From contig CBDBNQ010000002.1 in the NCBI GenBank assembly GCA_965207835.1, forward strand, positions 1,713,224 to 1,777,223: a stretch of DNA of 64,000 bases, in the 5' to 3' direction. Positions 1-64,000 of this stretch are shown here, one piece after another. The notes below the pieces were generated by a model. It made no database searches. It had not been told where the DNA came from and saw only the letters and a list, made by a program, of their open reading frames with translations. The DNA comes from Nitrospirales bacterium (GTDB lineage Bacteria; Nitrospirota; Nitrospiria; Nitrospirales; UBA8639). The position numbers and the translations under genes were made by a program. The first letter of the stretch is position 1. Every line of letters begins with the position of its first letter.

Positions 1-329
1 CGGGGACGAAGTATTACTACTGATGTGCGCCGGCTCGGATAAAGCGACCCCCCTGACTACTCTGTCTCCAGAGAGAGCCCCTTGGGCTCTTGTCATCAGG
101 GGGGAACCTTTAGAATTGATGGTAACAGCTCCTACCACGGGATTCAATAGCCAGTTGCTGGACGCGCCACGTAGCGTTGGAGTCCAAGGTGGCGACTCTG
201 ACGAGACGAGTTGTTCCTTGCCATTACAGCGCACCCGCGCAGGAGGCGAGAAGTGTTCAAGGAGCATGAACAGGTCGTGCTTGCCGCCGAAGTTTTTGGT
301 GATGAGGGGGGATTCCGGTGTGGTCCGGA

Positions 330-716
330 TCACCAGAGCCGGCGAACGCCGTATTGATCGAAGAGTTTCTCAATCGAGATGAGGACCAAGTTGCCGGACA
401 ATGCCTGCGCGATGAGCATTCTATCGAATGGATCGCGAATAGGATCAGGCAACGCGCCGGCGCGGGCTGCGTCCTCCACGGTTATTGGCAGTTCTTCGAA
501 GTTTTGTCCGGCTATTGCCCCGCTGATGTCGAGGGCTAGCTCCTCTGCCTCAGGGAGTTTGCCTAGCCGATGTTTGGTGGCGATCTCCCATGCCGACGCC
601 GCACTGATCAGCACGTCATTCGTCTCATCCACAATCGTCTGCCGCACCTCTTCAGACAGGCGTCTGCTGTCCGTAAACCACCAGAGAAACGTATGAGTGT
701 CCAACAGCGCCCGCAC
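330..716 (-). CDS. vapC: PIN-domain toxin, VapC family
   Basis: 128-aa ORF with an N-terminal LLDTHxFLW PIN-type start and conserved acidic residues. Starts 3 nt after the stop of the upstream antitoxin ORF. Confidence 0.85.
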   Translation of the reverse strand: MRALLDTHTFLWWFTDSRRLSEEVRQTIVDETNDVLISAASAWEIATKHRLGKLPEAEELALDISGAIAGQNFEELPITVEDAARAGALPDPIRDPFDRMLIAQALSGNLVLISIEKLFDQYGVRRLW

Positions 717-718
717 CG

Positions 719-952
719 CTATTCACCTTCCCATGCCTTCAATTCTTCCTCCGGTAGCGGATCGGAGAAACTGTCTGGAATGACGATCTTGCCTTTGAAG
801 ATGTCGGGCTGCCGCTTGCCCCGTTTTTGGACGCGGACGAGCCGGGCCACCGGCGTGCCGCTACGGGCGATAACGACTTCCTCCCCTGCCTCGACTTGCG
901 CAAGCAGGCGTGACAGGTTGGTTTTGGCTTCATGGACATTCACTTTTACCAT
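719..952 (-). CDS. Phd/YefM-type antitoxin paired with VapC
   Basis: 77-aa ORF. The N-terminus MVKVNVHEAKTNLSRLL..GEEVVI is typical of Phd/YefM antitoxins. Tightly coupled to the PIN gene. Confidence 0.8.
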   Translation of the reverse strand: MVKVNVHEAKTNLSRLLAQVEAGEEVVIARSGTPVARLVRVQKRGKRQPDIFKGKIVIPDSFSDPLPEEELKAWEGE

Positions 953-1066
953 CGCCGGCTCCTTGCTGACGTTATTAGCTAACAGTATGGCTAAGCATGG
1001 GGCTTGTCAAGCGGAGAGCGGTACGTTTCAGTTGCTGGAGTTGTCTCAGATCTGGAAATTTGTGGC

Positions 1067-1324
1067 TTACGTCAGCACTTCGAGTAGCGTTCCGGCGAAT
1101 GTTGCTTCCCCGATCAGTCGATCTTTCTCGGAAGCGATGTCAGATTTTCCCGACGTACCAAGATCGAAGACGATGGAACGGTCAATATTTCGTGGGGACT
1201 CAGCCAAATCCCGGTCCACCAGTCGACGGATATATTCGGCAAGTGAAACGCCAAGCTCAGCAGCACGCGCACGCATTCGTGTGTGCAACTCGGAATCGAA
1301 AGATATTTGCGTTCTAACCATCAT
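1067..1324 (-). CDS. Ribbon-helix-helix (CopG/MetJ-like) small protein, no adjacent toxin
   Basis: Internal ATG of track ORF 1067..1963. The 85-aa product begins MMVRTQISFDSELHTRMRARAAELGVSLAEYIRRLV (RHH pattern). The rest of the long ORF is antisense to hsdR and judged spurious. Confidence 0.55.
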   Translation of the reverse strand: MMVRTQISFDSELHTRMRARAAELGVSLAEYIRRLVDRDLAESPRNIDRSIVFDLGTSGKSDIASEKDRLIGEATFAGTLLEVLT

Positions 1325-1393
1325 TATGTCGCTACCATACTGTCTGCTTAATGGCGTATCAAGGTATTTCATGATGCTCATGGAGGGCATCTC

Positions 1394-4357
1394 GTGAGCG
1401 ATCTCAAGATTAGCGAGGCTGCCTCGGTCCAGTTCCCCATGGTTCGTCACGCGGCGGAGGTCGGCTGGATACCGCTCCCGCCGGAAGTGGCGATGCATAA
1501 GCGTGGCGGCGAGGCCGGCATGCTGTTCCGGGACGAACTCGAAGGCGCACTTGGACGGTTCAATCCCTGGATGACGGACGACGTCATCCGTTCCGTAGTT
1601 GAGAGGATCGAGGCGATCCCTCCGGCCATCGAGGGGAACCGCGAGATGCTGGCTTGGTTGCACGGCGAGCGGCAATGGTACGACGAGGATGAAAAGCGTC
1701 ACCGGCGCGTCCGGCTCGTCGATTTTGAAACGCCGAATGCCAACGTCTTTCACGTCACCTGGGAGTGGAAACTCAAGCCCCCGGCCCGTAAGGGCAACCG
1801 GGCGGACGTGATGTTCGTGATCAACGGTGTGCCGGTTGCCATCGTCGAGCACAAGAACCCCAAGGACGCCGATGCCATCGAGCGGGCCGTCACACAACTG
1901 CGACGCTACGAGATTGAGACCCCCGAGTTGATAGCCTCGCCGCAACTCTTCAACGTCACGCACCTGATCGAATACTGGTACGGCGTCACCTGGAATGCGT
2001 CGCGCCGGTACATGGCGCGTTGGAAGGAACGGCCCGAGGAAAGCTACCGGTTTGCCGTCCAGTCGTTCTTTGAGCCTACCGATTTTCTGCGCACGTTACG
2101 GGACTGGGTTCTCTTCTACGTCGAGGACGGTGAGACCAGAAAGTCGGTGCTGCGGCAACATCAGCGCCGCGCCATCGACCGTATTGTTTCCCGTTGCGAG
2201 GAGCCGGCGAAGCGCCGCGGGCTCATCTGGCATACGCAGGGTTCCGGCAAGACCTTTACGTTGCTCACGGCCGCGCGCCTGATCCTGGAGCGCGCGGACC
2301 GGTTCCGCACACCGACGGTCGTCGTGGTCGTGGACCGGATGGAGCTTGAAGGGCAGCTCAAGGGTTGGGTTGAGCGGCTGCTCGGCGAGATGCAGCAGCA
2401 GGATATCGCGGTCTGGCGCGCCAGTTCCAAAGCCGAACTCCGGGATCTGTTTGAAACCGACACGCGCGGTCTGATCCTTTCGATGATTCACAAGTTCGAG
2501 GGCATCGAGAAGGACGCCAATTCCCGGGACAACGTCTACGTGTTTATCGACGAGGCGCACCGGTCGGTGGCCAAGGATCTGGGCACGTACCTGATGGCGG
2601 CCTTGCCCAACGCGACGATTATCGGGTTCACCGGCACGCCGATCGACAAGACGGCCCAGGGCGAGGGCACGTTCAAGATCTTTGGCACTGACGATGAATT
2701 GGGTTATCTCGACAAGTACACCATCGCCGAGTCGATTGAAGACGAGACGACGCTGCCGATTCACCACACGATGGCCCCGAGCGAGATGACGGTGCCGGCG
2801 GAACGACTCGACAAGGAATTCTTCGCCCTGGCCGAATTCGAGGGCGTCACGGACGTTGATGAACTCAATAAAGTCCTTGATCGAGCCGTCGGTCTGCGCA
2901 CGTTCCTCACTGCTGATGACCGGATCGAGAAAGTCGCGGCGTTTGTGGCCGCGCACTTCAGGGAGAACGTGGACCGGCTCGGCTATAAGGCGTTTCTCGT
3001 GGGCGTGAACCGGGAAGCCTGCGCCAAGTACAAGCGCGCGCTTGATAGGCTGCTGCCACCCGACTGGACCGCGCCGGTGTATACGGAAAACGTCAACGAC
3101 GTGGTGGAGCGTCCGCTGGTCGCTGAACTTCAGCTTTCCTCGGAACGCGAGGAGGACGTGCGTCTCATATTCAAGCGGGCAGGTGAGAATCCGAAAATCC
3201 TCATTGTCACCGACAAGCTGCTGACGGGCTATGACGCGCCTCTTCTGTATTGCATGTATCTCGACAAACCGATGCGCGATCACGTGCTCTTGCAGGCGAT
3301 TGCGCGCGTGAACCGCCCGTACGTGGATGCAACCGGCACCCGCAAGCGCATCGGTCTCGTGGTCGACTTCGTCGGGGTGTTACGCGAGTTGCGGAAGGCG
3401 CTCCGGTTTGACTCCACGGATGTGAGCGGCGTGATTGAAGATCTCGATCTGCTGCTGGCTGACTTTTTAGACAGGATCGAGCGGGCGAGAGCGGACTACC
3501 TCGCCGGAAAAGGAAGCGACGCTGCTGACGAGCACCTTGAGGATATTGTCTACGGACGTTTCCTGGACCCGGAGCCGCGCAAGGTGTTCTTTGAGACTTA
3601 CAAGGAGATCGAGGCGCTTTGGGAAATTCTCTCGCCTTCACCCGAGCTTCGCGATCATATCGTGACGTACAAGCGGCTTGCGCAACTCTATGCAGCCGTT
3701 CGGAACGCCTACACCACCAGGGTCAACTACGTGATAGACCTCGCCAACAAGACGCGCTCGCTGATCCAAGATGGTGCCGTTCAGCAAGGCCTCGGCTACC
3801 TGACGAAAACCGTCACGTTCGACGTGAACACCCTCGAAGCGCTTCGAGGTGAATCAGGGTCCGACGAGGCCAAGGTCTTCAACCTTGTGCGCGGCCTTCG
3901 ACGAGAGATCGAGGAAGATCGGGATTCGGCGTCCGTGCTGAGACCACTGAAGGAGCGCGCAGAGCAAGTCCTGAAGGATCTGGAGGAGCGGAAGACGACC
4001 GGGCTCGCGGCAATGGATCTGCTGGCCGACATTGCCAGGGAAAAGGAAACGGCTGTCAAGGCGGCGAAAGAAAGTGGCCTCTCGCCGCGTGCATTTGGCG
4101 TGTATTGGACACTGAAGAACGATCCGGGCTTCGAAACAACCGGCATCGCAGCCATGGATTTGGCGAAGGAAACGGAAGATCTTCTCACGCGCTTCCCTAA
4201 TGCTGCTGTCAACCCCGATGAGCAACGGCGTCTGCGCATGGTTCTTTATCGACTGCTTCTGGGACTGGATAAGGAGGAACGGAGCCGTGTCGTGAAGCTC
4301 GTCCTCTCAATACTTTTGGGTGAAGGCGCCGATGCGGACGAACGACAAGCGACGTGA
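1394..4357 (+). CDS. hsdR: Type I restriction enzyme R subunit
   Basis: 987 aa. Has an N-terminal HsdR nuclease-type region ([16 protein letters not shown]). SF2 motifs are present: HTQGSGKT Walker [13 protein letters not shown] box, [29 protein letters not shown] lies upstream of a GTG start. Confidence 0.9.
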
Positions 4358-4634
4358 GTTCATTCGCACCCGCGTTATCTACTGGGCGCAACGACTGAAA
4401 GTCCGTCCGCGCTTGGTCCGGGTTCAGCATATGACGCAAAAGTGGGGCTCATGTTCCACGTCGGGCACCGTGACCCTGGCATACGACCTGGCCGATAGGG
4501 AATTGAGCTTCCAAAATTTTGTCATCGCGCACGAACTGCTCCACCTTCGCGTGCCCAACCACGGCAAACTTTTCAAGGCATTGATGACGGCTCACGTGCC
4601 TGACTGGAAAAGACACGATGTCAACAGGCAGTAG
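4320..4634 (+). CDS. Short DUF45/YgjP-like zinc metallopeptidase
   Basis: 104 aa with a KWGSCS motif and an HELLHL zinc-binding motif. Overlaps the hsdR 3-prime end, a frequent partner position. Shorter than my recollection of typical family members. Confidence 0.7.
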
Positions 4635-4685
4635 CCTTCGCCGTTCGGGGTTGTACGGGACAGTAAACTTGTTCATGAGTGTGTT

Positions 4686-4988
4686 ATGATCGACGAAGCG
4701 GTATCCAAGAACGGTGTTGTGATTCGCCTCACCGATGAACGCTGGGCTCATATTACCGAGGAGCACTGTGAATTGGCCGGTTTGCGTTCAGAAGTGTTGG
4801 AAACCGTCTTGTTGCCGGAGCGGATACTCGTCGGTGGCGAAGGCGAACTGATTGCAATACGGAAGATGGGACATGACAAACATCTGATAGTCGTCTATCG
4901 GGAACAGGGGCATGACGGGTTTATTATCACCGCGTTTTTAACCAGCAAAACTCGATTGCTTGCGAAGAGGAGACAGATATGGCCATAG
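4686..4988 (+). CDS. Small conserved hypothetical protein, possible toxin-like partner of DUF2283
   Basis: 100-aa ORF that overlaps the following DUF2283 ORF by 10 nt. Family not recognised with certainty. Confidence 0.5.
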   Translation: MIDEAVSKNGVVIRLTDERWAHITEEHCELAGLRSEVLETVLLPERILVGGEGELIAIRKMGHDKHLIVVYREQGHDGFIITAFLTSKTRLLAKRRQIWP

Positions 4989-5221
4989 CCGATTTTCAGG
5001 AATACTTGAAGCTGATCCCCATTGTTAATCGTGCACCACAGCATGCTGTCTGGTTAACGTTTGATGCCGAGGCGGACACACTTTATGTGAACTTTAAAAA
5101 GCCCAGCTACGCCACTGACAGCGAGATGTCCGAGGATGACGTCATTGTCCGCTATGAGGGGAAAACGGTGATTGGCTTCACGGTTTTACACGCCAGCAAA
5201 CGACCACCGAAGACGGCATAG
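4979..5221 (+). CDS. DUF2283-family small protein
   Basis: 80 aa with an FDAEADTLYV motif and an IGFTVLHASK tail, characteristic of DUF2283. Confidence 0.7.
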   Translation: MAIADFQEYLKLIPIVNRAPQHAVWLTFDAEADTLYVNFKKPSYATDSEMSEDDVIVRYEGKTVIGFTVLHASKRPPKTA

Positions 5222-5307
5222 TCCCATTTTTCTGATCGGGAAATGGCCAATCCGCCGGTCGTCGCTGTCTACCCGATCCAAAATACCAATAAATATTTGA
5301 GGGAACC

Positions 5308-5502
5308 ATGAAGGTGAAATACGACCAGGAAGTCGACGTGTTGACCATTCAACTGAGCAATGCTCCCGTTGAGGAAAGTGACCAGGATAAATCGGGGGTT
5401 ATTCTCGATTACGACAGGGATGGCAACATCGTCGGGCTTGAAATCCTGAGTGCCTCCAAGCGGATAGAAAATCCTCGAACATTGGAATTTGCGGTGGTTT
5501 AG
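5308..5502 (+). CDS. DUF2283-family small protein (second copy, stand-alone)
   Basis: 64 aa with YDQEVDVLTIQL and NIVGLEILSASK motifs. Confidence 0.7.
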   Translation: MKVKYDQEVDVLTIQLSNAPVEESDQDKSGVILDYDRDGNIVGLEILSASKRIENPRTLEFAVV

Positions 5503-5539
5503 TTCACTTGTTGTGTGACATGCCCTATGTCGAGCCAGC

Positions 5540-7960
5540 TTGAATCTGCGGTCATCTCTTAACCGCCCCCCAATGGACAACAACGCTCTTTCATGCTGGA
5601 ATCCGCGGCGGTGGTATGGGGAACTGCGGCACGTTTGGCGCGATACCCGTCTGTTGGTCCTATCCGCGCAGATTGCGGCTATTTATGCGGCCGTGCTGAT
5701 TCCGTTCAAGGTGGGGATTCCCATCATCCCCGGCTTTGTGGAACTGAGACCGGCCAACGTCATTCCCATCGTCAGTTCGTTGCTCTTCGGTCCGGCCGCG
5801 GCGTGGGGCGCGGGAATCGGCAACGTGATCGGAGATTGTTTCGGCACGCTGGGACCGGCCAGTCTCTTCGGGTTTCTGGGAAATTTTCTCTATGGGTACG
5901 TGCCGTACCTGTTGTGGGGAAACCTGGGGTGGTTGTCGTCGGGGCGGGAACCTATGGTGCGTTCCTGGAGGCAGGGCGTGGAATACGTGATCGTCTGTGT
6001 CTTCGCATCCCTGGTGTGTGCCGCCACGATCGGGTGGGGCGTGGAATTGTTGGGCCTCCTTCCGTTTTGGCTCTTGTTCCCCGCCATTTTTTTGAACAAT
6101 CTGGTGATGGCGACGGTACTCGGCCCGCCGCTGCTGTTGTTCCTCTATCCGCGAATCAAGCGATGGAACCTGTATTACCGTGATCTGACGTTCATGGATG
6201 CGGTCGGAGAGAAGCAAGAGCCTTCCGGGGATCTTCTTCCTTCAGCGTCGTCACCACCGGCGAAAGCCGGGTCCGTGGCTGTCTCCATTCAGGACGTGAC
6301 GTTTCGCCCGATGCATGCGGAGCAGCCCGTGCTCAAACATGTATCTCTGGACGTTCAACGTGGAGAATTGGTCGTCCTGATGGGTCGGAGTGGATCGGGG
6401 AAGTCTTCATTCTGCTACGCCTTGAACGGGTTGGTGCCGCAATTTATTCAAGGCGAATGGACCGGCGCGGTGACGGTACACGGACAATCCACGACGCAAT
6501 CCCCGGTGTGGCAACAGGCCAATGGCGTCGGCATGGTGTTTCAGGATTTCGAAACGCAATTGGTTTCGACCAACGTGGAGACGGAACTTCGATGCGCCCT
6601 GGAAGCACAGGGAGTCACGCATGACGTGACCGACGAAGAATCCTTTCACGAGCACGTGCGACGCCTCCTTGATCTGGTCGGGTTGCCGGGTCTGGAGCGG
6701 CGTGACCCGTTTTCCTTGTCGGGCGGGCAACGGCAGCGCCTGGTGGTGGCATCGGTCCTGGTCCGGGAACCCCGGGTGATCGTCATGGACCAACCGTTGA
6801 CCGATCTCGACCCGGTGGGCAGACGGCAGTTTCTCCGCCTCCTGGCGGAATTGAAAGCCAAAGGGATCACCATCATTGTCGCCGCACATGGGGTCGAAGA
6901 CTTCAGGGAAGCCGATCGGGTGTGCGTGCTGGATCAAGGAGAAATGGTGTGGCAAGGCACTCCTCGTGAATTGCTGAGTCAGCCCGATCTGGCCGAACGA
7001 TACGGCGTGCCCTCCTATCCGTTGGCAGCATGTTTCCAGGGAAGGGGCGTTCAAGTCTTGCCGGCGACGGTTGAAGAAGCATGGCACTTGGCTGATACGC
7101 TTGGCCTGAGCATCGTCGCGCCGAAGTCACACGAGCAGGATTCAGACGTGGTCCGTTCCGAACCTCCCGCAACCGTGCTGGAACTCAGCAACGTGTCGGC
7201 GCAGTACCAGCCGGGCGTTCCGGCACTCTCCCGGGTTTCCGTATCGTTTCAGGCCGGGGAATTCGTGGCGATTCTCGGGCAGAATGGTTCGGGGAAGAGC
7301 ACACTGGCAAAATTATGCAATGGGCTCCTGTTGCCGTCGGAAGGCCGCGTGTTGGTTCTCGGAAAGGAGAGGCAATCAACCGGGGCGTTGTCGTCCATCG
7401 TCGGATACGTTTTTCAAAATCCCGATCATCAGATTTTTGCGGAAACCGTGCGCAAGGAAATTGCCTTTGGTGCGGAGAACGCAGGCTGTTCACCCGGTGA
7501 ATGCGAAGTCCGCGTCACCGAAGCGCTGCAAGCAGTCGGGTTGACCGGGGCCGAAGAGCGGGACCCGTTTTCTTTGACGAAAGGCGAACGTCAGCGCGTG
7601 GCGGTTGCGTCCATTCTTGCCGCCAAGCCTCGCATCCTGATTGTGGATGAGCCCACCACCGGGCTCGACGCGGAGGAATCGGCTCGCATGATGAACATGA
7701 TGCGCACGCTGAACCAACAGGGCCACACCATTATCGTGATTACCCATGACATGGGGATCGTTGCGAACTACGCGACGCGATGCGTGCTGATGCGGGATGG
7801 CACCATATTGGCGGATGGGCCGACGCGAGAAGTGTTTTCGGACCCTGAACTTCTGAGGTCTACGGCCTTGGCGTTGCCGGCCCTGACCCGGTTCACCCAG
7901 CGGTGGGGCGTGACGCTGCTGACAATAGAGGAAGTGCGGAGGGCTTGGCGCGCGTCATGA
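5540..7960 (+). CDS. ECF-type transporter fusion: QueT-like S-component membrane domain plus two ABC ATPase domains (EcfA-EcfA')
   Basis: 806 aa. The N-terminal ~210 aa are polytopic membrane sequence resembling QueT/ECF S components. Two ATPase cassettes follow: GRSGSGKSS..LSGGQRQR..IVMDQP and GQNGSGKST..LTKGERQR..LIVDEPT. The start codon is uncertain (alternative ATG at 5573). Confidence 0.85.
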   Translation: MNLRSSLNRPPMDNNALSCWNPRRWYGELRHVWRDTRLLVLSAQIAAIYAAVLIPFKVGIPIIPGFVELRPANVIPIVSSLLFGPAAAWGAGIGNVIGDCFGTLGPASLFGFLGNFLYGYVPYLLWGNLGWLSSGREPMVRSWRQGVEYVIVCVFASLVCAATIGWGVELLGLLPFWLLFPAIFLNNLVMATVLGPPLLLFLYPRIKRWNLYYRDLTFMDAVGEKQEPSGDLLPSASSPPAKAGSVAVSIQDVTFRPMHAEQPVLKHVSLDVQRGELVVLMGRSGSGKSSFCYALNGLVPQFIQGEWTGAVTVHGQSTTQSPVWQQANGVGMVFQDFETQLVSTNVETELRCALEAQGVTHDVTDEESFHEHVRRLLDLVGLPGLERRDPFSLSGGQRQRLVVASVLVREPRVIVMDQPLTDLDPVGRRQFLRLLAELKAKGITIIVAAHGVEDFREADRVCVLDQGEMVWQGTPRELLSQPDLAERYGVPSYPLAACFQGRGVQVLPATVEEAWHLADTLGLSIVAPKSHEQDSDVVRSEPPATVLELSNVSAQYQPGVPALSRVSVSFQAGEFVAILGQNGSGKSTLAKLCNGLLLPSEGRVLVLGKERQSTGALSSIVGYVFQNPDHQIFAETVRKEIAFGAENAGCSPGECEVRVTEALQAVGLTGAEERDPFSLTKGERQRVAVASILAAKPRILIVDEPTTGLDAEESARMMNMMRTLNQQGHTIIVITHDMGIVANYATRCVLMRDGTILADGPTREVFSDPELLRSTALALPALTRFTQRWGVTLLTIEEVRRAWRAS

Positions 7961-8733
7961 ACCTGTCACTGTACGTCGATGCACGGACGTGGGTGCACCG
8001 GCTGGACGGCCGGACAAAAATCCTCTGCCTGCTCGGGCTCTTTTCCTTGAGCCTGTTGTTTTCAGACCCGGTGTACTTGCTTGGGCTCTGCGCGGGTGTC
8101 CTGGCCCTGGTTCTCTGGGCGCACAGTCTTCACAATCTGAAAAAGATTTGGATCCTGCTGGTGCTGTTGTTTGTGTACAGCGTCGCGCTCTGGCCCTTCT
8201 TCGTGGAGGGGACCACCCCGCTGTTCACGATGGGCGGGCTGACCGTCATGCAGGAAGGCGTGCTGTATGGTATGGGTATGGGCCTGCGGCTGAATGCCAT
8301 GCTCATCAGCGGCATTGTGCTCTTGTCGACCACGGGCATTGAAGAGCTTGCCGAGTCCTCGAATCGATTGGGCATACCCCGTCCTCTGGGGTTTTCGTTG
8401 TCGCTCGCTTTCCGATGGGTTCCCACGTTGCTGGGCTCAATCGGGGCCGTGATTCAGGCCCAGCGCTCGAGAGGGTTGGACGTGCAATCCAAGGGTGTGT
8501 TTGGAAAAATCCGCCGGTACCCTCCGTTGATCGTGCCGTTGATCGGTCATACCCTTCGCCAGACTAATCTACTCGCCATGGCCTTGGAATCCAAAGGCTT
8601 TGGAACCGGACAGGTTCAACGTCTCTTGTTTGTTTCGAAAATGCAAGGGGCTGACTTTGCGGCTCTTGCGGTAATTGCCGTCCTGGTGTTGGGAAGTGTC
8701 TGGATGAGGTTTAACGGGTATGGTACTATTTGA
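7957..8733 (+). CDS. ecfT: ECF transporter transmembrane T component (CbiQ family)
   Basis: The ATG at 7957 overlaps the upstream stop (ATGA). Hydrophobic protein beginning VHRLDGRTKILCLL. Conserved position downstream of the ATPases. Confidence 0.85.
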   Translation: MNLSLYVDARTWVHRLDGRTKILCLLGLFSLSLLFSDPVYLLGLCAGVLALVLWAHSLHNLKKIWILLVLLFVYSVALWPFFVEGTTPLFTMGGLTVMQEGVLYGMGMGLRLNAMLISGIVLLSTTGIEELAESSNRLGIPRPLGFSLSLAFRWVPTLLGSIGAVIQAQRSRGLDVQSKGVFGKIRRYPPLIVPLIGHTLRQTNLLAMALESKGFGTGQVQRLLFVSKMQGADFAALAVIAVLVLGSVWMRFNGYGTI

Positions 8734-8803
8734 ACGGAACCGGTGACGTGCAGCGGACTCGCACGTCCAACTTACGGCGTTTAGCAGGAAAGGTGGTGGC
8801 GGG

Positions 8804-9733
8804 ATGAAAGGGTCTGTGGCGTTGGTGAAAATGATGAGTGCCGTGTGTATCCTCCTGTTGGTACAGGGTCCCTCTGTCCCTGCGCAGGGTGGAGGATCAA
8901 GCGAACCCACGAAAACGATCATCGGTGACTTGCTGGACGTGGACCGGGACTTCTACATCGTGCGAGGCGAACGGGGCGAGATTCAAATCGAAGCCACACA
9001 CAAGACCGAGATCACGGAAGAATTCGGATACGGCGACCGCATCAAGGCCTTGGTGCTGATGAACAACAAGGCGTTGAAGATCGAGCGCGCCGGACCCGAT
9101 GACGTGACGGGCGTGACGGAAAACCTGCCGGTCACAGCGCAAGTCTCTGAAGCCCAACAAGACGCCAAGGGGGAAGCTCCTGCGCCGGCCGCACAACCCA
9201 AGCAACCAGAATCCAAAACCATTGTGGCCGATCTGCTGGACGTTGATCGTGATTTTTACATCGTGCGGGGCGAACGGGGCGAGATTCAAATCGAAGCCAC
9301 GCACAAGACCGAGATCACGGAAGAATTCGGATACGGCGACCGCATCAAGGCCTTGGTGCTGATGAACAACAAGGCGTTGAAGATCGAGCGCGCCGGGCCC
9401 GATGACGTGACGGGCGTGACGGAAAATGTGCCGGTCACCGCGCAAGCGCCTGTAGCTCCAGAGGGCGGTAAAGAGCAAGCCCCTGCGGCCCCGGCGCAGC
9501 CGAAGCAACCGGAATCCAAAACCATTATTGGCGATCTGCTGGACGTTGATCGGGATTTCTACATCGTGCGGGGCGAGCGAGGCGAGATTCAAATCGAAGC
9601 CACGCACAAGACCGAGATCACGGAGGAATTCGGATATGGGGATCGGATCAAAGCGAAAGTCCTCATGAACAACAAGGCGTTGAAGATCGAGCGCGCCGGG
9701 CCGGATGACGTGTCGGGGGTCTACACGGAATGA
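8804..9733 (+). CDS. Secreted protein made of three ~101-aa tandem repeats, unknown function
   Basis: 309 aa. Has a signal-peptide-like N-terminus (MKGSVALVKMMSAVCILLLVQGPSVPAQG). The unit KTI(I/V)(G/A)DLLDVDRDFYIVRGERGEIQIEATHKTEITEEFGYGDRIKA.VLMNNKALKIERAGPDDV occurs three times, joined by Pro/Ala/Gln linkers. Confidence 0.75.
   Translation: MKGSVALVKMMSAVCILLLVQGPSVPAQGGGSSEPTKTIIGDLLDVDRDFYIVRGERGEIQIEATHKTEITEEFGYGDRIKALVLMNNKALKIERAGPDDVTGVTENLPVTAQVSEAQQDAKGEAPAPAAQPKQPESKTIVADLLDVDRDFYIVRGERGEIQIEATHKTEITEEFGYGDRIKALVLMNNKALKIERAGPDDVTGVTENVPVTAQAPVAPEGGKEQAPAAPAQPKQPESKTIIGDLLDVDRDFYIVRGERGEIQIEATHKTEITEEFGYGDRIKAKVLMNNKALKIERAGPDDVSGVYTE
8912..9712. repeat. Three tandem 303-bp repeats inside the CDS
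   Basis: Repeat units start at 8912, 9215 and 9518, an exact 303-bp period. The cores are nearly identical at the nucleotide level. Confidence 0.9.
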
Positions 9734-9771
9734 TGTAGCCAGAGATTGTTGTTTCCGGCAGTTTTTCTCCC

Positions 9772-11727
9772 TTACTCGTCCAGATTGGCGATAGGGAAGG
9801 CGTCCACCGGGTCGGCGGGGATGAAGCCGAAGATCTTCGAATAGAAATACAGTTCGTTGTCCAGGACCTGCTTGATGTGCTCGGCTCGTCGAAACCCGTG
9901 CTGCTCCCCTTCAAAGGCGATATAGGCGACGGGAAGCCCTTTCGATTTCACCGCGTTGAACATGTTCTCCGCCTGGTTCGGCGGAACCACTTTGTCCTCC
10001 AAGCCCTGAAAGAGAATGAGGGGAGCGGACAGCCGGTCGGTGAAATGAATGGGCGATCGCCGGTCATAGAGGTCTTTCCGTTCGGGCAGCGGACCGATCA
10101 GCCGGTCCAGGTAGCGTGATTCGAACTTATGGGTATCCCGAACAAGCGCTTCGAGGTCCGAGACGCCGTAGTAACTGGAGCCGGCCGTAAAGCAATCGCG
10201 AAACGTCAGGGCGCATAACGTGGTAAAGCCTCCTGCGCTTCCCCCCGTGATGGTCACGCGAGCCGGGTCCACGGCATCCCGGTCGATGAGCGCCGTGACC
10301 GCGCTGACGCAATCATCCACGTCGACAATGCCCCACTGACCGTTGAGGCGTTCCCGGTAGGCACGGCCGTATCCCGTACTCCCGCCGTAGTTCACGTCGA
10401 GCACGGCAAATCCCCGGCTGGTCCAGAATTGAATCATCAGGTTGAACGTCGGAGACGAAGCTCCGGTGGGGCCTCCGTGGCTTTTGACGAAGAGGGGCGG
10501 GCGCTCTGAAGGCGGAGCTTGATAATCCGCATTGTGCGGGGGGTAATAAAACGCGTGCCCGGTCGATCCGTCCCGGGTTGGATAGGTGACGGCGGAGGGC
10601 ATGGACAGACAACGGGGGTCCGGGGAAAAGTCTACCGAACGGCGAAGGACGGTCACGGCTTGCGAATTTGCATCAATCTGAATGATGGCCGTGGGGTCGG
10701 CTGGGGAACTGGCCGTACAAAGAATGCGGGATTGCTGCACGTGGACGTCGTCGAAGGTCGTGTATGGTAGTTCGAATCGTTCGAGCATGTGTCGTGCCGT
10801 GTCCAGACGTCCCAGGTACCAGAAGCCGTTCTGTGTATAGGCGCAGATCACGTGGTGAGGCGACTCGAACCCATAGAGTCTCTGGCCGAACACCCATTGC
10901 GGTGCACCGAATTCAGCCTCCATGGGATAGAGAGGGGCGACGTGCTCGTTGTCCAGGCGATACAGGTTCCACCAGCCGGACTGGTCGGACACGAAATGCA
11001 ACCGGCCATCCGGCGACCATTCCGGTTGAAAAATGGAGACGTCGGTTCCCCCGGCCACGCATCGTGACCTCAGGATCGAGCCGTCCTGCCCGAGATCGGC
11101 AACCCAGAGTTCCGTGCCGTCCCATGGCATGTTGGGATGATTCCAGGTCAGCCAGGCTAACTTCTGTCCATCCGGGCTCAGTCGCGGAGAGGCATAAAAA
11201 TCATTGCCCGAAACCAGAACGTCGCCGCACGTCGGACCTGAACCGTGGTCGAGAGCAATGCTCGCGATGGCGTTGCGGGGCTCCCGGTCGGAATCCGTGT
11301 GATCTTCACGAATGCACAGAAGCCGGCGCCGCCGAAGGTCCGTGATGCCATCGGCATAACACATGGGCGCGTCCGCGGTGACGGGCTCGGGCGCTCCGCC
11401 CGGGCGCAGTCGATAGAGCCGCTGATCGGAAAAATTGGAAAAATACACGACGCCATCCGCGACACAATACGCTCCACCTCCGTATTCGTGGACGCGCGTG
11501 CGAACGTTCAACGGGGCAGGGATCAGGGTTCGTTGGGTCCCGCCGGCGTCCTGTTGGACAATGGTGTTCCTCCCGCCTTCCTTGGGGCGGTTTTCGATCC
11601 AGAACACCCGGTCCCCATCGAGGGCGATTTGTCCGAGTCTGATGGATTCTGAAACAATCCGGTCAGAGGTCAGAGGAGAGTTCCATGACCCGTAAGGAGC
11701 GGTAAGCGGATTTGGCATAAGGAACAA
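9772..11727 (-). CDS. S9-family serine peptidase (prolyl oligopeptidase / acylaminoacyl peptidase-like)
   Basis: 651 aa. N-terminal beta-propeller-like region followed by a C-terminal alpha/beta hydrolase domain with a GGSAGG nucleophile motif. Confidence 0.85.
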   Translation of the reverse strand: MFLMPNPLTAPYGSWNSPLTSDRIVSESIRLGQIALDGDRVFWIENRPKEGGRNTIVQQDAGGTQRTLIPAPLNVRTRVHEYGGGAYCVADGVVYFSNFSDQRLYRLRPGGAPEPVTADAPMCYADGITDLRRRRLLCIREDHTDSDREPRNAIASIALDHGSGPTCGDVLVSGNDFYASPRLSPDGQKLAWLTWNHPNMPWDGTELWVADLGQDGSILRSRCVAGGTDVSIFQPEWSPDGRLHFVSDQSGWWNLYRLDNEHVAPLYPMEAEFGAPQWVFGQRLYGFESPHHVICAYTQNGFWYLGRLDTARHMLERFELPYTTFDDVHVQQSRILCTASSPADPTAIIQIDANSQAVTVLRRSVDFSPDPRCLSMPSAVTYPTRDGSTGHAFYYPPHNADYQAPPSERPPLFVKSHGGPTGASSPTFNLMIQFWTSRGFAVLDVNYGGSTGYGRAYRERLNGQWGIVDVDDCVSAVTALIDRDAVDPARVTITGGSAGGFTTLCALTFRDCFTAGSSYYGVSDLEALVRDTHKFESRYLDRLIGPLPERKDLYDRRSPIHFTDRLSAPLILFQGLEDKVVPPNQAENMFNAVKSKGLPVAYIAFEGEQHGFRRAEHIKQVLDNELYFYSKIFGFIPADPVDAFPIANLDE

Positions 11728-11823
11728 ATGTCCACCAATTCGTTGCCGGAATCAAGGGCCGAATACAAGAGGGGGAACCAGGAAAGAAAGTCCGCAGTTT
11801 TCACTCCCCTTTGTAAGGGGAGG

Positions 11824-13103
11824 TGTATAGACCGGGGACATCATTAACGGGTGTTCGGAGACATGGTTGACACATTGTGAGTTATTCGGAGGGGGCATGC
11901 AAATCAAGTTCGCGGATATATTGGTGACAAAAATAGATCCGCCACCGACCCTCTTGGGTGGTCGGCCGCAGGGCGACGGGGTAGCCGCGCAAGGCTTTGG
12001 TCACGTGGAAGGCGCGCCCGCGAAACGAGATGACGCCTTTGTCTTGCACGCGCCGGACGTGCGCGTCCGGGCCATAGTCAATGGGCGGGAGGGCCTCGGG
12101 AAACGGGCGGGGACTGGGGGTATAGCGCATCGCCGGAACCGCGAGGGCTAACGCGTCATGCGGGCGGTCCAAGTTATAGTGGTCGCGCCAGCGGTCAAAG
12201 TGCTGTTGGCAGTGGGGCAGATCGCGAAAGGTACGCTGGTGGAGTAATTCGGCCTTGAGGGTGCGATGGAAGCGTTCGTCTTTGCCCAGGGTTTGGGGGT
12301 GGGCCGGCCGGGCATGCGTGAGGGTAATGCCCAAGCGCATAAGCCAGACGGTCAGGGCCGTGAAGGGGCTGAGGGTGAGCGGCACGCCCCAAGGCGGGCC
12401 ATTATCCATCAACAGGCGGGCGGGCAAGCCATAGCGGCGGAAGGTCTGCGTCAAGTGGGTTTGGACGGTGCGACCCTGTTCATTGGGACAGGCGTGCAGG
12501 CAGAGGGCGAAGCGGGAGCAGTCGTCCAGCACGGTCAGAGGATGGCACCGGCCGGTGGCCAGGGCGAAATGGCCTTTGAAATCCATTTGCCATAAGGCAT
12601 TGGGCGTGGTGTGCGCAAAACGCTGCCAGGCCCGGGGGGGCGCGGTGGCGGGGAGGCCGCTGGTGCGGCGCAGAATCGCCGTGATGGTACTGGGCGCCGG
12701 GACCGGCTGATACCCGAGCGCGCGCAGGCGGGCGTGCAGTTTGCGGCCCCCCCAGGTAGGATGCTGGGTGCGCAAGGTCACGACCGCCGCTTCGAGATCG
12801 GGCGCCGTGCGGTGCGGCGTCTGGTGCGGGCGGCGGGACCGATCCGCGAGGCCCGCCACGCCGGCAGTGGCGTAGCGGGCCAGCCATTTATAGGCGGTCG
12901 GGGGGCTGATCTCGAACCGGCGACAGAGCGCCCGCAGGGATGTCCCCGGCTGCTGGGCTAAGAGCATGAATTCGTGGCGTTGAGACATGGTTGACACCTC
13001 TTTCCAAGGCATGGCGGTCCTCCTGTCATAGGGGTGAAGCCATGCAGTTTAAAGTGTCAACCATGTCCCCGAACAGGTGTCAACCATGTCCCCGGTCTAT
13101 ACA
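11824..13103 (-). mobile_element. IS481-family insertion sequence
   Basis: 1280-bp unit with ~50-bp imperfect terminal inverted repeats starting TGTATAGACCGGGGACAT. Flanked by the 6-bp direct repeat GGGAGG (11818-11823 and 13104-13109). Encodes a single transposase. Confidence 0.85.
11882..13012 (-). CDS. IS481-family transposase (HTH + rve integrase core)
   Basis: 376 aa with an N-terminal HTH (SLRALCRRFEISPPTAYKWLARY) and a DDE integrase core (WQMDFK...). Confidence 0.9.
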   Translation of the reverse strand: MPWKEVSTMSQRHEFMLLAQQPGTSLRALCRRFEISPPTAYKWLARYATAGVAGLADRSRRPHQTPHRTAPDLEAAVVTLRTQHPTWGGRKLHARLRALGYQPVPAPSTITAILRRTSGLPATAPPRAWQRFAHTTPNALWQMDFKGHFALATGRCHPLTVLDDCSRFALCLHACPNEQGRTVQTHLTQTFRRYGLPARLLMDNGPPWGVPLTLSPFTALTVWLMRLGITLTHARPAHPQTLGKDERFHRTLKAELLHQRTFRDLPHCQQHFDRWRDHYNLDRPHDALALAVPAMRYTPSPRPFPEALPPIDYGPDAHVRRVQDKGVISFRGRAFHVTKALRGYPVALRPTTQEGRWRIYFCHQYIRELDLHAPSE

Positions 13104-13162
13104 GGGAGGATAGGAGGGGTAGAGTCAACCGTCCGGGGGCACGGAGGTGTTGCCGCGAAGGG

Positions 13163-13390
13163 CTAACTTTGAACGGAGGTAGCTTGAACAGAAGTGCAGT
13201 GCCGCTTATGTTCGCTTGAGGCGATGGTGACCAGGTCATGGATCTTGTCGAGACACCGCCCGCAAGCATCGTCGTCGTCGATACCCAGCGTGGCGGCCAG
13301 TTGTTTCGGGCAGGTTATGCCGGCGCGACCGAGGTCTTCGACGTCCGACTCTTTAATGCCTTTACAAACACAGAGGTACATGATGTTCAC
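13163..13390 (-). CDS. bfd: Bacterioferritin-associated ferredoxin-like [2Fe-2S] protein
   Basis: 75 aa. MYLCVCKGIKESDV...CPKQ...CGRC matches the Bfd cysteine pattern. Confidence 0.75.
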   Translation of the reverse strand: MNIMYLCVCKGIKESDVEDLGRAGITCPKQLAATLGIDDDDACGRCLDKIHDLVTIASSEHKRHCTSVQATSVQS

Positions 13391-13397
13391 CGAATGC

Positions 13398-13416
13398 GAT
13401 ATTGATTTCCGTTATC
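13398..13416. promoter_or_regulatory. Candidate Fur box upstream of bfd
   Basis: GATATTGATTTCCGTTATC matches the 19-bp GATAATGATAATCATTATC consensus at 14/19 positions. It lies only 8 nt from the first ATG, which is unusually close. Confidence 0.3.
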
Positions 13417-13481
13417 ATCTTTGGGCATTCTAATCGAGTCCCCGGCAGGCTGTCAAGCTTTTTTGTTGAGAACTTGTTTTG

Positions 13482-13531
13482 TTGACGACGTAGAATGACG
13501 TCATGATATTGACGATTGACGTAATTCGTCA
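13482..13531. promoter_or_regulatory. Cluster of TGACG/CGTCA pentamers (candidate operator) upstream of the HTH gene
   Basis: Six pentamers within 50 bp. They include the perfect palindrome ATGACGTCAT (13495-13504) and TGACGTAATTCGTCA (13517-13531). Confidence 0.35.
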
Positions 13532-13563
13532 TATGAGTGAAGTGCATGACGGAGGTGACGATC

Positions 13564-13866
13564 ATGGCTAGAGAGCCAATCCATCCAGGCGAGTTTCTGT
13601 CAGATGAGTTGCAAGAAATTGAAATGACGGCAACCGAGTTATCACGTCAGATTGACGTGCCGCCCAATCGTATTTCGCAGATCGTTCGATGCAAGCGTGA
13701 TATTACGGCCGATACCGCCTTGCGCCTTGGTCAGTTTTTTGGGACTGGACCGGAGCTATGGTTAAACCTCCAAAAGGCTTATGATCTGGACAAGGCCAAA
13801 GCATCACTCGGGACAAAAATTCGCAAAATACATCGCTGGCAACCCGAAGGACACGTGGCAGGATAA
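13564..13866 (+). CDS. HigA-like XRE-family HTH protein with no adjacent toxin
   Basis: Starts at MAREPIHPGEFL. Has the EMTATELSRQIDVPPNRISQIVRCKRDITADTALRL HTH typical of HigA/VapI. Confidence 0.75.
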   Translation: MAREPIHPGEFLSDELQEIEMTATELSRQIDVPPNRISQIVRCKRDITADTALRLGQFFGTGPELWLNLQKAYDLDKAKASLGTKIRKIHRWQPEGHVAG

Positions 13867-13868
13867 TC

Positions 13869-16800
13869 TTGCAACCCATGGACCAATCTTCCTATCCGGA
13901 AGCGCTCCGGACACAACTGGCAGTCCGGCTGAGTCCGGACAGTGCGCAACACGTCGCCGCGGCTCTTTTTGAAACGGGCGGGGCCGTCCACGTCTCCGAA
14001 TTATTAAACGAACTCTTGGAGCGTTCCGGCAAACTCGCGGGACAGGCTATGGACGAGCTTCCCGAGATGCTGGAACGGTGTGGTCCCGAACCGGTCGTCT
14101 CATGGCTGGACGTGGCCGTGACCCTGGCAGGGCTGTCGGGGGCGATCACCTTGAAATACCTGAAAGAGAGCCCGCGTCTTTTGGGCGTCCTGGATTCCGC
14201 CGTGCTTCGTCAAGCGGTGCTCGAGACGACGCTGGAACTCGCCGACAACGACTCGGAGTTTGCAGCCAACTGCGCGTTTGAATTCTTTCGAAAGGCACCG
14301 GAACTGTTGCTCGCGGATTCACAAACCGACTTGGCTCAATGGGCGGAAATTGGCCGGGAACTGACGGATTGGAATGACGTGTTGGGCATCGAGTTTATCC
14401 GGGAATGTCCGAGGGTGGCCGAAGTCCTGGCTTTGGAAGAGGTGCGGCCCTGGGTGGCCTTCGGTATGAAACTGATGACGCAAAATAGTTTGGGAAAACC
14501 CGATTACGTGGGGATTCTGGAATTCTTTCGCACGAGTCCCGGCCTGCTCGGAGAAATCCCCGATACGGGCTTGCATCCCCAAATTATAAGCGTGGGCTCG
14601 ACCCTGGCGGATCAATCGCCTGAAACGGCCCTGACCTTGTTGGCTGAAGCGCCGGGGCTGATGGCGCTCCTGCCCTCGGCGGAACGGCGCATGAAAGTCC
14701 TCCAATACGGAGGGCTGCTGGCCGAACGGGATGCCGGCGTGACTATGGAATATTTTCGCCGGGCACCGGAGGTAATCCGTCTGGGTGATGGCGCGGAAGG
14801 CCGGGACGAAGCCTTTGAAACGTGGTTCCGTGGTGGTATGGAAGTGTTGGACTACAGCCCGGAGGGCGCACGCGCGTATTTTGCTCTCGAAACCTCGAAG
14901 GCATTGAGCGCGATCGAACAGGCGACCAACAACGTGCCGCTTCGACAGGTGGCGCGTTCGTTGAAACTGCTGGGCCACATGATCTGCGGCCAACCCGTGC
15001 AGATTGAATCCCTGGCCGATGCGACGCAACGGCCTCGACTGGAGATGAACGCCGAGGGCCCCATGGTCTATCTGCCTTCGATCATGAACCGGTTTTCGGT
15101 GAAGGACCAGAACGCTCGAAGCTATACAGTCACGTTGGCGCATGAGGTCGGGCACGTGGAGTTTGGAACGTATCGAATCGATATGCCGTTGCTTCGGACC
15201 CTGGCGCAACGGGTGGCGGATCGCTATCGACTCGATGCGAGTGCTCCGGACATCGACTGCTTGACGGATTTTTTTGCCCTCTATCCGCAAAAAGGGGTGA
15301 TCCGGGATCTGTGGACCATCCTTGAAGACGCACGCGTGGAGTTCTTATTGCAGCAGGAATATCCGGGACTTCGGGATGATTTGGCCGCCGTGTCCAGAGC
15401 GTCGGTGCAGACCCGGTCCTTGCTCCATGGCATGACGGCCAGGGAGATGGTGCTGGACGAGTTGTTGCTGTTATTTATGCAAGGAACGGAAAGACCGCAG
15501 ATTCCGGAGAACTTTCAGCGGGTTGTGGACCGGTGTTGGGACGTGGCGCGGACGATTCAGGACCCTCACGCCACGAATGAGCAATCCATCGATCTGGCAG
15601 ACAGGATCTATCAGGTGCTGGATGAGATGATCGGCAGCCTGGAAAGCGTTGTTCCGGATGAAACGGATTCGACGCCGGAGGACAAGGAGGTGGGCATGGG
15701 GCCTCGTGCGGCGGAAGAAACCGCGGGCGGGTATCGAAGCATTACGAATTGGGTCTATCGTGGTGAAATGAATCCGGATTTCGTCCGTGGTGAATCGGCG
15801 GAAACGGATGAAGGCCCGGATGTCCCGGAACAGCCGGAACTGGATTTGGAAACTGCCGGCGCGCCTTCTCCCACTCCGGCGGGTCGAACCGAAGAGATGG
15901 AAACAGGGGAAGCTCATCAGGACGATGCTGATGAACCTGGGGTGCAGCGGTCCGTGCTTGACGAGTATCTGCACGTGCAAGGCGCGGGCGACGGGTTGTT
16001 ACCCGTGCCATCCGGTCAGGAGCAGACGTACGTGTACCCGGAATGGGATGGCGGGATCCAGGACTACCGGCTCAAATGGTGCCGGGTGGTCGAGCGTCCC
16101 GGCGAAGATGGCGGTCAGGATTTCGCTCAACGGGTCATGGAAAAACATGCCCCGGCTATCCGGGTCCTGCGGCGCTATTTTGAAACCATGCGGCCTACGG
16201 GCTTGCAGCGAGTCCACGGCTATGACCATGGCGAGCATTTGGATTTGGATGCCGCGATTCGTCTCGTGGCGGAACGGCGGGCGGGAATCGACCCCTCCGA
16301 CCGGATCTATGACCGGCGTGACAAACGTGAACGCCAGGTCGCCGCGGCGTTTTTGGTCGACATGAGCGGCTCCACGGGCCGGCAATTGGAAACGGGACAG
16401 CGTCGTGTGATCGACGTGGAGAAGGAAGGATTGATTGTGCTTACCGAGGCCTTGGAGGCCATAGGAGACCAATATGCGTTATACGGTTTCTCTGGCCAAG
16501 GGCGGCACCTGGTTGATTTCATGGTGCTGAAGGATTTCAGCGACACCCGGCGCTATCAGATCGGCCAGCGCATTGCGGCCATGACGCCGTTGCAGCAAAA
16601 CCGTGACGGGGCCGCAATCCGGCATGCCGTTCAGAAATTGCTGCGCTGCCCGGCCCGGCACCGGCTGCTCGTCCTGCTGAGTGACGGGCGCCCCCTTGAT
16701 GGGGATTATGGAGAGGAATATGCCTTGGAGGATACCCGCATGGCACTGCGAGAGGCGCGGCAGCAGGGGATCAGTCCTTTTTGCCTGACCATCGATCAAC

Positions 16801-16919
16801 AGGCGAGCGGCTATCTCAAACGCATGTACGGCGACGTTCAATACCTCGTCCTGGATGATATCCTGACCTTGCCTGAACGGTTGCCACGCGTGTATCAACG
16901 TTTGACGGGAAGATCGTGA
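13869..16919 (+). CDS. Large NorD/CbbO-like protein with C-terminal von Willebrand A domain and a central HExxH motif
   Basis: 1016 aa. Has a YPEWD motif, then a vWA MIDAS motif DMSGST and LLSDGRP. TLAHEVGHVEF lies mid-protein, followed by an acidic low-complexity linker. Start is TTG 13869 or ATG 13878, 3-12 nt after the HTH gene stop. Confidence 0.75.
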   Translation: MQPMDQSSYPEALRTQLAVRLSPDSAQHVAAALFETGGAVHVSELLNELLERSGKLAGQAMDELPEMLERCGPEPVVSWLDVAVTLAGLSGAITLKYLKESPRLLGVLDSAVLRQAVLETTLELADNDSEFAANCAFEFFRKAPELLLADSQTDLAQWAEIGRELTDWNDVLGIEFIRECPRVAEVLALEEVRPWVAFGMKLMTQNSLGKPDYVGILEFFRTSPGLLGEIPDTGLHPQIISVGSTLADQSPETALTLLAEAPGLMALLPSAERRMKVLQYGGLLAERDAGVTMEYFRRAPEVIRLGDGAEGRDEAFETWFRGGMEVLDYSPEGARAYFALETSKALSAIEQATNNVPLRQVARSLKLLGHMICGQPVQIESLADATQRPRLEMNAEGPMVYLPSIMNRFSVKDQNARSYTVTLAHEVGHVEFGTYRIDMPLLRTLAQRVADRYRLDASAPDIDCLTDFFALYPQKGVIRDLWTILEDARVEFLLQQEYPGLRDDLAAVSRASVQTRSLLHGMTAREMVLDELLLLFMQGTERPQIPENFQRVVDRCWDVARTIQDPHATNEQSIDLADRIYQVLDEMIGSLESVVPDETDSTPEDKEVGMGPRAAEETAGGYRSITNWVYRGEMNPDFVRGESAETDEGPDVPEQPELDLETAGAPSPTPAGRTEEMETGEAHQDDADEPGVQRSVLDEYLHVQGAGDGLLPVPSGQEQTYVYPEWDGGIQDYRLKWCRVVERPGEDGGQDFAQRVMEKHAPAIRVLRRYFETMRPTGLQRVHGYDHGEHLDLDAAIRLVAERRAGIDPSDRIYDRRDKRERQVAAAFLVDMSGSTGRQLETGQRRVIDVEKEGLIVLTEALEAIGDQYALYGFSGQGRHLVDFMVLKDFSDTRRYQIGQRIAAMTPLQQNRDGAAIRHAVQKLLRCPARHRLLVLLSDGRPLDGDYGEEYALEDTRMALREARQQGISPFCLTIDQQASGYLKRMYGDVQYLVLDDILTLPERLPRVYQRLTGRS

Positions 16920-16965
16920 CGCTTGGCTGCAATCTGTCATTGATATGTGTTCACTCATTCCCTTC

Positions 16966-17146
16966 GACTTCACTACGTTACGCTCAGGACGGGCGTTGAC
17001 ACTTTCGTTGTCTCTTCCCGTCATCCCCGGCACAAAGAATTGGATCCGCGATTCAGGATGTCGGGGACGGATCCAGGGTTTGTTGCTTTTTTCTCCCTCT
17101 CCCCTGGAGGGAGAGGGTTGGGGTGAGGGGGCATGGTCAACGAACG
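16966..17146. repeat. Mosaic REP-like intergenic repeat cluster
   Basis: Contains three modules seen elsewhere in the window: ACGCTCAGGAC, GTCATCCCCGG...CGGGGACGGATCCAGGG, and the palindrome CCCTCTCCCCTGGAGGGAGAGGGTTGGGGTGAGGG. Confidence 0.6.
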
Positions 17147-17183
17147 AGTGAATATTGCCACTGTTTACGGATAAATCAACTTG

Positions 17184-17594
17184 ATGAGTGCTGACTCCCC
17201 TGAACAAACAATTCCGCCCTGGCTGTACAAGCTGTTTACCGGGCATCAGTATCCGTACGTCCGTCGCCTGGCCAAATTTGAGAAAAAGGATCGAAAACGC
17301 GGCGAGATGAGTTCCGAACCGTCTCGCGAAGAGATTGATGCCAAATTCTGGGAAGTGTATCCTCGATCCTCAACCAGAATTTTGCAGGAAGTGAAACAGG
17401 GCATGATCGTGAGCTTCACGGAGTTGGGCTCCTATCCGCCCGGAGGCTATCAGGAATTGGTGGACACGCCGGAAGAGTTCCTGGCCCGGGAATATGGAAG
17501 AAAAAAAATCAAGGTGAATTTTTACGACGGAGACAACTTCGTCTGCACCATCAATTTCAAAGTCGGAGGGTGGGCCAGTCATGACGACGACTAG
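17184..17594 (+). CDS. Hypothetical protein
   Basis: 136-aa ORF upstream of mdh on the same strand. No recognisable motifs. Confidence 0.45.
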   Translation: MSADSPEQTIPPWLYKLFTGHQYPYVRRLAKFEKKDRKRGEMSSEPSREEIDAKFWEVYPRSSTRILQEVKQGMIVSFTELGSYPPGGYQELVDTPEEFLAREYGRKKIKVNFYDGDNFVCTINFKVGGWASHDDD

Positions 17595-17639
17595 GGAGAC
17601 TGGCTGGCAGCGTGACTATAATCTAACGTCAGGTGCGTC

Positions 17640-18581
17640 ATGAGTCGACAGAAAATCACCATCGTCGGGGCAGGCAACGTCGGGGGATCCGTTGCGCAGA
17701 GACTGGCCGAGAAGAGTGGATACGACATCGTCCTGGTGGATATTGTGGAAGGCCTGCCGCAGGGTAAAGCCCTGGACTTGGCGCAGGCCGGCGCGGTGTG
17801 CGGCTATGACTCGCCGATTCGTGGAACCGAGCGGTATGAGGATACGGCGGATTCCGACGTGGTGGTGGTGACGTCCGGGATTGCCCGGAAGCCCGGCATG
17901 AGCCGGTCCGAATTACTGGAAACCAACACCAACATCGTGCGATCCGTCGTGCAGGAAGTGGCTACCCGTTCTCCCGCGGCCGTGCTGGTCATCGTGGCCA
18001 ATCCGTTGGACGCCATGACGTACGTCGCCTACCGGGTGAGCGGGTTTCCCAAACAACGGGTCGTGGGCATGGCCGGGATTCTGGACTCCGCCCGCTTCTG
18101 CACGTTTATCGCCCAGGAGTTGAACGTCTCGGTCCACAACGTCCACGCCATGGTGTTGGGCGGGCATGGGGATGCGATGGTGCCCCTCATCCGACATACC
18201 ACGGTGGCCGGTCGTCCCGTGGATCAATGGATGTCGCAAGAGCGGCTTGATGCCCTGGTGAAGCGAACACGCGGCGGCGGTGGAGAAATCGTCAGTCTCC
18301 TCAAGACGGGGAGTGCCTATTACGCGCCTGCGGCATCGGTGGTCGAAATGGTCGAGGCCATTATCCGTGATGAACACAAAGTGCTGCCCTGTGCTGCCCT
18401 GTGTGAAGGCGAGTACGGCCTGAAAGGGACGTATATGGGGGTGCCGATCCGATTGGGGAAAACCGGCGTCGAAGAAATTCTCGAATATGACCTGACGCCC
18501 GACGAAAAAGCCGCGTTCGAAGAATCGGCCCAGGGCGTCAGGGAACTATGCCAAGAAGTCGATAAAATCCTCGGCTTGTAA
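17640..18581 (+). CDS. mdh: Malate dehydrogenase (LDH-like MDH family)
   Basis: 313 aa. [11 protein letters not shown] Rossmann motif and full-length similarity to bacterial LDH-type MDH. Confidence 0.92.
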
Positions 18582-18585
18582 TCCG

Positions 18586-18723
18586 CTACTGCAATTTCTC
18601 AGCCAGCACCTTTTCCGTTTGTTTCCTGCGGTATTCTTCCAGGCTCTTTTTGATCCCCGAATCTTCCAGCGCCAGGATCGCGGCCGCGATCCTGGCGGCG
18701 TTGGCTGCGCCGGCTTCGCCGAT
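18586..18723 (-). pseudogene. Orphan fragment equivalent to the last 45 codons plus stop of purE
   Basis: Aligns codon for codon with 20781-20918 (109/138 nt identical by my count). Would encode [45 protein letters not shown]. An in-frame stop lies immediately upstream, so it is not part of a gene. Confidence 0.65.
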
Positions 18724-18785
18724 GAATTGAAGGCTGCGTCAAGCGTGACGATGTAGTGACATTATAGCTGCCGCGCGGTCAGTAA

Positions 18786-19325
18786 TCATGGGTGATGCCT
18801 CCAATCAAAACGAACTTCAATCTCCCGCAGCATGTCAAACGTATCCTGGTAAATGACGCCGAACTGTCGGCAAACGTTGGGTAGAGGCACTCGTTTCTTT
18901 ACATCCGGGTTGAATTTCTCCTGGGTAACCACGGTTGCGTTATGTCCCTTGGCGTAGGCGGCAACCCACCCATCGGCTACTCTTGCGAACTCCGCTTTTG
19001 CGTCAGGTCGAAATTGGTCATTTCTTCGGACCCAGTCCATCATTTCCGCGAAAGCATCTACGACCGACTGCTCTGCTGATGATATGAAGAGATCGTTTGG
19101 TGCATTTTTCACCCACTCGGCCAACTTGTCTGGAGTATCCTGATTATTTGGCCCTTCCATCAATTCAGCACGAACCCGATCTATACTCAACATTCGTCTC
19201 TCTTGGCTATAGTGTGTCAGGCATTCCCAGAAACCGGGGCACAGGTCTTGCGCGTAGTAGCGACGGTGTGCCTCTATGAAGATGTTCGTATCTAACACAA
19301 ACAACTTTTGCGCGTGGTTCATCAA
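18786..19325 (-). CDS. DUF4411-like (PIN-like fold) protein
   Basis: 179 aa. FVLDTNIFIEAHRRYY...FWE...ADGWVAAYAKGHNATVVTQEK...VPLPNVCRQFGV matches my recollection of the DUF4411 pattern. Confidence 0.65.
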   Translation of the reverse strand: MMNHAQKLFVLDTNIFIEAHRRYYAQDLCPGFWECLTHYSQERRMLSIDRVRAELMEGPNNQDTPDKLAEWVKNAPNDLFISSAEQSVVDAFAEMMDWVRRNDQFRPDAKAEFARVADGWVAAYAKGHNATVVTQEKFNPDVKKRVPLPNVCRQFGVIYQDTFDMLREIEVRFDWRHHP

Positions 19326-20494
19326 AGTAGCATGCTCATCTTTTTCGGCATTCTTTCAAAGGTATCTCCTTTCAGGCCGGTGAGGCTATACGCTTCACGA
19401 TAGAGCAGTCGCCCTTCTTTGACCGCGCGGATGATTGCGGTGCCAAAGCGTGGGCCTATGCGCCATTTCTGGGTGTTCCAAAAATCGCCGCCGTCTGCTT
19501 GGTCCTGTTGTCGGCTGTGCCATTCAGTGTCCTGATATTCCTGATAGAACCTGAAGAATTCATCCTGATCGATTAAATCGAGATCAAGGGCACGACGCGC
19601 TGCCACAAGAGAACTGACTTTGAAGTGACGAGCAATCGCCTGATAACGATCATTCGCTTGCTTGGCGGTATGCCAGAAATTGTTTAAATCGTCCTTCGGT
19701 ACCAGAAATTCAGCAGCCGCCTGATTGCAGAAACGCTCTGTGGCATGGGGCGCTGGCTGCAAGTTTTGGAAAATGGATACACCTGTCTCTCCCACAAAGA
19801 GGTGTGCCAGTTCGTGGGCGAAAGTGAACATCTGCGCTGCCTTGAAGTCAGCGCTATTTACAAAGATAAGTGGAGCATACTCGTCAACGAGAGCAAAACC
19901 TTGAAACTCATCAGAGGCTAGCTTGCGTCGCGTGTTGTTTCCCACGATGCCATTGAAAACCACCAGGACACCGGCATCTTCTGCTTGATCCCGTAGAACC
20001 TTAAGCGCATCCGTCCAAGTGGACACTTGCGAGGCCCAGTCGTGGGACAGTTGCAATGCCTCACGCATGGCAGCAGCGACTTGCCGTGGATGTGCATCAA
20101 TTCTGTAGGCTCCAACGAAGTTCAGAGGTGCGGCGTCATCTTCAATGAGTTCATCGCGCATCCAGGCCTGCCGTCGCTGCATAATCTCCACGGTTTCGAG
20201 AAGGTCTGGACTCGGCCGCGGCGGTGTGTCATCGCTTCGGGTCCGGAAATCAGGTATTGGCAAGTGGTCCTCAGGTGGTTCTGTTAGGTACAGAAAACCC
20301 AGAGGGGTATGGGTACGTTGGGCAAGCCTATCTGCCTGGGCAACACTGATCCTACCGGATTGTTCCCACTCCAAGACGCGTTCTGGTCTCACCTGCATCT
20401 TTTGGGCAAGTTCATCCTGGCTGACGCGCAGTCGCTCTCGTGCCCATCGCAACACGTCAGGCTGCAACGTTATCTTCAAGCCTCGGCTACTCAT
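19322..20494 (-). CDS. XRE-type HTH fused to ImmA/IrrE (COG2856) zinc metallopeptidase
   Basis: 390 aa with an N-terminal HTH (RVSQDELAQKMQVRPERVLEWEQ) and an HELAHL zinc motif. 4-nt overlap with the downstream DUF4411 gene. Confidence 0.8.
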   Translation of the reverse strand: MSSRGLKITLQPDVLRWARERLRVSQDELAQKMQVRPERVLEWEQSGRISVAQADRLAQRTHTPLGFLYLTEPPEDHLPIPDFRTRSDDTPPRPSPDLLETVEIMQRRQAWMRDELIEDDAAPLNFVGAYRIDAHPRQVAAAMREALQLSHDWASQVSTWTDALKVLRDQAEDAGVLVVFNGIVGNNTRRKLASDEFQGFALVDEYAPLIFVNSADFKAAQMFTFAHELAHLFVGETGVSIFQNLQPAPHATERFCNQAAAEFLVPKDDLNNFWHTAKQANDRYQAIARHFKVSSLVAARRALDLDLIDQDEFFRFYQEYQDTEWHSRQQDQADGGDFWNTQKWRIGPRFGTAIIRAVKEGRLLYREAYSLTGLKGDTFERMPKKMSMLL

Positions 20495-20780
20495 GGAGTC
20501 TGCTCTTTATCCAGAGAACGCATCAGAATGTTAGTAGCACCATTACTTGGTCCGACTCGTCGGAGTCATCTGGCAGGTCGTCCGTCACCTCACGCCGCTC
20601 AGTTTGCCAGTAACCACAATGGCAATCAAGCGGGAGCTATTCGAAGGATAGCAAGACGCGGGGAAAGCGGGTGGACGGTGAGGGAAGGAACGGGTCAAAG
20701 AAAGCAGGGGCTCTCGCGATATAAGATCTGTTACAAAAGGCTGAACACGAAAAATCAAGAAATCGTGAGACACCCTGTCA

Positions 20781-21278
20781 TCACTGGAGTTTCTCAGCTA
20801 ACACTTTTTCCGTTTGTTTTCTGCGGTACTCTACCAACCGTTCTTTGATCCCCGAATCTTCGAGGGCCAGAATCGCGGCGGCGAAGAGGGCGGCATTGGA
20901 CGAGCCGGCTTCACCGATGGCCAGGGTGGCGACGGGAATGCCCTTGGGCATTTGGACGATGGAGAGCAGGGAATCGAGACCTTGCAGCGCTTTGGATTGC
21001 ATGGGTACACCCAGAACCGGCAAGGTCGTCTTGGCCGCAATCACGCCCGGCAGGTGAGCCGCGCCGCCGGCGCCTGCGATCATGACGCGAATCCCTCGTG
21101 ACTCGGCTTGGCTCACGTATTCGAATAAGGCATCAGGAGCCCGGTGAGCGGAAATCACACGACATTCATTGGCAATGCCAAGCTGCGTCAACGTCTCGCT
21201 GGCCAACCGCATGACGTCCCAATCGCTTTTACTACCCATCACAATGCCGACTAACGGCGTATCGTTTGCTGAAGCCAC
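20781..21278 (-). CDS. purE: 5-(carboxyamino)imidazole ribonucleotide mutase
   Basis: 165 aa with [15 protein letters not shown] and [10 protein letters not shown] motifs. Confidence 0.92.
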
Positions 21279-21418
21279 GAGCGTTCCTCCTTAACCGAAA
21301 TGGGATCGTGAAAGTGGAGCGTTTCGGAAACTCCTTACTGACAGGACAAGAGTGTACTGACTCGTCATTTCATTTACAATCTCACGAGCCGGGTGAATCG
21401 ACACGAGAAAAGATGGAC

Positions 21419-21520
21419 ATAGCAGGACATAGCAAAAAAATAGCAGAAACATAGCATTGGCATAGCATAATCATAGCAGAGTATAGCATAAGCATAGCAT
21501 TGATATAGCAAAACATAGCT
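21419..21520. repeat. Array of ten ATAGCA motifs at 10-11 bp spacing
   Basis: Motif starts at 21419, 21429, 21440, 21451, 21462, 21473, 21483, 21494, 21505 and 21515 (the last is ATAGCT). AT-rich island within a GC-rich genome. Confidence 0.85.
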
Positions 21521-21780
21521 AACTATAAGTACATATAATCGTAAGGCAGAACATAGCGTGAGATGGCGTTCAGGGTCATGTATCGCAATGATTTGCGGAT
21601 GCGGCCTGTTAAGAACGAACATGCCAGGGCACGGTGAACACACGGGCCGAACGGCTGGATGTGCTGGAGTCTAACTCATTGACGTGCAAAGGGTTTTGGT
21701 GCCCGTGTGCAGGAGAACGGCTTGACTGAATGGATGAGAGCCTGTAAATGTTTCATCATTCGTTGATAGGATAATCGGTC

Positions 21781-21863
21781 TACCTCCCCTTGCCCCTCCT
21801 TACAAAGGAGGGAAATGAAGAAGTTCCCTCTCCCCCGGCGGTAGAGGGTTAGGGTGAGGGGGG
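21781..21863. repeat. REP-like intergenic repeat cluster
   Basis: Contains CCTCCCCTTGCCCCTCCTTACAAAGGAGGG plus TTCCCTCTCCCCCGGCGGTAGAGGGTTAGGGTGAGGG modules. Confidence 0.6.
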
Positions 21864-21932
21864 AATGGCCGACGAATGCATGAACACATACAATGACAGC
21901 TTGGGCGCGTCTCCCGGATTGAGGCATTTTTT

Positions 21933-23240
21933 ATGACGGAAGCATTTCCCCTTCGATTACTGGCTCCGCTCGATGGTGAGCCGTGGGATATTGACGGCTA
22001 CGTCAAACGCGGCGGGTATGAGGCGTGGCAACAAGTGATTCGGGACGCCGACCCCGACAGGGTGATTGGTGAGTTGAAGCGAGCGAGTCTGCGAGGCCGG
22101 GGCGGAGCCGGATTTCCGACGGGCTTGAAATGGGATAAGGTCGTGCATCACCGGGAGACGGAACGATATTTCGTCTGCAACGCCGGCGAGCATGAGCCGG
22201 GCACGTTCAAAGACCGGTACCTTGTCGAGCACCACCCGCATCAGTTGATTGAAGGATGTTTGATCGCGGCCTTTACCATTGGTGCGCGGGAGGCCTACAT
22301 TTATTTGAACGCTGAATTTCTGGCAGCCCGGGCGAGTCTGGAAAAGGCCTTGGAGCAAGCCAGGACACGTGGATTTCTCGGCCAAAACGTTCTGGGGTCC
22401 GGGATGGACCTTGAATTGGAGATTTTTGAAGGGCATGGAAGTTACGTCGCCGGCGAGGAAACCGCGATGTTGGAGTCCATGCAGGGTCGTCCGGCGCAAC
22501 CAAAGGAAAAGCCGCCGTTTTACCCCACCGAGTTCGGGCTTCACGGAAAACCGACCCTGGTGAACAACGTCGAAACCCTGTCTCACGTGCCGCACTTGTT
22601 GCGCAATGGGGCGCAATGGTTTACGGCAGTGGGTGCGGAAAAGAGTCCAGGAACCATGTTGTTTTCGTTGAGCGGGGCCGTCAATCGTCCGGGCGTGTAT
22701 GAATTGCCTTTGGGGACGCCGTTGCGCCATCTGATCGAAGAATGCGGAGGAGGCGTTCCACATGGCCGCGGGCTCAAAGCCATCTTTCCTGGGGGACCGT
22801 CCTTTGCCATGATGGGGCCTGAAGCCTTGGACCTGCCCATGGATTTCGATGCCTTGAAGCAGGCCGGGACCGGGTTGGGGTCGGCCGGGGTGATTGTCGT
22901 CGATGATGCCACCTGTATGGTGGGTCAGACCCTCAAGCTCTCAACGTTTTTTCGGGAGGAAAGTTGCGGGCAATGTCCGCCCTGCAGGATTGGGACGGAG
23001 CATCTGGAAGAACTGGTGGCGAAAATCGAGGAGGGGAACGGGACACGGGAAGATCTGGATAAACTCTTGCAGATTTGCGGGTTCGTCAAAGGCACGGGCT
23101 ATTGCACGTTGGTGACGGGCGCCGCCGTCCTGGTCCAAAACAGTCTTCGGCTGTTCCGGCACGAATTCGAGGAGCACGTCGCCAAGCGAGCGTGTCCGTT
23201 TCATCCGACCGCCACGGAACCGGCGATTGCCGTGGGGTGA
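21933..23240 (+). CDS. NuoF-like NAD(H)/FMN-binding [4Fe-4S] flavoprotein (complex I 51-kDa subunit family), stand-alone
   Basis: 435 aa with GRGGAGFPTG, GEHEPGTFKDR and ESCGQCPPCRIG motifs. No nuoE or nuoG neighbours. Confidence 0.85.
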   Translation: MTEAFPLRLLAPLDGEPWDIDGYVKRGGYEAWQQVIRDADPDRVIGELKRASLRGRGGAGFPTGLKWDKVVHHRETERYFVCNAGEHEPGTFKDRYLVEHHPHQLIEGCLIAAFTIGAREAYIYLNAEFLAARASLEKALEQARTRGFLGQNVLGSGMDLELEIFEGHGSYVAGEETAMLESMQGRPAQPKEKPPFYPTEFGLHGKPTLVNNVETLSHVPHLLRNGAQWFTAVGAEKSPGTMLFSLSGAVNRPGVYELPLGTPLRHLIEECGGGVPHGRGLKAIFPGGPSFAMMGPEALDLPMDFDALKQAGTGLGSAGVIVVDDATCMVGQTLKLSTFFREESCGQCPPCRIGTEHLEELVAKIEEGNGTREDLDKLLQICGFVKGTGYCTLVTGAAVLVQNSLRLFRHEFEEHVAKRACPFHPTATEPAIAVG

Positions 23241-23250
23241 GTGATTCCTG

Positions 23251-23598
23251 ATGCCACGTGTCACCTTTATTCATCCTGAAGGCACGAGCGGAGAGGTTCC
23301 GGAGAACGTTTCCCTGCTTGATGCCGCTGAGCAGTTGGGGTTTCCACTCAATCACGATTGCGGGGGGAGCGCCTCGTGTTCGACCTGCCGCGTCGAAGTG
23401 ATTATGGGCGGAGAGCATTTGTCCGAAATAGATTTTGAAGAGCAGGACCTGCTCGATCGCGAAGCATTAACCGAATCCTATCATCGTCTGAGTTGCCAGG
23501 CCTTGATCCTGGGAGACGTTGTCGTGCAGGTGCCCGAAGAAAAATGGGCGTCTGCGGCTGCCGATCAGCCGGACTCCTCGAATGCCACAGAAAGTTGA
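23251..23598 (+). CDS. [2Fe-2S] ferredoxin (adrenodoxin/putidaredoxin-like cysteine spacing)
   Basis: 115 aa. CGGSASCSTCRV plus a distal LSCQ cysteine. Confidence 0.8.
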   Translation: MPRVTFIHPEGTSGEVPENVSLLDAAEQLGFPLNHDCGGSASCSTCRVEVIMGGEHLSEIDFEEQDLLDREALTESYHRLSCQALILGDVVVQVPEEKWASAAADQPDSSNATES

Positions 23599-23622
23599 CC
23601 CGTGAGCCGGAGCGGAACGGCG

Positions 23623-24084
23623 ATGAACGAAACCATCAGCGTGACCCGTCCATACCGGTTCTGCGCGGCGCATCGGTTGCATACCAATGCCTTGCCCGAT
23701 GACGTCAATCGAAAAATCTACGACAAGTGCAACAATCCCAATGGACATGGCCACAACTACACCGTGTTCGTGACGGTCACCGGAGAATTGGATCCCAAGA
23801 CCGGCGACGTGACGGACGTCGAAGCTTTGGACCGCCTGGTGAACCGGAAAATTGTGGAACGCTTTGATCACCGTCATCTGAATCACGACCCGGCGTTTCA
23901 GCAGGTCGTGACTACCGGTGAAAATCTTGTCAAATTCATTTGGGATGAATTGGTGAACGACGTCCCGGTGGGACAATTGAAAAAAATCGGGCTGATTGAA
24001 ACGCGTGACAATTATTTCGAATATCAGGAGTCCGTGTTACCTGAACCTCAGCGACCTGAGAAGAGGTCGTTCGATACCCGATGA
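23623..24084 (+). CDS. queD: 6-carboxy-5,6,7,8-tetrahydropterin synthase / 6-pyruvoyl-tetrahydropterin synthase family
   Basis: FCAAHRLH and [11 protein letters not shown] motifs. ATG at 23623 chosen over GTG at 23602. Confidence 0.85.
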
Positions 24085-24728
24085 ATAAGCGTCAATCTTC
24101 CAAGGCCTCGCCAAAGCAGCGCGCGCGGGCGACGAAGACGTTTTCAGACTTCGCCCAAAAGCCCGGCGACGGCAACGCGATCCAACCGTTGATCACACAA
24201 CTTCTCAAAGCGCTGGGAGAAGATCCGAAACGCAGCGGATTGGAGAAAACGCCCGAGCGCATCGCCAAGTCCCTCGCGTTTTTGACGAAAGGGTATACTC
24301 AGGACATCAAAGAGATCATCAATGGGGCCCTGTTCCCGCTCGAATATGACGAGATGGTCATTGTCCGCGACATTGATTTTTACAGCTTATGCGAACATCA
24401 CCTGCTCCCGTTTTTTGGAAAGTGTCACGTGGGGTATATCCCAAACAAACGGGTTGTTGGCCTCAGTAAACTGCCGAGGATCGTCGAAGCGCTGAGCCGG
24501 CGGCTTCAGGTGCAGGAGCGCCTGACCGTGGAAATTGCGGAGACGCTTAAGACGGAACTGAACCCCTTGGGGGTAGGGGTCGTCGTCGAAGCCCAACACC
24601 TGTGCATGATGATGCGCGGCGTCGAAAAGCAAAATGCCATCGCCGTCACGAGTCACATGCTGGGAGGGTTTCGCAAGCAACAACAAACGCGCGAAGAATT
24701 TCTGAAGCTCATCGGCCGCTCCATTTGA
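24081..24728 (+). CDS. folE: GTP cyclohydrolase I
   Basis: 215 aa. [20 protein letters not shown] motif. ATGA overlap with queD. Confidence 0.92.
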
Positions 24729-24844
24729 GCCCGAAGGGCTCTCTCCGGCCCGTTGCTGCGCCGACACGCAACTCGTAGGGGCACCCCCCTGTGGTTGCCC
24801 ATGTCCAAGGACGGTTGTGGGGCGGGCAGGCACAGGGCCTGCCC

Positions 24845-25648
24845 CTACGAATCCAAACGTTCCACCGGCGTCAAAAAACTCAGGATTGCCTTGTTGAAGG
24901 CGGCAGGGTTTTCCATATTCGAAAGGTGCCCGGCCTGTGGGATACGCATAAAGGTTGCCCCGGGGATCTGGTTGGCCATGCTTTCCACTTCCTCGGGTGG
25001 TGAGGCGAGGTCCTCTTCGCCGGCCAGCACCAACGTTGGAACGGAAATGGTGTTCAACAGCGGAGTGGCGTCCGGCCGCTCTTCCATGGCCATGAGATCG
25101 CCCACAATTCCGGAAACCTGGTTGCCGGTGATGATCGTACGCAACTGACCCTGCAAGTCTGCGCGGTGTTCACAGGCAGCGGGGCTCAACAGTTTGGGCA
25201 ACATGAGATCGGCGATGACCGACGCTCCCCGGCGATACGCGATCTGGGCCATAGAGAATCGAGCGGCCTTGGCGTCAGGTGTGTCGGCCGTTGCCCGGGT
25301 ATCAGCCAACACAAGCGCTTGAAAGCGTTCAGGGTGCTTTCGATACAGCGCAAAAAGGATATATCCGCCCATGGACAATCCTACGAACGTCGCCCGGGCA
25401 ATACCCCGGTGCGCCAGCAAGCCGTGGACGTCATCCGCAAACTGGTCCAGGGTATAGCGCCACATCGGCGCATCGGATTCACCATGCCCTCGCAGGTCGA
25501 TCGTGACGACACGATACCGATCCGATAGTCCGGCAATCTGTGGTGCCCACATCGTCCGATTGAGCGGAAACGCGTGGAGAAACACGACCGGAGGCCCTTG
25601 TCCCTCATCCGAATAGGCAAGGTCGATGTCGTTAATGCGAATCTTCAT
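24845..25648 (-). CDS. Alpha/beta-fold hydrolase
   Basis: 267 aa with a VVFLHAFPLN start, a GLSMGG nucleophile elbow and a C-terminal GH. Confidence 0.8.
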   Translation of the reverse strand: MKIRINDIDLAYSDEGQGPPVVFLHAFPLNRTMWAPQIAGLSDRYRVVTIDLRGHGESDAPMWRYTLDQFADDVHGLLAHRGIARATFVGLSMGGYILFALYRKHPERFQALVLADTRATADTPDAKAARFSMAQIAYRRGASVIADLMLPKLLSPAACEHRADLQGQLRTIITGNQVSGIVGDLMAMEERPDATPLLNTISVPTLVLAGEEDLASPPEEVESMANQIPGATFMRIPQAGHLSNMENPAAFNKAILSFLTPVERLDS

Positions 25649-25791
25649 CGGGGATCTCTGAAGTTTACAGGCGGAGTAGGGCGATCATCATCCGGTATAG
25701 CCGTGAGTAGACAGCTTGCCCGTCATTTCATTTGCACCGGGTTTCAATGGCGTTATAGCATGCCGATAACGTAGGCCTCAGAAAAAACGTG

Positions 25792-27093
25792 ATGTCTGAC
25801 GAGACTCCACCTGACCTGTTCTCTGCCGCTCCACGGTCGAATCCTAAGTCAAAACGCACATCGGCGCAAATGCCGTCCACTCCGCTCGCCGAGCGGCTTC
25901 GTCCCCGAACGTTTGACGAATTTGTCGGACAGGACCACGTGCTCGCCGGGCATCAATCGCTCCGGCAGGCCATTGAAAACGACCGGGTTCCGTCGCTCAT
26001 TCTTTGGGGTCCGCCCGGGTCGGGAAAAACAACCCTGGCCCACATCATCGCTCAAAAGACGAAAGCGGCATTCGTGGCCTTTTCCGCAGTGATCAGCGGT
26101 GTACCCGAACTGCGAGGGATCATTAAGGAAGCCGTGCAGCGACGGCGCATTCATGACCAGGGCACGATTCTCTTCGTGGATGAAATTCACCGGTTCAACA
26201 AAGCGCAGCAGGACGCTTTTCTGCCTCATGTCGAAAAGGGGGACATCATTCTCATCGGCGCGACTACACAAAACCCTTCCTTTGAGGTCATTGCCCCGCT
26301 TCTATCCCGGTCCATGGTCGTGACGCTCAATGCGTTGGATGATGAGGCGATGGGCATGATCCTGGATCGGGCCCTGAACGACGTCGAGCGCGGGTTGGGA
26401 AAATCCGGGGCGACTTTCACGGATGAAGCCAGGCAGTATGTGATCCGGTACGGGAACGGGGACGCGCGGTCAATGCTCACGGCCCTGGAATACGTGGTCC
26501 TGCAGGCCGCGTCCTCTTCCGGGAAGCCGGTCACCCTTGACGCTCCACAACTGGAGGAAATCCTTCAGCAACGTGTGAGATACGACAAGGACGGCGAAGA
26601 GCATTACAACCTGATTTCCGCTTACATCAAAAGCATGCGGGATTCCGATGCCGATGCCGCGTTATATTGGCTGGCCCGGATGCTGGAAGGTGGTGAAGAC
26701 CCCAAATTCATTGCGCGACGCATGGTCATCTTCGCCTCGGAAGACGTGGGCAACGCCGAGCCCATGGCCGTGGTTGTGGCCACGTCGATTTTCCACGCCG
26801 TGGGAATGATCGGGCTGCCCGAAGCCCAAATCAATTTGGCGCAGGGCACCACGTATTTGGCGGCCTGTCCCAAGAGCAACGCGTCCTACGCAGGACTGAT
26901 CGAAGCGCGAAAGGATGCCAAGGCATTCGGCAATCTGCCCGTCCCTCTGCATTTACGGAATGCCGTGACGTCGCTGATGAAAGACCTGGGCTATGGAAAA
27001 GGGTATCGCTACGTCCATCATGACGAAAAGGCGCGAATCGAACAGACCCACTTACCGAAAGAACTGGAAAAGAAAAAGTATTATCGGCCCTGA
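25792..27093 (+). CDS. rarA: Replication-associated recombination protein A (AAA+ ATPase)
   Basis: LWGPPGSGKTT Walker A, LFVDEIHRFNK Walker B, and a MgsA-type C-terminal domain. Confidence 0.9.
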   Translation: MSDETPPDLFSAAPRSNPKSKRTSAQMPSTPLAERLRPRTFDEFVGQDHVLAGHQSLRQAIENDRVPSLILWGPPGSGKTTLAHIIAQKTKAAFVAFSAVISGVPELRGIIKEAVQRRRIHDQGTILFVDEIHRFNKAQQDAFLPHVEKGDIILIGATTQNPSFEVIAPLLSRSMVVTLNALDDEAMGMILDRALNDVERGLGKSGATFTDEARQYVIRYGNGDARSMLTALEYVVLQAASSSGKPVTLDAPQLEEILQQRVRYDKDGEEHYNLISAYIKSMRDSDADAALYWLARMLEGGEDPKFIARRMVIFASEDVGNAEPMAVVVATSIFHAVGMIGLPEAQINLAQGTTYLAACPKSNASYAGLIEARKDAKAFGNLPVPLHLRNAVTSLMKDLGYGKGYRYVHHDEKARIEQTHLPKELEKKKYYRP

Positions 27094-27113
27094 CCGCGGG
27101 TTCGGGATGTTCG

Positions 27114-28954
27114 TCAGTCGACCTTCGCCAGTTGGTCTTTGAGTTCCGCGAGTTGAGTGGAAAGGGTTGACCACCGGCTGGTCAGGACGTCCAGTTCCTC
27201 TTTCCAGCTTTCGTGTTCCTGGTGCAACTCGTTCCACCGGGGAAAATCCTGGTAGAGTTCCGGTGTCGTCAGTTCCTCCGTCCGGGCTTTGATCCGGTCT
27301 TCCAGGGCCGTAATTTCCTCTTCCGACCGGGCTACCTGTTTTTCCAACCGGTTGATCGTCTTGGTCATGTCACGGCGAGTGGGTTTCTCCGGCGGCGGGC
27401 TTGCCTGTGCCGTGGGCAAGGCTTGCCGGGCTTTTGGGGTTTTTTGTCCGGGGAGCGTCCGGGCTTCTTCCTGTGCTTTCAAGGTCTCGAGTTCTTGTGA
27501 ACGTTTCCACAAATAATATTCATAATCTCCCAGGTAATCCTTGACGCGGCCGTCTTCGATTTCCACGACACGGGTCGCGACGCGACTCAGAAATACCGGA
27601 TCATGAGAGATGAACACGATCGTCCCTTGAAAATCGATGAGCGCATCGGTGAGCACGTCGACGGAGGTAGGATCCAGGTGATTGGTGGGTTCGTCCAACA
27701 AGAGCGTGTTTGCCGGTTCCACAAGCATGCGAGCCAGCGCCACCCGGTTGCGTTCCCCGCCGCTCAGGGCCTTGATCGGTTTTTTCTGATCCTGTCCGGA
27801 AAACAGAAGATCCCGGCCGTCTTTCGCAAATAATTCGTCTCGGCCTGGGGCGCGGCTTCGGTCAAGGATTCCAGAATCGAATGCTCGGGGTTCAGGATCT
27901 CCGCTTGGTGTTGGGCGAAATAGTGCAGTGTCACTCCATGGCCTTCCTGCCGGGTGCCGGCTTCGAACGGTAACACGCCGGCGAGCATTTTCAATAAGGT
28001 GCTTTTCCCCGCACCGTTTTCTCCGACCAACGCGACGCGTTGTGCGCAGTCGATGGAAAAGTGCAGCCCCTCATAGACGACGTTGTCGCCGTATTGTTTG
28101 CAGACGTCGTTCAGTTCCAACACGCGGATCCCGCTCTTCGCGGGTTGTGGAAACTTGAATCGGAGCCGTTTGGGATCCCGTTGAGTTTCGAGGAGTTTGA
28201 TCTTTTCCAACTGCTTGAGGCGGGATTGCACCTGTTTGGCTTTGGTTGCCTTATACCGGAAGCGATCCACAAACTTTTGAACGCGCGCGACCTCCTTGGC
28301 CTGACGTTGGGCGGCTGCGGTTTGTTGTGTATCGAGCTGAGCCCGTTGTGACTGAAAGGTCTGGTAGTTGCCCCGATATTCCAGGATCTGACGATGACGG
28401 ATTTCCCAGATGTGCGTGGTCAACCGGTCGAGAAATTTTGTGTCGTGGCTGATGACGAGCATGGTCATTTTCGAGGCGAGCAGGAAGGATTCGAACCAGG
28501 CTTGCGTGGGTTTGTCCAGGTGGTTCGTCGGCTCGTCCAGCAGCAGCACGTCGGGGTTGGTCAGCAGCAGATGCCCAAGAGCCACCCGCATACGATAGCC
28601 GCCGGAATACGTTTGCAGGGATCGCTGCCAGTCTGTCTCTCCAAACCCCAGACCCGATAAAATTCGTTTGGCTTCATGTTCCGGATACTGCTCCCGGTGA
28701 GCCGCTTGGAGCACGGTCAGGTCCGTGGGAGTGTCGAGTTCTTGGGGGAGATATCCAATACGGAGCCAGGGCCGTTTGCGAATGGTCCCGTCGTCAGGCG
28801 AATCCTCGTCGATGATCATCCGGAGCAAGGTCGTTTTCCCCGTGCCGTTTCGACCGACGAGGCCAACCCGGGTTTCTGGACGGAGATGGGCCGACGCCTC
28901 GGAGAAAAGCGTTTTCGTCGGGTACTGTTTAGTCAAAGATTCAATGTGGATCAT
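27114..28954 (-). pseudogene. ABC-F family ATPase split by a single-base frameshift
   Basis: ORFs 27764..28954 and 27114..27743 together give two ABC cassettes plus a C-terminal coiled coil. The reading frame changes at the A4 run 27800-27803. One added base restores ...AGIFCFSGQDQKKPIKALSGGERNRVALARML... Confidence 0.8.
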
Positions 28955-29047
28955 CGTTCAATCCGGCAATCCAAACATCAGCTTGGGCTTCAAAACCGGG
29001 AGAAAAAATACGGAAAAGGGAGGCGGGATCCGACCACTACGAGTAGT

Positions 29048-29123
29048 TGGTGGAGCTGGCCGGGATTGAACCGGCGACCTCGTGAATGCCATTCACGCGC
29101 GCTCCCAACTGCGCCACAGCCCC
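29048..29123 (-). tRNA. tRNA-Ala (anticodon GGC)
   Basis: 76-nt cloverleaf folded by hand, with the G3:U70 Ala identity pair, anticodon loop ATGGCAT and an encoded CCA. Confidence 0.9.
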
Positions 29124-29290
29124 ACTCGAATGTATTTTCGGAAGAATCAGGCAGCACCCGAACAGCGGTGAATCTAACATGCAGGGTAGGATCGGTCAAG
29201 GTTGTGGGTGGGGTCGATCTCTCATTCTGTACCAACCATGTATAAAAATAAGGTGGCAACCGCATGGCACACTTTGATATGAAGAAAGGC

Positions 29291-30703
29291 ATGACTGACG
29301 TGAGAGTTCGTTTTGCGCCGAGTCCTACGGGGTATCTCCACATCGGAGGCCTGCGTACGGCCTTGTTCAACTGGTTGTTCGTACGACGGCATGGCGGCAC
29401 ATTCATTTTGCGGATTGAGGACACGGATCGCGACCGATCAACCGACGCCGCCATCAAGGCGATTCTGGATGGACTGCGCTGGGCCGGACTGGATTGGGAT
29501 GAGGGCCCGCATCGTCAAAGTGACCGGTTGGATCTCTACCGGCAAAAAGCCATGGAATTGCTCGACCGGGGTCAAGCCTATTGGTGCCTCTGTACGCCGG
29601 AAGAACTCGAAGCGCGGCGGAAGGAAGCTCAGGCCAAAGGGGAATCCCTCAAGTACGACGGCCGGTGCCGTGAGCGCGGCCTGACTGCTCCTGCGGAACC
29701 GGCGGCGCTCAGGTTTCGATCTCCGCAAGAAGGGCAAACCGTTGTCGAGGACCTGATCAAAGGCTCCATCGTGTTCGACAACACCGTACTGGACGACCTC
29801 ATCATTCTTCGGTCGAACGGCTATCCCACGTACAATTTGTCCGTGGTGATCGATGACGCCCTCATGGGAATCACGCACGTGATTCGCGGTGATGATCACG
29901 TCAACAACACCCCGCGCCAAGTGCCCCTGTTCGAAGCGTTGGAGTATCCAGTGCCCAAGTTTGCCCACGTACCGATGATTTTGGGTGAGGATAAATCCCG
30001 GCTGTCCAAACGACATGGCGCCACTTCGGTCCTGGCTTACGAGGAAATGGGATATTTGCCGCAGGCGCTGGTGAATTACCTGGTCAGGCTGGGATGGTCA
30101 CACGGAGACCAGGAAATTTTTTCAATTCGGGAGATGATCGAAAAATTTTCATTTGACCACGTGCAACCATCCGCCGCGGTGTTCAACCTGGAAAAATTGC
30201 AGTGGCTCAACGCGGAATACATCAAACAAGGTGAGTCCCGGCACCTCGCGAAATTGTTAGGTCCCTTTTTGGAAAAGCAGGGATATGACCTGAACGAAGT
30301 CGTTCAGCCATGCGGCGGTATTGAAGCGGTGGTCGCGCACCTGCGCGAGCGCGCCAAAACGTTGGTCGAAATGGCGGACTGGACTATGCCGTATATTGTG
30401 GACCCCGTGGCGATGGACGAAGCCGCGGCCGGCAAGTTTCTCACCCCCGCAATTGCGCCCAGTCTGTACAAGTTTGCCGAACGGGCTAAGACAGTCGAGC
30501 CCTTTTCCAAAGAAACGCTCGAACCCGTGGTGCACGCCATCCTCGAAGAAGAACAGTTGAAGATGGGAAAATTGGCTCAACCGTTACGCGTTGCCCTCAC
30601 TGGAAGAACCTTTAGCCCGGGAATTTATGAAGTTATGGAATTACTGGGTAAGGATCGCACCCTCATACGCATTGAACGGGCGCTTCATCGAATTGGTTCG
30701 TAG
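29291..30703 (+). CDS. gltX: Glutamate--tRNA ligase
   Basis: RFAPSPTGYLHIGG (HIGH) and LSKRHG (KMSKS-type) motifs. Start chosen by analogy to known GltX N-termini. Confidence 0.92.
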   Translation: MTDVRVRFAPSPTGYLHIGGLRTALFNWLFVRRHGGTFILRIEDTDRDRSTDAAIKAILDGLRWAGLDWDEGPHRQSDRLDLYRQKAMELLDRGQAYWCLCTPEELEARRKEAQAKGESLKYDGRCRERGLTAPAEPAALRFRSPQEGQTVVEDLIKGSIVFDNTVLDDLIILRSNGYPTYNLSVVIDDALMGITHVIRGDDHVNNTPRQVPLFEALEYPVPKFAHVPMILGEDKSRLSKRHGATSVLAYEEMGYLPQALVNYLVRLGWSHGDQEIFSIREMIEKFSFDHVQPSAAVFNLEKLQWLNAEYIKQGESRHLAKLLGPFLEKQGYDLNEVVQPCGGIEAVVAHLRERAKTLVEMADWTMPYIVDPVAMDEAAAGKFLTPAIAPSLYKFAERAKTVEPFSKETLEPVVHAILEEEQLKMGKLAQPLRVALTGRTFSPGIYEVMELLGKDRTLIRIERALHRIGS

Positions 30704-30722
30704 TGTCTGAAAATTCTGCGTC

Positions 30723-31382
30723 TCAGACCAAGGCGTCTGTCAGTTCCTCGCTACGATGCGCTGGGGCGAAGTCAAGAGCCGGCTTATCGCCAGGAGGCAA
30801 AAGGAGTTCCACTTGTTTTGCGATTGACTCAAGCAAGGATTTCTCGGGACGGCTGCGGGAGAGCACAAGCAATCCCATGTACAAACCCAGGATGGCGCTT
30901 GCGGCCTGGGCCGGCATCACCGACTTGGCGATTTCTCCGATGGCGAGACCCTGTTCGATCCTTTTTCTGAAAAATTGTCGCTCCATGTGGGTGAAGGCCC
31001 GGCTGACGAACTTGGCCACCTCCTTGTCATGTGCTGATAATTCCACGGCCACATTGACCAGAAAACACCCATTGCGTGACCGGTGTTTCTCCACCGCCTT
31101 GATTGCGTCCTGGAATAACCCGAGGATGGCCTGGCGTGGCGACGGCATTTTCAACCGCTTTGCAACCTCGGCTCGGCGGTAGACACGGTCGTATCGGCGC
31201 AACGTATCGAGGAAGAGGGTGCGCTTATCGCTGAACGCGTTATACAGACTGGCGCGTTGGATCTGCATGTGGTCGAGGAGGTCGTTTAAGGACGTGGCTT
31301 CATAGCCACGTTTCCAGAAGGCCCTCATAGCTTTGTCCAAGACTTCATCGACGTCGAATTCTTTTTTTCTAGGCATCACCAA
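30723..31382 (-). CDS. TetR/AcrR-family transcriptional regulator
   Basis: 219 aa with an N-terminal TetR HTH (FWKRGYEATSLNDLLDHMQIQRASLYNAF). Confidence 0.85.
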   Translation of the reverse strand: MVMPRKKEFDVDEVLDKAMRAFWKRGYEATSLNDLLDHMQIQRASLYNAFSDKRTLFLDTLRRYDRVYRRAEVAKRLKMPSPRQAILGLFQDAIKAVEKHRSRNGCFLVNVAVELSAHDKEVAKFVSRAFTHMERQFFRKRIEQGLAIGEIAKSVMPAQAASAILGLYMGLLVLSRSRPEKSLLESIAKQVELLLPPGDKPALDFAPAHRSEELTDALV

Positions 31383-31452
31383 CCCGCTGAATAATAAAAA
31401 TGATATTCTTAGGTCGTAAGGCTATACATAAATGGGGATAATTTCAAGCATT

Positions 31453-31470
31453 TCGGAATGTTCATTCTGA
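31453..31470. promoter_or_regulatory. Candidate TetR operator palindrome
   Basis: TCGGAATGTTCATTCTGA, with a GAATG-N2-CATTC core, ~75 bp upstream of the tetR-family start. Confidence 0.25.
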
Positions 31471-31659
31471 TACGAACGGTCTAAAAAGGCGAAGACTCGA
31501 CGGGTTGAGGGGGGATCTCCTTGCCGGCATCCGTGATCCATAAAGGCACCTTTCCCAATTCCATGGGGAAATCGTTAAGCAAAGTCAGGACAGGTCACGT
31601 CACAATCGAGGTCATTTCTTGACTCAAAGAAAAGTCTCCGTTTAAGCTTTTCCCTGGAC

Positions 31660-31733
31660 TGGGGGATCGTCTAAGGGTAGGACATCAGATTCTGGATCTG
31701 AGCGTGAGGGTTCGAATCCTTCTCCCCCAGCCA
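31660..31733 (+). tRNA. tRNA-Gln (anticodon CTG)
   Basis: 74-nt cloverleaf folded by hand, with anticodon loop TTCTGGA and an encoded CCA. Confidence 0.9.
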
Positions 31734-31947
31734 ACCTCCGTAGCCGTCAACGTTCAGTGTATGGTCGGATAACGAATAGAAGGCAGGGGTGTGACGTATA
31801 TCCAGTACTGGCCAATTCGCGCTCAGCTTCGGGCTGAAATACGCTTTTTGATCCTGACGCCGGGCCACGCCGGTCACCGTATCAGACAGGCCGGACACGG
31901 GGTCTTGGCACCTCCTGATCAAAAACGCAAGAAAAAGACGTTTGCGC

Positions 31948-33627
31948 ATGTCCAATCCTCAGCAGGCTTCCACAGACTTCATTCGCGCGATTGTGGCGCA
32001 GGACCGGGAGAGCGGGAAATTCGACGGCGTTGTGCATACACGTTTCCCGCCGGAACCCAATGGCTATCTTCACATCGGCCACGCCAAATCCATTTGTTTG
32101 AATTTCGGCATTGCGCAGGAAGTTGCCGGGGGGCTGTGTAATTTACGGTTCGACGACACCAACCCCGCCAAGGAAGACGTGGAATACGTGGAATCCATTC
32201 AGGAAGACGTGCGCTGGCTGGGGTTCGACTGGCAGGACCGGCGTTTCTTCGCCTCGGATTATTTCGAGAAGTTATATGAGTATGCGGTGTGGTTGATCAG
32301 GAAAGATAAGGCCTACGTGGATAGTCTGACCGCGGACGAGATTCGATCCTACCGGGGGACCCTGACGGAGCCGGGCAAGGAGAGCCCATATCGAACGCGA
32401 TCGGTGGAGGAGAATCTTGACCTGTTCTCGCGGATGTGTGCCGGCGATTGCGAAGAAGGGGCGCACGTGCTCCGTGCCAAAATCGACATGGCCTCGCCCA
32501 ACATCAATATGCGCGACCCCACGCTTTACCGGGTCCGGCGGGTTTCGCATCACCGGACGGGCACTGCGTGGAACATCTATCCCACGTATGATTTTGCGCA
32601 TCCGCTATCTGACTCCATCGAAGGCATTACGCATTCCCTCTGCACCCTGGAGTTTGAGGACCATCGGCCCTTGTACGATTGGGTGCTGGACGAATGTGAA
32701 GTGATCTGCCATTCCCAGCAGATTGAATTCGCGCGCTTGAATCTGACGCACACGGTGATGAGCAAGCGGAAGCTGTTGGAACTCATCGAAGAGTCGCACG
32801 TGTCCGGATGGGATGACCCGCGTCTCCCCACGCTGATGGGCTTGCGCCGTCGCGGCTATCCCCCGGAGGCGATCCGGCGGTTTTGCGAGCACGTCGGGGT
32901 GGCGAAACGCGACAGTGTGGTGGAGGTGAGCCTGTTGGAGCATTGTGTCAGGGAGAACCTGAATGCGAGTGCGCAACGAATCATGGCCGTGCTCCGGCCT
33001 CTGCGTGTCGTCATTACCAATTACCCGGAAGGTCAAGTGGAAGACATGCAGGCGGTCAATAATCCCGAGGATCCCGAGATGGGGAGCCGGGCGGTCCCGT
33101 TTTCCCGCGTTCTTTATATCGAGCGTGAAGATTTTCGTGAAGATCCGCCGAAAAAATATTTTCGGCTCTCGCCCGGCCAGGAGGTGCGGTTGCGCTATGC
33201 CTACATCATTCGATGCGAGGACGTGATCAAGGATGAGCAGGGAGAGGTCGTTGAAGTCCGTTGCACGTATGATCCGGAAACGAAGAGCGGATCAGGACAG
33301 CCTGGTCGAAAGGTGAAGGGCACCATTCACTGGGTGTCCGAGCCACATGCGCTCGAAGCCGAAGTGCGGTTATTCGATCATCTGTTTTCCGATCCCAATC
33401 CCGAAAAGGACGGCCGGGACTACCGGACCGTGCTCAATCCGAACTCGGTGGAACGGTTGCAGAGCTGCCGGGTCGAACCGGCGTTGCAGGGAGCGGTTGC
33501 CGGCCAACGGTTTCAGTTCGAACGGCAAGGCTATTTCTGCGTGGATTCCGATTCGACCGGCCAACGGCTCGTCTTCAACCGCACCGTCGCCCTCCGCGAT
33601 TCCTGGTCGAAACTCGAAAAGCAATAA
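31948..33627 (+). CDS. glnS: Glutamine--tRNA ligase
   Basis: [17 protein letters not shown] (HIGH) and VMSKR (KMSKS) motifs, plus a GlnRS-type C-terminal beta-barrel region. Confidence 0.92.
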
Positions 33628-33814
33628 AAATTTTTCTGTCATCCTTGCGCACGCGAGGAACCAGGGTCTTTATCCTTACGAACGGCGCAAGAAAGAAAGA
33701 CCCTGGATCCCCGATCAAGTCGGGGATGACAGCAGGGGAATAACCGTAAGTCGGGTTGGCCCTTCGACTACGCTCAGGACAGGCGTAGCGTAACCCGACA
33801 GCGTGCCTTCTATT
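33521..33814. repeat. Direct repeat copy 1 (last 107 bp of glnS plus downstream REP-rich spacer)
   Basis: 294 bp, ~284/294 identical to 36745-37038 by my count. Confidence 0.9.
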
Positions 33815-33869
33815 GCATCGGCATCGATATCTTGACCGTTCCTCCAACGAAGGAATAGATAAGTGAGTC

Positions 33870-34831
33870 ATGGCTGTCAACAGAGATAAACCTGACCGGT
33901 GGAGACAGGATATTGCGCAGTCGGTGGATATGTACAACGACTGGTTCGTACGGTTTGCGCCGGCGGCTTATCGCACGACGAGGGTGCAGACAACAAAGGA
34001 GGTCGAGGCGACACTGAAAGCGACGAACAATTTGTCAGATATCAGCGTGGCGTTGCTAAAAGCAAAGCCCTCTGCCCTACCGACATTGCGGATGTCTACC
34101 TGCCCACCTTTGGCCGTGGATCGTTTGATCGGTCTGGCAGGTATTTCGAAGAATCTTGTTAAGGTAATGGAAAAGGAAGCGAAACTCCCGCCACTGATGC
34201 CACAACGGGAGCTGGACAGTGATCTCGAGAAAATCGGGGAGACTATCGAGAAGATGGCCGACCCGGACATCTTCGTCTGGCTGGAACGTGGCGACAATCC
34301 GTCTAAACAGGAATTACACCGAGCGGCGACGATCGTTGCGGACCGTCTGTGTGGTGCGGTTGCAAATCCGATTATTCGGAATGCGCAGGAAAAGCGCCAA
34401 CTTGGCGCAGTTGCGGAGTGGCTGACGGCGTTGGGCTATCAAAATCTGCCTGCAGGTGAAGGCACAAAATATAGCGACATGCAGCCAGGGACATTCTCGT
34501 TCCGGCTGAATGTTCCAATTAAGCAGAAAAAACCCGCAGATCGGTCAACATTCCTGTGGACGCTGTCATCATGCCGAAGAGCGCAAAAACAGGTGAGTTG
34601 CCGTTACTCGTCGAAGCGAAATCAGCGGGTGATTTCACGAATGTTAACAAACGGCGCAAGGAAGAGGCCGCAAAGATGAACCAGTTGCGACGGACTTATG
34701 GCAAGGACGTACGGTTCATTTTATTCCTATGCGGATATTTCGACAGCGGCTATCTCGGTTATGAAGCTGCGGAAGGCATTGACTGGGTGTGGGAGCACCG
34801 TATAGACGATCTCGGGGAGTTTGGACTTTAG
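33870..34831 (+). pseudogene. Type II restriction endonuclease (XamI-like by recollection), frameshifted
   Basis: ORFs 33870..34679 and 34556..34831 are two frames of one gene. The frame change must lie between 34523 and 34556, and an A6 run sits at 34527-34532. One added base restores ...NIPVDAVIMPK...LPLLVEAKSAGDFTNVNKRRKEE (D...E.K nuclease-like motif). Confidence 0.65.
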
Positions 34832-36425
34832 ATGGCGAAAGATATAACCAGAGCATTGGAAGAGCAACGACTGGCACTGCAGAGAGAACTGGATGCCGGT
34901 AAGGAACAGGCGGAACGGAACCGTATGGGCCAGTTTGCGACGCCTACTGAGCTGGCCGTTGACATACTTCGGTACGTAAAGGCACATCTCGTAGGGAAAA
35001 GCAGGAAGGTGCGCTTTATCGATCCGGCTCTTGGAACCGGCTCGTTCTATTCAGCCTTGCTTGAGGTGTTTCCAAAGCGACACATTGCTGTCGCCGTTGG
35101 CTATGAAGTAGATCCGTATTATGGCGCGCCGGCGGCAAAACTGTGGGACGGGACCGGGCTGGATACTCGACTGGCGGATTTCACCCAGGCCGGTCCGCCG
35201 CCGGAAGCTGCAAAGTTCAATCTGCTGATCTGTAATCCGCCCTATGTGCGGCACCATCATATCATCAACGAGGAAAAACAACGGTTAAAAAGCAAGACAC
35301 GCGACGCCTCTGGCGTAACTATCAGTGGCTTGGCCGGCTTGTATTGCTACTTCCTGGGGTTATGTCATGCATGGATGGCAGATGGCGGCTTGGCTGATAC
35401 CGAGCGAATTCATGGACGTCAACTATGGCACTTCGGTGAAGGGCTATCTGCTTAATAAAGTGACGCTACAGCACATTCACCGCTTCGACCCGAAAGAAGT
35501 GCAATTCGGCGATGCGCTAGTATCGTCGGTAGTTGTCTGCTTCCGCAAGAAAGTCCCACCGCAGGGACACGCGGTGCGGTTTACCTATGGCGGCTCATTG
35601 GAACAGCCGAAACTTGAACTTCTGGTGCCGGTTGATACATTGCGTAACGATCCGAAGTGGACGCGGTACCCAATGAAGCAGAGATTTGAAGCAGCGAATG
35701 GACCGGTTCTGGGCGATTTCTTCAAGATAAAGCGTGGTCTGGCGACGGGGAATAACAATTACTTCATTTTGTCGGCTGACGACATCAAACGCCGTGAACT
35801 GCCGATGGAGGCGTTTCGGCCGATATTGCCCAGTCCACGCTACCTGTCAGAAGATGAGGTTCCGGCGGACAGTACAGGTAACCCCGTGCTGAAACGACGG
35901 GTATTCCTGCTGGATTGCCGGTTGGAGGAACCGGAGGTCGAGAGGCGGTATCCGAAGTTGTGGGCCTATCTGGAAGAAGGAAAGGCTCAAGGCATCGCCG
36001 CACGTTATCTCTGCCGGCACAGAACGCCATGGTACATACAGGAGAATCGCCCACCATCGCCGTTCCTGTGCACCTATCTTGGCCGAAGTGACACGAAGAA
36101 CGGTCGTCCGTTTCGCTTCATTCTCAATCATTCGCAGGCAACGGCCGCGAATGTGTATTTGATGCTCTATCCGAGGGGGTCGGTCGAACGCGCCTTGAAG
36201 GATAACCCAACGCTCAAAAGGCAGATCTGGGAATTTTTGAACGAGATTTGCCCGAAGGTGATGCTCGGTGAGGGTCGGGTCTACGGCGGTGGACTCCACA
36301 AGCTGGAGCCGAAGGAACTTGACAACGTCCCTGCTGTGAGGATCGCAGAACTGCTGCCAGAGCCAGCGCGGCCTCGTGAACAGAAGCAGGTCGATCTGTT
36401 CGAGCCAGTCTTCGGGAGCTTTTGA
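34832..36425 (+). pseudogene. Gamma-class N6-adenine DNA methyltransferase (Eco57I/TaqI-like), frameshifted
   Basis: Motif I DPALGTGSF precedes motif IV NPPYVRHH. ORFs 34832..35455 and 35325..36425 join if one T of the TT at 35390-35391 is removed, giving ...HAWMADGGWLIPSEFMDVNYG... Confidence 0.75.
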
Positions 36426-36578
36426 AGAATCGCTTTAGTAATATTCACCGGTGTGTCTGGAAGAATGATGACAGACCGAAAGGAAAAAATCAGAGGGTTC
36501 AGGGCACGACGCGTTGCGGGACAGGACACCCCTGGTGGTCGCCTTCATTCTCGCTTTTGCTTGAAAGGAGGAATCGCT

Positions 36579-36719
36579 ATGGGAAAAACAATGCTGAAGT
36601 ATACCGGTCACACGACCGCCCTGGTTGCCATTAGTTGGTTCTTGTTACTTGTTGGACAGCTTACTGAGTTGCAACTTGTCTCTATCCCGATATTGGCGAT
36701 TGCCAGGGTCCTGCCCTGA
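36579..36719 (+). CDS. Small hydrophobic ORF at the island edge
   Basis: 46 aa, preceded by AAAGGAGG 6 nt upstream of the ATG. One predicted membrane helix. No homology recognised. Confidence 0.3.
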   Translation: MGKTMLKYTGHTTALVAISWFLLLVGQLTELQLVSIPILAIARVLP

Positions 36720-36744
36720 GCCCTCTGAGAAAACAGCGATAGTC

Positions 36745-37038
36745 AACGGCAAGGCTATTTTTGCGTCGATCCCGATTCGACCGGCCAACGGCTCGTATTC
36801 AATCGCACCGTCGCCCTCCGCGATTCCTGGTCGAAACTCGAAAAGCAATAAAAATTTTTCTGTCATCCTTGCGCACGCGAGGACCCAGGGTCTTTATCCT
36901 TACGAACGGCACAAGAAAGAAAGACCCTGGATCCCCGATCAAGTCGGGGATGACAGCAGGGGAATAACCGTAGGTCGGGTTGGCCTTTCGACTACGCTCA
37001 GGACAGGCGTAGCGTAACCCGACAGCGCGCCTTCTATT
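36745..37038. repeat. Direct repeat copy 2 (non-coding duplicate of the glnS 3-prime end plus spacer)
   Basis: See copy 1. Ends at the metF stop codon. Confidence 0.9.
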
Positions 37039-37921
37039 CCATAAGCATGTCGACGCGCTGGAGCCCCAGCGTTTCGTAAATCTGTAACGAGGCCCTGGAT
37101 TTGTTCAGGGTGTAGAGATGCACCCCAAGGACCTTGTTATCCAGCAGGTCCAAGACCTGTTCCGTGGCCCAATGGATGCCGATCTTTTCGGCCTGGGTGT
37201 CATCCTTTGCGCTCGCCAGGGCGCGAAGCAATCTTCCCGGAAAGCGTGCGCCCAAGGCGAGTTCCGCCATCCGCTTCATCCCTTTCAGTGAGGTAATCGG
37301 CATGATGCCCGCGATGATGGGGACGTGGATCCCGGCCAGTTGGCACCGTTCGCAGAAATCGTAGAAGTCGCGATTGTCGAAAAACAGTTGCGTGCAGATG
37401 TAGTCGGCGCCGGCGTCGACTTTGGCCTTGAGATACTCGATTTCCTGGAGCCGGTTGGGTGTGTCGGGATGGCCTTCGGGGAATCCCGCTACGCCGATCC
37501 CCATATGAGGAAAATGTTTTTTGATAAAAGCGACCAGTTCCACGGCGTGGCGGAAGTCCTGCTCGGACGGATCGCACGGCTCCTGGCTGGGCGGGTCGCC
37601 GTGCAGGGCCATGATGTTACGGATGCTGTGTTCGTCATACCGTTGGAGAATCCGGAAAATTTCATCCCGGCTCGACTTCACACACGTCAGGTGCGACACG
37701 ATCGTCAGATTTGTCTCATTGTGCAACTTGACGACCAGGTCATGAGTCAGGTCGCGCGTTGATCCACCTGCGCCATAGGTGACGCTGACGTAGGCGGGTT
37801 TCAGAGGAATCAATTTCTGAATAGTATGAAACAACGACTCCGACGCAGCCTCACTCTTTGGAGGAAAAAACTCAAAACTGATTGCAGGCTGGCTTTGCCG
37901 AAACACTTCTGCTATATGCAT
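37034..37921 (-). CDS. metF: Methylenetetrahydrofolate reductase
   Basis: 295 aa with FEFFPPK and VTYGAGGS motifs. Confidence 0.9.
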   Translation of the reverse strand: MHIAEVFRQSQPAISFEFFPPKSEAASESLFHTIQKLIPLKPAYVSVTYGAGGSTRDLTHDLVVKLHNETNLTIVSHLTCVKSSRDEIFRILQRYDEHSIRNIMALHGDPPSQEPCDPSEQDFRHAVELVAFIKKHFPHMGIGVAGFPEGHPDTPNRLQEIEYLKAKVDAGADYICTQLFFDNRDFYDFCERCQLAGIHVPIIAGIMPITSLKGMKRMAELALGARFPGRLLRALASAKDDTQAEKIGIHWATEQVLDLLDNKVLGVHLYTLNKSRASLQIYETLGLQRVDMLME

Positions 37922-37995
37922 GCAAAATCCTTTTTGTGAAATGATGCGTGCATCGTTCGCCTAACAGTACTAGACCGGGGGAAATGAGGCAATAG

Positions 37996-39339
37996 TTGAT
38001 AGAAATCACGTGTGTTCAAGGTAGCCTCCTCGACGTTGAGACCCAGGCTATCGTCAATGCCGCGAACAGTTACGGCCTCATGGGCGGAGGCGTGGCTGGG
38101 ATCATCCGGCGCGCCGCCGGGTCGCAGGTGGAAGATGAGGCGCGTGAACAGGCACCGATACCCGTGGGTGATGCCGTGCTGACGTCTGGCGGGCGCACGC
38201 GTTTCGAGGGGATTATTCATGCGCCGACCATGCCGGAGCCGTCCATGCGCATCCCCGTCCAAAACGTGAAATTAGCCACACAAGCCGCGCTCCGGCTTGC
38301 CGATGAACAGGGCTTTGTCTCCCTCGCCATTCCCGGTATGGGCACGGGGGTCGGCAGGGTCGCTCCCGAGGAAGCCGCGCAAGGGATGGTGGAAGTCATT
38401 CGACAATTTCAGCCCCGCTCCCTGCAATCGGTCATTCTGGTGGATATTGATCCCGTGATGGTCCGGGCCTGGCAGGCTACGCTGTCCCGGCCCCCGGCAC
38501 TCGAAGACGAATTTTGCGACATCGTGAAAAAGGCACGGAAGGGGAGAGGGCAAACAATCTCCGGCGCGGCGGAAACCGCGCAGCTTCGCAAAGACGATTG
38601 GGAGAGCCTGGAACAGGGTGCCCGTGCCCCGTCGGAACACGAGGTTCAGGCTATGGCCCGGGTTCTGGCCCTCAGATCTGAGGCGCTGAGCGCAGTGTCC
38701 ATAGGGGGGTGGGTGCCGCATTCATCTCCGGCGTGGGTCTCTTCGCTGGTAGTGACGGTGTTGGGTGACATCGGGGGCTACGAAGTCAAAGGGTACGTTT
38801 TAATCGATCCGCAAACCAAACAAGCGATCTTTATCGATACGGCGTATAATGCGGAGGCCATGCTGGCCGTACTTGACGTGCAACACGCGACGTTGACCGG
38901 CGTGTGCCTTACGCATGGGCACATGGATCATGCCGGGGGGCTGGATCGGATTTTGTCTGAATGGTCCGTACCGGTGTATCTTGGAGAAGGAGATTTTCCT
39001 TTGTTGCCTTGGAAGCCACCAAAAGACAGGGTCGTTGTTCCCGAGGATGGCCGGATCATTGCCGCGGGGGACTTGAAAGTCGAATGTCTCGCCACACCCG
39101 GCCATACTCCCGGCGGGATTTGCTATAACGTGCAATCTCGAGGCCAGGCGCTCTGTTTCGTCGGGGATACGCTGTTTGCCGGGTCCGTGGGCGGGTCCAA
39201 TCCGCTGTCGTTGTATGCGGAGCATTTGGCATCGGTTCGTCGCCGGGTCTTGCAGTTGGATCCGAACACGGTGTTGCTCCCCGGGCACGGGCCGCCGACC
39301 ACGGTCAACGAAGAACGTCTCATGAATCCCTTTGGTTGA
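37996..39339 (+). CDS. Fusion protein: N-terminal macro domain plus C-terminal metallo-beta-lactamase-fold hydrolase
   Basis: 447 aa. Macro motifs AIVNAANSYGLMGGGVAG and IPGMGTGVG. MBL motif THGHMDHAGG with downstream TPGHTPG and LPGHG. TTG start. Confidence 0.8.
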   Translation: MIEITCVQGSLLDVETQAIVNAANSYGLMGGGVAGIIRRAAGSQVEDEAREQAPIPVGDAVLTSGGRTRFEGIIHAPTMPEPSMRIPVQNVKLATQAALRLADEQGFVSLAIPGMGTGVGRVAPEEAAQGMVEVIRQFQPRSLQSVILVDIDPVMVRAWQATLSRPPALEDEFCDIVKKARKGRGQTISGAAETAQLRKDDWESLEQGARAPSEHEVQAMARVLALRSEALSAVSIGGWVPHSSPAWVSSLVVTVLGDIGGYEVKGYVLIDPQTKQAIFIDTAYNAEAMLAVLDVQHATLTGVCLTHGHMDHAGGLDRILSEWSVPVYLGEGDFPLLPWKPPKDRVVVPEDGRIIAAGDLKVECLATPGHTPGGICYNVQSRGQALCFVGDTLFAGSVGGSNPLSLYAEHLASVRRRVLQLDPNTVLLPGHGPPTTVNEERLMNPFG

Positions 39340-39363
39340 TTCGGGTACCACCCTTCACTCGTT

Positions 39364-40344
39364 ATGGATCAGCAACAATTTCCTCCCGGACCGCAAAAAG
39401 GGTTTCCCGATGACCCGAAGGACCGGCCGCATGCACACGATGAATGGTCGCCGGAGTGGGAACGGTCCGAGCCCGAGCCGGAAAGTGCGGTATCGGTCCT
39501 GTATCTACCGCTCGGCTTGTTCCTGGTAACCGTCTTCACCACGTTTTGGGCTGGTGCGTATCAGGTCAATACCGAGCCAGTATCAGGCGCATGGGATTTC
39601 CTTGCGCGCTATCCCGGCAGCCTGTGGAACGGGTGGCCGTTCGCCTGTACGTTGTTGGGGATCCTCGTCACGCACGAATTCGGGCACTTTTACTTGTCGC
39701 GTGTTCACAGTGTCCCGGCGTCGCTGCCGCTGTTCATTCCGGGTCCTCCGCAATTTATCGGGACGTTCGGTGCCGTGATTCGCATGCGCTCACCTATTAT
39801 GAATCGTCGTGCCTTGTTCGATATTGGCGTGGCCGGACCCATTGCGGGATTTCTCGTGGCCGTGCCGGCCCTGCTCATCGGGCTGTCCTATTCAAAGGTC
39901 GAACCTACGATGGGTTTCTATGGCCTGCAATTGGGGGAACCGTTGTTGCTGCAATTTTTCGCGTGGCTCATGTTTGGACCGATCCCCGAGACCTATGACA
40001 TCGTGCTGCATCCCGTGGCCTTTGCGGCCTGGTTCGGGTTTTTCATTACCGCGCTGAACCTGATCCCGATCGGGCAACTCGACGGCGGGCACGTGGCCTA
40101 TGCGCTGTTCGGACCCCGTCAACGCAGCCTGGCACTTGCGGCGATTCCCATCCTGTTGGTCCTGGGGCTCTGGGGGTGGCCGGGGTGGATTGTGTGGGCG
40201 TTTCTGGCCGGCATGGTCGGGATCAGTCATCCGCCGGTAATCGATCCGGGAACGGAATTGGGCCGCGGCCGGCTCTGGGTGGGCTGGGGTGCCCTGGCTA
40301 TTTTTCTCGTCAGCTTTTCGCCGGTCCCCTTTTATTTCGGCTGA
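39364..40344 (+). CDS. M50-family (site-2 protease-like) membrane metalloprotease
   Basis: Polytopic membrane protein with HEFGHF and NLIPIGQLDGGH motifs. Confidence 0.85.
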   Translation: MDQQQFPPGPQKGFPDDPKDRPHAHDEWSPEWERSEPEPESAVSVLYLPLGLFLVTVFTTFWAGAYQVNTEPVSGAWDFLARYPGSLWNGWPFACTLLGILVTHEFGHFYLSRVHSVPASLPLFIPGPPQFIGTFGAVIRMRSPIMNRRALFDIGVAGPIAGFLVAVPALLIGLSYSKVEPTMGFYGLQLGEPLLLQFFAWLMFGPIPETYDIVLHPVAFAAWFGFFITALNLIPIGQLDGGHVAYALFGPRQRSLALAAIPILLVLGLWGWPGWIVWAFLAGMVGISHPPVIDPGTELGRGRLWVGWGALAIFLVSFSPVPFYFG

Positions 40345-40468
40345 GGATTGCTGACAAAAGAAAACCGACAGCAGCGTCGAACGAGAATGGTCGGGTTACG
40401 CCTTCGGCTAACCCGACCTACAAATGCTAATGCCGCCGAATGGTTCTAAAACGAAAGAGAGCACGTCG

Positions 40469-41818
40469 ATGAAGCATTTGGAATCCTACATCCGGTCGGT
40501 CCGGACACACTTTGAGGAGATGCTCGGACAGGCGGTCGAAATCCAATCGGTGAGTTCCGATCCCTCACGCGGGAAGGATATCGCCCGGATGGCTACCGTG
40601 GCGGCGCAGTATCTACGGCATCTCGGGGCGCGAGCGCGGATTGCGACCACCAAGGGTTATCCCGTGGTATCGGGCGGCTGGCAGGTCGGGAAGCAGTATC
40701 CCACGTTGACGATTTACAATCATCTGGACGTGCAACCCGCCCAGGAACCGGAGTGGTTGCAGGAACCGTTCGTCTTTCGCAAACAGGGGGACACCTATGG
40801 GGGCCGGGGCACCACCGATGACAAAGGCCCGGCGTTGGCCGCGTTCCTGGCCGCCAGGTATGCCGTGGAGCAGGGGATCGCGTTGAATATCCGGTTTCTC
40901 TGGGAATTGGAAGAAGAAATCGGCAGCCCGAATTTCCAGGATGCCCTGGACCAGCGGAGCGCGGTCCCGCGTCCGGATTCGGTCCTGGTGTCGGATACCA
41001 TCTGGGTGTCGCGCCAACGTCCGGCCATTTCCACGGGGCTGCGCGGGATGTTGGCTGTCCGGCTGACCCTGCGCACGGGAACCACCGACGTGCATTCCGG
41101 CTTGACCGGCGGCGGGGCCAGAAACCCGCTGACCGAACTCTGCGAAGCCGCGCAGTCGTGTGTGGATGCGCGAACCGGCCGCGTGACCATTCCCGGGTTT
41201 TACGATGAGGTGGTGCCGCCCACGGCCGGGGAAATGAAGCAATTCCTCTCCTCGGGCTTTCAGGTGGACCGGTTCAAGAAGGTGTACGGGTTCCGGTCGA
41301 TTCGCACGCGAAACCGTGCCGAGCTGATCGAACGGATCTGGGCTGCCCCCACCTTCGAGGTGCATGGGTTGGTGGGCGGGTACATGGGGCCAGGCGTGAA
41401 AACCGTGGTTCCGCCGTCCGGGGAATTGAAGGTGAGCATGCGGCTGGTCCCGAACCAGCATCCCGCAACGATATTCGCCCGGTTGAAGGCCCATCTCAAT
41501 AAACTGAATCCGGATATCCGGGTTGAAGCCGACGGACAACTCGAACCGTTTCGGGGCGTGACGCAGGGACCATATGCCGACGCGCTTCGTCAGGCGATGC
41601 GCACGGGATTCGGCAAGAACCCGTCATTGGTCCGGGAAGGGGGATCGATCGGCGCCGTGTCCCTGATGGAGCAGGTGTGGCAGGTGCCCATTCTCTTCTG
41701 CGGGTTGAGCCTGCCGGAGCACGGCTATCATGCGCCGAACGAGAATTTCGATTGGGGCCAGGCGTCCGGCGGCATCCGCACCTTCGTCGACTACTTCTCC
41801 CGCATTGCTGCCTTATAA
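40469..41818 (+). CDS. M20-family dipeptidase/deacylase
   Basis: YNHLDVQP, GRGTTDDKGP and PEHGYHAPNE motifs. Start taken at MKHLESY. Confidence 0.85.
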   Translation: MKHLESYIRSVRTHFEEMLGQAVEIQSVSSDPSRGKDIARMATVAAQYLRHLGARARIATTKGYPVVSGGWQVGKQYPTLTIYNHLDVQPAQEPEWLQEPFVFRKQGDTYGGRGTTDDKGPALAAFLAARYAVEQGIALNIRFLWELEEEIGSPNFQDALDQRSAVPRPDSVLVSDTIWVSRQRPAISTGLRGMLAVRLTLRTGTTDVHSGLTGGGARNPLTELCEAAQSCVDARTGRVTIPGFYDEVVPPTAGEMKQFLSSGFQVDRFKKVYGFRSIRTRNRAELIERIWAAPTFEVHGLVGGYMGPGVKTVVPPSGELKVSMRLVPNQHPATIFARLKAHLNKLNPDIRVEADGQLEPFRGVTQGPYADALRQAMRTGFGKNPSLVREGGSIGAVSLMEQVWQVPILFCGLSLPEHGYHAPNENFDWGQASGGIRTFVDYFSRIAAL

Positions 41819-41841
41819 ACTCCTCTCCTTCGGCCCTTTCC

Positions 41842-41960
41842 CGTCATCCCCGATTTCTCCTTCTGTCATCCTCGACATTTTTAATTGAGGATCCAGTGTC
41901 TTTGTTTTTGTATTTCTCCCTCTCCCGCTGGAGAGGGCAGGGGTGAGGGGAGGGGCGAAA
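41842..41960. repeat. REP-like intergenic repeat cluster
   Basis: Contains GTCATCCCCGAT..., GTCATCCTCGAC...GAGGATCCAGTG and CTCCCTCTCCCGCTGGAGAGGGCAGGGGTGAGGGG modules. Confidence 0.6.
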
Positions 41961-41977
41961 CCCCGCAAATGGACCCG

Positions 41978-43351
41978 TCACGCTTTACGCCGCACCATGA
42001 TCCGCAATGGCGTCCCCTCGAACCCGAACGTGGCCCGGAGTTGGTTTTCCAGGTAACGCAGGTACGCGGGGGTGAGCACGGCCGATTTGCCCGCGAACAG
42101 CGCGAAAGTGGGTGGTTTGGCCGCGACCTGGGTCATATAGAGTGATTTCGGCGGATTTCCCTTTTTCACGGTAAGCGGATTATCCGTCAACGCCTTTTGG
42201 AGGAATTGATTGAGGCGACCGGTGGGTACCCTGTACGAAAACGCGTCCATAACCCGGGTGATAGTGCTGAACACGTGATCGACGGTCTTGGGCGAAAGTG
42301 CTGACCCGAAGACTACGGGCACAAAGGTGAAGAAGGGAAACTGCCGCTGCAACTCCAGAGTAAATTTCTTCTTGGCCTCGCGTTGGTCCCGGCGCAGATC
42401 CCACTTATTGACGAGCATGACGCAGCCCCGTCCCTGCCGTTGGATCAGCCCCGCAATTTTGGTGTCCTGGTCAGTGACGCCCTCGACCCCATCAATTAAC
42501 AACACTCCGATGTCCGACCGCCCCAACGCTCTCATGGTCCTGGCGACGCTATAGCCTTCGATGCCCGGCTCCACGCGACCGCGACGCCGCAGCCCAGCCG
42601 TGTCCGTCAACAGAAATGATTGGCCCTCGCGTTCCAGTTGCGTGTCCACGGGGTCGCGCGTGGTGCCGGGCACGTCGCTGACGAGGGCGCGCTCCTCTCC
42701 CAGGATGGTGTTCACCAGCGTGGACTTGCCCACGTTGGGACGCCCGACCACGGCCACCCGGGTCGTGGCGGTTTCCGCCAGGTCCTCGTCATGCGCCGGT
42801 AGGAGATGCAGAAACGCCTCGAGCAGGTCATCCACCCCGTTGCCGTGTTCCGCCGAGATGGGGAACAGCACGTCCTTGCCGAGAGCATGGAAGTCCGCCA
42901 GCAGGGGTTCCAAGGCCGGGGTATCGACTTTATTGACCACCCAGAACGTGGGTTTGTCCACCCCGTGGAGCCCGTCCACGATTTCCCGGTCCACTGGCGT
43001 GAGCCCGGCCCGGCCATCCATGATCACGAGCAGAATATCCGCTGCGGTGAGGGCAGTTTGCGATTGCCGGCGGATGAGCCCGAGCATGCCGTCGGTGGAG
43101 GTGGGATCCAGCCCGCCGGTATCAACGAGCTGAAAGCGACGGCCCTGATACGTGCACTCGGCGTAAAGCCGGTCCCGGGTCACGCCCGGCCGGTCGTCCA
43201 CAATGGCGTTCCTGGTCCCCAGTATCCGGTTGAACAGCGTCGATTTGCCGACGTTCGGCCTCCCAATCACGGCCACCAGCGGCACCCCAGACGGCCGCAA
43301 CCCAGGCAGAAACGCCTGCCGATTCGCTCGCGCTGAGGATTTCCGTTTCAT
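41978..43351 (-). CDS. der: Ribosome-biogenesis GTPase Der (EngA)
   Basis: Two GTPase domains (GRPNVGKST twice) plus a KH-like C-terminus. Start trimmed to the ATG at 43351 because the longer track ORF runs through REP repeats. Confidence 0.92.
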   Translation of the reverse strand: MKRKSSARANRQAFLPGLRPSGVPLVAVIGRPNVGKSTLFNRILGTRNAIVDDRPGVTRDRLYAECTYQGRRFQLVDTGGLDPTSTDGMLGLIRRQSQTALTAADILLVIMDGRAGLTPVDREIVDGLHGVDKPTFWVVNKVDTPALEPLLADFHALGKDVLFPISAEHGNGVDDLLEAFLHLLPAHDEDLAETATTRVAVVGRPNVGKSTLVNTILGEERALVSDVPGTTRDPVDTQLEREGQSFLLTDTAGLRRRGRVEPGIEGYSVARTMRALGRSDIGVLLIDGVEGVTDQDTKIAGLIQRQGRGCVMLVNKWDLRRDQREAKKKFTLELQRQFPFFTFVPVVFGSALSPKTVDHVFSTITRVMDAFSYRVPTGRLNQFLQKALTDNPLTVKKGNPPKSLYMTQVAAKPPTFALFAGKSAVLTPAYLRYLENQLRATFGFEGTPLRIMVRRKA

Positions 43352-43386
43352 GGTCAAGGGTGTTTTCTCTTTCTTTTGTCTTTGCC

Positions 43387-43478
43387 TGTCATCCCCGACC
43401 TGATCGGGGATCCAGTGTCTTTTCTTTCGCCTTTGTATTCGTAGCCGCGCCATCCCCCGATCAAGCCGAGGGCAGGCC
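43387..43478. repeat. REP-like hairpin modules
   Basis: GTCATCCCCGACCTGATCGGGGATCCAGTG and CCATCCCCCGATCAAGCCGAGGG. Confidence 0.55.
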
Positions 43479-43490
43479 CATGGCGCGTTC

Positions 43491-43584
43491 CTCCAAGCAG
43501 CATAAGATGCTATCGCTACAACCTGAAAATGAATGTTCTCCGGCAGGCAGAGGAAATGAGGAACCAAAAATCCAGTCTACGGGC
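43491..43584. repeat. Direct repeat copy 1 flanking higBA
   Basis: The 70-bp core 43515-43584 matches 44370-44439 at 64/70. The leading CTCCAAGC.GCATAAG is also shared. Confidence 0.8.
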
Positions 43585-43683
43585 GGGTAAATGGAAAAGA
43601 CAAGTCGTTACATGGGGAGGCATTTCATGGCGGCGCGGTCTCGAGTGATTCCCCGAGACAGGCCGAAGCGACCTGCAGGTGGG

Positions 43684-43980
43684 CTACCCCAGCGCCGCAG
43701 CCGGTTGGACGCCGTCGATTAGCCGATGTTTCTCCCCGGCCAGCTTGCGAAAGTCACACTCGACTTGGATGCCGTGCCAGAACTGGTCTGACTGGCCGAA
43801 GAAGGCGCCGAATCGAATCGACATGGCCGGCGTAATCGACCGGCGGCCATGCACGATTTCATTGATCGCGCGCGGGGCCACACCGATGGCACGTGCCATG
43901 GCGTTCTGCGAAATCCCCATCGGCTTCAGGTACTCCTCAAGCAAAATCTCGCCGGGTGTGATAGGCATGTCCATATTCAT
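43684..43980 (-). CDS. higA: HigA-family antitoxin (XRE HTH)
   Basis: 98 aa. [44 protein letters not shown]. Confidence 0.8.
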
Positions 43981-44006
43981 ATCCTATAACGTCATAAGGT
44001 CATTTT

Positions 44007-44285
44007 TCAATGATAATCCACGATCGCCACCTGTTCCGGTCAGGCATCGGTCCATCTGAAGACGATACGCCATTGGTCGTTGATGCGAATGGAATGAAAG
44101 CCCGAATGCCGCCCGCTCAGAGCTTCCAGCCGGTTACCGGGCGGGACGGCAAGGTCACTGAGAGCACCGGCTTGATTCAATTGAATCAATTTTCGTAGCG
44201 CAACTCGCGATAGCGCGGCAAACCGCCGATTGCGTTCCAACGTGAATAGTTCTTCCGTATCCCTGTCCGCAAATGATCGGATCAT
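44007..44285 (-). pseudogene. higB: HigB-type (RelE superfamily) toxin with an in-frame premature TGA
   Basis: The 81-aa ORF ends ...[14 protein letters not shown] at TGA (44040-44042). The same frame continues PEQVAIVDYH to a second stop at 44007-44009, matching the usual HigB C-terminus. Confidence 0.7.
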
Positions 44286-44321
44286 GACTAACGCCTAGCT
44301 GCGCCATCTCATAGCACTCTC

Positions 44322-44439
44322 CTCCAAGCCGCATAAGGCATGTCCCGGGCTTTGACCCGGGATGCTGCAGCTACAACGTGAAAAAGAATGTACTCCGGCA
44401 AGCAGAGGAAATGAAGAACCCAAAATCCAGTCTACGGGC
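44322..44439. repeat. Direct repeat copy 2 flanking higBA
   Basis: As copy 1, but carries an extra ~24-bp GTCCCGGGCTTTGACCCGGGA hairpin module. Confidence 0.8.
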
Positions 44440-44539
44440 TCTCTTCGTTGCGGTGCGAACAGAGAACGCTAGGCGAAATCTCAAAGGAGAGTCAAATTTT
44501 GGGACTTATATACAATACTAGACAGGGCCAACAAATTTC

Positions 44540-44568
44540 TTGACACTAACTCCTATTTTTGGTACATT
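44540..44568 (+). promoter_or_regulatory. Candidate sigma70-type promoter for the transposase
   Basis: TTGACA (44540-44545), 17-nt spacer, TACATT (44563-44568). AAAGGAG lies upstream of the ATG at 44606. Confidence 0.4.
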
Positions 44569-44605
44569 ACTAGACACCAAACACAAGCCAAAAGGAGTGT
44601 CAGGC

Positions 44606-45559
44606 ATGCCGAAGAAAGCCCCTGGAAAGTACTACCGACATGGAATCAGCTTGGTGGAATTGATTGACCGTTTCCCCGACGAAGCCTCAGCGCGGACCTG
44701 GTTTGAGTCGATTCGATGGGCCAAAGGCCGGTCGTGTCCACATTGTGCATCCGCTGACACCAAGCCGGTTCCGAACGACAATCCCATGCCGTACCATTGT
44801 GGAGCCTGTCGCAAGTATTTCAGCGTCAAGACGGGCACGGTGATGCAATCCAGTAACCTGTCCTTGCGGAAGTGGGTCGTTGGGTTTTATCTGATGTCTA
44901 CGAATCTCAAGGGCGTTTCCAGCATGAAACTCCACCGGGATTTGAAGGTTACACAAAAGACGGCCTGGATGATGGCCCAGAAGATTCGACAAGCTTGGAA
45001 GAGCGACCAAACGGCCTTGCTTGGGCCGGTCGAAGTCGATGAAACGTATATCGGCGGCAAAGACAAAAACAAGCATGCCAGCAAAAAGACGCAACGCGGG
45101 AATGCCTATGGAGTGAAGCAAGCCGTGGTCGGCATGAAGTCCCGGACCACGAATCAGATTGCGGCCCAACCGATTGATCCAGTCAGCGCCACCACGTTAC
45201 AACGATTTGTCAAAACGAATGCGCCGGACAGAACCCAAGTCTATAGCGATACAAAGCGCGGATACTGGGGCTTACGGAAGGCCGGGTATACCGTGGATCA
45301 AGTGAACCATTCGGCTGGGGAATATGTCCGTGATATGGCCCACACCAATGGCATTGAATCCTTTTGGGCGATGTTGAAGCGAGGCTATCACGGCACCTTT
45401 CACAAGATGAGTGCCAAGCATCTACATCGCTATGTAGATGAGTTTTCCGGTCGGCATAACGTGCGTGAGTTGGATACGATTCAGCAAATGACCGTCATGG
45501 TTCACGGGGTGGTAGGGAAGCAGTTGCCGTATCGGGAGTTGATTGCCAATGCTAGCTAA
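44606..45559 (+). CDS. IS1595-family transposase (zinc ribbon + DDE)
   Basis: CPHC...CGAC zinc-ribbon motif, then KWVVGFYLM...VEVDETYIGGK..., typical of ISXO2-like/IS1595 transposases. Confidence 0.85.
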   Translation: MPKKAPGKYYRHGISLVELIDRFPDEASARTWFESIRWAKGRSCPHCASADTKPVPNDNPMPYHCGACRKYFSVKTGTVMQSSNLSLRKWVVGFYLMSTNLKGVSSMKLHRDLKVTQKTAWMMAQKIRQAWKSDQTALLGPVEVDETYIGGKDKNKHASKKTQRGNAYGVKQAVVGMKSRTTNQIAAQPIDPVSATTLQRFVKTNAPDRTQVYSDTKRGYWGLRKAGYTVDQVNHSAGEYVRDMAHTNGIESFWAMLKRGYHGTFHKMSAKHLHRYVDEFSGRHNVRELDTIQQMTVMVHGVVGKQLPYRELIANAS

Positions 45560-46535
45560 GGTCGGGCAACGGAAGAAGGGCCGGTCGAGGGGGGTTCTGT
45601 TCACACATCCAGCCCAACCTGTCTTCACGTATCGGCAAGCGGTTTTCTATCAGGCAGACTGCTTTGATTGGTTGGAGAAGTGCCCTGATCAGAGCCTGCA
45701 CGCAATTGTAACGGACCCACCTTACGGCCTTCTGGAATATTCCGAAACCGAGCAGCAAAAACTTCGGAATGGCCGAGGCGGAGTCTGGCGGCTCCCTCCG
45801 TCTTTTGATGGGAATGAACGGTCCCCGGTCCCGCGTTTTACCGTCTTGACTGACGAGGACTTGGCGAGAATGCATACGTTCTTTGTCCGGTTCGGCAAGA
45901 CCTTGGTTCGGGTGCTCGTTCCGGGTGCGCACGTCTTCCTTGCGTCGAATCCACTTCTCTCCCACATTGTTGCCTCAGCTCTATCAGGATCAGGGCTGGA
46001 AAGCCGAGGGATGATTATTCGATGTGTCATGACGATGAGAGGTGGGGACCGTCCCAAGAACGCCCATGAAGAATTTCCAGACATCAGTGTGCTGCCCCGC
46101 TCCATGACCGAGCCGTGGTTGTTATTCAGAAAGCCTCTTGAGGGCCGGGTTCAAGATACTCTTCGCAAGTGGGGGACTGGTGGGTTGCGTCGCATATCAG
46201 GCAACCAGCCTTTTGGGGATCTGATACGTTCCCATCCGACTCGCTCGAACGAGAAACGATTGGCCCCACACCCTTCTTTGAAACCTCAAGCCTTTCTCCG
46301 GCAGGTCGTCCGTGCGGCTCTTCCGTTGCAGATGGGGATTATCTGTGACCCGTTTGCGGGGTCCGGCTCAACGTTGGCCGCAGCCAATCATATGGGTTAT
46401 GAAAGTATTGGGATTGAAAGCTCGTCGTATTATACGGGGATGGCACAAAGAGCGGTGCCGGTTCTTGAAAAGATCAGGTGTCTAAGTACACCCAGTTCTG
46501 ACGCCACTTTTGAATGCCTTGCTTGTCGAGGGTAG
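45549..46535 (+). CDS. Beta-class DNA methyltransferase (N6-adenine or N4-cytosine; DPPY type)
   Basis: Motif IV TDPPYG precedes motif I DPFAGSGST (the PF01555-type order). The start overlaps the transposase stop. Confidence 0.85.
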   Translation: MLAKVGQRKKGRSRGVLFTHPAQPVFTYRQAVFYQADCFDWLEKCPDQSLHAIVTDPPYGLLEYSETEQQKLRNGRGGVWRLPPSFDGNERSPVPRFTVLTDEDLARMHTFFVRFGKTLVRVLVPGAHVFLASNPLLSHIVASALSGSGLESRGMIIRCVMTMRGGDRPKNAHEEFPDISVLPRSMTEPWLLFRKPLEGRVQDTLRKWGTGGLRRISGNQPFGDLIRSHPTRSNEKRLAPHPSLKPQAFLRQVVRAALPLQMGIICDPFAGSGSTLAAANHMGYESIGIESSSYYTGMAQRAVPVLEKIRCLSTPSSDATFECLACRG

Positions 46536-47085
46536 ACGTTCTGGTACCCAATGCCCCTCGTGGATTGTTGCGAAAATCGGAGATTTCGACATGACCCAAA
46601 TAGATTTCTGTGAACGTCAGCGGTGCCCGATCAACCAGCGGTTCAGTTTTGTCGTCGATACGATAGACAAACACACAAAACCATTGCTTCCTGGCTCCGT
46701 GGGTATCCACGGCCCCGCCTCTCTTTTGAGTGCATTTGATCTCAACACCTTGTTCTGGTGCGCCGGATTTTACGGCATTGTTGGGGTGGATACCATTTAC
46801 AATGAGATCGGGGTGGCCGTTATGGTAGGTGTTTTCGACAAGCGTTGTCGAATGGCTAGCTAATCCAGAAGTCACAAGGTCAGATAGAACGCCGGACATG
46901 ATTGCAGACCGCACAATGTCATCTAAACGTCGTAGGCCCTTGGCTAAAAGGGCCGTGTTCACATCATGGAATAAGTCGTACACGTCCTGCATGGCCAATG
47001 CGAAGTCTTTAATCCGAAGATTAAAAGGCAGGTCGGCTTCTTGGTTGAATTTTGTGTCGTTCGGAGTTTGACGAATGATAGCCAT
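46474..47085 (-). CDS. Putative type II restriction endonuclease (PD-(D/E)XK signature)
   Basis: 203 aa. GHPDLIV ... GVEIKCTQK fits PD...(D/E)XK. Convergent with the methyltransferase, with a 62-nt overlap. Confidence 0.55.
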   Translation of the reverse strand: MAIIRQTPNDTKFNQEADLPFNLRIKDFALAMQDVYDLFHDVNTALLAKGLRRLDDIVRSAIMSGVLSDLVTSGLASHSTTLVENTYHNGHPDLIVNGIHPNNAVKSGAPEQGVEIKCTQKRGGAVDTHGARKQWFCVFVYRIDDKTEPLVDRAPLTFTEIYLGHVEISDFRNNPRGALGTRTSTLDKQGIQKWRQNWVYLDT

Positions 47086-47130
47086 GTGGAGAGGATATGG
47101 CCCTGATAACGCTCAAATCAAGGTAAGATT

Positions 47131-47292
47131 ATGAAACCCTCAAAATTCATAACCCCCAAACCAAAGCGTCCCCGTGGTCGTCCGGTGATACGAATCATTG
47201 AGCCGATTGACGCCACGCCCGAAGAGATGGCGCAAGCTATGTTTCGAGCCGCAGACCGCGAACGGGATGAGCGGGGCAAGAAAACAGGGTAA
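47131..47292 (+). CDS. Small basic ORF with AT-hook-like PKRPRGRP motif
   Basis: 53 aa, below the ORF-track length cutoff and read directly from the sequence. Lies inside the IS unit. Weak RBS. Confidence 0.3.
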   Translation: MKPSKFITPKPKRPRGRPVIRIIEPIDATPEEMAQAMFRAADRERDERGKKTG

Positions 47293-47409
47293 GCCCGGAT
47301 GTCTAGTATTGTATATAATTCCCCAAATTTTCGCTTGACAGTTCATTCCGTTGCTGCCACCTTATTTCCCCTTGTGCGTAGTATTCACAATTCAAAAAAG
47401 GAGGGAGTC

Positions 47410-47619
47410 ATGATGAGGCTCGCTGCTTATTTGCTGTTGGTATTGCTATGTTCAGTTGTATTGGCGGTCCCGGTGTTCGCTCAGTCTGGGTCTGGGAGTG
47501 CTGTATATGGCATGGTTCAGGAAGATCCTGCACCTGCTCCTGAACCCTGTACGCCTGCTCCCGATAAACCCTGTCCTGAACCGGAACCGGAACCGGAACC
47601 GGAACCGGAAAAGTCATAA
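47410..47619 (+). CDS. Small secreted Pro/Glu-repeat protein
   Basis: AAGGAGGGAG RBS, then MMRLAAYLLLVLLCSVVLAVPVFAQ signal-like sequence, then a PEPEPEPEPEPE tail. Followed by a strong terminator. Confidence 0.55.
   Translation: MMRLAAYLLLVLLCSVVLAVPVFAQSGSGSAVYGMVQEDPAPAPEPCTPAPDKPCPEPEPEPEPEPEKS
47581..47610. repeat. (CCGGAA)5 hexanucleotide tandem repeat within the CDS
   Basis: Five perfect units, preceded by CCTGAA. Confidence 0.9.
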
Positions 47620-47626
47620 AAGCAGA

Positions 47627-47660
47627 AAGGGGTGCTACCTCGGTAGCACCCCTTTTCTTC
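47627..47660 (+). terminator. Rho-independent terminator
   Basis: GGGGTGCTACC / GGTAGCACCCC stem followed by TTTTCTTC. Confidence 0.7.
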
Positions 47661-47754
47661 ATTCTTTCCCCGGCCCCTTCCTCCAAGTCTCGCAGGCATG
47701 TCTCTGCCCCTGAGCAGGGATCGCGTGGACAAAGGCAAAGCAAAAAGCAAAGAC

Positions 47755-47891
47755 GCTGGATCCTCGATTAAAGATGTCGAGGATGACAGAAGGGGGGAAA
47801 GCGCCCTCACCCCGGCTCTCTCCCGGAGGGCGAGGGTGAAAAAAAGAGAAAGGCCCTCTACCTCCCCTCGCCCCTCCTTACAAAAGAGGGG
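47755..47891. repeat. REP-like intergenic repeat cluster
   Basis: Contains GGATCCTCGATTAAAGATGTCGAGGATGAC, GCCCTCACCCCGGCTCTCTCCCGGAGGGCGAGGGTG and CCTCCCCTCGCCCCTCCTTACAAAAGAGGGG modules. Confidence 0.6.
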
Positions 47892-47897
47892 AACTTA

Positions 47898-48425
47898 CTA
47901 CATGTGCAAATGTTTCATGGCGGCGGCGCAGAGGATGATGAAGATGCCCATCCAGAGGCCGGCTTTTTGGAAGGGAATGGGTTCGACGATCTGTTCTTCT
48001 TTTTCCTGTTCGTCTTCGTCGCCCGTGGGTTCGATGCGGAAGATGACGGTATACAGAAACAAGGTCAAAATGCCGAGCACCAAGGTGAGCTTGATGAAGA
48101 AGATCGTCAGATACTTGGCGTTGTTGGACAGGCCGAAGCCGGTTTGCATTTCCATGGCTTCGCTCACGTAATGCAGGTTGATGCCGCCCGTAAAGAGGAT
48201 CACCACCAGCAGCATGCCCACTACCTTGCGATACTGCTTGTAGAACGTGTCACAGATGGGTTTGATGTATTCCCTGGGCACGGACGATTGGAGCCCCGGT
48301 GTCACCGCCAGGACCAGGAACGCGAGCCCGCCGATCCACACGACGGCCGAGAGCAGGTGCAGCCAGTGATTGACAATGGGAATGATTTTGTTGATATCGG
48401 ACAGCGTGGCCAGGAGGGCATTCAT
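47898..48425 (-). CDS. CopD-like integral membrane protein
   Basis: 175 aa from MNALLATL. HWLHLLSAVVWIGGLAFLVL helix plus three further hydrophobic segments. The start overlaps the radical-SAM stop by 1 nt. The long track ORF N-terminus was rejected. Confidence 0.6.
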   Translation of the reverse strand: MNALLATLSDINKIIPIVNHWLHLLSAVVWIGGLAFLVLAVTPGLQSSVPREYIKPICDTFYKQYRKVVGMLLVVILFTGGINLHYVSEAMEMQTGFGLSNNAKYLTIFFIKLTLVLGILTLFLYTVIFRIEPTGDEDEQEKEEQIVEPIPFQKAGLWMGIFIILCAAAMKHLHM

Positions 48426-49783
48426 CAGAATTTGAACACCGGTTTCTCGTTGCCGAAGCGTTTTTGGCGAAGCTCTTCCATCAATTCGACGGTGATGCGC
48501 GGGACGTTGTGCTCGCGGGCGTGCCGTTCGGTGCCTTTTTTCACCATGGCGCGCAGGAAGTAGGGAATCCGGCTTAACCGTGCCTGCGCGGCTTCGTCCC
48601 ACTCCACCTCGACGTCCTCCGGTACGTTGAATGCGACTTGGATCTTTTCCCCGCCCTTGGGCGTATACAGGCACCACTCGTCCTCGTCCATCCAGTCCCC
48701 GTGATCCACGTAGGGCCGCGCGCGGCAGCCGCCGCAGATCTCGCTGTATTCGCAGTCTCCGCATTTGCCCTTCAGGTGGGGGTACCGGAACGAGTCGAAG
48801 ATGTCCGACTTTTCCCACAGGTCCACGAAACTCGTGGTCCGGATGTTGCCGGCCGACAGGGGCATGTAGGGACAGGGGGTCAGGTCGCCGTTGGGCGTGA
48901 CCCGCGCGTAATTCGTCCCGGCCAGGCAGCCCCCGCCCATGTATCCCTGCGCCTTGGTGATCGGGGAGTCGGGGTCTTTTTCATAGGCGAGGCGCTTGAA
49001 GTGTGGGGCGCACCGCGCGCGTACCAGCATGTCAGAGTACCGGTCCTGGCTCTCCACCAGGAAGGCCAGCACTTCCTCATACTGTTCAGGGCTGATATCG
49101 GTCAGTTCCTCGCCTCGTCCCGTGCAGACCATGAAGAAGACGTTCAGCACCCGCGCGCCCAAGCCGTGGGCCCAGTCGATCACGTCCGGCAGTTCCTTGT
49201 AGTTCATGGGTTGGGCGCTGAAGTGCACTTGGAATTGCAGGCCATTTCGTTTGCAGGCCTCGATGCCCGCAACCGCCGCCTCCCAGGCCCCGGGTATGCC
49301 GCGAAACGCGTCATGTTTGGCTGCGTCCAGGGAGTCGATGCTGATGCCCATGCCCATGACGCCGATCTCGACGAGTTCGCGGGCGAGGCGATCGTTGATC
49401 AGCATGCCGTTGGTGCCGAAGACGACCATGAACCCCTGGCTCACGGCGTGGCGGGCGATGTCCAGGATGTCCGGTCTGACCAGGGGTTCGCCCCCGGTGA
49501 TGACCAGCAGGCAGCCTTTATTGACCTCGGCGATCTGGTCGATCAGCCGGTAACATTCCTCGGTCGAAAGCTCGTCGGATCCCCCGCCGGCCTTGGTGGT
49601 CGCGTCCAGGTAACAGTGGTCACACTTGAGGTTGCAGCGTTTGGTCAGGTTTAGGGCGACGAGATAGGGCTTGAAATCATCGACGGTCCGGCCGTCGCCG
49701 GGACCTGGAGAGGTAAACCCGGTGACGCGAGTGTCGAGCCCTTCCCGTTGCGGGGCGTTGATGACAGGGAGAGATTTGCCCAT
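48425..49783 (-). CDS. Radical SAM / SPASM protein with C-terminal PCP_red-like domain
   Basis: CNLKCDHCY cluster motif. Cys-rich SPASM region (CPYMP...CGDCEYSEICGGCRARP). ~70-aa tail WDEAAQARLSRIPYFLRAMVKKGTERHAREHNVPRITVELMEE. Confidence 0.85.
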   Translation of the reverse strand: MGKSLPVINAPQREGLDTRVTGFTSPGPGDGRTVDDFKPYLVALNLTKRCNLKCDHCYLDATTKAGGGSDELSTEECYRLIDQIAEVNKGCLLVITGGEPLVRPDILDIARHAVSQGFMVVFGTNGMLINDRLARELVEIGVMGMGISIDSLDAAKHDAFRGIPGAWEAAVAGIEACKRNGLQFQVHFSAQPMNYKELPDVIDWAHGLGARVLNVFFMVCTGRGEELTDISPEQYEEVLAFLVESQDRYSDMLVRARCAPHFKRLAYEKDPDSPITKAQGYMGGGCLAGTNYARVTPNGDLTPCPYMPLSAGNIRTTSFVDLWEKSDIFDSFRYPHLKGKCGDCEYSEICGGCRARPYVDHGDWMDEDEWCLYTPKGGEKIQVAFNVPEDVEVEWDEAAQARLSRIPYFLRAMVKKGTERHAREHNVPRITVELMEELRQKRFGNEKPVFKF

Positions 49784-49789
49784 GGCTCC

Positions 49790-51829
49790 CTATTGTTGAG
49801 CGCCTGCACCGGTCAGTTTGGCGATGATGTCCTTGACGTTGCCGGACTTCATGGCTTCTTCCATGGTGTGTTTGGCTTGCTCTATCCCTTCGTTCGCCAC
49901 GTCGATGGTGATGTGCGTGGTGCCCAGCTTTTCGGCGTGCTTGATAATGAGTGCTTTGGTGCAATCGCGCATGAACCCTTCCGGGGCGCGTTCCAAGCGC
50001 TTCATGGCCTCGGGCTCCCAACGATAGGGCGAGTCGGGTTCCGGCTCGCTTGTCGGTGTGGCGGGTTGTTCCGCATTGGCGAAAATCGGTGTGTAGTCTT
50101 CGTTGGCGGCTTCGTCAATCATGGGCGAGGCATACTCCAGGGTGATCGTGGTCATGCCGAGCTTCCTGGCGGATTTTTCGATCTTGGCTTTGGCTCGGCG
50201 GCGTTGGAATCCTGCGGGGACCGCCCTGATGGCTTCCTTGGCGTCCTTGGTCCATTGCATGGGCACGTCGTCGTAAGCCAGTTGCGTTTCCAGGACCCCT
50301 TCCTGCTTGGCCGCGGCGTCAAACACGCTCTTGTCGACGGTTTTGAAGCCGTCGCCCGCTCCCCCGCAAATCGGGCACTTGACGGGTTGAGCGCCTTTTC
50401 CGATGTAGCCGCATCCGTTGCAGACGTAATACGGCTGGGCCATGCGGTCCAGATAAGATTGCGTGGATGGGCTCACCGCGGAATTCGCTACGGGCTCCTT
50501 TTCTTCAACCACCTGGTTGACCATGCCGCTGAGGGTCGAACCCATGATGTCCTGGGCCACGGCGTCATCGGCCTGCATCCGGTCGCGGTCGATGCCGGCT
50601 TCGTCGAGTTGGCCGCCCAGGGCCTTCATAGCATCCATGGCTCCTTTGGGCAGGATGTCGCCGACCGCGTCGTCCACCACCGAATTGCTAATGATGGTGT
50701 GGCCTTTTTCAATGGCATAGCGGTGAATGGCGGTTTTGGCGACGCCGCGCGCGAACACCGGCACCTTTTCCATGCGCAGTAGGGCTTCCTCGGTCCAAGC
50801 GATGGTGTATTCCGCCTGGGTGTCGATCGGCGGCACGAATCTTTTGTTGGAGATCAGGATGTTACAGGAGGCCGCCCGGAGCAGGTTTTCGGTGTTGCTG
50901 CCGATGTCCATGTCGTCGTCGCTGTGCACGCCGATACGCCCGACGATCAGCAGCCAGGGTTGTTCCTTACGCACGTACTGGATGACTTTTTCAAACGCCT
51001 TACCGTCCAGGAGCGTGGTGCGGATGTCCGACCCCTCTTCCTGAGCCATTTCCCGGGAAATGTCCAGGTGCGATTGATAGATTTTGGCCAGCCCGCTGTC
51101 GATCACTTCCTCGTGGAGTTTTTCCTGTTCCTTGAAGCGAAAGACTTTGCCGGCCTCTTCGTTCAGGACTCCGGAAATGCTGTGGAACGCGGCGTAGTGG
51201 AAATACGGATCGAACGCGGAAATGGCCTCGACCGGTTTGTTCAGGGCTTTCCCCAGGGCGAGGCCGGTTTTCAACCCGCCGAAGCTGTACGGGCTGCCGT
51301 CCACGGCCACGACGATTTTCCCCCCGTTCATGGGCTTCAGGTCTTTCACGATGAACATGTCCGAATTGCGAACCCGGCGCAGGACCCGTTCGGTATTGCT
51401 GCCGATCACGGAATCTTTCACGGCGCCCACCCCGAGCGAGCCCATAATGGTCAGATCGTAGGCGTTGGTGTTGATGTCTTCGGCCAACACCTTCCAATTG
51501 CGACCCTCGAGGGACCGGCGTTCCAGGGGGAGATTCGACTCGGTACATCTCTGATCCACGTAGTCCAGATAGGAATCGGTGATGATCTGGAGCCCGCGTG
51601 TGATGAGAGAGTCGTGAATCTTGCGTTGGCGGTCGAGTTCTTTTTCGTCGTGATATTCCTCGGGCAGGCCCGCTTCCATCTGCTTGAACCGCTTGTCGTG
51701 CATCTTGGCGGCATAGACGTGGCTGCCGACGATTTTCGACCCGAATTCCTGTGCCAACCGCACACCCAGGTCGACGGCCATATTGGAATGGTCGGAATTG
51801 TCGACCGGGATGTAGATGGTTTTATACAT
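49790..51829 (-). CDS. Multidomain protein: two universal-stress (USP) domains, three PCP_red-like domains and a rubredoxin-like CxxC...CxxC knuckle
   Basis: 679 aa with two USP modules (IYIPVDNSDHS..., IVVAVDGSPYS...). The motif W(T/E)xEAxxxxxxxPxFxRxxxxxxIExxA-like recurs three times. Also has YVCNGCGYIGKGAQPVKCPICG. Confidence 0.75.
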   Translation of the reverse strand: MYKTIYIPVDNSDHSNMAVDLGVRLAQEFGSKIVGSHVYAAKMHDKRFKQMEAGLPEEYHDEKELDRQRKIHDSLITRGLQIITDSYLDYVDQRCTESNLPLERRSLEGRNWKVLAEDINTNAYDLTIMGSLGVGAVKDSVIGSNTERVLRRVRNSDMFIVKDLKPMNGGKIVVAVDGSPYSFGGLKTGLALGKALNKPVEAISAFDPYFHYAAFHSISGVLNEEAGKVFRFKEQEKLHEEVIDSGLAKIYQSHLDISREMAQEEGSDIRTTLLDGKAFEKVIQYVRKEQPWLLIVGRIGVHSDDDMDIGSNTENLLRAASCNILISNKRFVPPIDTQAEYTIAWTEEALLRMEKVPVFARGVAKTAIHRYAIEKGHTIISNSVVDDAVGDILPKGAMDAMKALGGQLDEAGIDRDRMQADDAVAQDIMGSTLSGMVNQVVEEKEPVANSAVSPSTQSYLDRMAQPYYVCNGCGYIGKGAQPVKCPICGGAGDGFKTVDKSVFDAAAKQEGVLETQLAYDDVPMQWTKDAKEAIRAVPAGFQRRRAKAKIEKSARKLGMTTITLEYASPMIDEAANEDYTPIFANAEQPATPTSEPEPDSPYRWEPEAMKRLERAPEGFMRDCTKALIIKHAEKLGTTHITIDVANEGIEQAKHTMEEAMKSGNVKDIIAKLTGAGAQQ

Positions 51830-52259
51830 GAGAAGCCTCCTTACGAAACTTCACGAGTTTATTCGAGTCCCACACCTGCAGCCGAATGCGAGAAGTCGCA
51901 CCTCAAGCGCAAAAAAATTGAAGGCGGATCTTAGCACCTGGCGTTCAGGCAATGCAACAAAATGTGGGTGCATCACTTGTAGATAGGGTCCAGTCTTCGG
52001 CATCAAGTCGTCTTTGGAATCATGCGAATCCTGCCGGCATTGAAAATTTTTTGAAATCCGTTTAGTATCTGCCGCATCCGTTCACGGCAGGAAAGGTACG
52101 GGAAACTCCTGGAAGTGCGAGGAGGGGGTTCTCTTTGTCCATATCGAGAGAGGATCTGCTAGGACGCTTGAGTTCATTCCAGTTTGGCTTGGGCTTATAT
52201 GGGAAATACTGGCAACTATTTGAAAATACTTGATTTTTTTCAATGCGAGAACGTTGTAT

Positions 52260-52290
52260 TTGACAAACCTACCTCGTTTTTCTTTATGGT
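52260..52290 (+). promoter_or_regulatory. Candidate promoter for metK
   Basis: TTGACA (52260-52265) and TATGGT (52285-52290), separated by a 19-nt spacer that is longer than optimal. Confidence 0.3.
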
Positions 52291-52422
52291 AGGCGGTCTT
52301 TGGGCTGCCATCTGTGGTGTTCTGGGCAACCCGATTCTTTAACGCTTCAACAAGGCACTCCTTTCCTGCAGGATGGACGGGAGCTGCCTTTTTGTTTATT
52401 GAGCCAGGGAAAGGTGACCGTA

Positions 52423-53580
52423 ATGAGTCAACAGAATTTTTTGTTTACCTCCGAGTCCGTGACCGAGGGGCATCCGGACAAAATCGCCGACCAGATATCC
52501 GATGGCATCCTGGATGCCATTATGGCCAAGGATAAAAATTGCCGCGTGGCGTGTGAGACGATTCTGACGACCGGTTTGGCGTTCGTGGCGGGAGAAGTTT
52601 CCACGAAGGCCTACGTGGAAATACCGGATATTATTCGAGAAACCATCCGTGACGCGGGCTATACCGATGCCACGTGGGGGTTCGATTACCGCACCTGCTC
52701 GGTATTGACGGCGATTGATGCCCAATCAGGTGATATTGCCATGGGTGTGGATACCGGCGGAGCAGGTGATCAGGGATTGATGTTCGGCTACGCCGCTAAC
52801 GAGACGAGCGAATTGATGCCCATGCCGATCGTGTTGGCCCATCGTCTGACGAAACGCTTGGCGGAGGTCCGGAAGACGAACCTGTTACCTTGGGTGCGCC
52901 CGGACGGCAAGGCCCAGGTGACCGTCGAGTATAAGAACGGTAAGCCGGTCCGCATCGATACGATCGTGGTCTCGACCCAGCATAGCGACAAGGTGACGTC
53001 CAAGAAAATCGAGCAGGAAATTAAGGAAAAAGTCATCAAACCCGTGATGCCAAAGGGGATCTTCAACCCGAACAAGGTGACGTTTCACATCAACCCGACG
53101 GGCCGGTTCGTGACGGGGGGGCCCATGGGCGATACCGGGTTGACCGGTCGCAAGATCATCGTCGATACCTATGGAGGCGTGGGGAGTCACGGCGGCGGGG
53201 CCTTTTCCGGCAAGGACCCCAGTAAGGTGGATCGGTCGGCGTCGTACATGGCCCGGTATATTGCCAAGAATATCGTGGCGGCGAAATTGGCCGAGAAATG
53301 TGAAGTGCAATTGGCGTACGCGATCGGGGTGCCGGAACCCGTCTCCGTGCTGGTCGACGCAAAAGGGACGGAGAAAGTCGCGATTGAGGTCATCGACAAA
53401 CTGATCCGGAAACATTTCCCGATGACCCCGCGTGGAATCATCGATCATTTGAAACTGCGACGTCCTATTTATAAACAGACGGCTGCCTACGGGCACTTTG
53501 GGCGAAGCGGCCCGGGGTTCACCTGGGAAAAAACAGATAAGTCCTCGATTTTGAAACAGGCCGTCGACGTGTACCTGTGA
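52423..53580 (+). CDS. metK: S-adenosylmethionine synthase
   Basis: [19 protein letters not shown] and GGGAFSGKD motifs. ATG at 52423. Confidence 0.95.
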
Positions 53581-53622
53581 CGTTGAGGGTTGATCGAGTC
53601 CAAGCAGAAGGGAGCGACGAGC

Positions 53623-55005
53623 ATGAGTACAACTGCGCAACTGGAGAACACGGTGTGTGATTATAAAGTGGCGGATATCAGCTTGGCTGACTGGGGCCGG
53701 AAAGAGATTCAGATAGCCGAAACGGAAATGCCCAGCTTGATGGCCTTGAGGGAGAAATATCGAGCGGCGCAGCCCCTCAAGGGTGCCAGGATTCTCGGGT
53801 GCATTCATATGACGGTCCAGACGGCTGTCCTGATTGAGACCCTGATGGAGTTGGGAGCCGAAGTGCGGTGGTCCTCGTGCAACATTTTCTCCACACAGGA
53901 TCACGCCGCGGCCGCGATCGCGGCCCGGGGCATTCCGGTGTACGCCTGGAAAGGCGAAACGCTCGAAGAATATGACTGGTGCCTCGAGCAGACCATTCTG
54001 AAGGATGGCCGGCCCTGGGACGCCAACATGGTCCTGGATGACGGGGGTGATTTGACCCTGATGCTCCACGAAAAGTATCCGGCGATGTTGGATAAAATCC
54101 ACGGCATCACGGAAGAGACCACCACGGGGGTGTACCGGCTGCAGGAGCGGCTGGAAAACGGCACCCTGAAAGTGCCGGTCGTCAACGTCAACGATTCCGT
54201 CACGAAGTCGAAAAACGACAATAAATACGGATGCCGGCACAGTTTGAACGACGCAGTGAAGCGTGGCACGGACCATCTCTTATCCGGGAAAAAAGCCCTG
54301 GTGGTCGGGTATGGCGACGTGGGGAAAGGGTCAGCCCAATCCCTGCGCCAGGAAGGCATGATCGTACGCGTGTCGGAAATCGACCCCATTTGCGGGATGC
54401 AGGCCTGCATGGACGGCTTTGAGGTCGTATCGCCCTACAACGATGGAATCAATACGGGGAACGTGGAAGACATCAACGCGGCGCTGTTGGGCAGTACGGA
54501 CCTGGTCGTGACGGCTACCGGCAATTATAACGTCTGTGACGCCGCCATGTTGCAAAAGCTCAAACCGGGAGCCGTGGTCTGCAATATCGGCCATTTCGAC
54601 AATGAAATCGATACGGCCTACATGCGGAAACATTGGGAGTGGGATGAAGTCAAGCCGCAAGTGCATAAGATCTATCGGAGCGCGCTTGCCAACGACCATC
54701 TGATCCTCCTGTCCGAAGGGCGTCTGGTCAATCTGGGCAATGCGACCGGTCATCCTTCCCGGATTATGGACGGGTCCTTTTCCAACCAGGTCCTGGCACA
54801 AATTTATCTGTTCGGGAAGAAATTCGCCGATACTCCCGGGGCTCCGGTCACGGTTGATGTGCTGCCGAAGAAGCTGGATGAAGAAGTGGCCGCCTATATG
54901 GTGCGCGGGTTCGGTGGGACGTTGACCAAACTCACCAAAGAACAGGCCTCCTACATCAATGTGTCCGTCGAAGGCCCGTTCAAACCGGAAGCCTACAGGT
55001 ACTGA
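53623..55005 (+). CDS. ahcY: Adenosylhomocysteinase
   Basis: [16 protein letters not shown] start and [11 protein letters not shown] motif. ATG at 53623 with a GAAGGGAG RBS. Confidence 0.95.
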
Positions 55006-55199
55006 TTCGCTGGAATTGCAGCGTGGACTGCTGGGTCAAAAGCCTCATGCAGCCGGTCTGGACAATGGCCTAAATATCCGGCCTGTTGGGGCTTTTTCCA
55101 GGTTGCGAAATTCCGTGCACCGGCATACAGTAGTAGTAGTCCGACAATTGCGCTATCAGTACACATTTATATTCTGTTGGGGATTGAGGAATTAAGCCC

Positions 55200-55814
55200 A
55201 TGCCGACAATGTATGAGGTTCTACCAGGTCCGGAACATTTTCTGCCCCCGGCGGCAGCCAGTATGGGCATTCGTTTGCCGGATCCGGGGCAGGCACATAT
55301 TCATGGAAAAATCGTCAACGAGGATGAGGCCATGGAAGTCGCGGCCCGTAAATTCTTATCGGCCAAGGTTCCGACGATCTTCCCGGGTCCGCTGGTTCTG
55401 TGGGCCTGGAATGAAAAAGCGGCCAAGAAGGCCACGGCAATCAGGCACCTCTATGAAACGATCAAGGAAAGTGTCACCCCGTCCCAACAGGCGATGCTCA
55501 TTCCCATGCCCGATTACCGGCCCAAATATCCGAAGATCAACCCTGAAATCGAAATCAATCCCAACCATCCCAACCTCACAATTTGGCATAACAAGATCGA
55601 TGCCTGCATGTTCGTCGGGGTGCATTGCCATCAGGCGAACCTGTCCCTCAAGATTATCCGGGGCGGCACGTATTGTTATACCATCGCCATGTGCGCCCAG
55701 GCGGGCCATGAAGACGCCATGGTATCGTTCCGTGATGCGACGGCCGACAAAATCATGAAATTGGCCGATTGGGTGAAAAAGTTAAAAGGGTCGGTCGAGC
55801 CGCCGAAAGACTGA
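55200..55814 (+). CDS. Extra (delta-like) subunit of five-subunit 2-oxoacid:ferredoxin oxidoreductase
   Basis: 204-aa ORF heading the OFOR cluster. Assigned by position only, by analogy to the Hydrogenobacter five-subunit enzymes. Confidence 0.6.
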   Translation: MPTMYEVLPGPEHFLPPAAASMGIRLPDPGQAHIHGKIVNEDEAMEVAARKFLSAKVPTIFPGPLVLWAWNEKAAKKATAIRHLYETIKESVTPSQQAMLIPMPDYRPKYPKINPEIEINPNHPNLTIWHNKIDACMFVGVHCHQANLSLKIIRGGTYCYTIAMCAQAGHEDAMVSFRDATADKIMKLADWVKKLKGSVEPPKD

Positions 55815-55943
55815 ATGTCGGGCGTCAGCAATTTTTTATTTATTTACCGTTCATGTGGCGCTACAATGCAGCAATATTTCCCGTTCAGATGAAACGCCCT
55901 GTGAGCAGAAGCCGGTAGTCCTAATACAAAAGGAGGCGCAGTC

Positions 55944-57152
55944 ATGGCAACGCAATCGTTAGTCGGGACCAAGAACAGAGCCGGTCAGGTGGTCGCCGAT
56001 CCCTGGAAGATGTTGCATGAAGCCGAGCGAACCCCCTGCTTTTTTACGGGCAGTGAAGTCATCAAGGAAGCGATCCGGCGGGCCAATTGCGACGTGATGA
56101 TTGCCTATCCGATTACCCCGCAGAGTGAAGCCGCGGCGTTGATCGGTGAATTGTTTGCCGAAGGGTTTATCGGCGACTACTTTCGCGGGGAAAGCGAGTT
56201 CGCGGTCATGTCCCAATGTGCCGGGGCGGCCTTCGGCGGCGCACGCGTGTTCACCACAACCGCGGGTCCGGGCACTATGCGTGCCATGGAGAACTTTCCG
56301 ATGTGGGCCGGGGCGCGGCTGCCCATTCAAATGATCGTGACCTGTCGAGGCATCAACTCGCCGCTCTCCATCCAGCCGGACACGTTGGAAATTTCGTATC
56401 TGTTGAACACCGGGATGCTGGTCTGGCACGCCGAGACGGCACAGGACTTTTATGACTGGATTTTGAAGGGGTACATGGTGTCGGAAGAACCTGACGTGCA
56501 TTTGCCGTTGGCGCTGTGTTGCGACGGGTTTTTCGTGACCCACACCAAAGACGTGGTCAACCTGACGCCCGCGGACGTGTGCTTACCGCCCTATGACCCG
56601 TACCGGTCGCCGGTCCCGTGTATGGACATGGAATGCCCGCCGGTCCGCATGATGCGTGACCCGTTCGTCATGAAGAGTAACTATATCAGTTATGCCACCC
56701 ATGCAAGCTGGCAACAGGAAGTCTGGGCGGCGGTGGAGCGGTCCCGGAAGCACACCATCCGGTGGTTGGACGGCTTGATTGAAGTGGACCGGCCCAATGC
56801 CGAGATTTTGATCGTCTCATCCGGCACCGCGGTGTCCCAGGGTCGTGAAGCCCAAGCCCTCCTGGAAGAGGACGGCATTGACGTGGGCATCGTCAAAATC
56901 AAATCCCTGCGACCGTGGCCGGGAGACGAAATTCGGGAAGCCACCAAAAATGCCAAGCACATCATCGTGCCGGAGTTCAATGTCACGGGTTGGCTCGCCA
57001 AAGAAATCCGTGCCACGATTTCGGATGCGGATCGCGTGTATGCCGGTCCTCACGTCTGCGGAGGCATGACCATGCCGCCTGAAGTCATCGTGGCCGACCT
57101 GAAAAAGCATTTAGGCGTTAAAGCCGAAAGTTTGGCCGGACGAGGGAGCTGA
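55944..57152 (+). CDS. 2-oxoacid:ferredoxin oxidoreductase alpha subunit
   Basis: 402 aa. IAYPITPQSE start region typical of the POR/KOR alpha subunit. AAAGGAGG RBS. Confidence 0.85.
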   Translation: MATQSLVGTKNRAGQVVADPWKMLHEAERTPCFFTGSEVIKEAIRRANCDVMIAYPITPQSEAAALIGELFAEGFIGDYFRGESEFAVMSQCAGAAFGGARVFTTTAGPGTMRAMENFPMWAGARLPIQMIVTCRGINSPLSIQPDTLEISYLLNTGMLVWHAETAQDFYDWILKGYMVSEEPDVHLPLALCCDGFFVTHTKDVVNLTPADVCLPPYDPYRSPVPCMDMECPPVRMMRDPFVMKSNYISYATHASWQQEVWAAVERSRKHTIRWLDGLIEVDRPNAEILIVSSGTAVSQGREAQALLEEDGIDVGIVKIKSLRPWPGDEIREATKNAKHIIVPEFNVTGWLAKEIRATISDADRVYAGPHVCGGMTMPPEVIVADLKKHLGVKAESLAGRGS

Positions 57153-57228
57153 CGCGGTGTTACTGCCGTCCAGTCCACCCGGCATGTGAATGACCATGAA
57201 ATTTCCGAATATGCGCTAGGAGGAGACC

Positions 57229-58149
57229 ATGAGCAAGGAACGTATTAAGATAGCTCCCGAAATGTTCGATATTATGCCCGAGGAGTACCAGGATCTGGTT
57301 GAACGCGCCACGTACGGGAAGGATGGTCGCGGGTGGAAGGATATCGGGACCTCGAAGGAATTGATTGAAGAGCATTCGTTGTGTGCCGGGTGTCCGGAGT
57401 CCATGGCGTTCCGGTATATCCTGGCGTCATTGCCGGCCCCCGAGGATACCGTGATGGTGGGATCCACCGGCTGCACCAGCCTGGTCTTCCCCCATGTGGG
57501 CGTCCACAATATTCATTCCCTCTTCGGCAACCAGAACGCCATTGCCTCCGGGCTCAAACGCGCGCTCAGCGTGCGGTTCCCCGGCCGAGTCAAGGACGTG
57601 GTGGTGTTGGCGGGTGACGGGGCCACGGTGGATATCGGTCTCGATATGACGCTGCAAGCCTGGTTCCGGCAGGAAAAATTCACGACCATTTGTTTCGACA
57701 ACGAGCTCTACGCCAACACGGGCGGCCAGGAGAGCGGACTGATGCAAAAAGGGTTCGTGGCCAAGATGGCGCCCGTGGGCAAGACCTTTGAAAAGGTGAA
57801 ATTGCCGGAAATCGCGCGTGAGTCCGGATGTCACTACGTGGTGAATTGTACGGTCAGCAAACCAAACCTGGTGGAAAAAGTCATCAAGAATGCGATCCAC
57901 GTGGCCCGCGAGATCGGACCCACGTATTTGCAGCTCTACACCCCGTGCATCCTGGAAATCGGGAAGAACAGCATGGAAGGCTTGCAGGAAATGCGGGACT
58001 CCGAGAAGCCGACCGAACGGTTTGCATATAAAGAATACGTCAGCGATGAAGCCAAGGAATTGTTGACCGAACTGGCGGCGAAGGAAAAAGAGCGAAAGGC
58101 CGCCGCGAAAAAGCAATTGGCTGAAAAGCAACTGGCGGGCAAGGCCTGA
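57229..58149 (+). CDS. 2-oxoacid:ferredoxin oxidoreductase beta subunit (TPP-binding)
   Basis: CAGCPES cysteine motif and GDGATVDIG TPP motif. Confidence 0.85.
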   Translation: MSKERIKIAPEMFDIMPEEYQDLVERATYGKDGRGWKDIGTSKELIEEHSLCAGCPESMAFRYILASLPAPEDTVMVGSTGCTSLVFPHVGVHNIHSLFGNQNAIASGLKRALSVRFPGRVKDVVVLAGDGATVDIGLDMTLQAWFRQEKFTTICFDNELYANTGGQESGLMQKGFVAKMAPVGKTFEKVKLPEIARESGCHYVVNCTVSKPNLVEKVIKNAIHVAREIGPTYLQLYTPCILEIGKNSMEGLQEMRDSEKPTERFAYKEYVSDEAKELLTELAAKEKERKAAAKKQLAEKQLAGKA

Positions 58150-58177
58150 GCCTTTCCGGCGGAAGGGGGACATCGTC

Positions 58178-58873
58178 ATGATCAAGCGGAGACTGAATAT
58201 TCGCATGTCGGGGCTTGGAGGTCAGGGTGCCGTGACGGCTGCGCACGTGTTGGCCATGGCGGCCTCCCGTGATGGCAAATTTGCAATCTCGAATCCCTTT
58301 TTCGGTGCGGAAAAGCGGATGGCACCGGCTGAGAGTTATTGCCGGATCGGCGTGAGCCGGATCTACGACCGGGGGGAGTTGGTGTTCCCCGACGTGATCG
58401 AAGTGTTTCACCCGCAGGTCGTGACGATGGGCAAGAGTTACACCATGCCGTTTTACTCTGGCATCAAGGAAAACGGCGTTGTCATCATCAATTCCGACAT
58501 GCCGCTGTTGTCGGATGAGGACGTGAAGCGGTTGAAGGATCTGGACGTGGCGGTGTTTTATATCAAGGGCACCCAGGTTGCGTTGGAAGTGGCGGGTACG
58601 GAGCTTTCCACGAACATGACCATGATCGGATCGGTTGCCGGCATTACCAAGTGCGTTTCCCTTGAGGCGCTGGACGGTGCGTTGCAGGAGCGGTTCGGAA
58701 AGAAATTCGTGGCGTCCGGCGGTACGGCTACCTTGGATGAAGCCATCAAGAAGAAATTCGCCAAAAAAGAGATGCTGTTGAAGAAAAACCTTGAGACAGT
58801 CGTTCGGGCATACGAAATGGCGTCGGAATGGGCGGAAAAGAACAATATCGAACTGGCCGTTGCTGCGGCATAA
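58178..58873 (+). CDS. 2-oxoacid:ferredoxin oxidoreductase gamma subunit
   Basis: IRMSGLGGQGAVTAAHVLA, typical of the gamma-subunit N-terminus. Confidence 0.8.
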   Translation: MIKRRLNIRMSGLGGQGAVTAAHVLAMAASRDGKFAISNPFFGAEKRMAPAESYCRIGVSRIYDRGELVFPDVIEVFHPQVVTMGKSYTMPFYSGIKENGVVIINSDMPLLSDEDVKRLKDLDVAVFYIKGTQVALEVAGTELSTNMTMIGSVAGITKCVSLEALDGALQERFGKKFVASGGTATLDEAIKKKFAKKEMLLKKNLETVVRAYEMASEWAEKNNIELAVAAA

Positions 58874-58894
58874 ATGGGATAAACAGGAGTCTGC

Positions 58895-59173
58895 ATGTAT
58901 AATGTAGCGCAAGTGACGGATGAAAAATGTGTCGCGAAAAAGGGCTGTCGGTTGTGCATCATGTACTGCCCCGAGGCCAACTGCCTGGATCTGAACGTCG
59001 AGAAAATGGTGGCGGAAGTCATCATCAATCGCTGCAAGGGGTGTGAATTGTGTAAGGTCGTTTGCGACGCGGCCAAGCATGACGCCATCGACATGGTGGC
59101 GGTGAGTGCCAATGGCCAGTTGATGGAGAAGGCCGGCGAATCCGCCGGTTTGGGGCAGGCCTATCAGGGGTAA
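58895..59173 (+). CDS. 2x[4Fe-4S] ferredoxin-like subunit of the OFOR
   Basis: 92 aa with CVAKKGCRLCIMYCP and CKGCELCKVVC cluster motifs. Confidence 0.8.
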   Translation: MYNVAQVTDEKCVAKKGCRLCIMYCPEANCLDLNVEKMVAEVIINRCKGCELCKVVCDAAKHDAIDMVAVSANGQLMEKAGESAGLGQAYQG

Positions 59174-59199
59174 TTTCGTCCACCAGGTATCGGTATAGG

Positions 59200-59242
59200 G
59201 CCCTGCGGCAGACGCCTTGATTGTCGCGGGGCTTTGTTTTTT
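59200..59242 (+). terminator. Candidate terminator after the OFOR cluster
   Basis: GCCCTGCG / CGCGGGGC stem (one G:U pair, 17-nt loop) followed by TTTGTTTTTT. Confidence 0.45.
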
Positions 59243-59289
59243 CTTGAGAGAGACCCCTGTGCGATTCGCATGAAACAGAGGGTGCGGAC

Positions 59290-59553
59290 ATGAGCGATGA
59301 CCTCAGAGAACTCATGGGTGAGATCACTCAGAGCATGACCAATTTCCACGACCGGTTGGAGAGCCGGGCTCAGGAAATGGAACTCATGGGTGGGGACCCC
59401 GATGTCGTTAAAAAACTGGCCATCGGTGCCGATGCCATGAAAGACAGCGCCAACATCTATTTATCATGGGCGAGGCATTACGTGGCCTTATCCGAAGGCG
59501 GCGCTGCCGAAGCCGAAGAAGGCGAAGAAGATTCCGACGACTTTCAGTTTTGA
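59290..59553 (+). CDS. Hypothetical small acidic protein
   Basis: 87-aa ORF with an acidic C-terminus. No recognised motifs. Confidence 0.45.
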   Translation: MSDDLRELMGEITQSMTNFHDRLESRAQEMELMGGDPDVVKKLAIGADAMKDSANIYLSWARHYVALSEGGAAEAEEGEEDSDDFQF

Positions 59554-59710
59554 GGTTTCCCAATAACCCAGAAAGCCAAGTTTGAGATTTGCTTCAGCCG
59601 GTTCCCGTTATTGCTCAACCCATCTCTCCCGTATATGATGGCAAGTGTTGCCAGTAGAATAGTCACCGACAACAGACAAATTGCTAGAGCCATCAGCCTA
59701 ATATAGACGT

Positions 59711-59786
59711 TCCTCGGTAGCTCAGTTGGTAGAGCGGTCGGCTGTTAACCGATTGGTCGCAGGTTCGAGTCCTGCCCGGGGAGCCA
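59711..59786 (+). tRNA. tRNA-Asn (anticodon GTT)
   Basis: 76-nt cloverleaf folded by hand, with anticodon loop CTGTTAA and an encoded CCA. Confidence 0.92.
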
Positions 59787-59823
59787 CATATAGAGTCCTG
59801 CGTATTCCGCAGGATTCTCGATT

Positions 59824-59859
59824 AAGCCCCATAACTCATCGAAGTTATGGGGCTTTTTT
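59824..59859 (+). terminator. Rho-independent terminator after tRNA-Asn
   Basis: AAGCCCCATAACT / AGTTATGGGGCTT stem followed by a T-run. Confidence 0.7.
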
Positions 59860-60145
59860 GTGCATTGCCGCCTGTTAATAGCAAATAGAAATGTCCGGTT
59901 CTGCAGCAAATGAACTGTCCGCTTGTGAGCCTTGCACCGGGAGATAACAGAACCCCCTCTTCTCTGTGAGCACCTCCCGGATCCCCCGAAAACTACTCCA
60001 GGTTTCTTCTTCTCCACAAAAGAGCTGGACCTGCCCCCAAAAACTAGGCCACTGGTTCTGCGAAATTAGAGACTTTATCGAGGATGGTGGGCAGGAGCGT
60101 GTCGAGTTCGAGGGTGGTTTGCAAGGCGAATCATCGGCCAGTTGC

Positions 60146-60397
60146 TCATGATTTCCCTCCGAATAATCGTTCCACCACTTCATCTCGGTTCACGCCAAAG
60201 TGACTGGCCACGTCAGTAAGGATGGAACGGAGTGTCCCGACGCGTAACGGATTATACCGAGGAATGGTGAGATGGTGCTCGTCCTGTTGGCGCGTCGTGA
60301 GGCGAAGATGGCTTCCTGTTTGTCTGGTGACTTGATACCCCAGGGCTTTCAGTGCTGCGACAAGCTCGTCAGCCGAGAGGTCCCGGGGCAGCCTCAT
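60146..60397 (-). CDS. hicA: HicA-family mRNA interferase toxin
   Basis: 83 aa. LVAALKALGYQVTRQTGSHLRLT...HHLTIP pattern. Confidence 0.8.
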   Translation of the reverse strand: MRLPRDLSADELVAALKALGYQVTRQTGSHLRLTTRQQDEHHLTIPRYNPLRVGTLRSILTDVASHFGVNRDEVVERLFGGKS

Positions 60398-60600
60398 ACG
60401 GCGATAACTTCTTCTTTGACGTGGTGGAGCCGGAGGATCTTCGGCTGTTGTCCCTCTTCAAAGTGACACCGAACCGCATCGCGGACGTTGGCATGGAGTT
60501 CGTTGAGCGAGTCGGCCTCCGTAAAAATGGATTCGCCGAGGGCGCGGGCCATATAGCCTCCTTCAGCGGCTTCTTCAATGATAAAAATAATTTCGTTCAT
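60394..60600 (-). CDS. hicB: HicB-like antitoxin (short form)
   Basis: 68 aa from MNEIIFIIEEAAEGGYMARALGESIFTEADSLNEL. 4-nt overlap with hicA. Confidence 0.65.
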   Translation of the reverse strand: MNEIIFIIEEAAEGGYMARALGESIFTEADSLNELHANVRDAVRCHFEEGQQPKILRLHHVKEEVIAV

Positions 60601-60843
60601 GGTTGGGCCTCCGCATGGTTTGGATTTCTTATCTACTGTCCATGATCCTTGCTTGTTTGGCAAGGCCGTTTAAAATCGTGGGGAAACACGTGAGGCTCGC
60701 ACCATGAGTAAATTGACGCCGAAGGCCTTCATGCGCCAAGCTCACGAGACCAGAAAATTCGCATAGAAGCTGGACCAACTTCGGGAGCAGGTCCACTCCC
60801 TGATCAGCTTGGAAATCGTCGTGTCGGTGTTTAACAGGGAGGA

Positions 60844-60931
60844 TGGTGCCGAAGGCGGGATTTGAACCCGCACACCCCCATGGGGCGCTAGACCCTGAAT
60901 CTAGTGCGTCTGCCAGTTTCGCCACTTCGGC
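60844..60931 (-). tRNA. tRNA-Leu (anticodon CAG)
   Basis: 88-nt class II tRNA with a long variable arm, anticodon loop TTCAGGG and an encoded CCA. Confidence 0.9.
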
Positions 60932-61114
60932 ATTGAACTTGTCCTGAACGGAGTGAAGGAATCGTGATTATCAGCTTTTGCCCGGATGGGCGTCAAGCCG
61001 CGCAACCTTGCCGTCTGTAGCGGGAATCCATTTCATTGATGGGCAGACTTTCCATAATTGTAGCCATTCTTAATCAGGGGATCGGGGACGACAGGAGGAA
61101 ATTCTGTGGCGGCC

Positions 61115-62593
61115 TCATGGCGCCGAAGTCGTATGGGAGGATTCGGAAAGTTCAGGAGATTGTTGGAGCCAAAGGCGGTGCTGGCCTTGGAGGTCCTCGG
61201 TGTCGCCGGCAAGGATGATCTGTTCTCGAATGAGTCCGGCGACGCCGAGTAAAAACGGGGCTGGAATCTGCGGGGCATTTTCTGCGATCAACACGTCGAA
61301 GCGTATGCGTTTGAACAAGGGATCGGTCACGATTCTCCCCGGGGTCGAGACAACCAACCGTTTGTTCTGCATGAAGGCCTGCCGGTTGGTGGCCTCGCTG
61401 GCGGCCAGCAGCTCACGAACTTTCTGGGTACCCCCAAGCTTGGAAATGTCGTCTTTCAACGCTTCGTATTCCGGCCGCATCTCTTTCGGCATCGCGGCCT
61501 CGGGAGACAATTCGCGGATCCGGGCTTGTGCGATCTCCACCTCTTTCATCAGGGCCGCGATGTTGCCGGTATAGAGTTTCCGATATTCGCTCAGGGTTTC
61601 CACGTTCTTGCCCATGGTCTGCATGCCGAGCCGTTTCCAGATGGGCAGGCTTTCGTACTTGGCGAGCAGGTGGTCGATCTCTTTGATTTTCCGCTGAAAC
61701 TCACTCACCTGAGCCATGAGCCGCCATTCCAGTAATTTGACTTCATCCATGTCCCGTCGTTTCTGCCCTTTGTAGGCCAGGACCGGGATGAGTTCGCGAA
61801 AGCGCTCATATTTCTGGCGAAGGGTATCCTTGTGCGACCGGGATTTGGCGAAAAATTTGTGCATTTGGACTTCGAATCCCAATTGGCCGAGTGAAATGCC
61901 TTCGGCTTGCTGGAGCATCGCAATTTCGTAACGGCTCAACAGACTGGCAAAAGGCAGGGCGGCGTTCCGCAGGGTTTTGGCCAGGAAGCCGAGTAAGCGG
62001 TCCACGGCGTCGTGTGTAGGCGCCACCAGCAGCACGCGTTTATTGTGTCGCATCAGGTTCACTGCCAGCGTACCGAGTTTGGTCCAACGCGCGGTTTGGT
62101 CATCATGCCAGACGGTAGTCAGGATGGCTGCCGATGCCCCGGTCCTCGCCGAGGCATTGGCTTCGTTCTGTTCCGGGTCCAGCCAGGGTGCCAGCCGCTC
62201 GGCGGGTCCCAGGGCGTAGGATTCGGGGTGCGCCGCCATGTCGGCCAGTCGCTCGGAGGCCAAGCGAAAGAATTCCGTGGTATCCGGCACGAGCGTATTG
62301 TCGAGTGTGGATTGCCCCAATGTCTCCTGGGTCTGGACCAGGGCAGTGTCGCCCTGTCGCCGCAGCAGGAAGCCGCCGGTAGGTTCCAGGTCTCCAGGCG
62401 GCACGATGGTGACGGGTACGTCTTCCAGAAACGTCGTGCCCGCGGGGACATCCATGGCATACAGGTGCAGGGTGCCGGCTGTCCCGAGATCCTGGGTCGC
62501 GCGGGATTCGATCAACGTGTCGGATGCCACCGCGGCGTCTTTGTGGTCCGCCAACCGGGCGGCAAATGCGTTGAGGAGGTCGGGCAGTTTCAT
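61115..62593 (-). CDS. Degenerate SF1 (Upf1/AAA_11-like) helicase-related protein lacking catalytic motifs
   Basis: RVLLVAPTHDAVDRLL resembles motif Ia. FDVLIAENAPQ replaces the DEAxQ motif II, and ILAGDTEDLQ resembles motif III. The P-loop position reads WHDDQTARWT. A long coiled-coil insert is present and there is no second RecA domain. Confidence 0.6.
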   Translation of the reverse strand: MKLPDLLNAFAARLADHKDAAVASDTLIESRATQDLGTAGTLHLYAMDVPAGTTFLEDVPVTIVPPGDLEPTGGFLLRRQGDTALVQTQETLGQSTLDNTLVPDTTEFFRLASERLADMAAHPESYALGPAERLAPWLDPEQNEANASARTGASAAILTTVWHDDQTARWTKLGTLAVNLMRHNKRVLLVAPTHDAVDRLLGFLAKTLRNAALPFASLLSRYEIAMLQQAEGISLGQLGFEVQMHKFFAKSRSHKDTLRQKYERFRELIPVLAYKGQKRRDMDEVKLLEWRLMAQVSEFQRKIKEIDHLLAKYESLPIWKRLGMQTMGKNVETLSEYRKLYTGNIAALMKEVEIAQARIRELSPEAAMPKEMRPEYEALKDDISKLGGTQKVRELLAASEATNRQAFMQNKRLVVSTPGRIVTDPLFKRIRFDVLIAENAPQIPAPFLLGVAGLIREQIILAGDTEDLQGQHRLWLQQSPELSESSHTTSAP

Positions 62594-63081
62594 GGTTCGC
62601 GGCTGGGATCGAGCGACTGCTGAATACAAATGGCGACGCAGCCCAGTCCACCCGTGATTGGGTTGCGATCAAAAGCGCACCCTCGATTCTTGGCACAGGC
62701 CGTGACAAACGGAACGTGCTGCGCGAAATCGAGGTCGTCGAGCACGTGGGCTTGCAGGCGGCCATCGTCCAGTACCGACAGGATGAGCGCACGGTTGTGA
62801 TTATCATCTTCCAATACAGCGGATTTCGGCGACGGCGCGATCTTGGCGCGGGCCGCTTGAACGTGCGGCAACTCTACGACTGCCTTGACCAGATGCTCCG
62901 GCGGATGAATCGTCCTTTGACTCAGCCGGACGTTTAACGACGTCAGGTCGAGGACGTCCCGGTTAGTGGCCTGAGCCAAGGCGACGTTTGCGGCCCGTTG
63001 CGCGACAAACGCATGAGACATGACCAAGACTAGGGCCAGACAGCCGATACTCAGGTACCACAAAACCGCGTGACGCAGCAT
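62590..63081 (-). CDS. Hypothetical exported or membrane-anchored protein
   Basis: 163 aa from MLRHAVLWYLSIGCLALVLVMSHAFVAQ, with four Cys near the C-terminus. ATGA overlap with the helicase-like gene. The longer track ORF is antisense to rplI and was rejected. Confidence 0.5.
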   Translation of the reverse strand: MLRHAVLWYLSIGCLALVLVMSHAFVAQRAANVALAQATNRDVLDLTSLNVRLSQRTIHPPEHLVKAVVELPHVQAARAKIAPSPKSAVLEDDNHNRALILSVLDDGRLQAHVLDDLDFAQHVPFVTACAKNRGCAFDRNPITGGLGCVAICIQQSLDPSREP

Positions 63082-63237
63082 GAAGGCATTGTAGTGGACC
63101 CTTGCAGGACGTGTCCAGCGTGATGGAGCCGGGATGGTGTAACGACCGGTGTACCAGGCACTGGCTTCAAATTGACATTTTCCCCATACGGACCTTATGA
63201 TGCTATCCTTTGACGGAGAAGAGGAGGCAGAGTGACG

Positions 63238-63774
63238 ATGAAGGTGATTCTTCAAGAAAATATCGACAGTTTGGGGTACGTGGGAGACGTACTCGACGTG
63301 GCCAACGGCTATGCACGGAACTACTTGCTCCCGCGTCAAAAAGCCTTGGAGGCCAACCCCCGTAACGTGAAGGCCCTGGAACATGCCAAGCGAGTGACGG
63401 CCCATAAGGCAAGGAAAGTCGAACACGGTATCCAGGAACTTGCGACGAAACTGTCTGGCGTCTCGCTTACGTTTCCGGTCCAGACCGGCAAGGATGACAA
63501 GCTGTTCGGGTCCATCACCACGAAGGACTTGGAAGCCGGGTTGTCTGCCGAAGGCTTCGACGTGGACCGTCGAAAGATTCAATTGGCAAATCCCCTGAAA
63601 GAGTTGGGCACGTTTACCATCGGCATCAAGTTGCACCGGGACATCACTGCGAATGTGTCCGTGAGTCTTGTGAAACAGGGTGGAGAGGCTCAGGCTGAGA
63701 CCCTAAGCGATGAAGCCGCGGATGCGACCGACGCCGTTGCTCCGGCGGAAGCACCTGAGCCGCAGGACGAGTGA
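63238..63774 (+). CDS. rplI: 50S ribosomal protein L9
   Basis: [33 protein letters not shown], with an acidic C-terminal extension. Confidence 0.92.
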
Positions 63775-64000
63775 TGGCCTACGTTGTCGGGACCCTGAAA
63801 GCCGTTCAACAAGAAGATCCCGAGGTCTACGCGGCTTTTCGCGCCGAAGAAAAGCGACAGCGCGATAAGTTGGTGCTGATTGCCTCGGAAAATTATGCGA
63901 GTCCTGCGGTCCTGGCCGCGCAAGGGTCGCTGATGACCAACAAGTACGCGGAAGGCTATCCTCGGCGGCGCTATTACGGCGGCTGCCAGTTTGTGGATGA
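63774..64000 (+). CDS. glyA: Serine hydroxymethyltransferase, 5-prime partial (runs off the window)
   Basis: Read directly from the sequence: ...[61 protein letters not shown] overlap with rplI. Confidence 0.9.

Follow-up and report, generated by a model that had tools for sequence, protein, structure and literature searches.

An IS1595-family transporter insertion sequence with a DNA methyltransferase and a putative type II restriction endonuclease as cargo in a Nitrospirales bacterium

A 2823-bp segment (positions 44501–47323) of a 64,000-nt stretch of DNA from a Nitrospirales bacterium, referred to below as the window, is best read as one intact IS1595-family transporter insertion sequence (tIS) with two cargo genes, one for a DNA methyltransferase (M) and one for a putative type II restriction endonuclease (R). 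Judging from sequence, we put the probability of this reading at roughly 85%. An earlier note on the same DNA had proposed an IS1595-family element with a captured type II restriction–modification (R-M) pair, and that proposal is supported here, every structural statement in it having been reproduced. As to novelty, an R-M pair as IS cargo stands, but the finding is less novel than was implied, with tIS being an established category and a comparable R-M unit having been known since 2010.

The movement of R-M systems between genomes is only partly understood, and the vehicles documented so far are mostly plasmids, prophages, integrative islands and insertions with long target duplications. An element of less than 3 kb with a single transposase and a complete M and R pair would be about the smallest autonomous vehicle possible, and the one described here has intact ends, a fresh duplication and codon usage that has not been ameliorated.

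Ends, insertion site and backbone genes

The element and its immediate flanks comprise the following features (coordinates are those of the window).

44493–44500, no strand: left target-site duplication, 8 bp, CAAATTTT (read directly; identical to 47324–47331)
44501–44524, plus strand: left terminal inverted repeat (IRL), GGGACTTATATACAATACTAGACA (repeat search)
44540–44576, plus strand: putative tnp promoter, TTGACA-17-TACATT, with TG upstream of the -10 and an internal copy of the TIR motif inside it (promoter scan, 10/12)
44606–45559, plus strand: tnp, IS1595-family transposase, 317 aa, N-terminal zinc ribbon and DDE domain (Pfam PF12762 and PF12760; NCBIfam NF033547)
45549–46535, plus strand: M, beta-class N6/N4 DNA methyltransferase, 328 aa (Pfam PF01555; PADLOC MTase_II PDLC03215)
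46474–47085, minus strand: R, putative type II restriction endonuclease, 203 aa, predicted PD-(D/E)xK fold (motif, context, AlphaFold/Foldseek)
47131–47292, plus strand: orf53, accessory gene for a 53-aa protein, conserved in the IS lineage, KRPRGRP...IEPIDATPEE...FRxAD (tblastn, codon statistics)
47300–47323, minus strand: right terminal inverted repeat (IRR), reverse complement GGGAATTATATACAATACTAGACA (repeat search)
47324–47331, no strand: right target-site duplication, 8 bp, CAAATTTT (read directly)

The terminal inverted repeats (TIRs) are 24 bp long and identical at 23 of 24 positions, and a perfect 8-bp direct repeat lies immediately outside them, so that the claim from which this work started, of a 2823-bp unit with such ends, could be reproduced in full. 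When up to three mismatches were allowed, the TIR was found at two sites in the 64-kb window (IRL and IRR), as against none in 100 shuffles, and the probability of a matching 8-mer at two fixed positions by chance is approximately 1.5e-5. A repeat finder reports a 31-nt inverted repeat because AAATTT is palindromic; this extension leaves the boundaries of the element unaltered, and those boundaries agree with the ones seen in related elements, where the GGGAMTTATATAC... end is present at both ends. The element has both the TIRs and the flanking 8-bp duplication of an IS1595-family member, and the four ORFs inside its ends (tnp, M, R and orf53) are all intact. Within this single TIR pair, M and R are flanked by tnp and orf53, as expected of a tIS.

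The insertion point lies between a higBA toxin–antitoxin pair and a gene for a small secreted protein on a Nitrospirales-like chromosome. GC3 is 0.53–0.64 in the element and 0.78–0.82 in the neighbouring host genes; by its composition the element is foreign to its host, and a recent arrival is suggested by codon usage that has not been ameliorated towards that of the host. The empty site that was sought would have the form ...GGAGAGTCAAATTTTCGCTTGACAG... with a single copy of CAAATTTT. Its 22-mer junction was not found in metagenome contigs, and exact look-ups of the flanking host proteins (HigB, HigA and a radical-SAM neighbour) returned nothing. As no empty site was found, insertion at this point is deduced from the duplication and the pattern of the family only. 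No related genome was found in which the M and R genes occupy this site but TIRs are missing, a pattern that had been put forward as potential counter-evidence; the locus was retrieved from no other genome.

The transposase matches the ISXO2/IS1595-type DDE domain (Pfam PF12762, DDE_Tnp_IS1595; 2e-35) over model positions 2–153 of 153, the IS1595 zinc ribbon (PF12760, Zn_ribbon_IS1595; 5.7e-08, 33 bits, cutoff 25.4) at residues 24–70 and NCBIfam NF033547 (transpos_IS1595; 1.5e-52, 178.6 bits, cutoff 75) over the full model (1–215 of 215), all of which bears out its initial description as a zinc-ribbon/DDE enzyme of the IS1595 type. Relatives with 53–82% identity can be aligned with it across residues 1–314. 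Among IS1595 transposases on plasmids, the closest reach no more than 46% identity and carry the PGAP label 'IS1595 family transposase' only. The sequence AAGGAG is located 8 nt upstream of the tnp ATG. Presumably the GGnnATTAT ends and the 2.8-kb length fit the ISfinder subgroup 'ISNwi1 with passenger genes', which we treat as a lead rather than a test. In the mechanism that we propose, the zinc-ribbon/DDE transposase would bind the 24-bp ends and move the whole unit, with a preference for AT-rich 8-mers as targets.

Recurrence of the inner TIR motif beside the putative tnp promoter, pointed out at the outset, was also reproduced: the internal repeat TACATTACTAGACA (44563–44576) matches the inner TIR at 13 of 14 positions and starts at the -10 hexamer. 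The same arrangement of promoter and TIR motif is kept in relatives L003–L013. The cognate inner-TIR 8-mer is found upstream of tnp in 20 of 47 elements (43%) as against 10.7% for non-cognate 8-mers, a contrast that is supportive only as a sign of covariation between TIR and promoter; the equivalent test with 14-mers gave a weak result (means of 8.9 own and 8.1 cross). We infer that the inner-TIR copy at the tnp -10 is an operator, in which case a protein that binds the ends could repress the tnp promoter.

The 53-aa AT-hook-like ORF first noted at the right-hand end does exist, but not as a fourth cargo-like ORF: tblastn located it at 24 related loci, in every case immediately within the right end and whether or not cargo is present, which marks it as a conserved backbone gene. 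Differences between copies of orf53 number 1655 at the third codon position against 721 and 665 at the others, and there are 896 synonymous codon differences in frame, compared with 131 and 112 when the other two frames are read; these counts show purifying selection on the gene. In terms of gene content, the element has a two-gene backbone consisting of tnp and, beside the right end, orf53, with the cargo between them. A role for orf53 as the controller (C) protein of the R-M system was rejected, since it is present in relatives that lack R-M cargo and in the cargo-free L025, a 1296-bp relative made up of tnp and orf53 only. No helix-turn-helix match to orf53 was found in Pfam or NCBIfam, and we know of no previous description of this conserved accessory gene. 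Together with the copy of the end motif embedded in the promoter, it is a testable candidate for control of transposition.

Related elements and a second tnp–M–R copy

A shared end motif allowed us to delimit 54 elements of this lineage (the present one included), which are 1.3–5.3 kb in length and occupy differing sites, including multiple sites within single genomes. Perfect 8-bp duplications flank 47 of the 54, in keeping with the size that the earlier note had given for the IS1595 family, and the duplications in the lineage are AT-rich. A second copy with exactly these TIRs was not retrieved; the related ends, however, recur in dozens of relatives with 8-bp duplications of their own, which answers the concern that the TIR match might be absent from other copies. 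Methyltransferase or R-M cargo is present in 29 of the 54 elements (again counting the present one), and R-M cargo is therefore not a one-off here. To our knowledge, it has not been described that methyltransferases and R-M systems predominate as cargo in this IS1595 lineage. There are at least seven kinds of R-M-related cargo among the 54: the PD-ExK pair, MunI-like, MvaI/BcnI-like, a BsuBI/PstI fusion, SacI-like, type IIG plus S, and methyltransferase–HNH fusions. The type IIG RM gene is accompanied by a type I S-subunit homologue in relatives L018 and L020–L023.

None of the 80 closest transposase loci that were examined in genome contigs has the cargo of the present element. The only other tnp–M–R copy, identified via the 90% cluster of M, is on a contig from another sample (L083) that stops short of both ends of its element. 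Gene order and overlaps are identical to those described here, with 88% nucleotide identity over M and R, and tnp, M and R appear to have been inherited as one unit. A patch of tnp (45137–45336) is only 38–48% identical to L083, as against 70–96% for the remainder of the unit, and for this reason we regard tnp as a mosaic.

Such a mosaic transposase, and the presence of just one copy in the 64-kb window, would fit a genuine tIS with R-M cargo that is now an immobile or silent fossil, its transposase or restriction enzyme being inactive despite the ORFs. We think this unlikely, albeit worth bearing in mind, as all four ORFs are full length when set against their families, every residue that is invariant in the R family is present in R (the invariant columns being defined on R itself), and neither the TIRs (23/24) nor the duplication nor the codon usage shows the decay or amelioration that might be anticipated in a fossil.

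The methyltransferase and the putative restriction endonuclease

M opens with an ATG that lies inside tnp, the two genes sharing 11 nt up to the tnp stop. The protein has the catalytic and AdoMet-binding motifs of a beta-class enzyme (DPPY at residue 58 as motif IV, DPFAGSGST at residue 269 as motif I) and matches both Pfam N6_N4_Mtase (PF01555; 1.6e-16) and the PADLOC type II model MTase_II (PDLC03215; 2.5e-109), so the beta-class DPPY...FAGSGST methyltransferase originally reported, with its start overlapping the tnp stop, holds good. The solved structures closest to M (M.RsrI, CcrM and M.MboIIA) are likewise beta-class. The base methylated is probably N6-adenine, since motif IV is DPPY. M and tnp would share a transcript, with translational coupling of M to tnp. 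Repression of the tnp promoter would leave the supply of M dependent on an internal promoter.

R is a separate, linked gene that is convergent with M, their 3' ends overlapping by 62 nt. It would be read from the intergenic region between R and orf53, and the tail-to-tail overlap may delay or damp expression of R relative to M; no obvious Shine-Dalgarno sequence precedes the gene. The R family comprises approximately 6,600 proteins, all labelled 'hypothetical'. The motif P92-D93...E115-I-K117 is kept down to 29% identity, and across 52 sequences of the family P92 is invariant whilst D93, E115 and K117 are each at least 90% conserved. An M orthologue (50–71% identity) is adjacent in 80 of 80 metagenomic R-homologue loci examined, with the two genes convergent in 73 and in tandem in seven.

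Structure prediction with AlphaFold gave a pLDDT of 46 when 28 close homologues of R were supplied and 93.8 once 28 representatives down to 29% identity had been added. The top 32 Foldseek matches of the latter model in the PDB are all type II restriction endonucleases, including NaeI (probability 0.98), BglI, EcoRV, SfiI and NlaIV, although the matches are weak (best E 3e-3, TM-scores 0.3–0.4, sequence identity 10–16%). In its predicted fold and PD...ExK motif R resembles this branch of enzymes at TM-scores of 0.3–0.4 and without homology at the sequence level, and the likeness says nothing about its recognition site. We call R a putative type II restriction endonuclease, cognate to M, because of its linkage to M in all 80 loci, its conserved PD/ExK residues and the restriction-enzyme-only matches of its model; context, motif and predicted fold thereby support the convergent PD...EIK nuclease ORF, with its 62-nt overlap, that had been read from the sequence.

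Searches with the R sequence against Pfam, NCBIfam and the PDB (by phmmer and by profile) gave no match, and the PADLOC REase_II match is marginal (E 0.007 over 36 residues). Together with Foldseek E-values never below 3e-3, TM-scores of about 0.35 and source annotations that all read 'hypothetical protein', this would fit another kind of PD-(D/E)xK protein (repair, methyl-directed or regulatory) as the product of the 203-aa ORF, in which case the cargo would consist of a lone methyltransferase gene and a second gene unrelated to it. We consider this improbable in view of the invariable linkage of R to M orthologues, mostly tail-to-tail and on small plasmids also, the retention of the catalytic PD...ExK residues to 29% identity and the top 32 structural matches, all of which belong to the EcoRV/NaeI/BglI branch of type II restriction enzymes. 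Clear non-nuclease homology of the ORF at 46474–47085, which the earlier note had named as counting against it, was looked for and none was found.

An IS1595 transposase is present at none of the 80 metagenomic R-homologue loci, and the M–R pairs sampled outside the element form a strictly linked two-gene module without an IS. The pair is also found on 4.9-kb ColE1-type plasmids. In one of these, pCAV1321-4938 of Citrobacter freundii (NZ_CP011607.1), an R-family gene (59% identity) lies tail-to-tail with a DNA methyltransferase gene on a minimal mobile replicon, much as here, but the vehicle is a ColE1-type plasmid rather than an IS and R is annotated 'hypothetical protein'. That the Nitrospirales locus is not one mobile unit, being instead an R-M module between two IS remnants or beside a one-ended IS with coincidental or recombinant 8-mers, is highly improbable: neither an empty site nor an identical second copy was found, and matching duplications are absent from seven of the 54, showing that rearrangements between copies occur, but relatives with and without cargo both have orf53 next to the right end, making that end part of the same backbone, the tnp–M junction with its 11-nt overlap is organised identically in the diverged L083, and a chance of around 1.5e-5 for the matching 8-mer has to be set beside perfect duplications in 47 of 54 lineage elements.

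Known systems and wider reading

As cargo of a single tIS, M and R would constitute a type II R-M system directed against incoming DNA, and losing the element may carry a penalty; that the pair stabilises the IS post-segregationally is speculation.

IS1595 elements with passenger genes were reportedly treated by Siguier, Gagnevin and Chandler in 2009. Transporter ISs of the IS1595 family, with passenger genes, are now an established category (TnCentral preprint, 10.1101/2021.05.26.445724), and the present element shares with them the zinc ribbon and DDE_Tnp_IS1595 domain, short TIRs, an 8-bp duplication and passengers that travel without a second IS copy. It extends this known category and overturns nothing. 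Literature searches for IS1595 with defence cargo, for ISXO2 with restriction and for ISNwi1 found nothing relevant.

The closest precedent for the cargo is an R-M unit in Neisseria gonorrhoeae NCCP11945 with inverted repeats matching at 26 of 26 positions, an 8-bp duplication and an ORF containing COG3677, a motif of transposases (Furuta, Abe and Kobayashi 2010, NAR 38:2428, PMC2853133). Its cargo consists of an RM gene of type IIG together with a type I S-subunit homologue, the IIG gene being truncated and the transposase-like gene likely to be an inactivated derivative (PMC2853133). Leaving aside whether COG3677 corresponds to the IS1595 type, both are compact R-M units with inverted repeats and an 8-bp duplication, and the NCCP11945 cargo resembles that of relatives L018 and L020–L023. 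The Nitrospirales element differs in having a full-length transposase, separate M and R genes and a nuclease from an uncharacterised family. Some 6,600 'hypothetical' proteins gain an assignment as putative type II restriction endonucleases.

More broadly, and tentatively, since we would give the idea somewhat less than even odds, a distinct IS1595 lineage may serve as a dedicated modular shuttle for R-M systems and DNA methyltransferases. The fixed backbone of such a shuttle would be the transposase and the conserved AT-hook-like 53-aa protein, and there would be two cargo slots, one from IRL to the tnp promoter and the other from tnp to orf53. The cargo would often be translationally coupled to tnp and would be swapped fast relative to divergence of the backbone. 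If this is true, R-M cargo would defend the host and at the same time make the IS itself addictive. The IS1595 lineage to which the element belongs is little noticed; judged from record titles only, it seems to be especially common in marine and sponge-associated metagenome-assembled genomes.

Boundaries and genes of the element

The inverted repeats and perfect 8-bp duplication described in an earlier note are reproduced by direct reading of a 2823-bp unit whose left and right terminal inverted repeats (TIRs; IRL and IRR) are identical at 23 of 24 positions, with CAAATTTT on both sides. The IRL/IRR pair was ranked by a repeat finder as the region's longest inverted repeat, and a search of the 64-kb window with up to three mismatches returned two TIR sites, IRL and IRR alone, with none in 100 shuffles. 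All four ORFs reported previously were found, as was the internal copy of the TIR motif. The original observation is confirmed and its interpretation supported: we consider it highly probable (roughly 0.85) that this is an IS1595 transporter IS (tIS; an IS with passenger genes) carrying a type II restriction-modification (R-M) pair as cargo.

Features of the element
44493-44500 and 47324-47331: 8-bp duplication, both copies CAAATTTT, abutting both TIRs on the outside
44501-44524, + strand: IRL, GGGACTTATATACAATACTAGACA, read directly
44563-44576: internal repeat TACATTACTAGACA, located by repeat finder
44606-45559, + strand: tnp, transposase, AAGGAG 8 nt 5' of the ATG
45549-46535, + strand: M, methyltransferase, its ATG overlapping the tnp stop (11 nt)
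46474-47085, - strand: R, 203-aa putative restriction endonuclease, sharing 62 nt with the 3' end of M
47131-47292, + strand: orf53, 53-aa ORF
47300-47323, - strand: IRR, reverse complement GGGAATTATATACAATACTAGACA, read directly

Tnp combines a zinc ribbon with a DDE domain, both of IS1595 type, and its match to the NCBIfam IS1595 model spans the whole model. By base composition the element is foreign, its genes having GC3 values of 0.53-0.64 against 0.78 and 0.82 in the neighbouring der and radical-SAM genes.

The probable restriction-modification pair

M was originally described as a beta-class DPPY...FAGSGST methyltransferase, and this is borne out by its Pfam assignment (N6_N4 methyltransferase), by the beta-class order of its motifs, with IV (DPPY, residue 58) preceding I (DPFAGSGST, residue 269), and by a match to one PADLOC type II methyltransferase model (2.5e-109). 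The nearest relatives with solved structures, M.RsrI, CcrM and M.MboIIA among them, are likewise beta-class, and by rule of thumb the DPPY motif suggests N6-adenine as the target.

R has no match in Pfam, NCBIfam or PDB sequences, profile search included. It has 6,649 homologues of around 200 aa, all named 'hypothetical protein' among the matches listed. An M orthologue (50-71% identity) adjoins the R homologue in all 80 metagenomic loci examined (73 convergent, seven tandem), none of which encodes an IS1595 transposase or orf53. The M-R pair is also found in two MAG loci, and in Klebsiella and Citrobacter it is carried by ColE1-type mobilisable plasmids of 4.9 kb. R homologues (59% identity) occur on a 4938-bp plasmid (L164, NZ_CP011607.1) and around ten similar Klebsiella/Raoultella plasmids, all small ColE1-type mobilisable replicons of clinical Enterobacteriaceae; there they are arranged tail-to-tail with a DNA methyltransferase gene and have no annotation beyond 'hypothetical protein'. 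Across 52 sequences, down to 29% identity, the PD...ExK site retains P92 without exception and D93, E115 and K117 at 90% conservation or more. The AlphaFold model built with this deeper alignment (pLDDT 93.8, pTM 0.90) gave Foldseek matches in the PDB of which the top 32 were all type II restriction endonucleases, including NaeI (probability 0.98, E 3e-3), BglI, EcoRV, SfiI and NlaIV, although TM-scores of just 0.3-0.4 make the relationship a distant one that carries no information on specificity. Because of its linkage to M, conserved motif and predicted fold, R is probably the cognate endonuclease of M and a putative type II enzyme.

The window's M/R pair is absent from the best 80 of 480 transposase loci. 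The 90% cluster of M has one other member, on L083, a contig of 3070 bp from another sample, where the gene order tnp, M, R and both overlaps (11 nt and 62 nt) are preserved. The two units are 88% identical in nucleotide sequence across M plus R and 83% across the 5' part of tnp (44539-45088); at the protein level, identity is 91.2% for M, 95.4% for R and 71.8% for Tnp. This last figure is due chiefly to a nearly gap-free stretch of 200 nt (45137-45336) with an identity of just 38-48%, against 70-96% elsewhere in the aligned unit, suggesting that this part of Tnp is hypervariable or was replaced by recombination. The tnp-M-R unit has thus persisted through appreciable divergence, which argues against chance juxtaposition. 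L083 stops short of both TIRs and has an additional gene at the position of IRL (L083:1-606), unrelated to the cluster C2 protein found upstream of tnp in other relatives.

A mobile lineage, its backbone and its cargo

Scanning a single genome from each species identified 480 stretches encoding Tnp relatives, of which the best 80 loci (53-82% identity) were kept. Among these, the nearest relatives have record titles of Nitrospira or Nitrospirales MAGs; for many others, the titles alone suggest marine or sponge-associated sources. The earlier note had allowed that the TIR match might recur in no other copy, but the end motif GGGAMTTATATAC is present at both ends in most of the 80. Fifty-four elements of 1.3-6.6 kb, the window element included, could be delimited, 47 with a perfect 8-bp duplication. 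With TIRs recurring and duplications so frequent, the lineage appears clearly to be mobile. The duplicated 8-mers are 74.5% A+T, compared with 42.5% for the flanks, and CAAATTTT is consistent with this A+T-rich target preference. An empty insertion site was not found by junction search in metagenome contigs or by exact look-ups of higB, higA and the radical-SAM neighbour. Two elements on one chromosome (OZ252213.1), L018:5861-11110 (5250 bp, with cargo) and L025:5882-7177 (1296 bp, cargo-free), have the same flanking 8-mer, AATGCAAT, and similar outer flanks, which could reflect either a marked preference for this target or insertion into a repeat.

The small ORF orf53, initially listed alongside the cargo, is better placed in the IS backbone, being present with and without cargo. 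It was found by tblastn in 24 related loci, lying around 30-115 bp 3' of tnp where there is no downstream cargo (L003, L004, L011, L012, L025, L029) and 0.6-4 kb further away in the remainder, with its stop codon always around 27-36 nt inward of the right end. L025, the sole cargo-free element delimited, comprises tnp and orf53. The proteins have the common motif KRPRGRP-x3/4-(V/I)IEPIDA(T/P)PE-x-(I/L)A-x-A-x-F-R-x-AD. Across 13 elements, third codon positions account for 1655 differences and the other two positions for 721 and 665, while synonymous codon differences total 896 in frame, falling to 131 and 112 in the alternative frames. These substitution patterns show that orf53 is translated and under purifying selection. 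Its RGRP core is AT-hook-like and both the element ends and the targets are AT-rich, making a role in end or target binding conceivable.

Cargo can occupy two slots in this lineage, one separating IRL from the tnp promoter and the other lying between tnp and orf53; in the window element the second alone is filled. In L006, L007, L008, L010 and L013 the first holds the C2 protein (181-196 aa, hydrophobic N-terminal stretches, no Pfam match). Cargo-ORF clustering, Pfam scans of representatives and motif checks identified DNA methyltransferase or R-M cargo in 29 of the 54 delimited elements.

Modification and restriction cargo of the lineage
Sixteen relatives and the window element: beta-class N6_N4 methyltransferases, in at least 10 of the 16 relatives fused to or adjoining an HNH nuclease
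L013: MT-A70 methylase and MunI-family endonuclease (PF11407, 4.7e-81)
L014: EcoRI-type methylase and GmrSD/HNH protein
L018, L020-L023: type IIG-like N6_Mtase proteins and S subunits
L041: SacI-family endonuclease and D12 methylase
L051: MvaI/BcnI-family endonuclease and C5-methylase-BsuBI/PstI fusion

The HNH elements of cargo cluster C1 (L008, L010, L016, L057, L058, L059, L077, L078, L080, L081) encode a beta-class N6_N4 methyltransferase with a C-terminal or adjoining D-H-x2-P...N...C-x2-C-N domain, some split or truncated. L013 carries the lineage's second complete type II R-M system; at 5303-8725 the methylase and MunI-family genes are convergent and the TTCAAAAT duplication is perfect, though the transposase match is split. 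L051 (5934-10753, around 4.8 kb) has three such genes, for an N6_N4 methylase, the MvaI/BcnI endonuclease and the 677-aa C5-cytosine-methylase-BsuBI/PstI fusion; its flanking 8-mers mismatch and its TIRs differ at six positions, leaving its boundaries uncertain. Among the remaining cargo are a trypsin-like peptidase, a family-25 glycosyltransferase and a DUF3800 protein, together with proteins resembling lipoproteins. L003 and L004, the two nearest Tnp relatives (81-82% identity), carry very unlike cargo, and cargo turnover is therefore faster than that of the backbone.

Precedents, predicted expression and insertion site

Passenger-carrying IS1595 elements are already known as tIS, a category confined to the IS1595 and IS66 families (TnCentral preprint, 10.1101/2021.05.26.445724) and credited, in the ISsaga and ISCompare papers, to Siguier et al. 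2009. Furuta et al. 2010 (PMC2853133) cite the latter among reports of IS-flanked R-M systems or solitary M genes. The N. gonorrhoeae unit of Furuta et al. has 26/26 inverted repeats and an 8-bp duplication, compared with 23/24 and 8 bp here, and contains genes for a type IIG RM protein and an S subunit, plus an ORF bearing a transposase motif. The novelty of the present element, as one of a known kind, is moderate; in the searchable literature, which excludes Siguier et al. 2009, we found no description of this R-M family, the conserved accessory gene orf53 or the scale of the lineage's R-M cargo.

The top promoter-like site in the element (TTGACA-17-TACATT, 44540-44568, with a TG extension) has as its -10 hexamer the start of the internal inner-TIR-motif copy, a layout conserved in relatives L003-L013. 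In 43% of 47 non-redundant elements the 75 nt preceding tnp contain the cognate inner-TIR 8-mer (at least 7/8), compared with 10.7% for non-cognate 8-mers; the cases include the differing end types ACTGGACA, ATTAGCAA and CTTACCCA. On the simplest reading, the protein that binds the ends would also repress the tnp promoter. M would be co-transcribed with tnp and translationally coupled to it through the overlap with the tnp stop, whilst transcription of R would start in the 45 bp separating it from orf53 and run the other way. By analogy with known type II systems, the R-M pair could plausibly stabilise the IS by post-segregational killing.

Directly left of the insertion, downstream of der/engA, is a toxin-antitoxin pair on the - strand (43684-44285) comprising higA (HTH_3, 98 aa) and higB (HigB-like toxin, 81 aa). 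The intergenic region between higB and the next gene houses the IS, which lies 208 bp 5' of the higB start codon (44285). The first gene to the right of the IS (47410-47619) specifies a 69-aa protein without a Pfam match, whose N-terminus resembles a signal peptide and whose C-terminal part contains a (PE)n repeat; tandem CCGGAA units lie within the gene at 47575-47604. A promoter-like sequence for this gene (TTGACA...TAGTAT) starts 5 bp past the right copy of the duplication, so the insertion may affect the gene's upstream region.

Follow-up and report, generated by a model that had tools for sequence, protein, structure and literature searches.

A tandem USP–radical SAM–membrane protein operon of Nitrospirales as a candidate terminal haem-biosynthesis module

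A 64,000-nucleotide stretch of Nitrospirales DNA (hereafter the window) carries a three-gene operon, A-B-C, that we read as a terminal haem-biosynthesis module, with a probability of roughly 0.55. A sequence-only reading had left its function unknown. It can be narrowed to terminal haem synthesis, given that HemY (a proto/coproporphyrinogen oxidase) fills the place of C in the operons of a sister clade, that B shows the AhbD-specific cysteine spacing and that the module adjoins bd-like oxidase and cytochrome c genes in several lineages. B would be an AhbD-type enzyme using SAM and three [4Fe-4S] clusters to convert the two propionate side chains of a coproporphyrin-type tetrapyrrole into vinyl groups by oxidative decarboxylation; its substrate would most likely be Fe-coproporphyrin III (coproheme), yielding haem b. 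A, a previously undescribed protein that has the PCP_red domain in common with B, would serve as an ATP-binding tandem-USP scaffold with a rubrerythrin-type Fe(Cys)4 centre, and PCP_red would tie B to A as a common module for docking or for handing over the tetrapyrrole. Since C occupies the HemY slot of the sister operons, it probably supplies the porphyrinogen-oxidising step or a membrane electron sink, possibly via the Cys4 centre of A. The haem product would feed respiratory haemoproteins, for instance bd-like oxidases and c-type cytochromes.

Operon layout and conservation

All three genes lie on the minus strand, as do the protein features given below by window position, and ORF calls assign them 679, 452 and 175 aa, the length of C being counted from an internal ATG. 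The tight co-directional packing described earlier is borne out by ORF coordinates and junction sequences: A (49790..51829) and B (48425..49783) are separated by 6 nt (TAG ggagcc ATG), and B and C (47898..48425) overlap by 1 nt (tgATG). A terminator-like hairpin with a T-run, detected by consensus scan only, is located 29 nt 3' of the C stop codon (47844..47869, minus strand). On the other side, an intergenic region (51830..52419) separates A from the divergent metK. It contains a Shine-Dalgarno sequence, AAGGAGG (51836..51842), and a weak sigma-70-like site (52215..52243, minus strand) whose match is not above shuffled expectation; no Rfam element was found in it. The host is a nitrite-oxidiser-type bacterium, and the window lacks a photosynthesis context, as had been remarked. 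Neither the window nor Nitrospira-type loci contain ferrochelatase, uroporphyrinogen decarboxylase or other haem genes, and none adjoins the A-B-C operon of the window.

Co-conservation of the three genes, on which the earlier proposal depended, is extensive: A-B-C recurs in the same order at more than 100 independent loci, and this order is kept across Nitrospirota down to ~60% identity. In 132 of the 135 loci where this can be assessed, A comes before B. Among 159 B loci, the next gene is C in 110, HemY in 35 and neither in 2, with insufficient downstream room to judge in 12. The HemY gene of the sister operon, which overlaps B by 4 nt, scores 250.7 bits on TIGR00562 (cut-off 97.85). A carries its Cys4 knuckle at each of 66 loci with C and lacks it at each of 18 with HemY. 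The split between C and HemY runs mostly along two clades and could be largely historical; in a quick neighbour-joining tree, the HemY-linked B of locus L151 falls within C-linked B sequences, which suggests more than one C/HemY swap.

The family occurs chiefly in Nitrospirota, Nitrospinota, Manganitrophus and Mariprofundaceae. A is found alone in Nitrospinota and is thus not a strict partner of B, and at two loci (L072, L073) A-C stands beside a genuine copC-copD pair with B absent. Respiratory genes are frequent neighbours. A, with or without B, repeatedly neighbours genes for bd-like oxidases and cytochrome c; in L085, L170, L171 and the L087 clade, those adjoining the module encode bd-like oxidase subunit I and cytochrome c. 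ResB adjoins the module in L084, and aa3 oxidase and SCO1 genes adjoin A in L088.

Domain content of the three proteins

B is a radical SAM/SPASM protein with a C-terminal PCP_red domain (Pfam: Radical_SAM 84.7, SPASM 39.1 and PCP_red 57.7 bits). At residues 50–57 (49613..49636), CNLKCDHC supplies the CX3CX2C motif for the radical SAM cluster. A full SPASM motif, with cysteine spacing for two auxiliary clusters, extends from C258 to C371 (48671..49012), and PCP_red occupies residues 390–442 (48458..48616; Pfam residues 395–439). The SPASM spacing, C258-x27-C-x17-C-x36-C-x2-C-x5-C-x2-C-x17-C371, is kept in five distant homologues, and all eight cysteines match exactly the spacing published for AhbD, CX20-33CX17CX36-37CX2CX5CX2CX17-35C (PMC10452713). 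The NirJ/AhbD-like character proposed for the radical SAM core was confirmed, as the best NCBIfam models for B are NirJ2 (TIGR04055, 332 bits) and AhbD (TIGR04545, 318 bits), each over the full model length. Both scores fall below the cut-offs of 500, so the protein does not sit firmly inside a characterised family such as AhbD, the outcome that would have spoken against the earlier reading. By these scores, which reach only ~65% of the trusted cut-offs, B is AhbD/NirJ2-like without firm membership and at most a candidate orthologue. JGI and NCBI names of B family members include 'AdoMet-dependent heme synthase' and 'heme biosynthesis protein'.

A combines two USP domains, one PCP_red copy, a Cys4 knuckle and two further PCP_red copies (ORF and Pfam; Usp 103.8 bits in two stretches, PCP_red 105.4 bits in three), and its AlphaFold model has a pLDDT of 86. 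USP domain 1 (approximately residues 1–165; 51335..51829) carries the ATP motif G130-x2-G-x9-G-S, and G130, G133, G143, D10 and S12 are invariant among 38 diverse homologues. USP domain 2 (residues 171–326; 50852..51319) carries the corresponding G297-x2-G-x9-G-S motif and a conserved helical insert, DPYFHY...QEKLHEE, with invariant columns in the alignment. With ATP motifs at residues 130–144 and 297–311, A qualifies as a tandem USP, and its N-terminal half matches TTHA0350-ATP within that group. PCP_red copy 1 (residues 340–392; 50654..50812; Pfam 345–388) aligns to the NMR structure 2L09 and the BchB C-terminus; copies 2 and 3 span residues 521–574 (50108..50269) and 599–652 (49874..50035) by Pfam. 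Between copies 1 and 2 lies the rubrerythrin-type knuckle (residues 465–496; 50342..50437), in which C470-x2-C...C485-x2-C forms the motif at residues 470–488. It scores 19.5 bits on RUBY_RBDX (PF21349), below the cut-off of 26.5, and 29.4 bits on the NCBIfam nigerythrin model, aligning to the nigerythrin Fe(Cys)4 domain; the A homologue in L079 reaches 49 bits on RUBY_RBDX.

All domain calls of the sequence-only reading, including three PCP_red copies in A and one in B, were recovered with Pfam. Both proteins pass the PCP_red threshold (PF08369, 32.5 bits), and the domain matches have E-values of 1e-15 to 1e-30, far beyond chance. Beyond the A/B system, PCP_red has been described in subunit B of DPOR, itself a tetrapyrrole enzyme; we know of no established function for it, even in DPOR. 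Identity with DPOR subunit B itself (TIGR01278) was rejected, as the nitrogenase-like Oxidored_nitro core is missing and only the last ~50 model positions match (58–67 bits against cut-offs of 490–509). PCP_red-only proteins are also encoded in the operon of some relatives, one of them 67 aa long and beside the enzyme in L084. In the alignment, only W, P, R and A are near-invariant in the domain and no His, Cys or Met is conserved, making axial haem ligation unlikely. PCP_red may plausibly bring A and B into contact or bind a tetrapyrrole that both share.

C, a small membrane protein, was assigned by Pfam, NCBIfam and alignment to the CopD/DUF4149/HemJ superfamily, and is predicted to have four helices in a low-confidence structure model. 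The 'CopD-like' label given earlier survives at this superfamily level and fails for CopD proper: C scores 21.8 bits on Pfam CopD (PF05425, cut-off 32.1) and 38.9 bits on the NCBIfam model (NF033808, cut-off 195), has four helices and has no CopC encoded in its operon. DUF4149 gives 18.9 bits. The window's C has no match to HemJ (PF03653, cut-off 34.2), and weak UPF0093 matches occur in 4 of 15 C family members (best 19.9 bits). With hhalign probabilities of 33% against HemJ and 53% against real CopD, C is, by Pfam and hhalign, nearer to CopD/DUF4149 than to HemJ. The CopD Pfam model is also hit, at 37.9 bits, by a genuine member of the HemJ family. H23 in helix 1 is the sole invariant His in the C family alignment; in HemJ, one conserved helix-1 His acts as a haem ligand.

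Alternative explanations

Placing B one step earlier, as an oxygen-independent coproporphyrinogen III decarboxylase (the HemN job on an AhbD scaffold) with C or HemY as protoporphyrinogen IX oxidase, would retain the propionate-to-vinyl chemistry, and HemY and HemJ act straight after coproporphyrinogen decarboxylation in the protoporphyrin pathway. We consider this unlikely, as the nearest characterised relatives of B use iron-containing coproheme or sirohaem derivatives, and to our knowledge no AhbD-family enzyme acts on a porphyrinogen. The translational coupling of B and HemY, the position of C or HemY next after B at all but two loci with room, and the functional coupling of HemJ with coproporphyrinogen oxidase described in a 2026 review would suit the earlier step, whereas reviews place AhbD in organisms that use the coproporphyrin-dependent route, in which HemY functions as CgoX. 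It is quite improbable that B instead produces or modifies an unusual tetrapyrrole, such as an altered haem for bd-like oxidases, or performs a NirJ-like step, with A and the PCP_red-only proteins carrying the intermediate. Such a role is compatible with scores outside the AhbD and NirJ2 cut-offs, with extra PCP_red-only proteins in the operon, and with a family concentrated in lithotrophs that have bd-like oxidases (nitrite, manganese and iron oxidisers), whose genes are often adjacent. The pairing with the mainstream enzyme HemY, however, fits ordinary haem b synthesis better, the module contains no conserved nirS or other nir haem d1 gene, methyltransferase or oxygenase, and literature on unusual haem in these organisms was not found.

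Peptides are the substrates of most SPASM enzymes, and B could accordingly be imagined as a protein or peptide maturase of the PCP_red repeats of A or of PCP_red-only proteins, recognised via its own PCP_red. The enzyme does bear the domain, and neighbouring gene products, among them the 67-aa protein, contain it in many copies, but we regard this function as very improbable: PCP_red offers no conserved Cys, Pfam detected no PqqD/RRE domain in B, which does not qualify as a RiPP maturase, the best matches of B are tetrapyrrole enzymes with the AhbD-specific cysteine spacing, and the HemY link would be left unexplained. Scarcely any weight falls on a stress or copper-homeostasis operon in which A would act as a universal stress regulator, C would supply the oxidases with copper in the manner of CopD, and B would be co-transcribed without a related function. 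USP and CopD family matches, the copC-copD pair beside A-C, the SCO1 and aa3 oxidase genes beside A, and the increase of USPs under low oxygen in Nitrospira marina point that way. Yet C is half the size of CopD and below both of its cut-offs, with one invariant His and no CopC partner; the CopD Pfam model matches HemJ too; and the PCP_red domain common to A and B, with their strict adjacency, argues for joint function.

Comparison with known systems

Set against AhbD and NirJ2, the terminal haem-synthesis module proposed here has a radical SAM enzyme with an extra C-terminal PCP_red, present in up to three copies in relatives of B. Unlike AhbD, the B family occurs in aerobic or microaerophilic lithotrophs, has no ahbA, ahbB or ahbC nearby, and is paired with a USP-PCP_red protein. 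Residues 1–330 of A share the fold of tandem ATP-binding USPs such as Rv2623, UspE and TTHA0350 (Foldseek E-values of ~1e-16 to 1e-11; matches include 3CIS and 3AB8), along with both G-x2-G-x9-G-S/T motifs, but the long, conserved helical inserts with many invariant His residues are peculiar to A, which also adds the C-terminal PCP_red array and Cys4 knuckle.

The same ~50-residue helical domain forms the BchB/ChlB C-terminus and stand-alone PCP_red proteins (PDB 2L09, 2KRU), whose motif W..eA..RL..vP.F.R...E..A...G...IT is common to the A and B copies. Here, in contrast to DPOR, it resides on a radical SAM enzyme and a tandem USP rather than on a nitrogenase-like subunit, occurs in one to five copies per protein, and belongs to a non-phototrophic host. 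In both Pfam and NCBIfam, CopD is the family that C matches best, and C aligns to the CopD C-terminal half but has four helices rather than eight, a single invariant His and no CopC partner. As for the porphyrinogen oxidases, C shares with HemJ (PgdH2) the superfamily and the helix-1 pattern H-L-x-x-x-x-x-W-x-G-G, and with HemY (PgoX/CgoX) its position in the operon.

Gene layout and domain composition

Genes A, B and C form a compact run on the minus strand: A (49790..51829, a 679-aa ORF) ends 6 nt before B (48425..49783, a 452-aa ORF), which overlaps C (47898..48425, 175 aa counted from an internal ATG) by 1 nt at a tgATG junction. AAGGAGG lies 5′ of A and a terminator-like hairpin 3′ of C. 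An Rfam search of the leader region of the operon found no riboswitch, and a promoter scan of the operon gave no matches above chance. Four long ORFs (219–344 aa) run antisense to A, B and C within 47904..51934 (+). We rejected these, e.g., 47904..48563 (+) and 48638..49654 (+), as high-GC artefacts; at some loci, such ORFs displaced gene C in automatic ORF picking.

Pfam searches bore out the domains that the sequence-only reading had assigned to A, namely two Usp (103.8 bits) and three PCP_red domains (105.4 bits), the latter known from the C-terminus of subunit B of protochlorophyllide reductase (DPOR). Their order is a USP pair, one PCP_red, a CxxC...CxxC knuckle, and two further PCP_red. 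The knuckle had also been read correctly as a motif and aligns with the nigerythrin/rubrerythrin Fe(Cys)4 domain, but its Pfam rubrerythrin-type match is sub-threshold. The AlphaFold model of A (pLDDT 86) adopts a tandem USP fold with Rv2623, UspE, and ATP-bound TTHA0350 as the best structural matches; USP matches dominated this fold search, which gave no information on PCP_red. The ATP motif G-x2-G-x9-G-S is found in either half of the USP pair and is invariant in 38 homologues of only 36–60% identity. Either half also contains a long helical insertion in which numerous His, Asp, Glu, and Gln residues are invariant. The His-rich inserts (residues 37–97 and 207–264, ~51040..51721; invariant His 37, 44, 72, 211, 239, and 254) might form a metal or ligand site. 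In a representative-sequence search, ~1,380 clusters (50% identity) matched A at E ≤ 0.001, with residues 1–400 as the conserved core and a variable C-terminal PCP_red/knuckle array.

The Radical_SAM, SPASM, and PCP_red (57.7 bits) domains proposed for B were likewise recovered by Pfam. Its top NCBIfam models are the radical SAM tetrapyrrole enzymes NirJ2 (332 bits) and AhbD (318 bits), which match end-to-end yet below their 500-bit cut-offs; AhbC, NirJ, and peptide maturase models score far lower. Besides CNLKCDHC, B contains eight further cysteines (C-x27-C-x17-C-x36-C-x2-C-x5-C-x2-C-x17-C), a spacing that fits the full-SPASM motif reported for AhbD of methanogens and sulfate reducers (PMC10452713). 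B is thus AhbD-like in architecture, while its C-terminal PCP_red marks it as a separate subfamily. Some database relatives of B are named "AdoMet-dependent heme synthase" or "heme biosynthesis protein", and most simply "radical SAM protein". A PDB sequence search returned no relatives of AhbD, NirJ, HemJ, or CopD.

Both A and B share PCP_red with DPOR subunit B and with PCP_red-only proteins, and a tetrapyrrole substrate is a feature shared by the enzymes that bear it. No conserved His, Cys, or Met was found in the domain, so we favour docking or binding of carboxylate side chains over axial ligation as its probable mode of action. A profile search for PCP_red architectures returned only short fragments and stand-alone proteins, and our literature search found no papers on the domain outside chlorophyll synthesis. 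A second kind of PCP_red/radical SAM pairing occurs at locus L169 (5242..7243), where a stand-alone 80-aa PCP_red gene directly follows a B12-binding radical SAM gene; this differs from the one upstream of A in Nitrospira loci, to which it is 24% identical.

Protein C had been called CopD-like, which holds for the superfamily; its own Pfam CopD and DUF4149 matches are sub-threshold only. Across 15 family members (26–71% identity), W21, H23, L24, W30, G32, and G33 (helix 1), P43, T79-G-G-x-N83, K112, and A167 are invariant, H23 being the sole invariant His. The CopD model matches 14 of these 15 members, DUF4149 matches 13, and UPF0093 (HemJ) matches four weakly. A Synechocystis HemJ sequence taken for comparison scores 172 bits on PF03653, which makes it a valid family sequence, and also 37.9 bits on the CopD model, so a CopD match fails to separate copper transporters from HemJ-type proteins. 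HemJ carries out oxygen-independent porphyrinogen oxidation. Profile comparison (hhalign) gave C a probability of just 33% against this HemJ versus 53% against genuine CopD, and we therefore do not claim HemJ membership. C is a CopD/HemJ-superfamily member, with four helices in a low-confidence model (pLDDT 58), and belongs clearly to no named family.

Gene order and surroundings

Relatives of A were found at no fewer than 592 loci in a genome-collection scan. Nearly all of the best 80 matches are labelled Nitrospirota, and these show the order A-B-C wherever the contig is long enough. Of 135 assessable loci, 132 have A before B. Among more distant relatives, the order in Candidatus Manganitrophus is A-B, a 330-aa PCP_red-only protein, and C; in Mariprofundaceae it is ResB, A, a 67-aa PCP_red protein, and a radical SAM gene; in Nitrospinota, A stands alone. 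At L072 (5745..7770) and L073, A and C occur without B, convergent to genuine copD (123 bits) and copC (72.9 bits).

In 67 of 110 assessable loci (L146, 1037..2665, plus 66 more from Nitrospira), a gene for a B12-binding radical SAM protein sits 90–470 nt ahead of A in the same orientation, often with a UbiE-type methyltransferase gene before it. The radical SAM gene is slr0320-like at 447 bits, short of the cut-off of 775, and the pair, absent from the window, may represent quinone tailoring genes co-transcribed with A-B-C. Other neighbours of A-B-C are not kept between clades. Respiratory genes adjoin A (with or without B) in several lineages: those for bd-like oxidase subunit I, for a number of c-type cytochromes, and for cupredoxins or Rieske/cytochrome b at L085, the L087 clade (13 loci), L170, and L171, and those for an aa3 oxidase with SCO1 at L088; these are haem-rich respiratory complexes of the lithotrophs. 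In the window, metK and ahcY (52420..55005) are divergent from the operon, with 590 nt between A and metK; this adjacency is confined to a marine Nitrospirales clade (L001–L018, L048, L061) and is probably not functional, so we rejected a link to the SAM cycle.

The window comes from a Nitrospirales bacterium; its identity to the closest genome (L001, OZ243914.1) is 99% over A and B and 97% over C. In L001, der directly follows C, without the window's insertion at 44540..47085, which comprises an IS1595-family transposase, an N6/N4 DNA methylase, and a 203-aa ORF on the opposite strand. At 47299..47656, a 106-aa ORF with a signal-peptide-like N-terminus and a (Pro-Glu)n repeat at its end precedes a strong terminator-like hairpin, bidirectional and with a stem of 14 bp (47625..47656). 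The genes at 55200..58149, a CO_dh epsilon-like subunit and then 2-oxoacid:ferredoxin oxidoreductase-type ORFs, look like a five-subunit POR/OGOR of the reverse TCA cycle. Elsewhere lie a type I restriction R subunit (1394..4357), an IS481-type integrase (11882..13012), a NuoF-like subunit (21933..23240), glutamyl-tRNA synthetase (29264..30703), and four tRNA genes.

Alternation of C with HemY

Scanning metagenomes with a distant B as seed uncovered a sister clade whose operon encodes A without the knuckle, B with one to three PCP_red domains, and the porphyrinogen oxidase HemY (250.7 bits against a protoporphyrinogen oxidase equivalog cut-off of 97.85), which overlaps B by 4 nt. Among 159 loci with B, the next gene is C in 110 and HemY in 35; 12 contigs leave no room to tell, and two have room yet encode neither. 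The knuckle of A is present at 66/66 loci with C and absent at 18/18 with HemY. These loci, like those counted for C and HemY, were not sampled independently, and inheritance could account for much of the pattern. A quickly built NJ tree of B, without support values, places the HemY-linked sequences mainly in one clade; one of them, L151, lies among C-linked ones, which hints that the swap happened more than once. An apparent rSAM-HemY fusion at L121 was discarded as an artefact of an ambiguous base run.

A proposed role in terminal haem synthesis

The simplest account, to which we assign a probability of about 0.55, is that A-B-C is a terminal haem-synthesis module. B would do what AhbD does and decarboxylate two propionates oxidatively. 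Reviews record AhbD from organisms that use the coproporphyrin-dependent pathway and lack the other Ahb enzymes; HemY (CgoX) is part of that pathway, and the A-B-HemY operon therefore fits. In HemY's place, C would perform oxygen-independent porphyrinogen oxidation or act as a membrane sink for electrons from the oxidative chemistry. The AhbD auxiliary cluster has been proposed to pass the remaining electron to an external acceptor (PMC10452713). The co-variation of C with A's Fe(Cys)4 knuckle would suit a relay that starts at B and reaches C by way of the knuckle. Against the haem-module account, B falls short of the family cut-offs, ~20 other window ORFs scanned gave no further haem gene, A lacks B in Nitrospinota and L088, and A-C lacks B beside copCD in L072 and L073.

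Other roles fit parts of these data. That B acts on coproporphyrinogen is unlikely. Production by B of a special tetrapyrrole for the bd-like oxidases is a slightly weaker candidate again. We consider a protein maturase role very improbable and give equally little credence to a stress or copper operon. Public records name A only "universal stress protein", B "radical SAM protein", and C "hypothetical" or "CopD-domain protein".

If the haem-module account is right, A-B-C offers candidates for the AhbD electron acceptor, so far only proposed, and for enzymes finishing haem synthesis in non-model phyla, where knowledge is incomplete. The hosts are globally important nitrifiers (Nitrospira) and manganese and iron oxidisers. 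Proof that PCP_red docks partners or carries porphyrins would give the domain a function, and replacement of HemY by C would constitute a new porphyrinogen-oxidising system related to HemJ. A rather doubtful extension combines these elements: C and the knuckle of A would form a hitherto unrecognised oxygen-independent porphyrinogen dehydrogenase or electron sink doing HemY's job, PCP_red would serve both radical SAM enzymes and DPOR as a general domain for docking or tetrapyrrole hand-off, and A, as an ATP-gated carrier, would deliver porphyrin to the bd-like oxidases of nitrite, manganese, and iron oxidisers. Our literature search (PCP_red/PF08369; AhbD in Nitrospira; haem synthase with USP) found no description of the A-B-C module. 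The enzyme class of B is already known; new relative to that literature are the PCP_red fusion, the obligate USP-PCP_red partner, and the alternation of HemY with a small CopD/HemJ-superfamily protein. Should the extended proposal be true, C with the knuckle of A would join HemY, HemG, HemJ, and CgoN as a further isofunctional enzyme.
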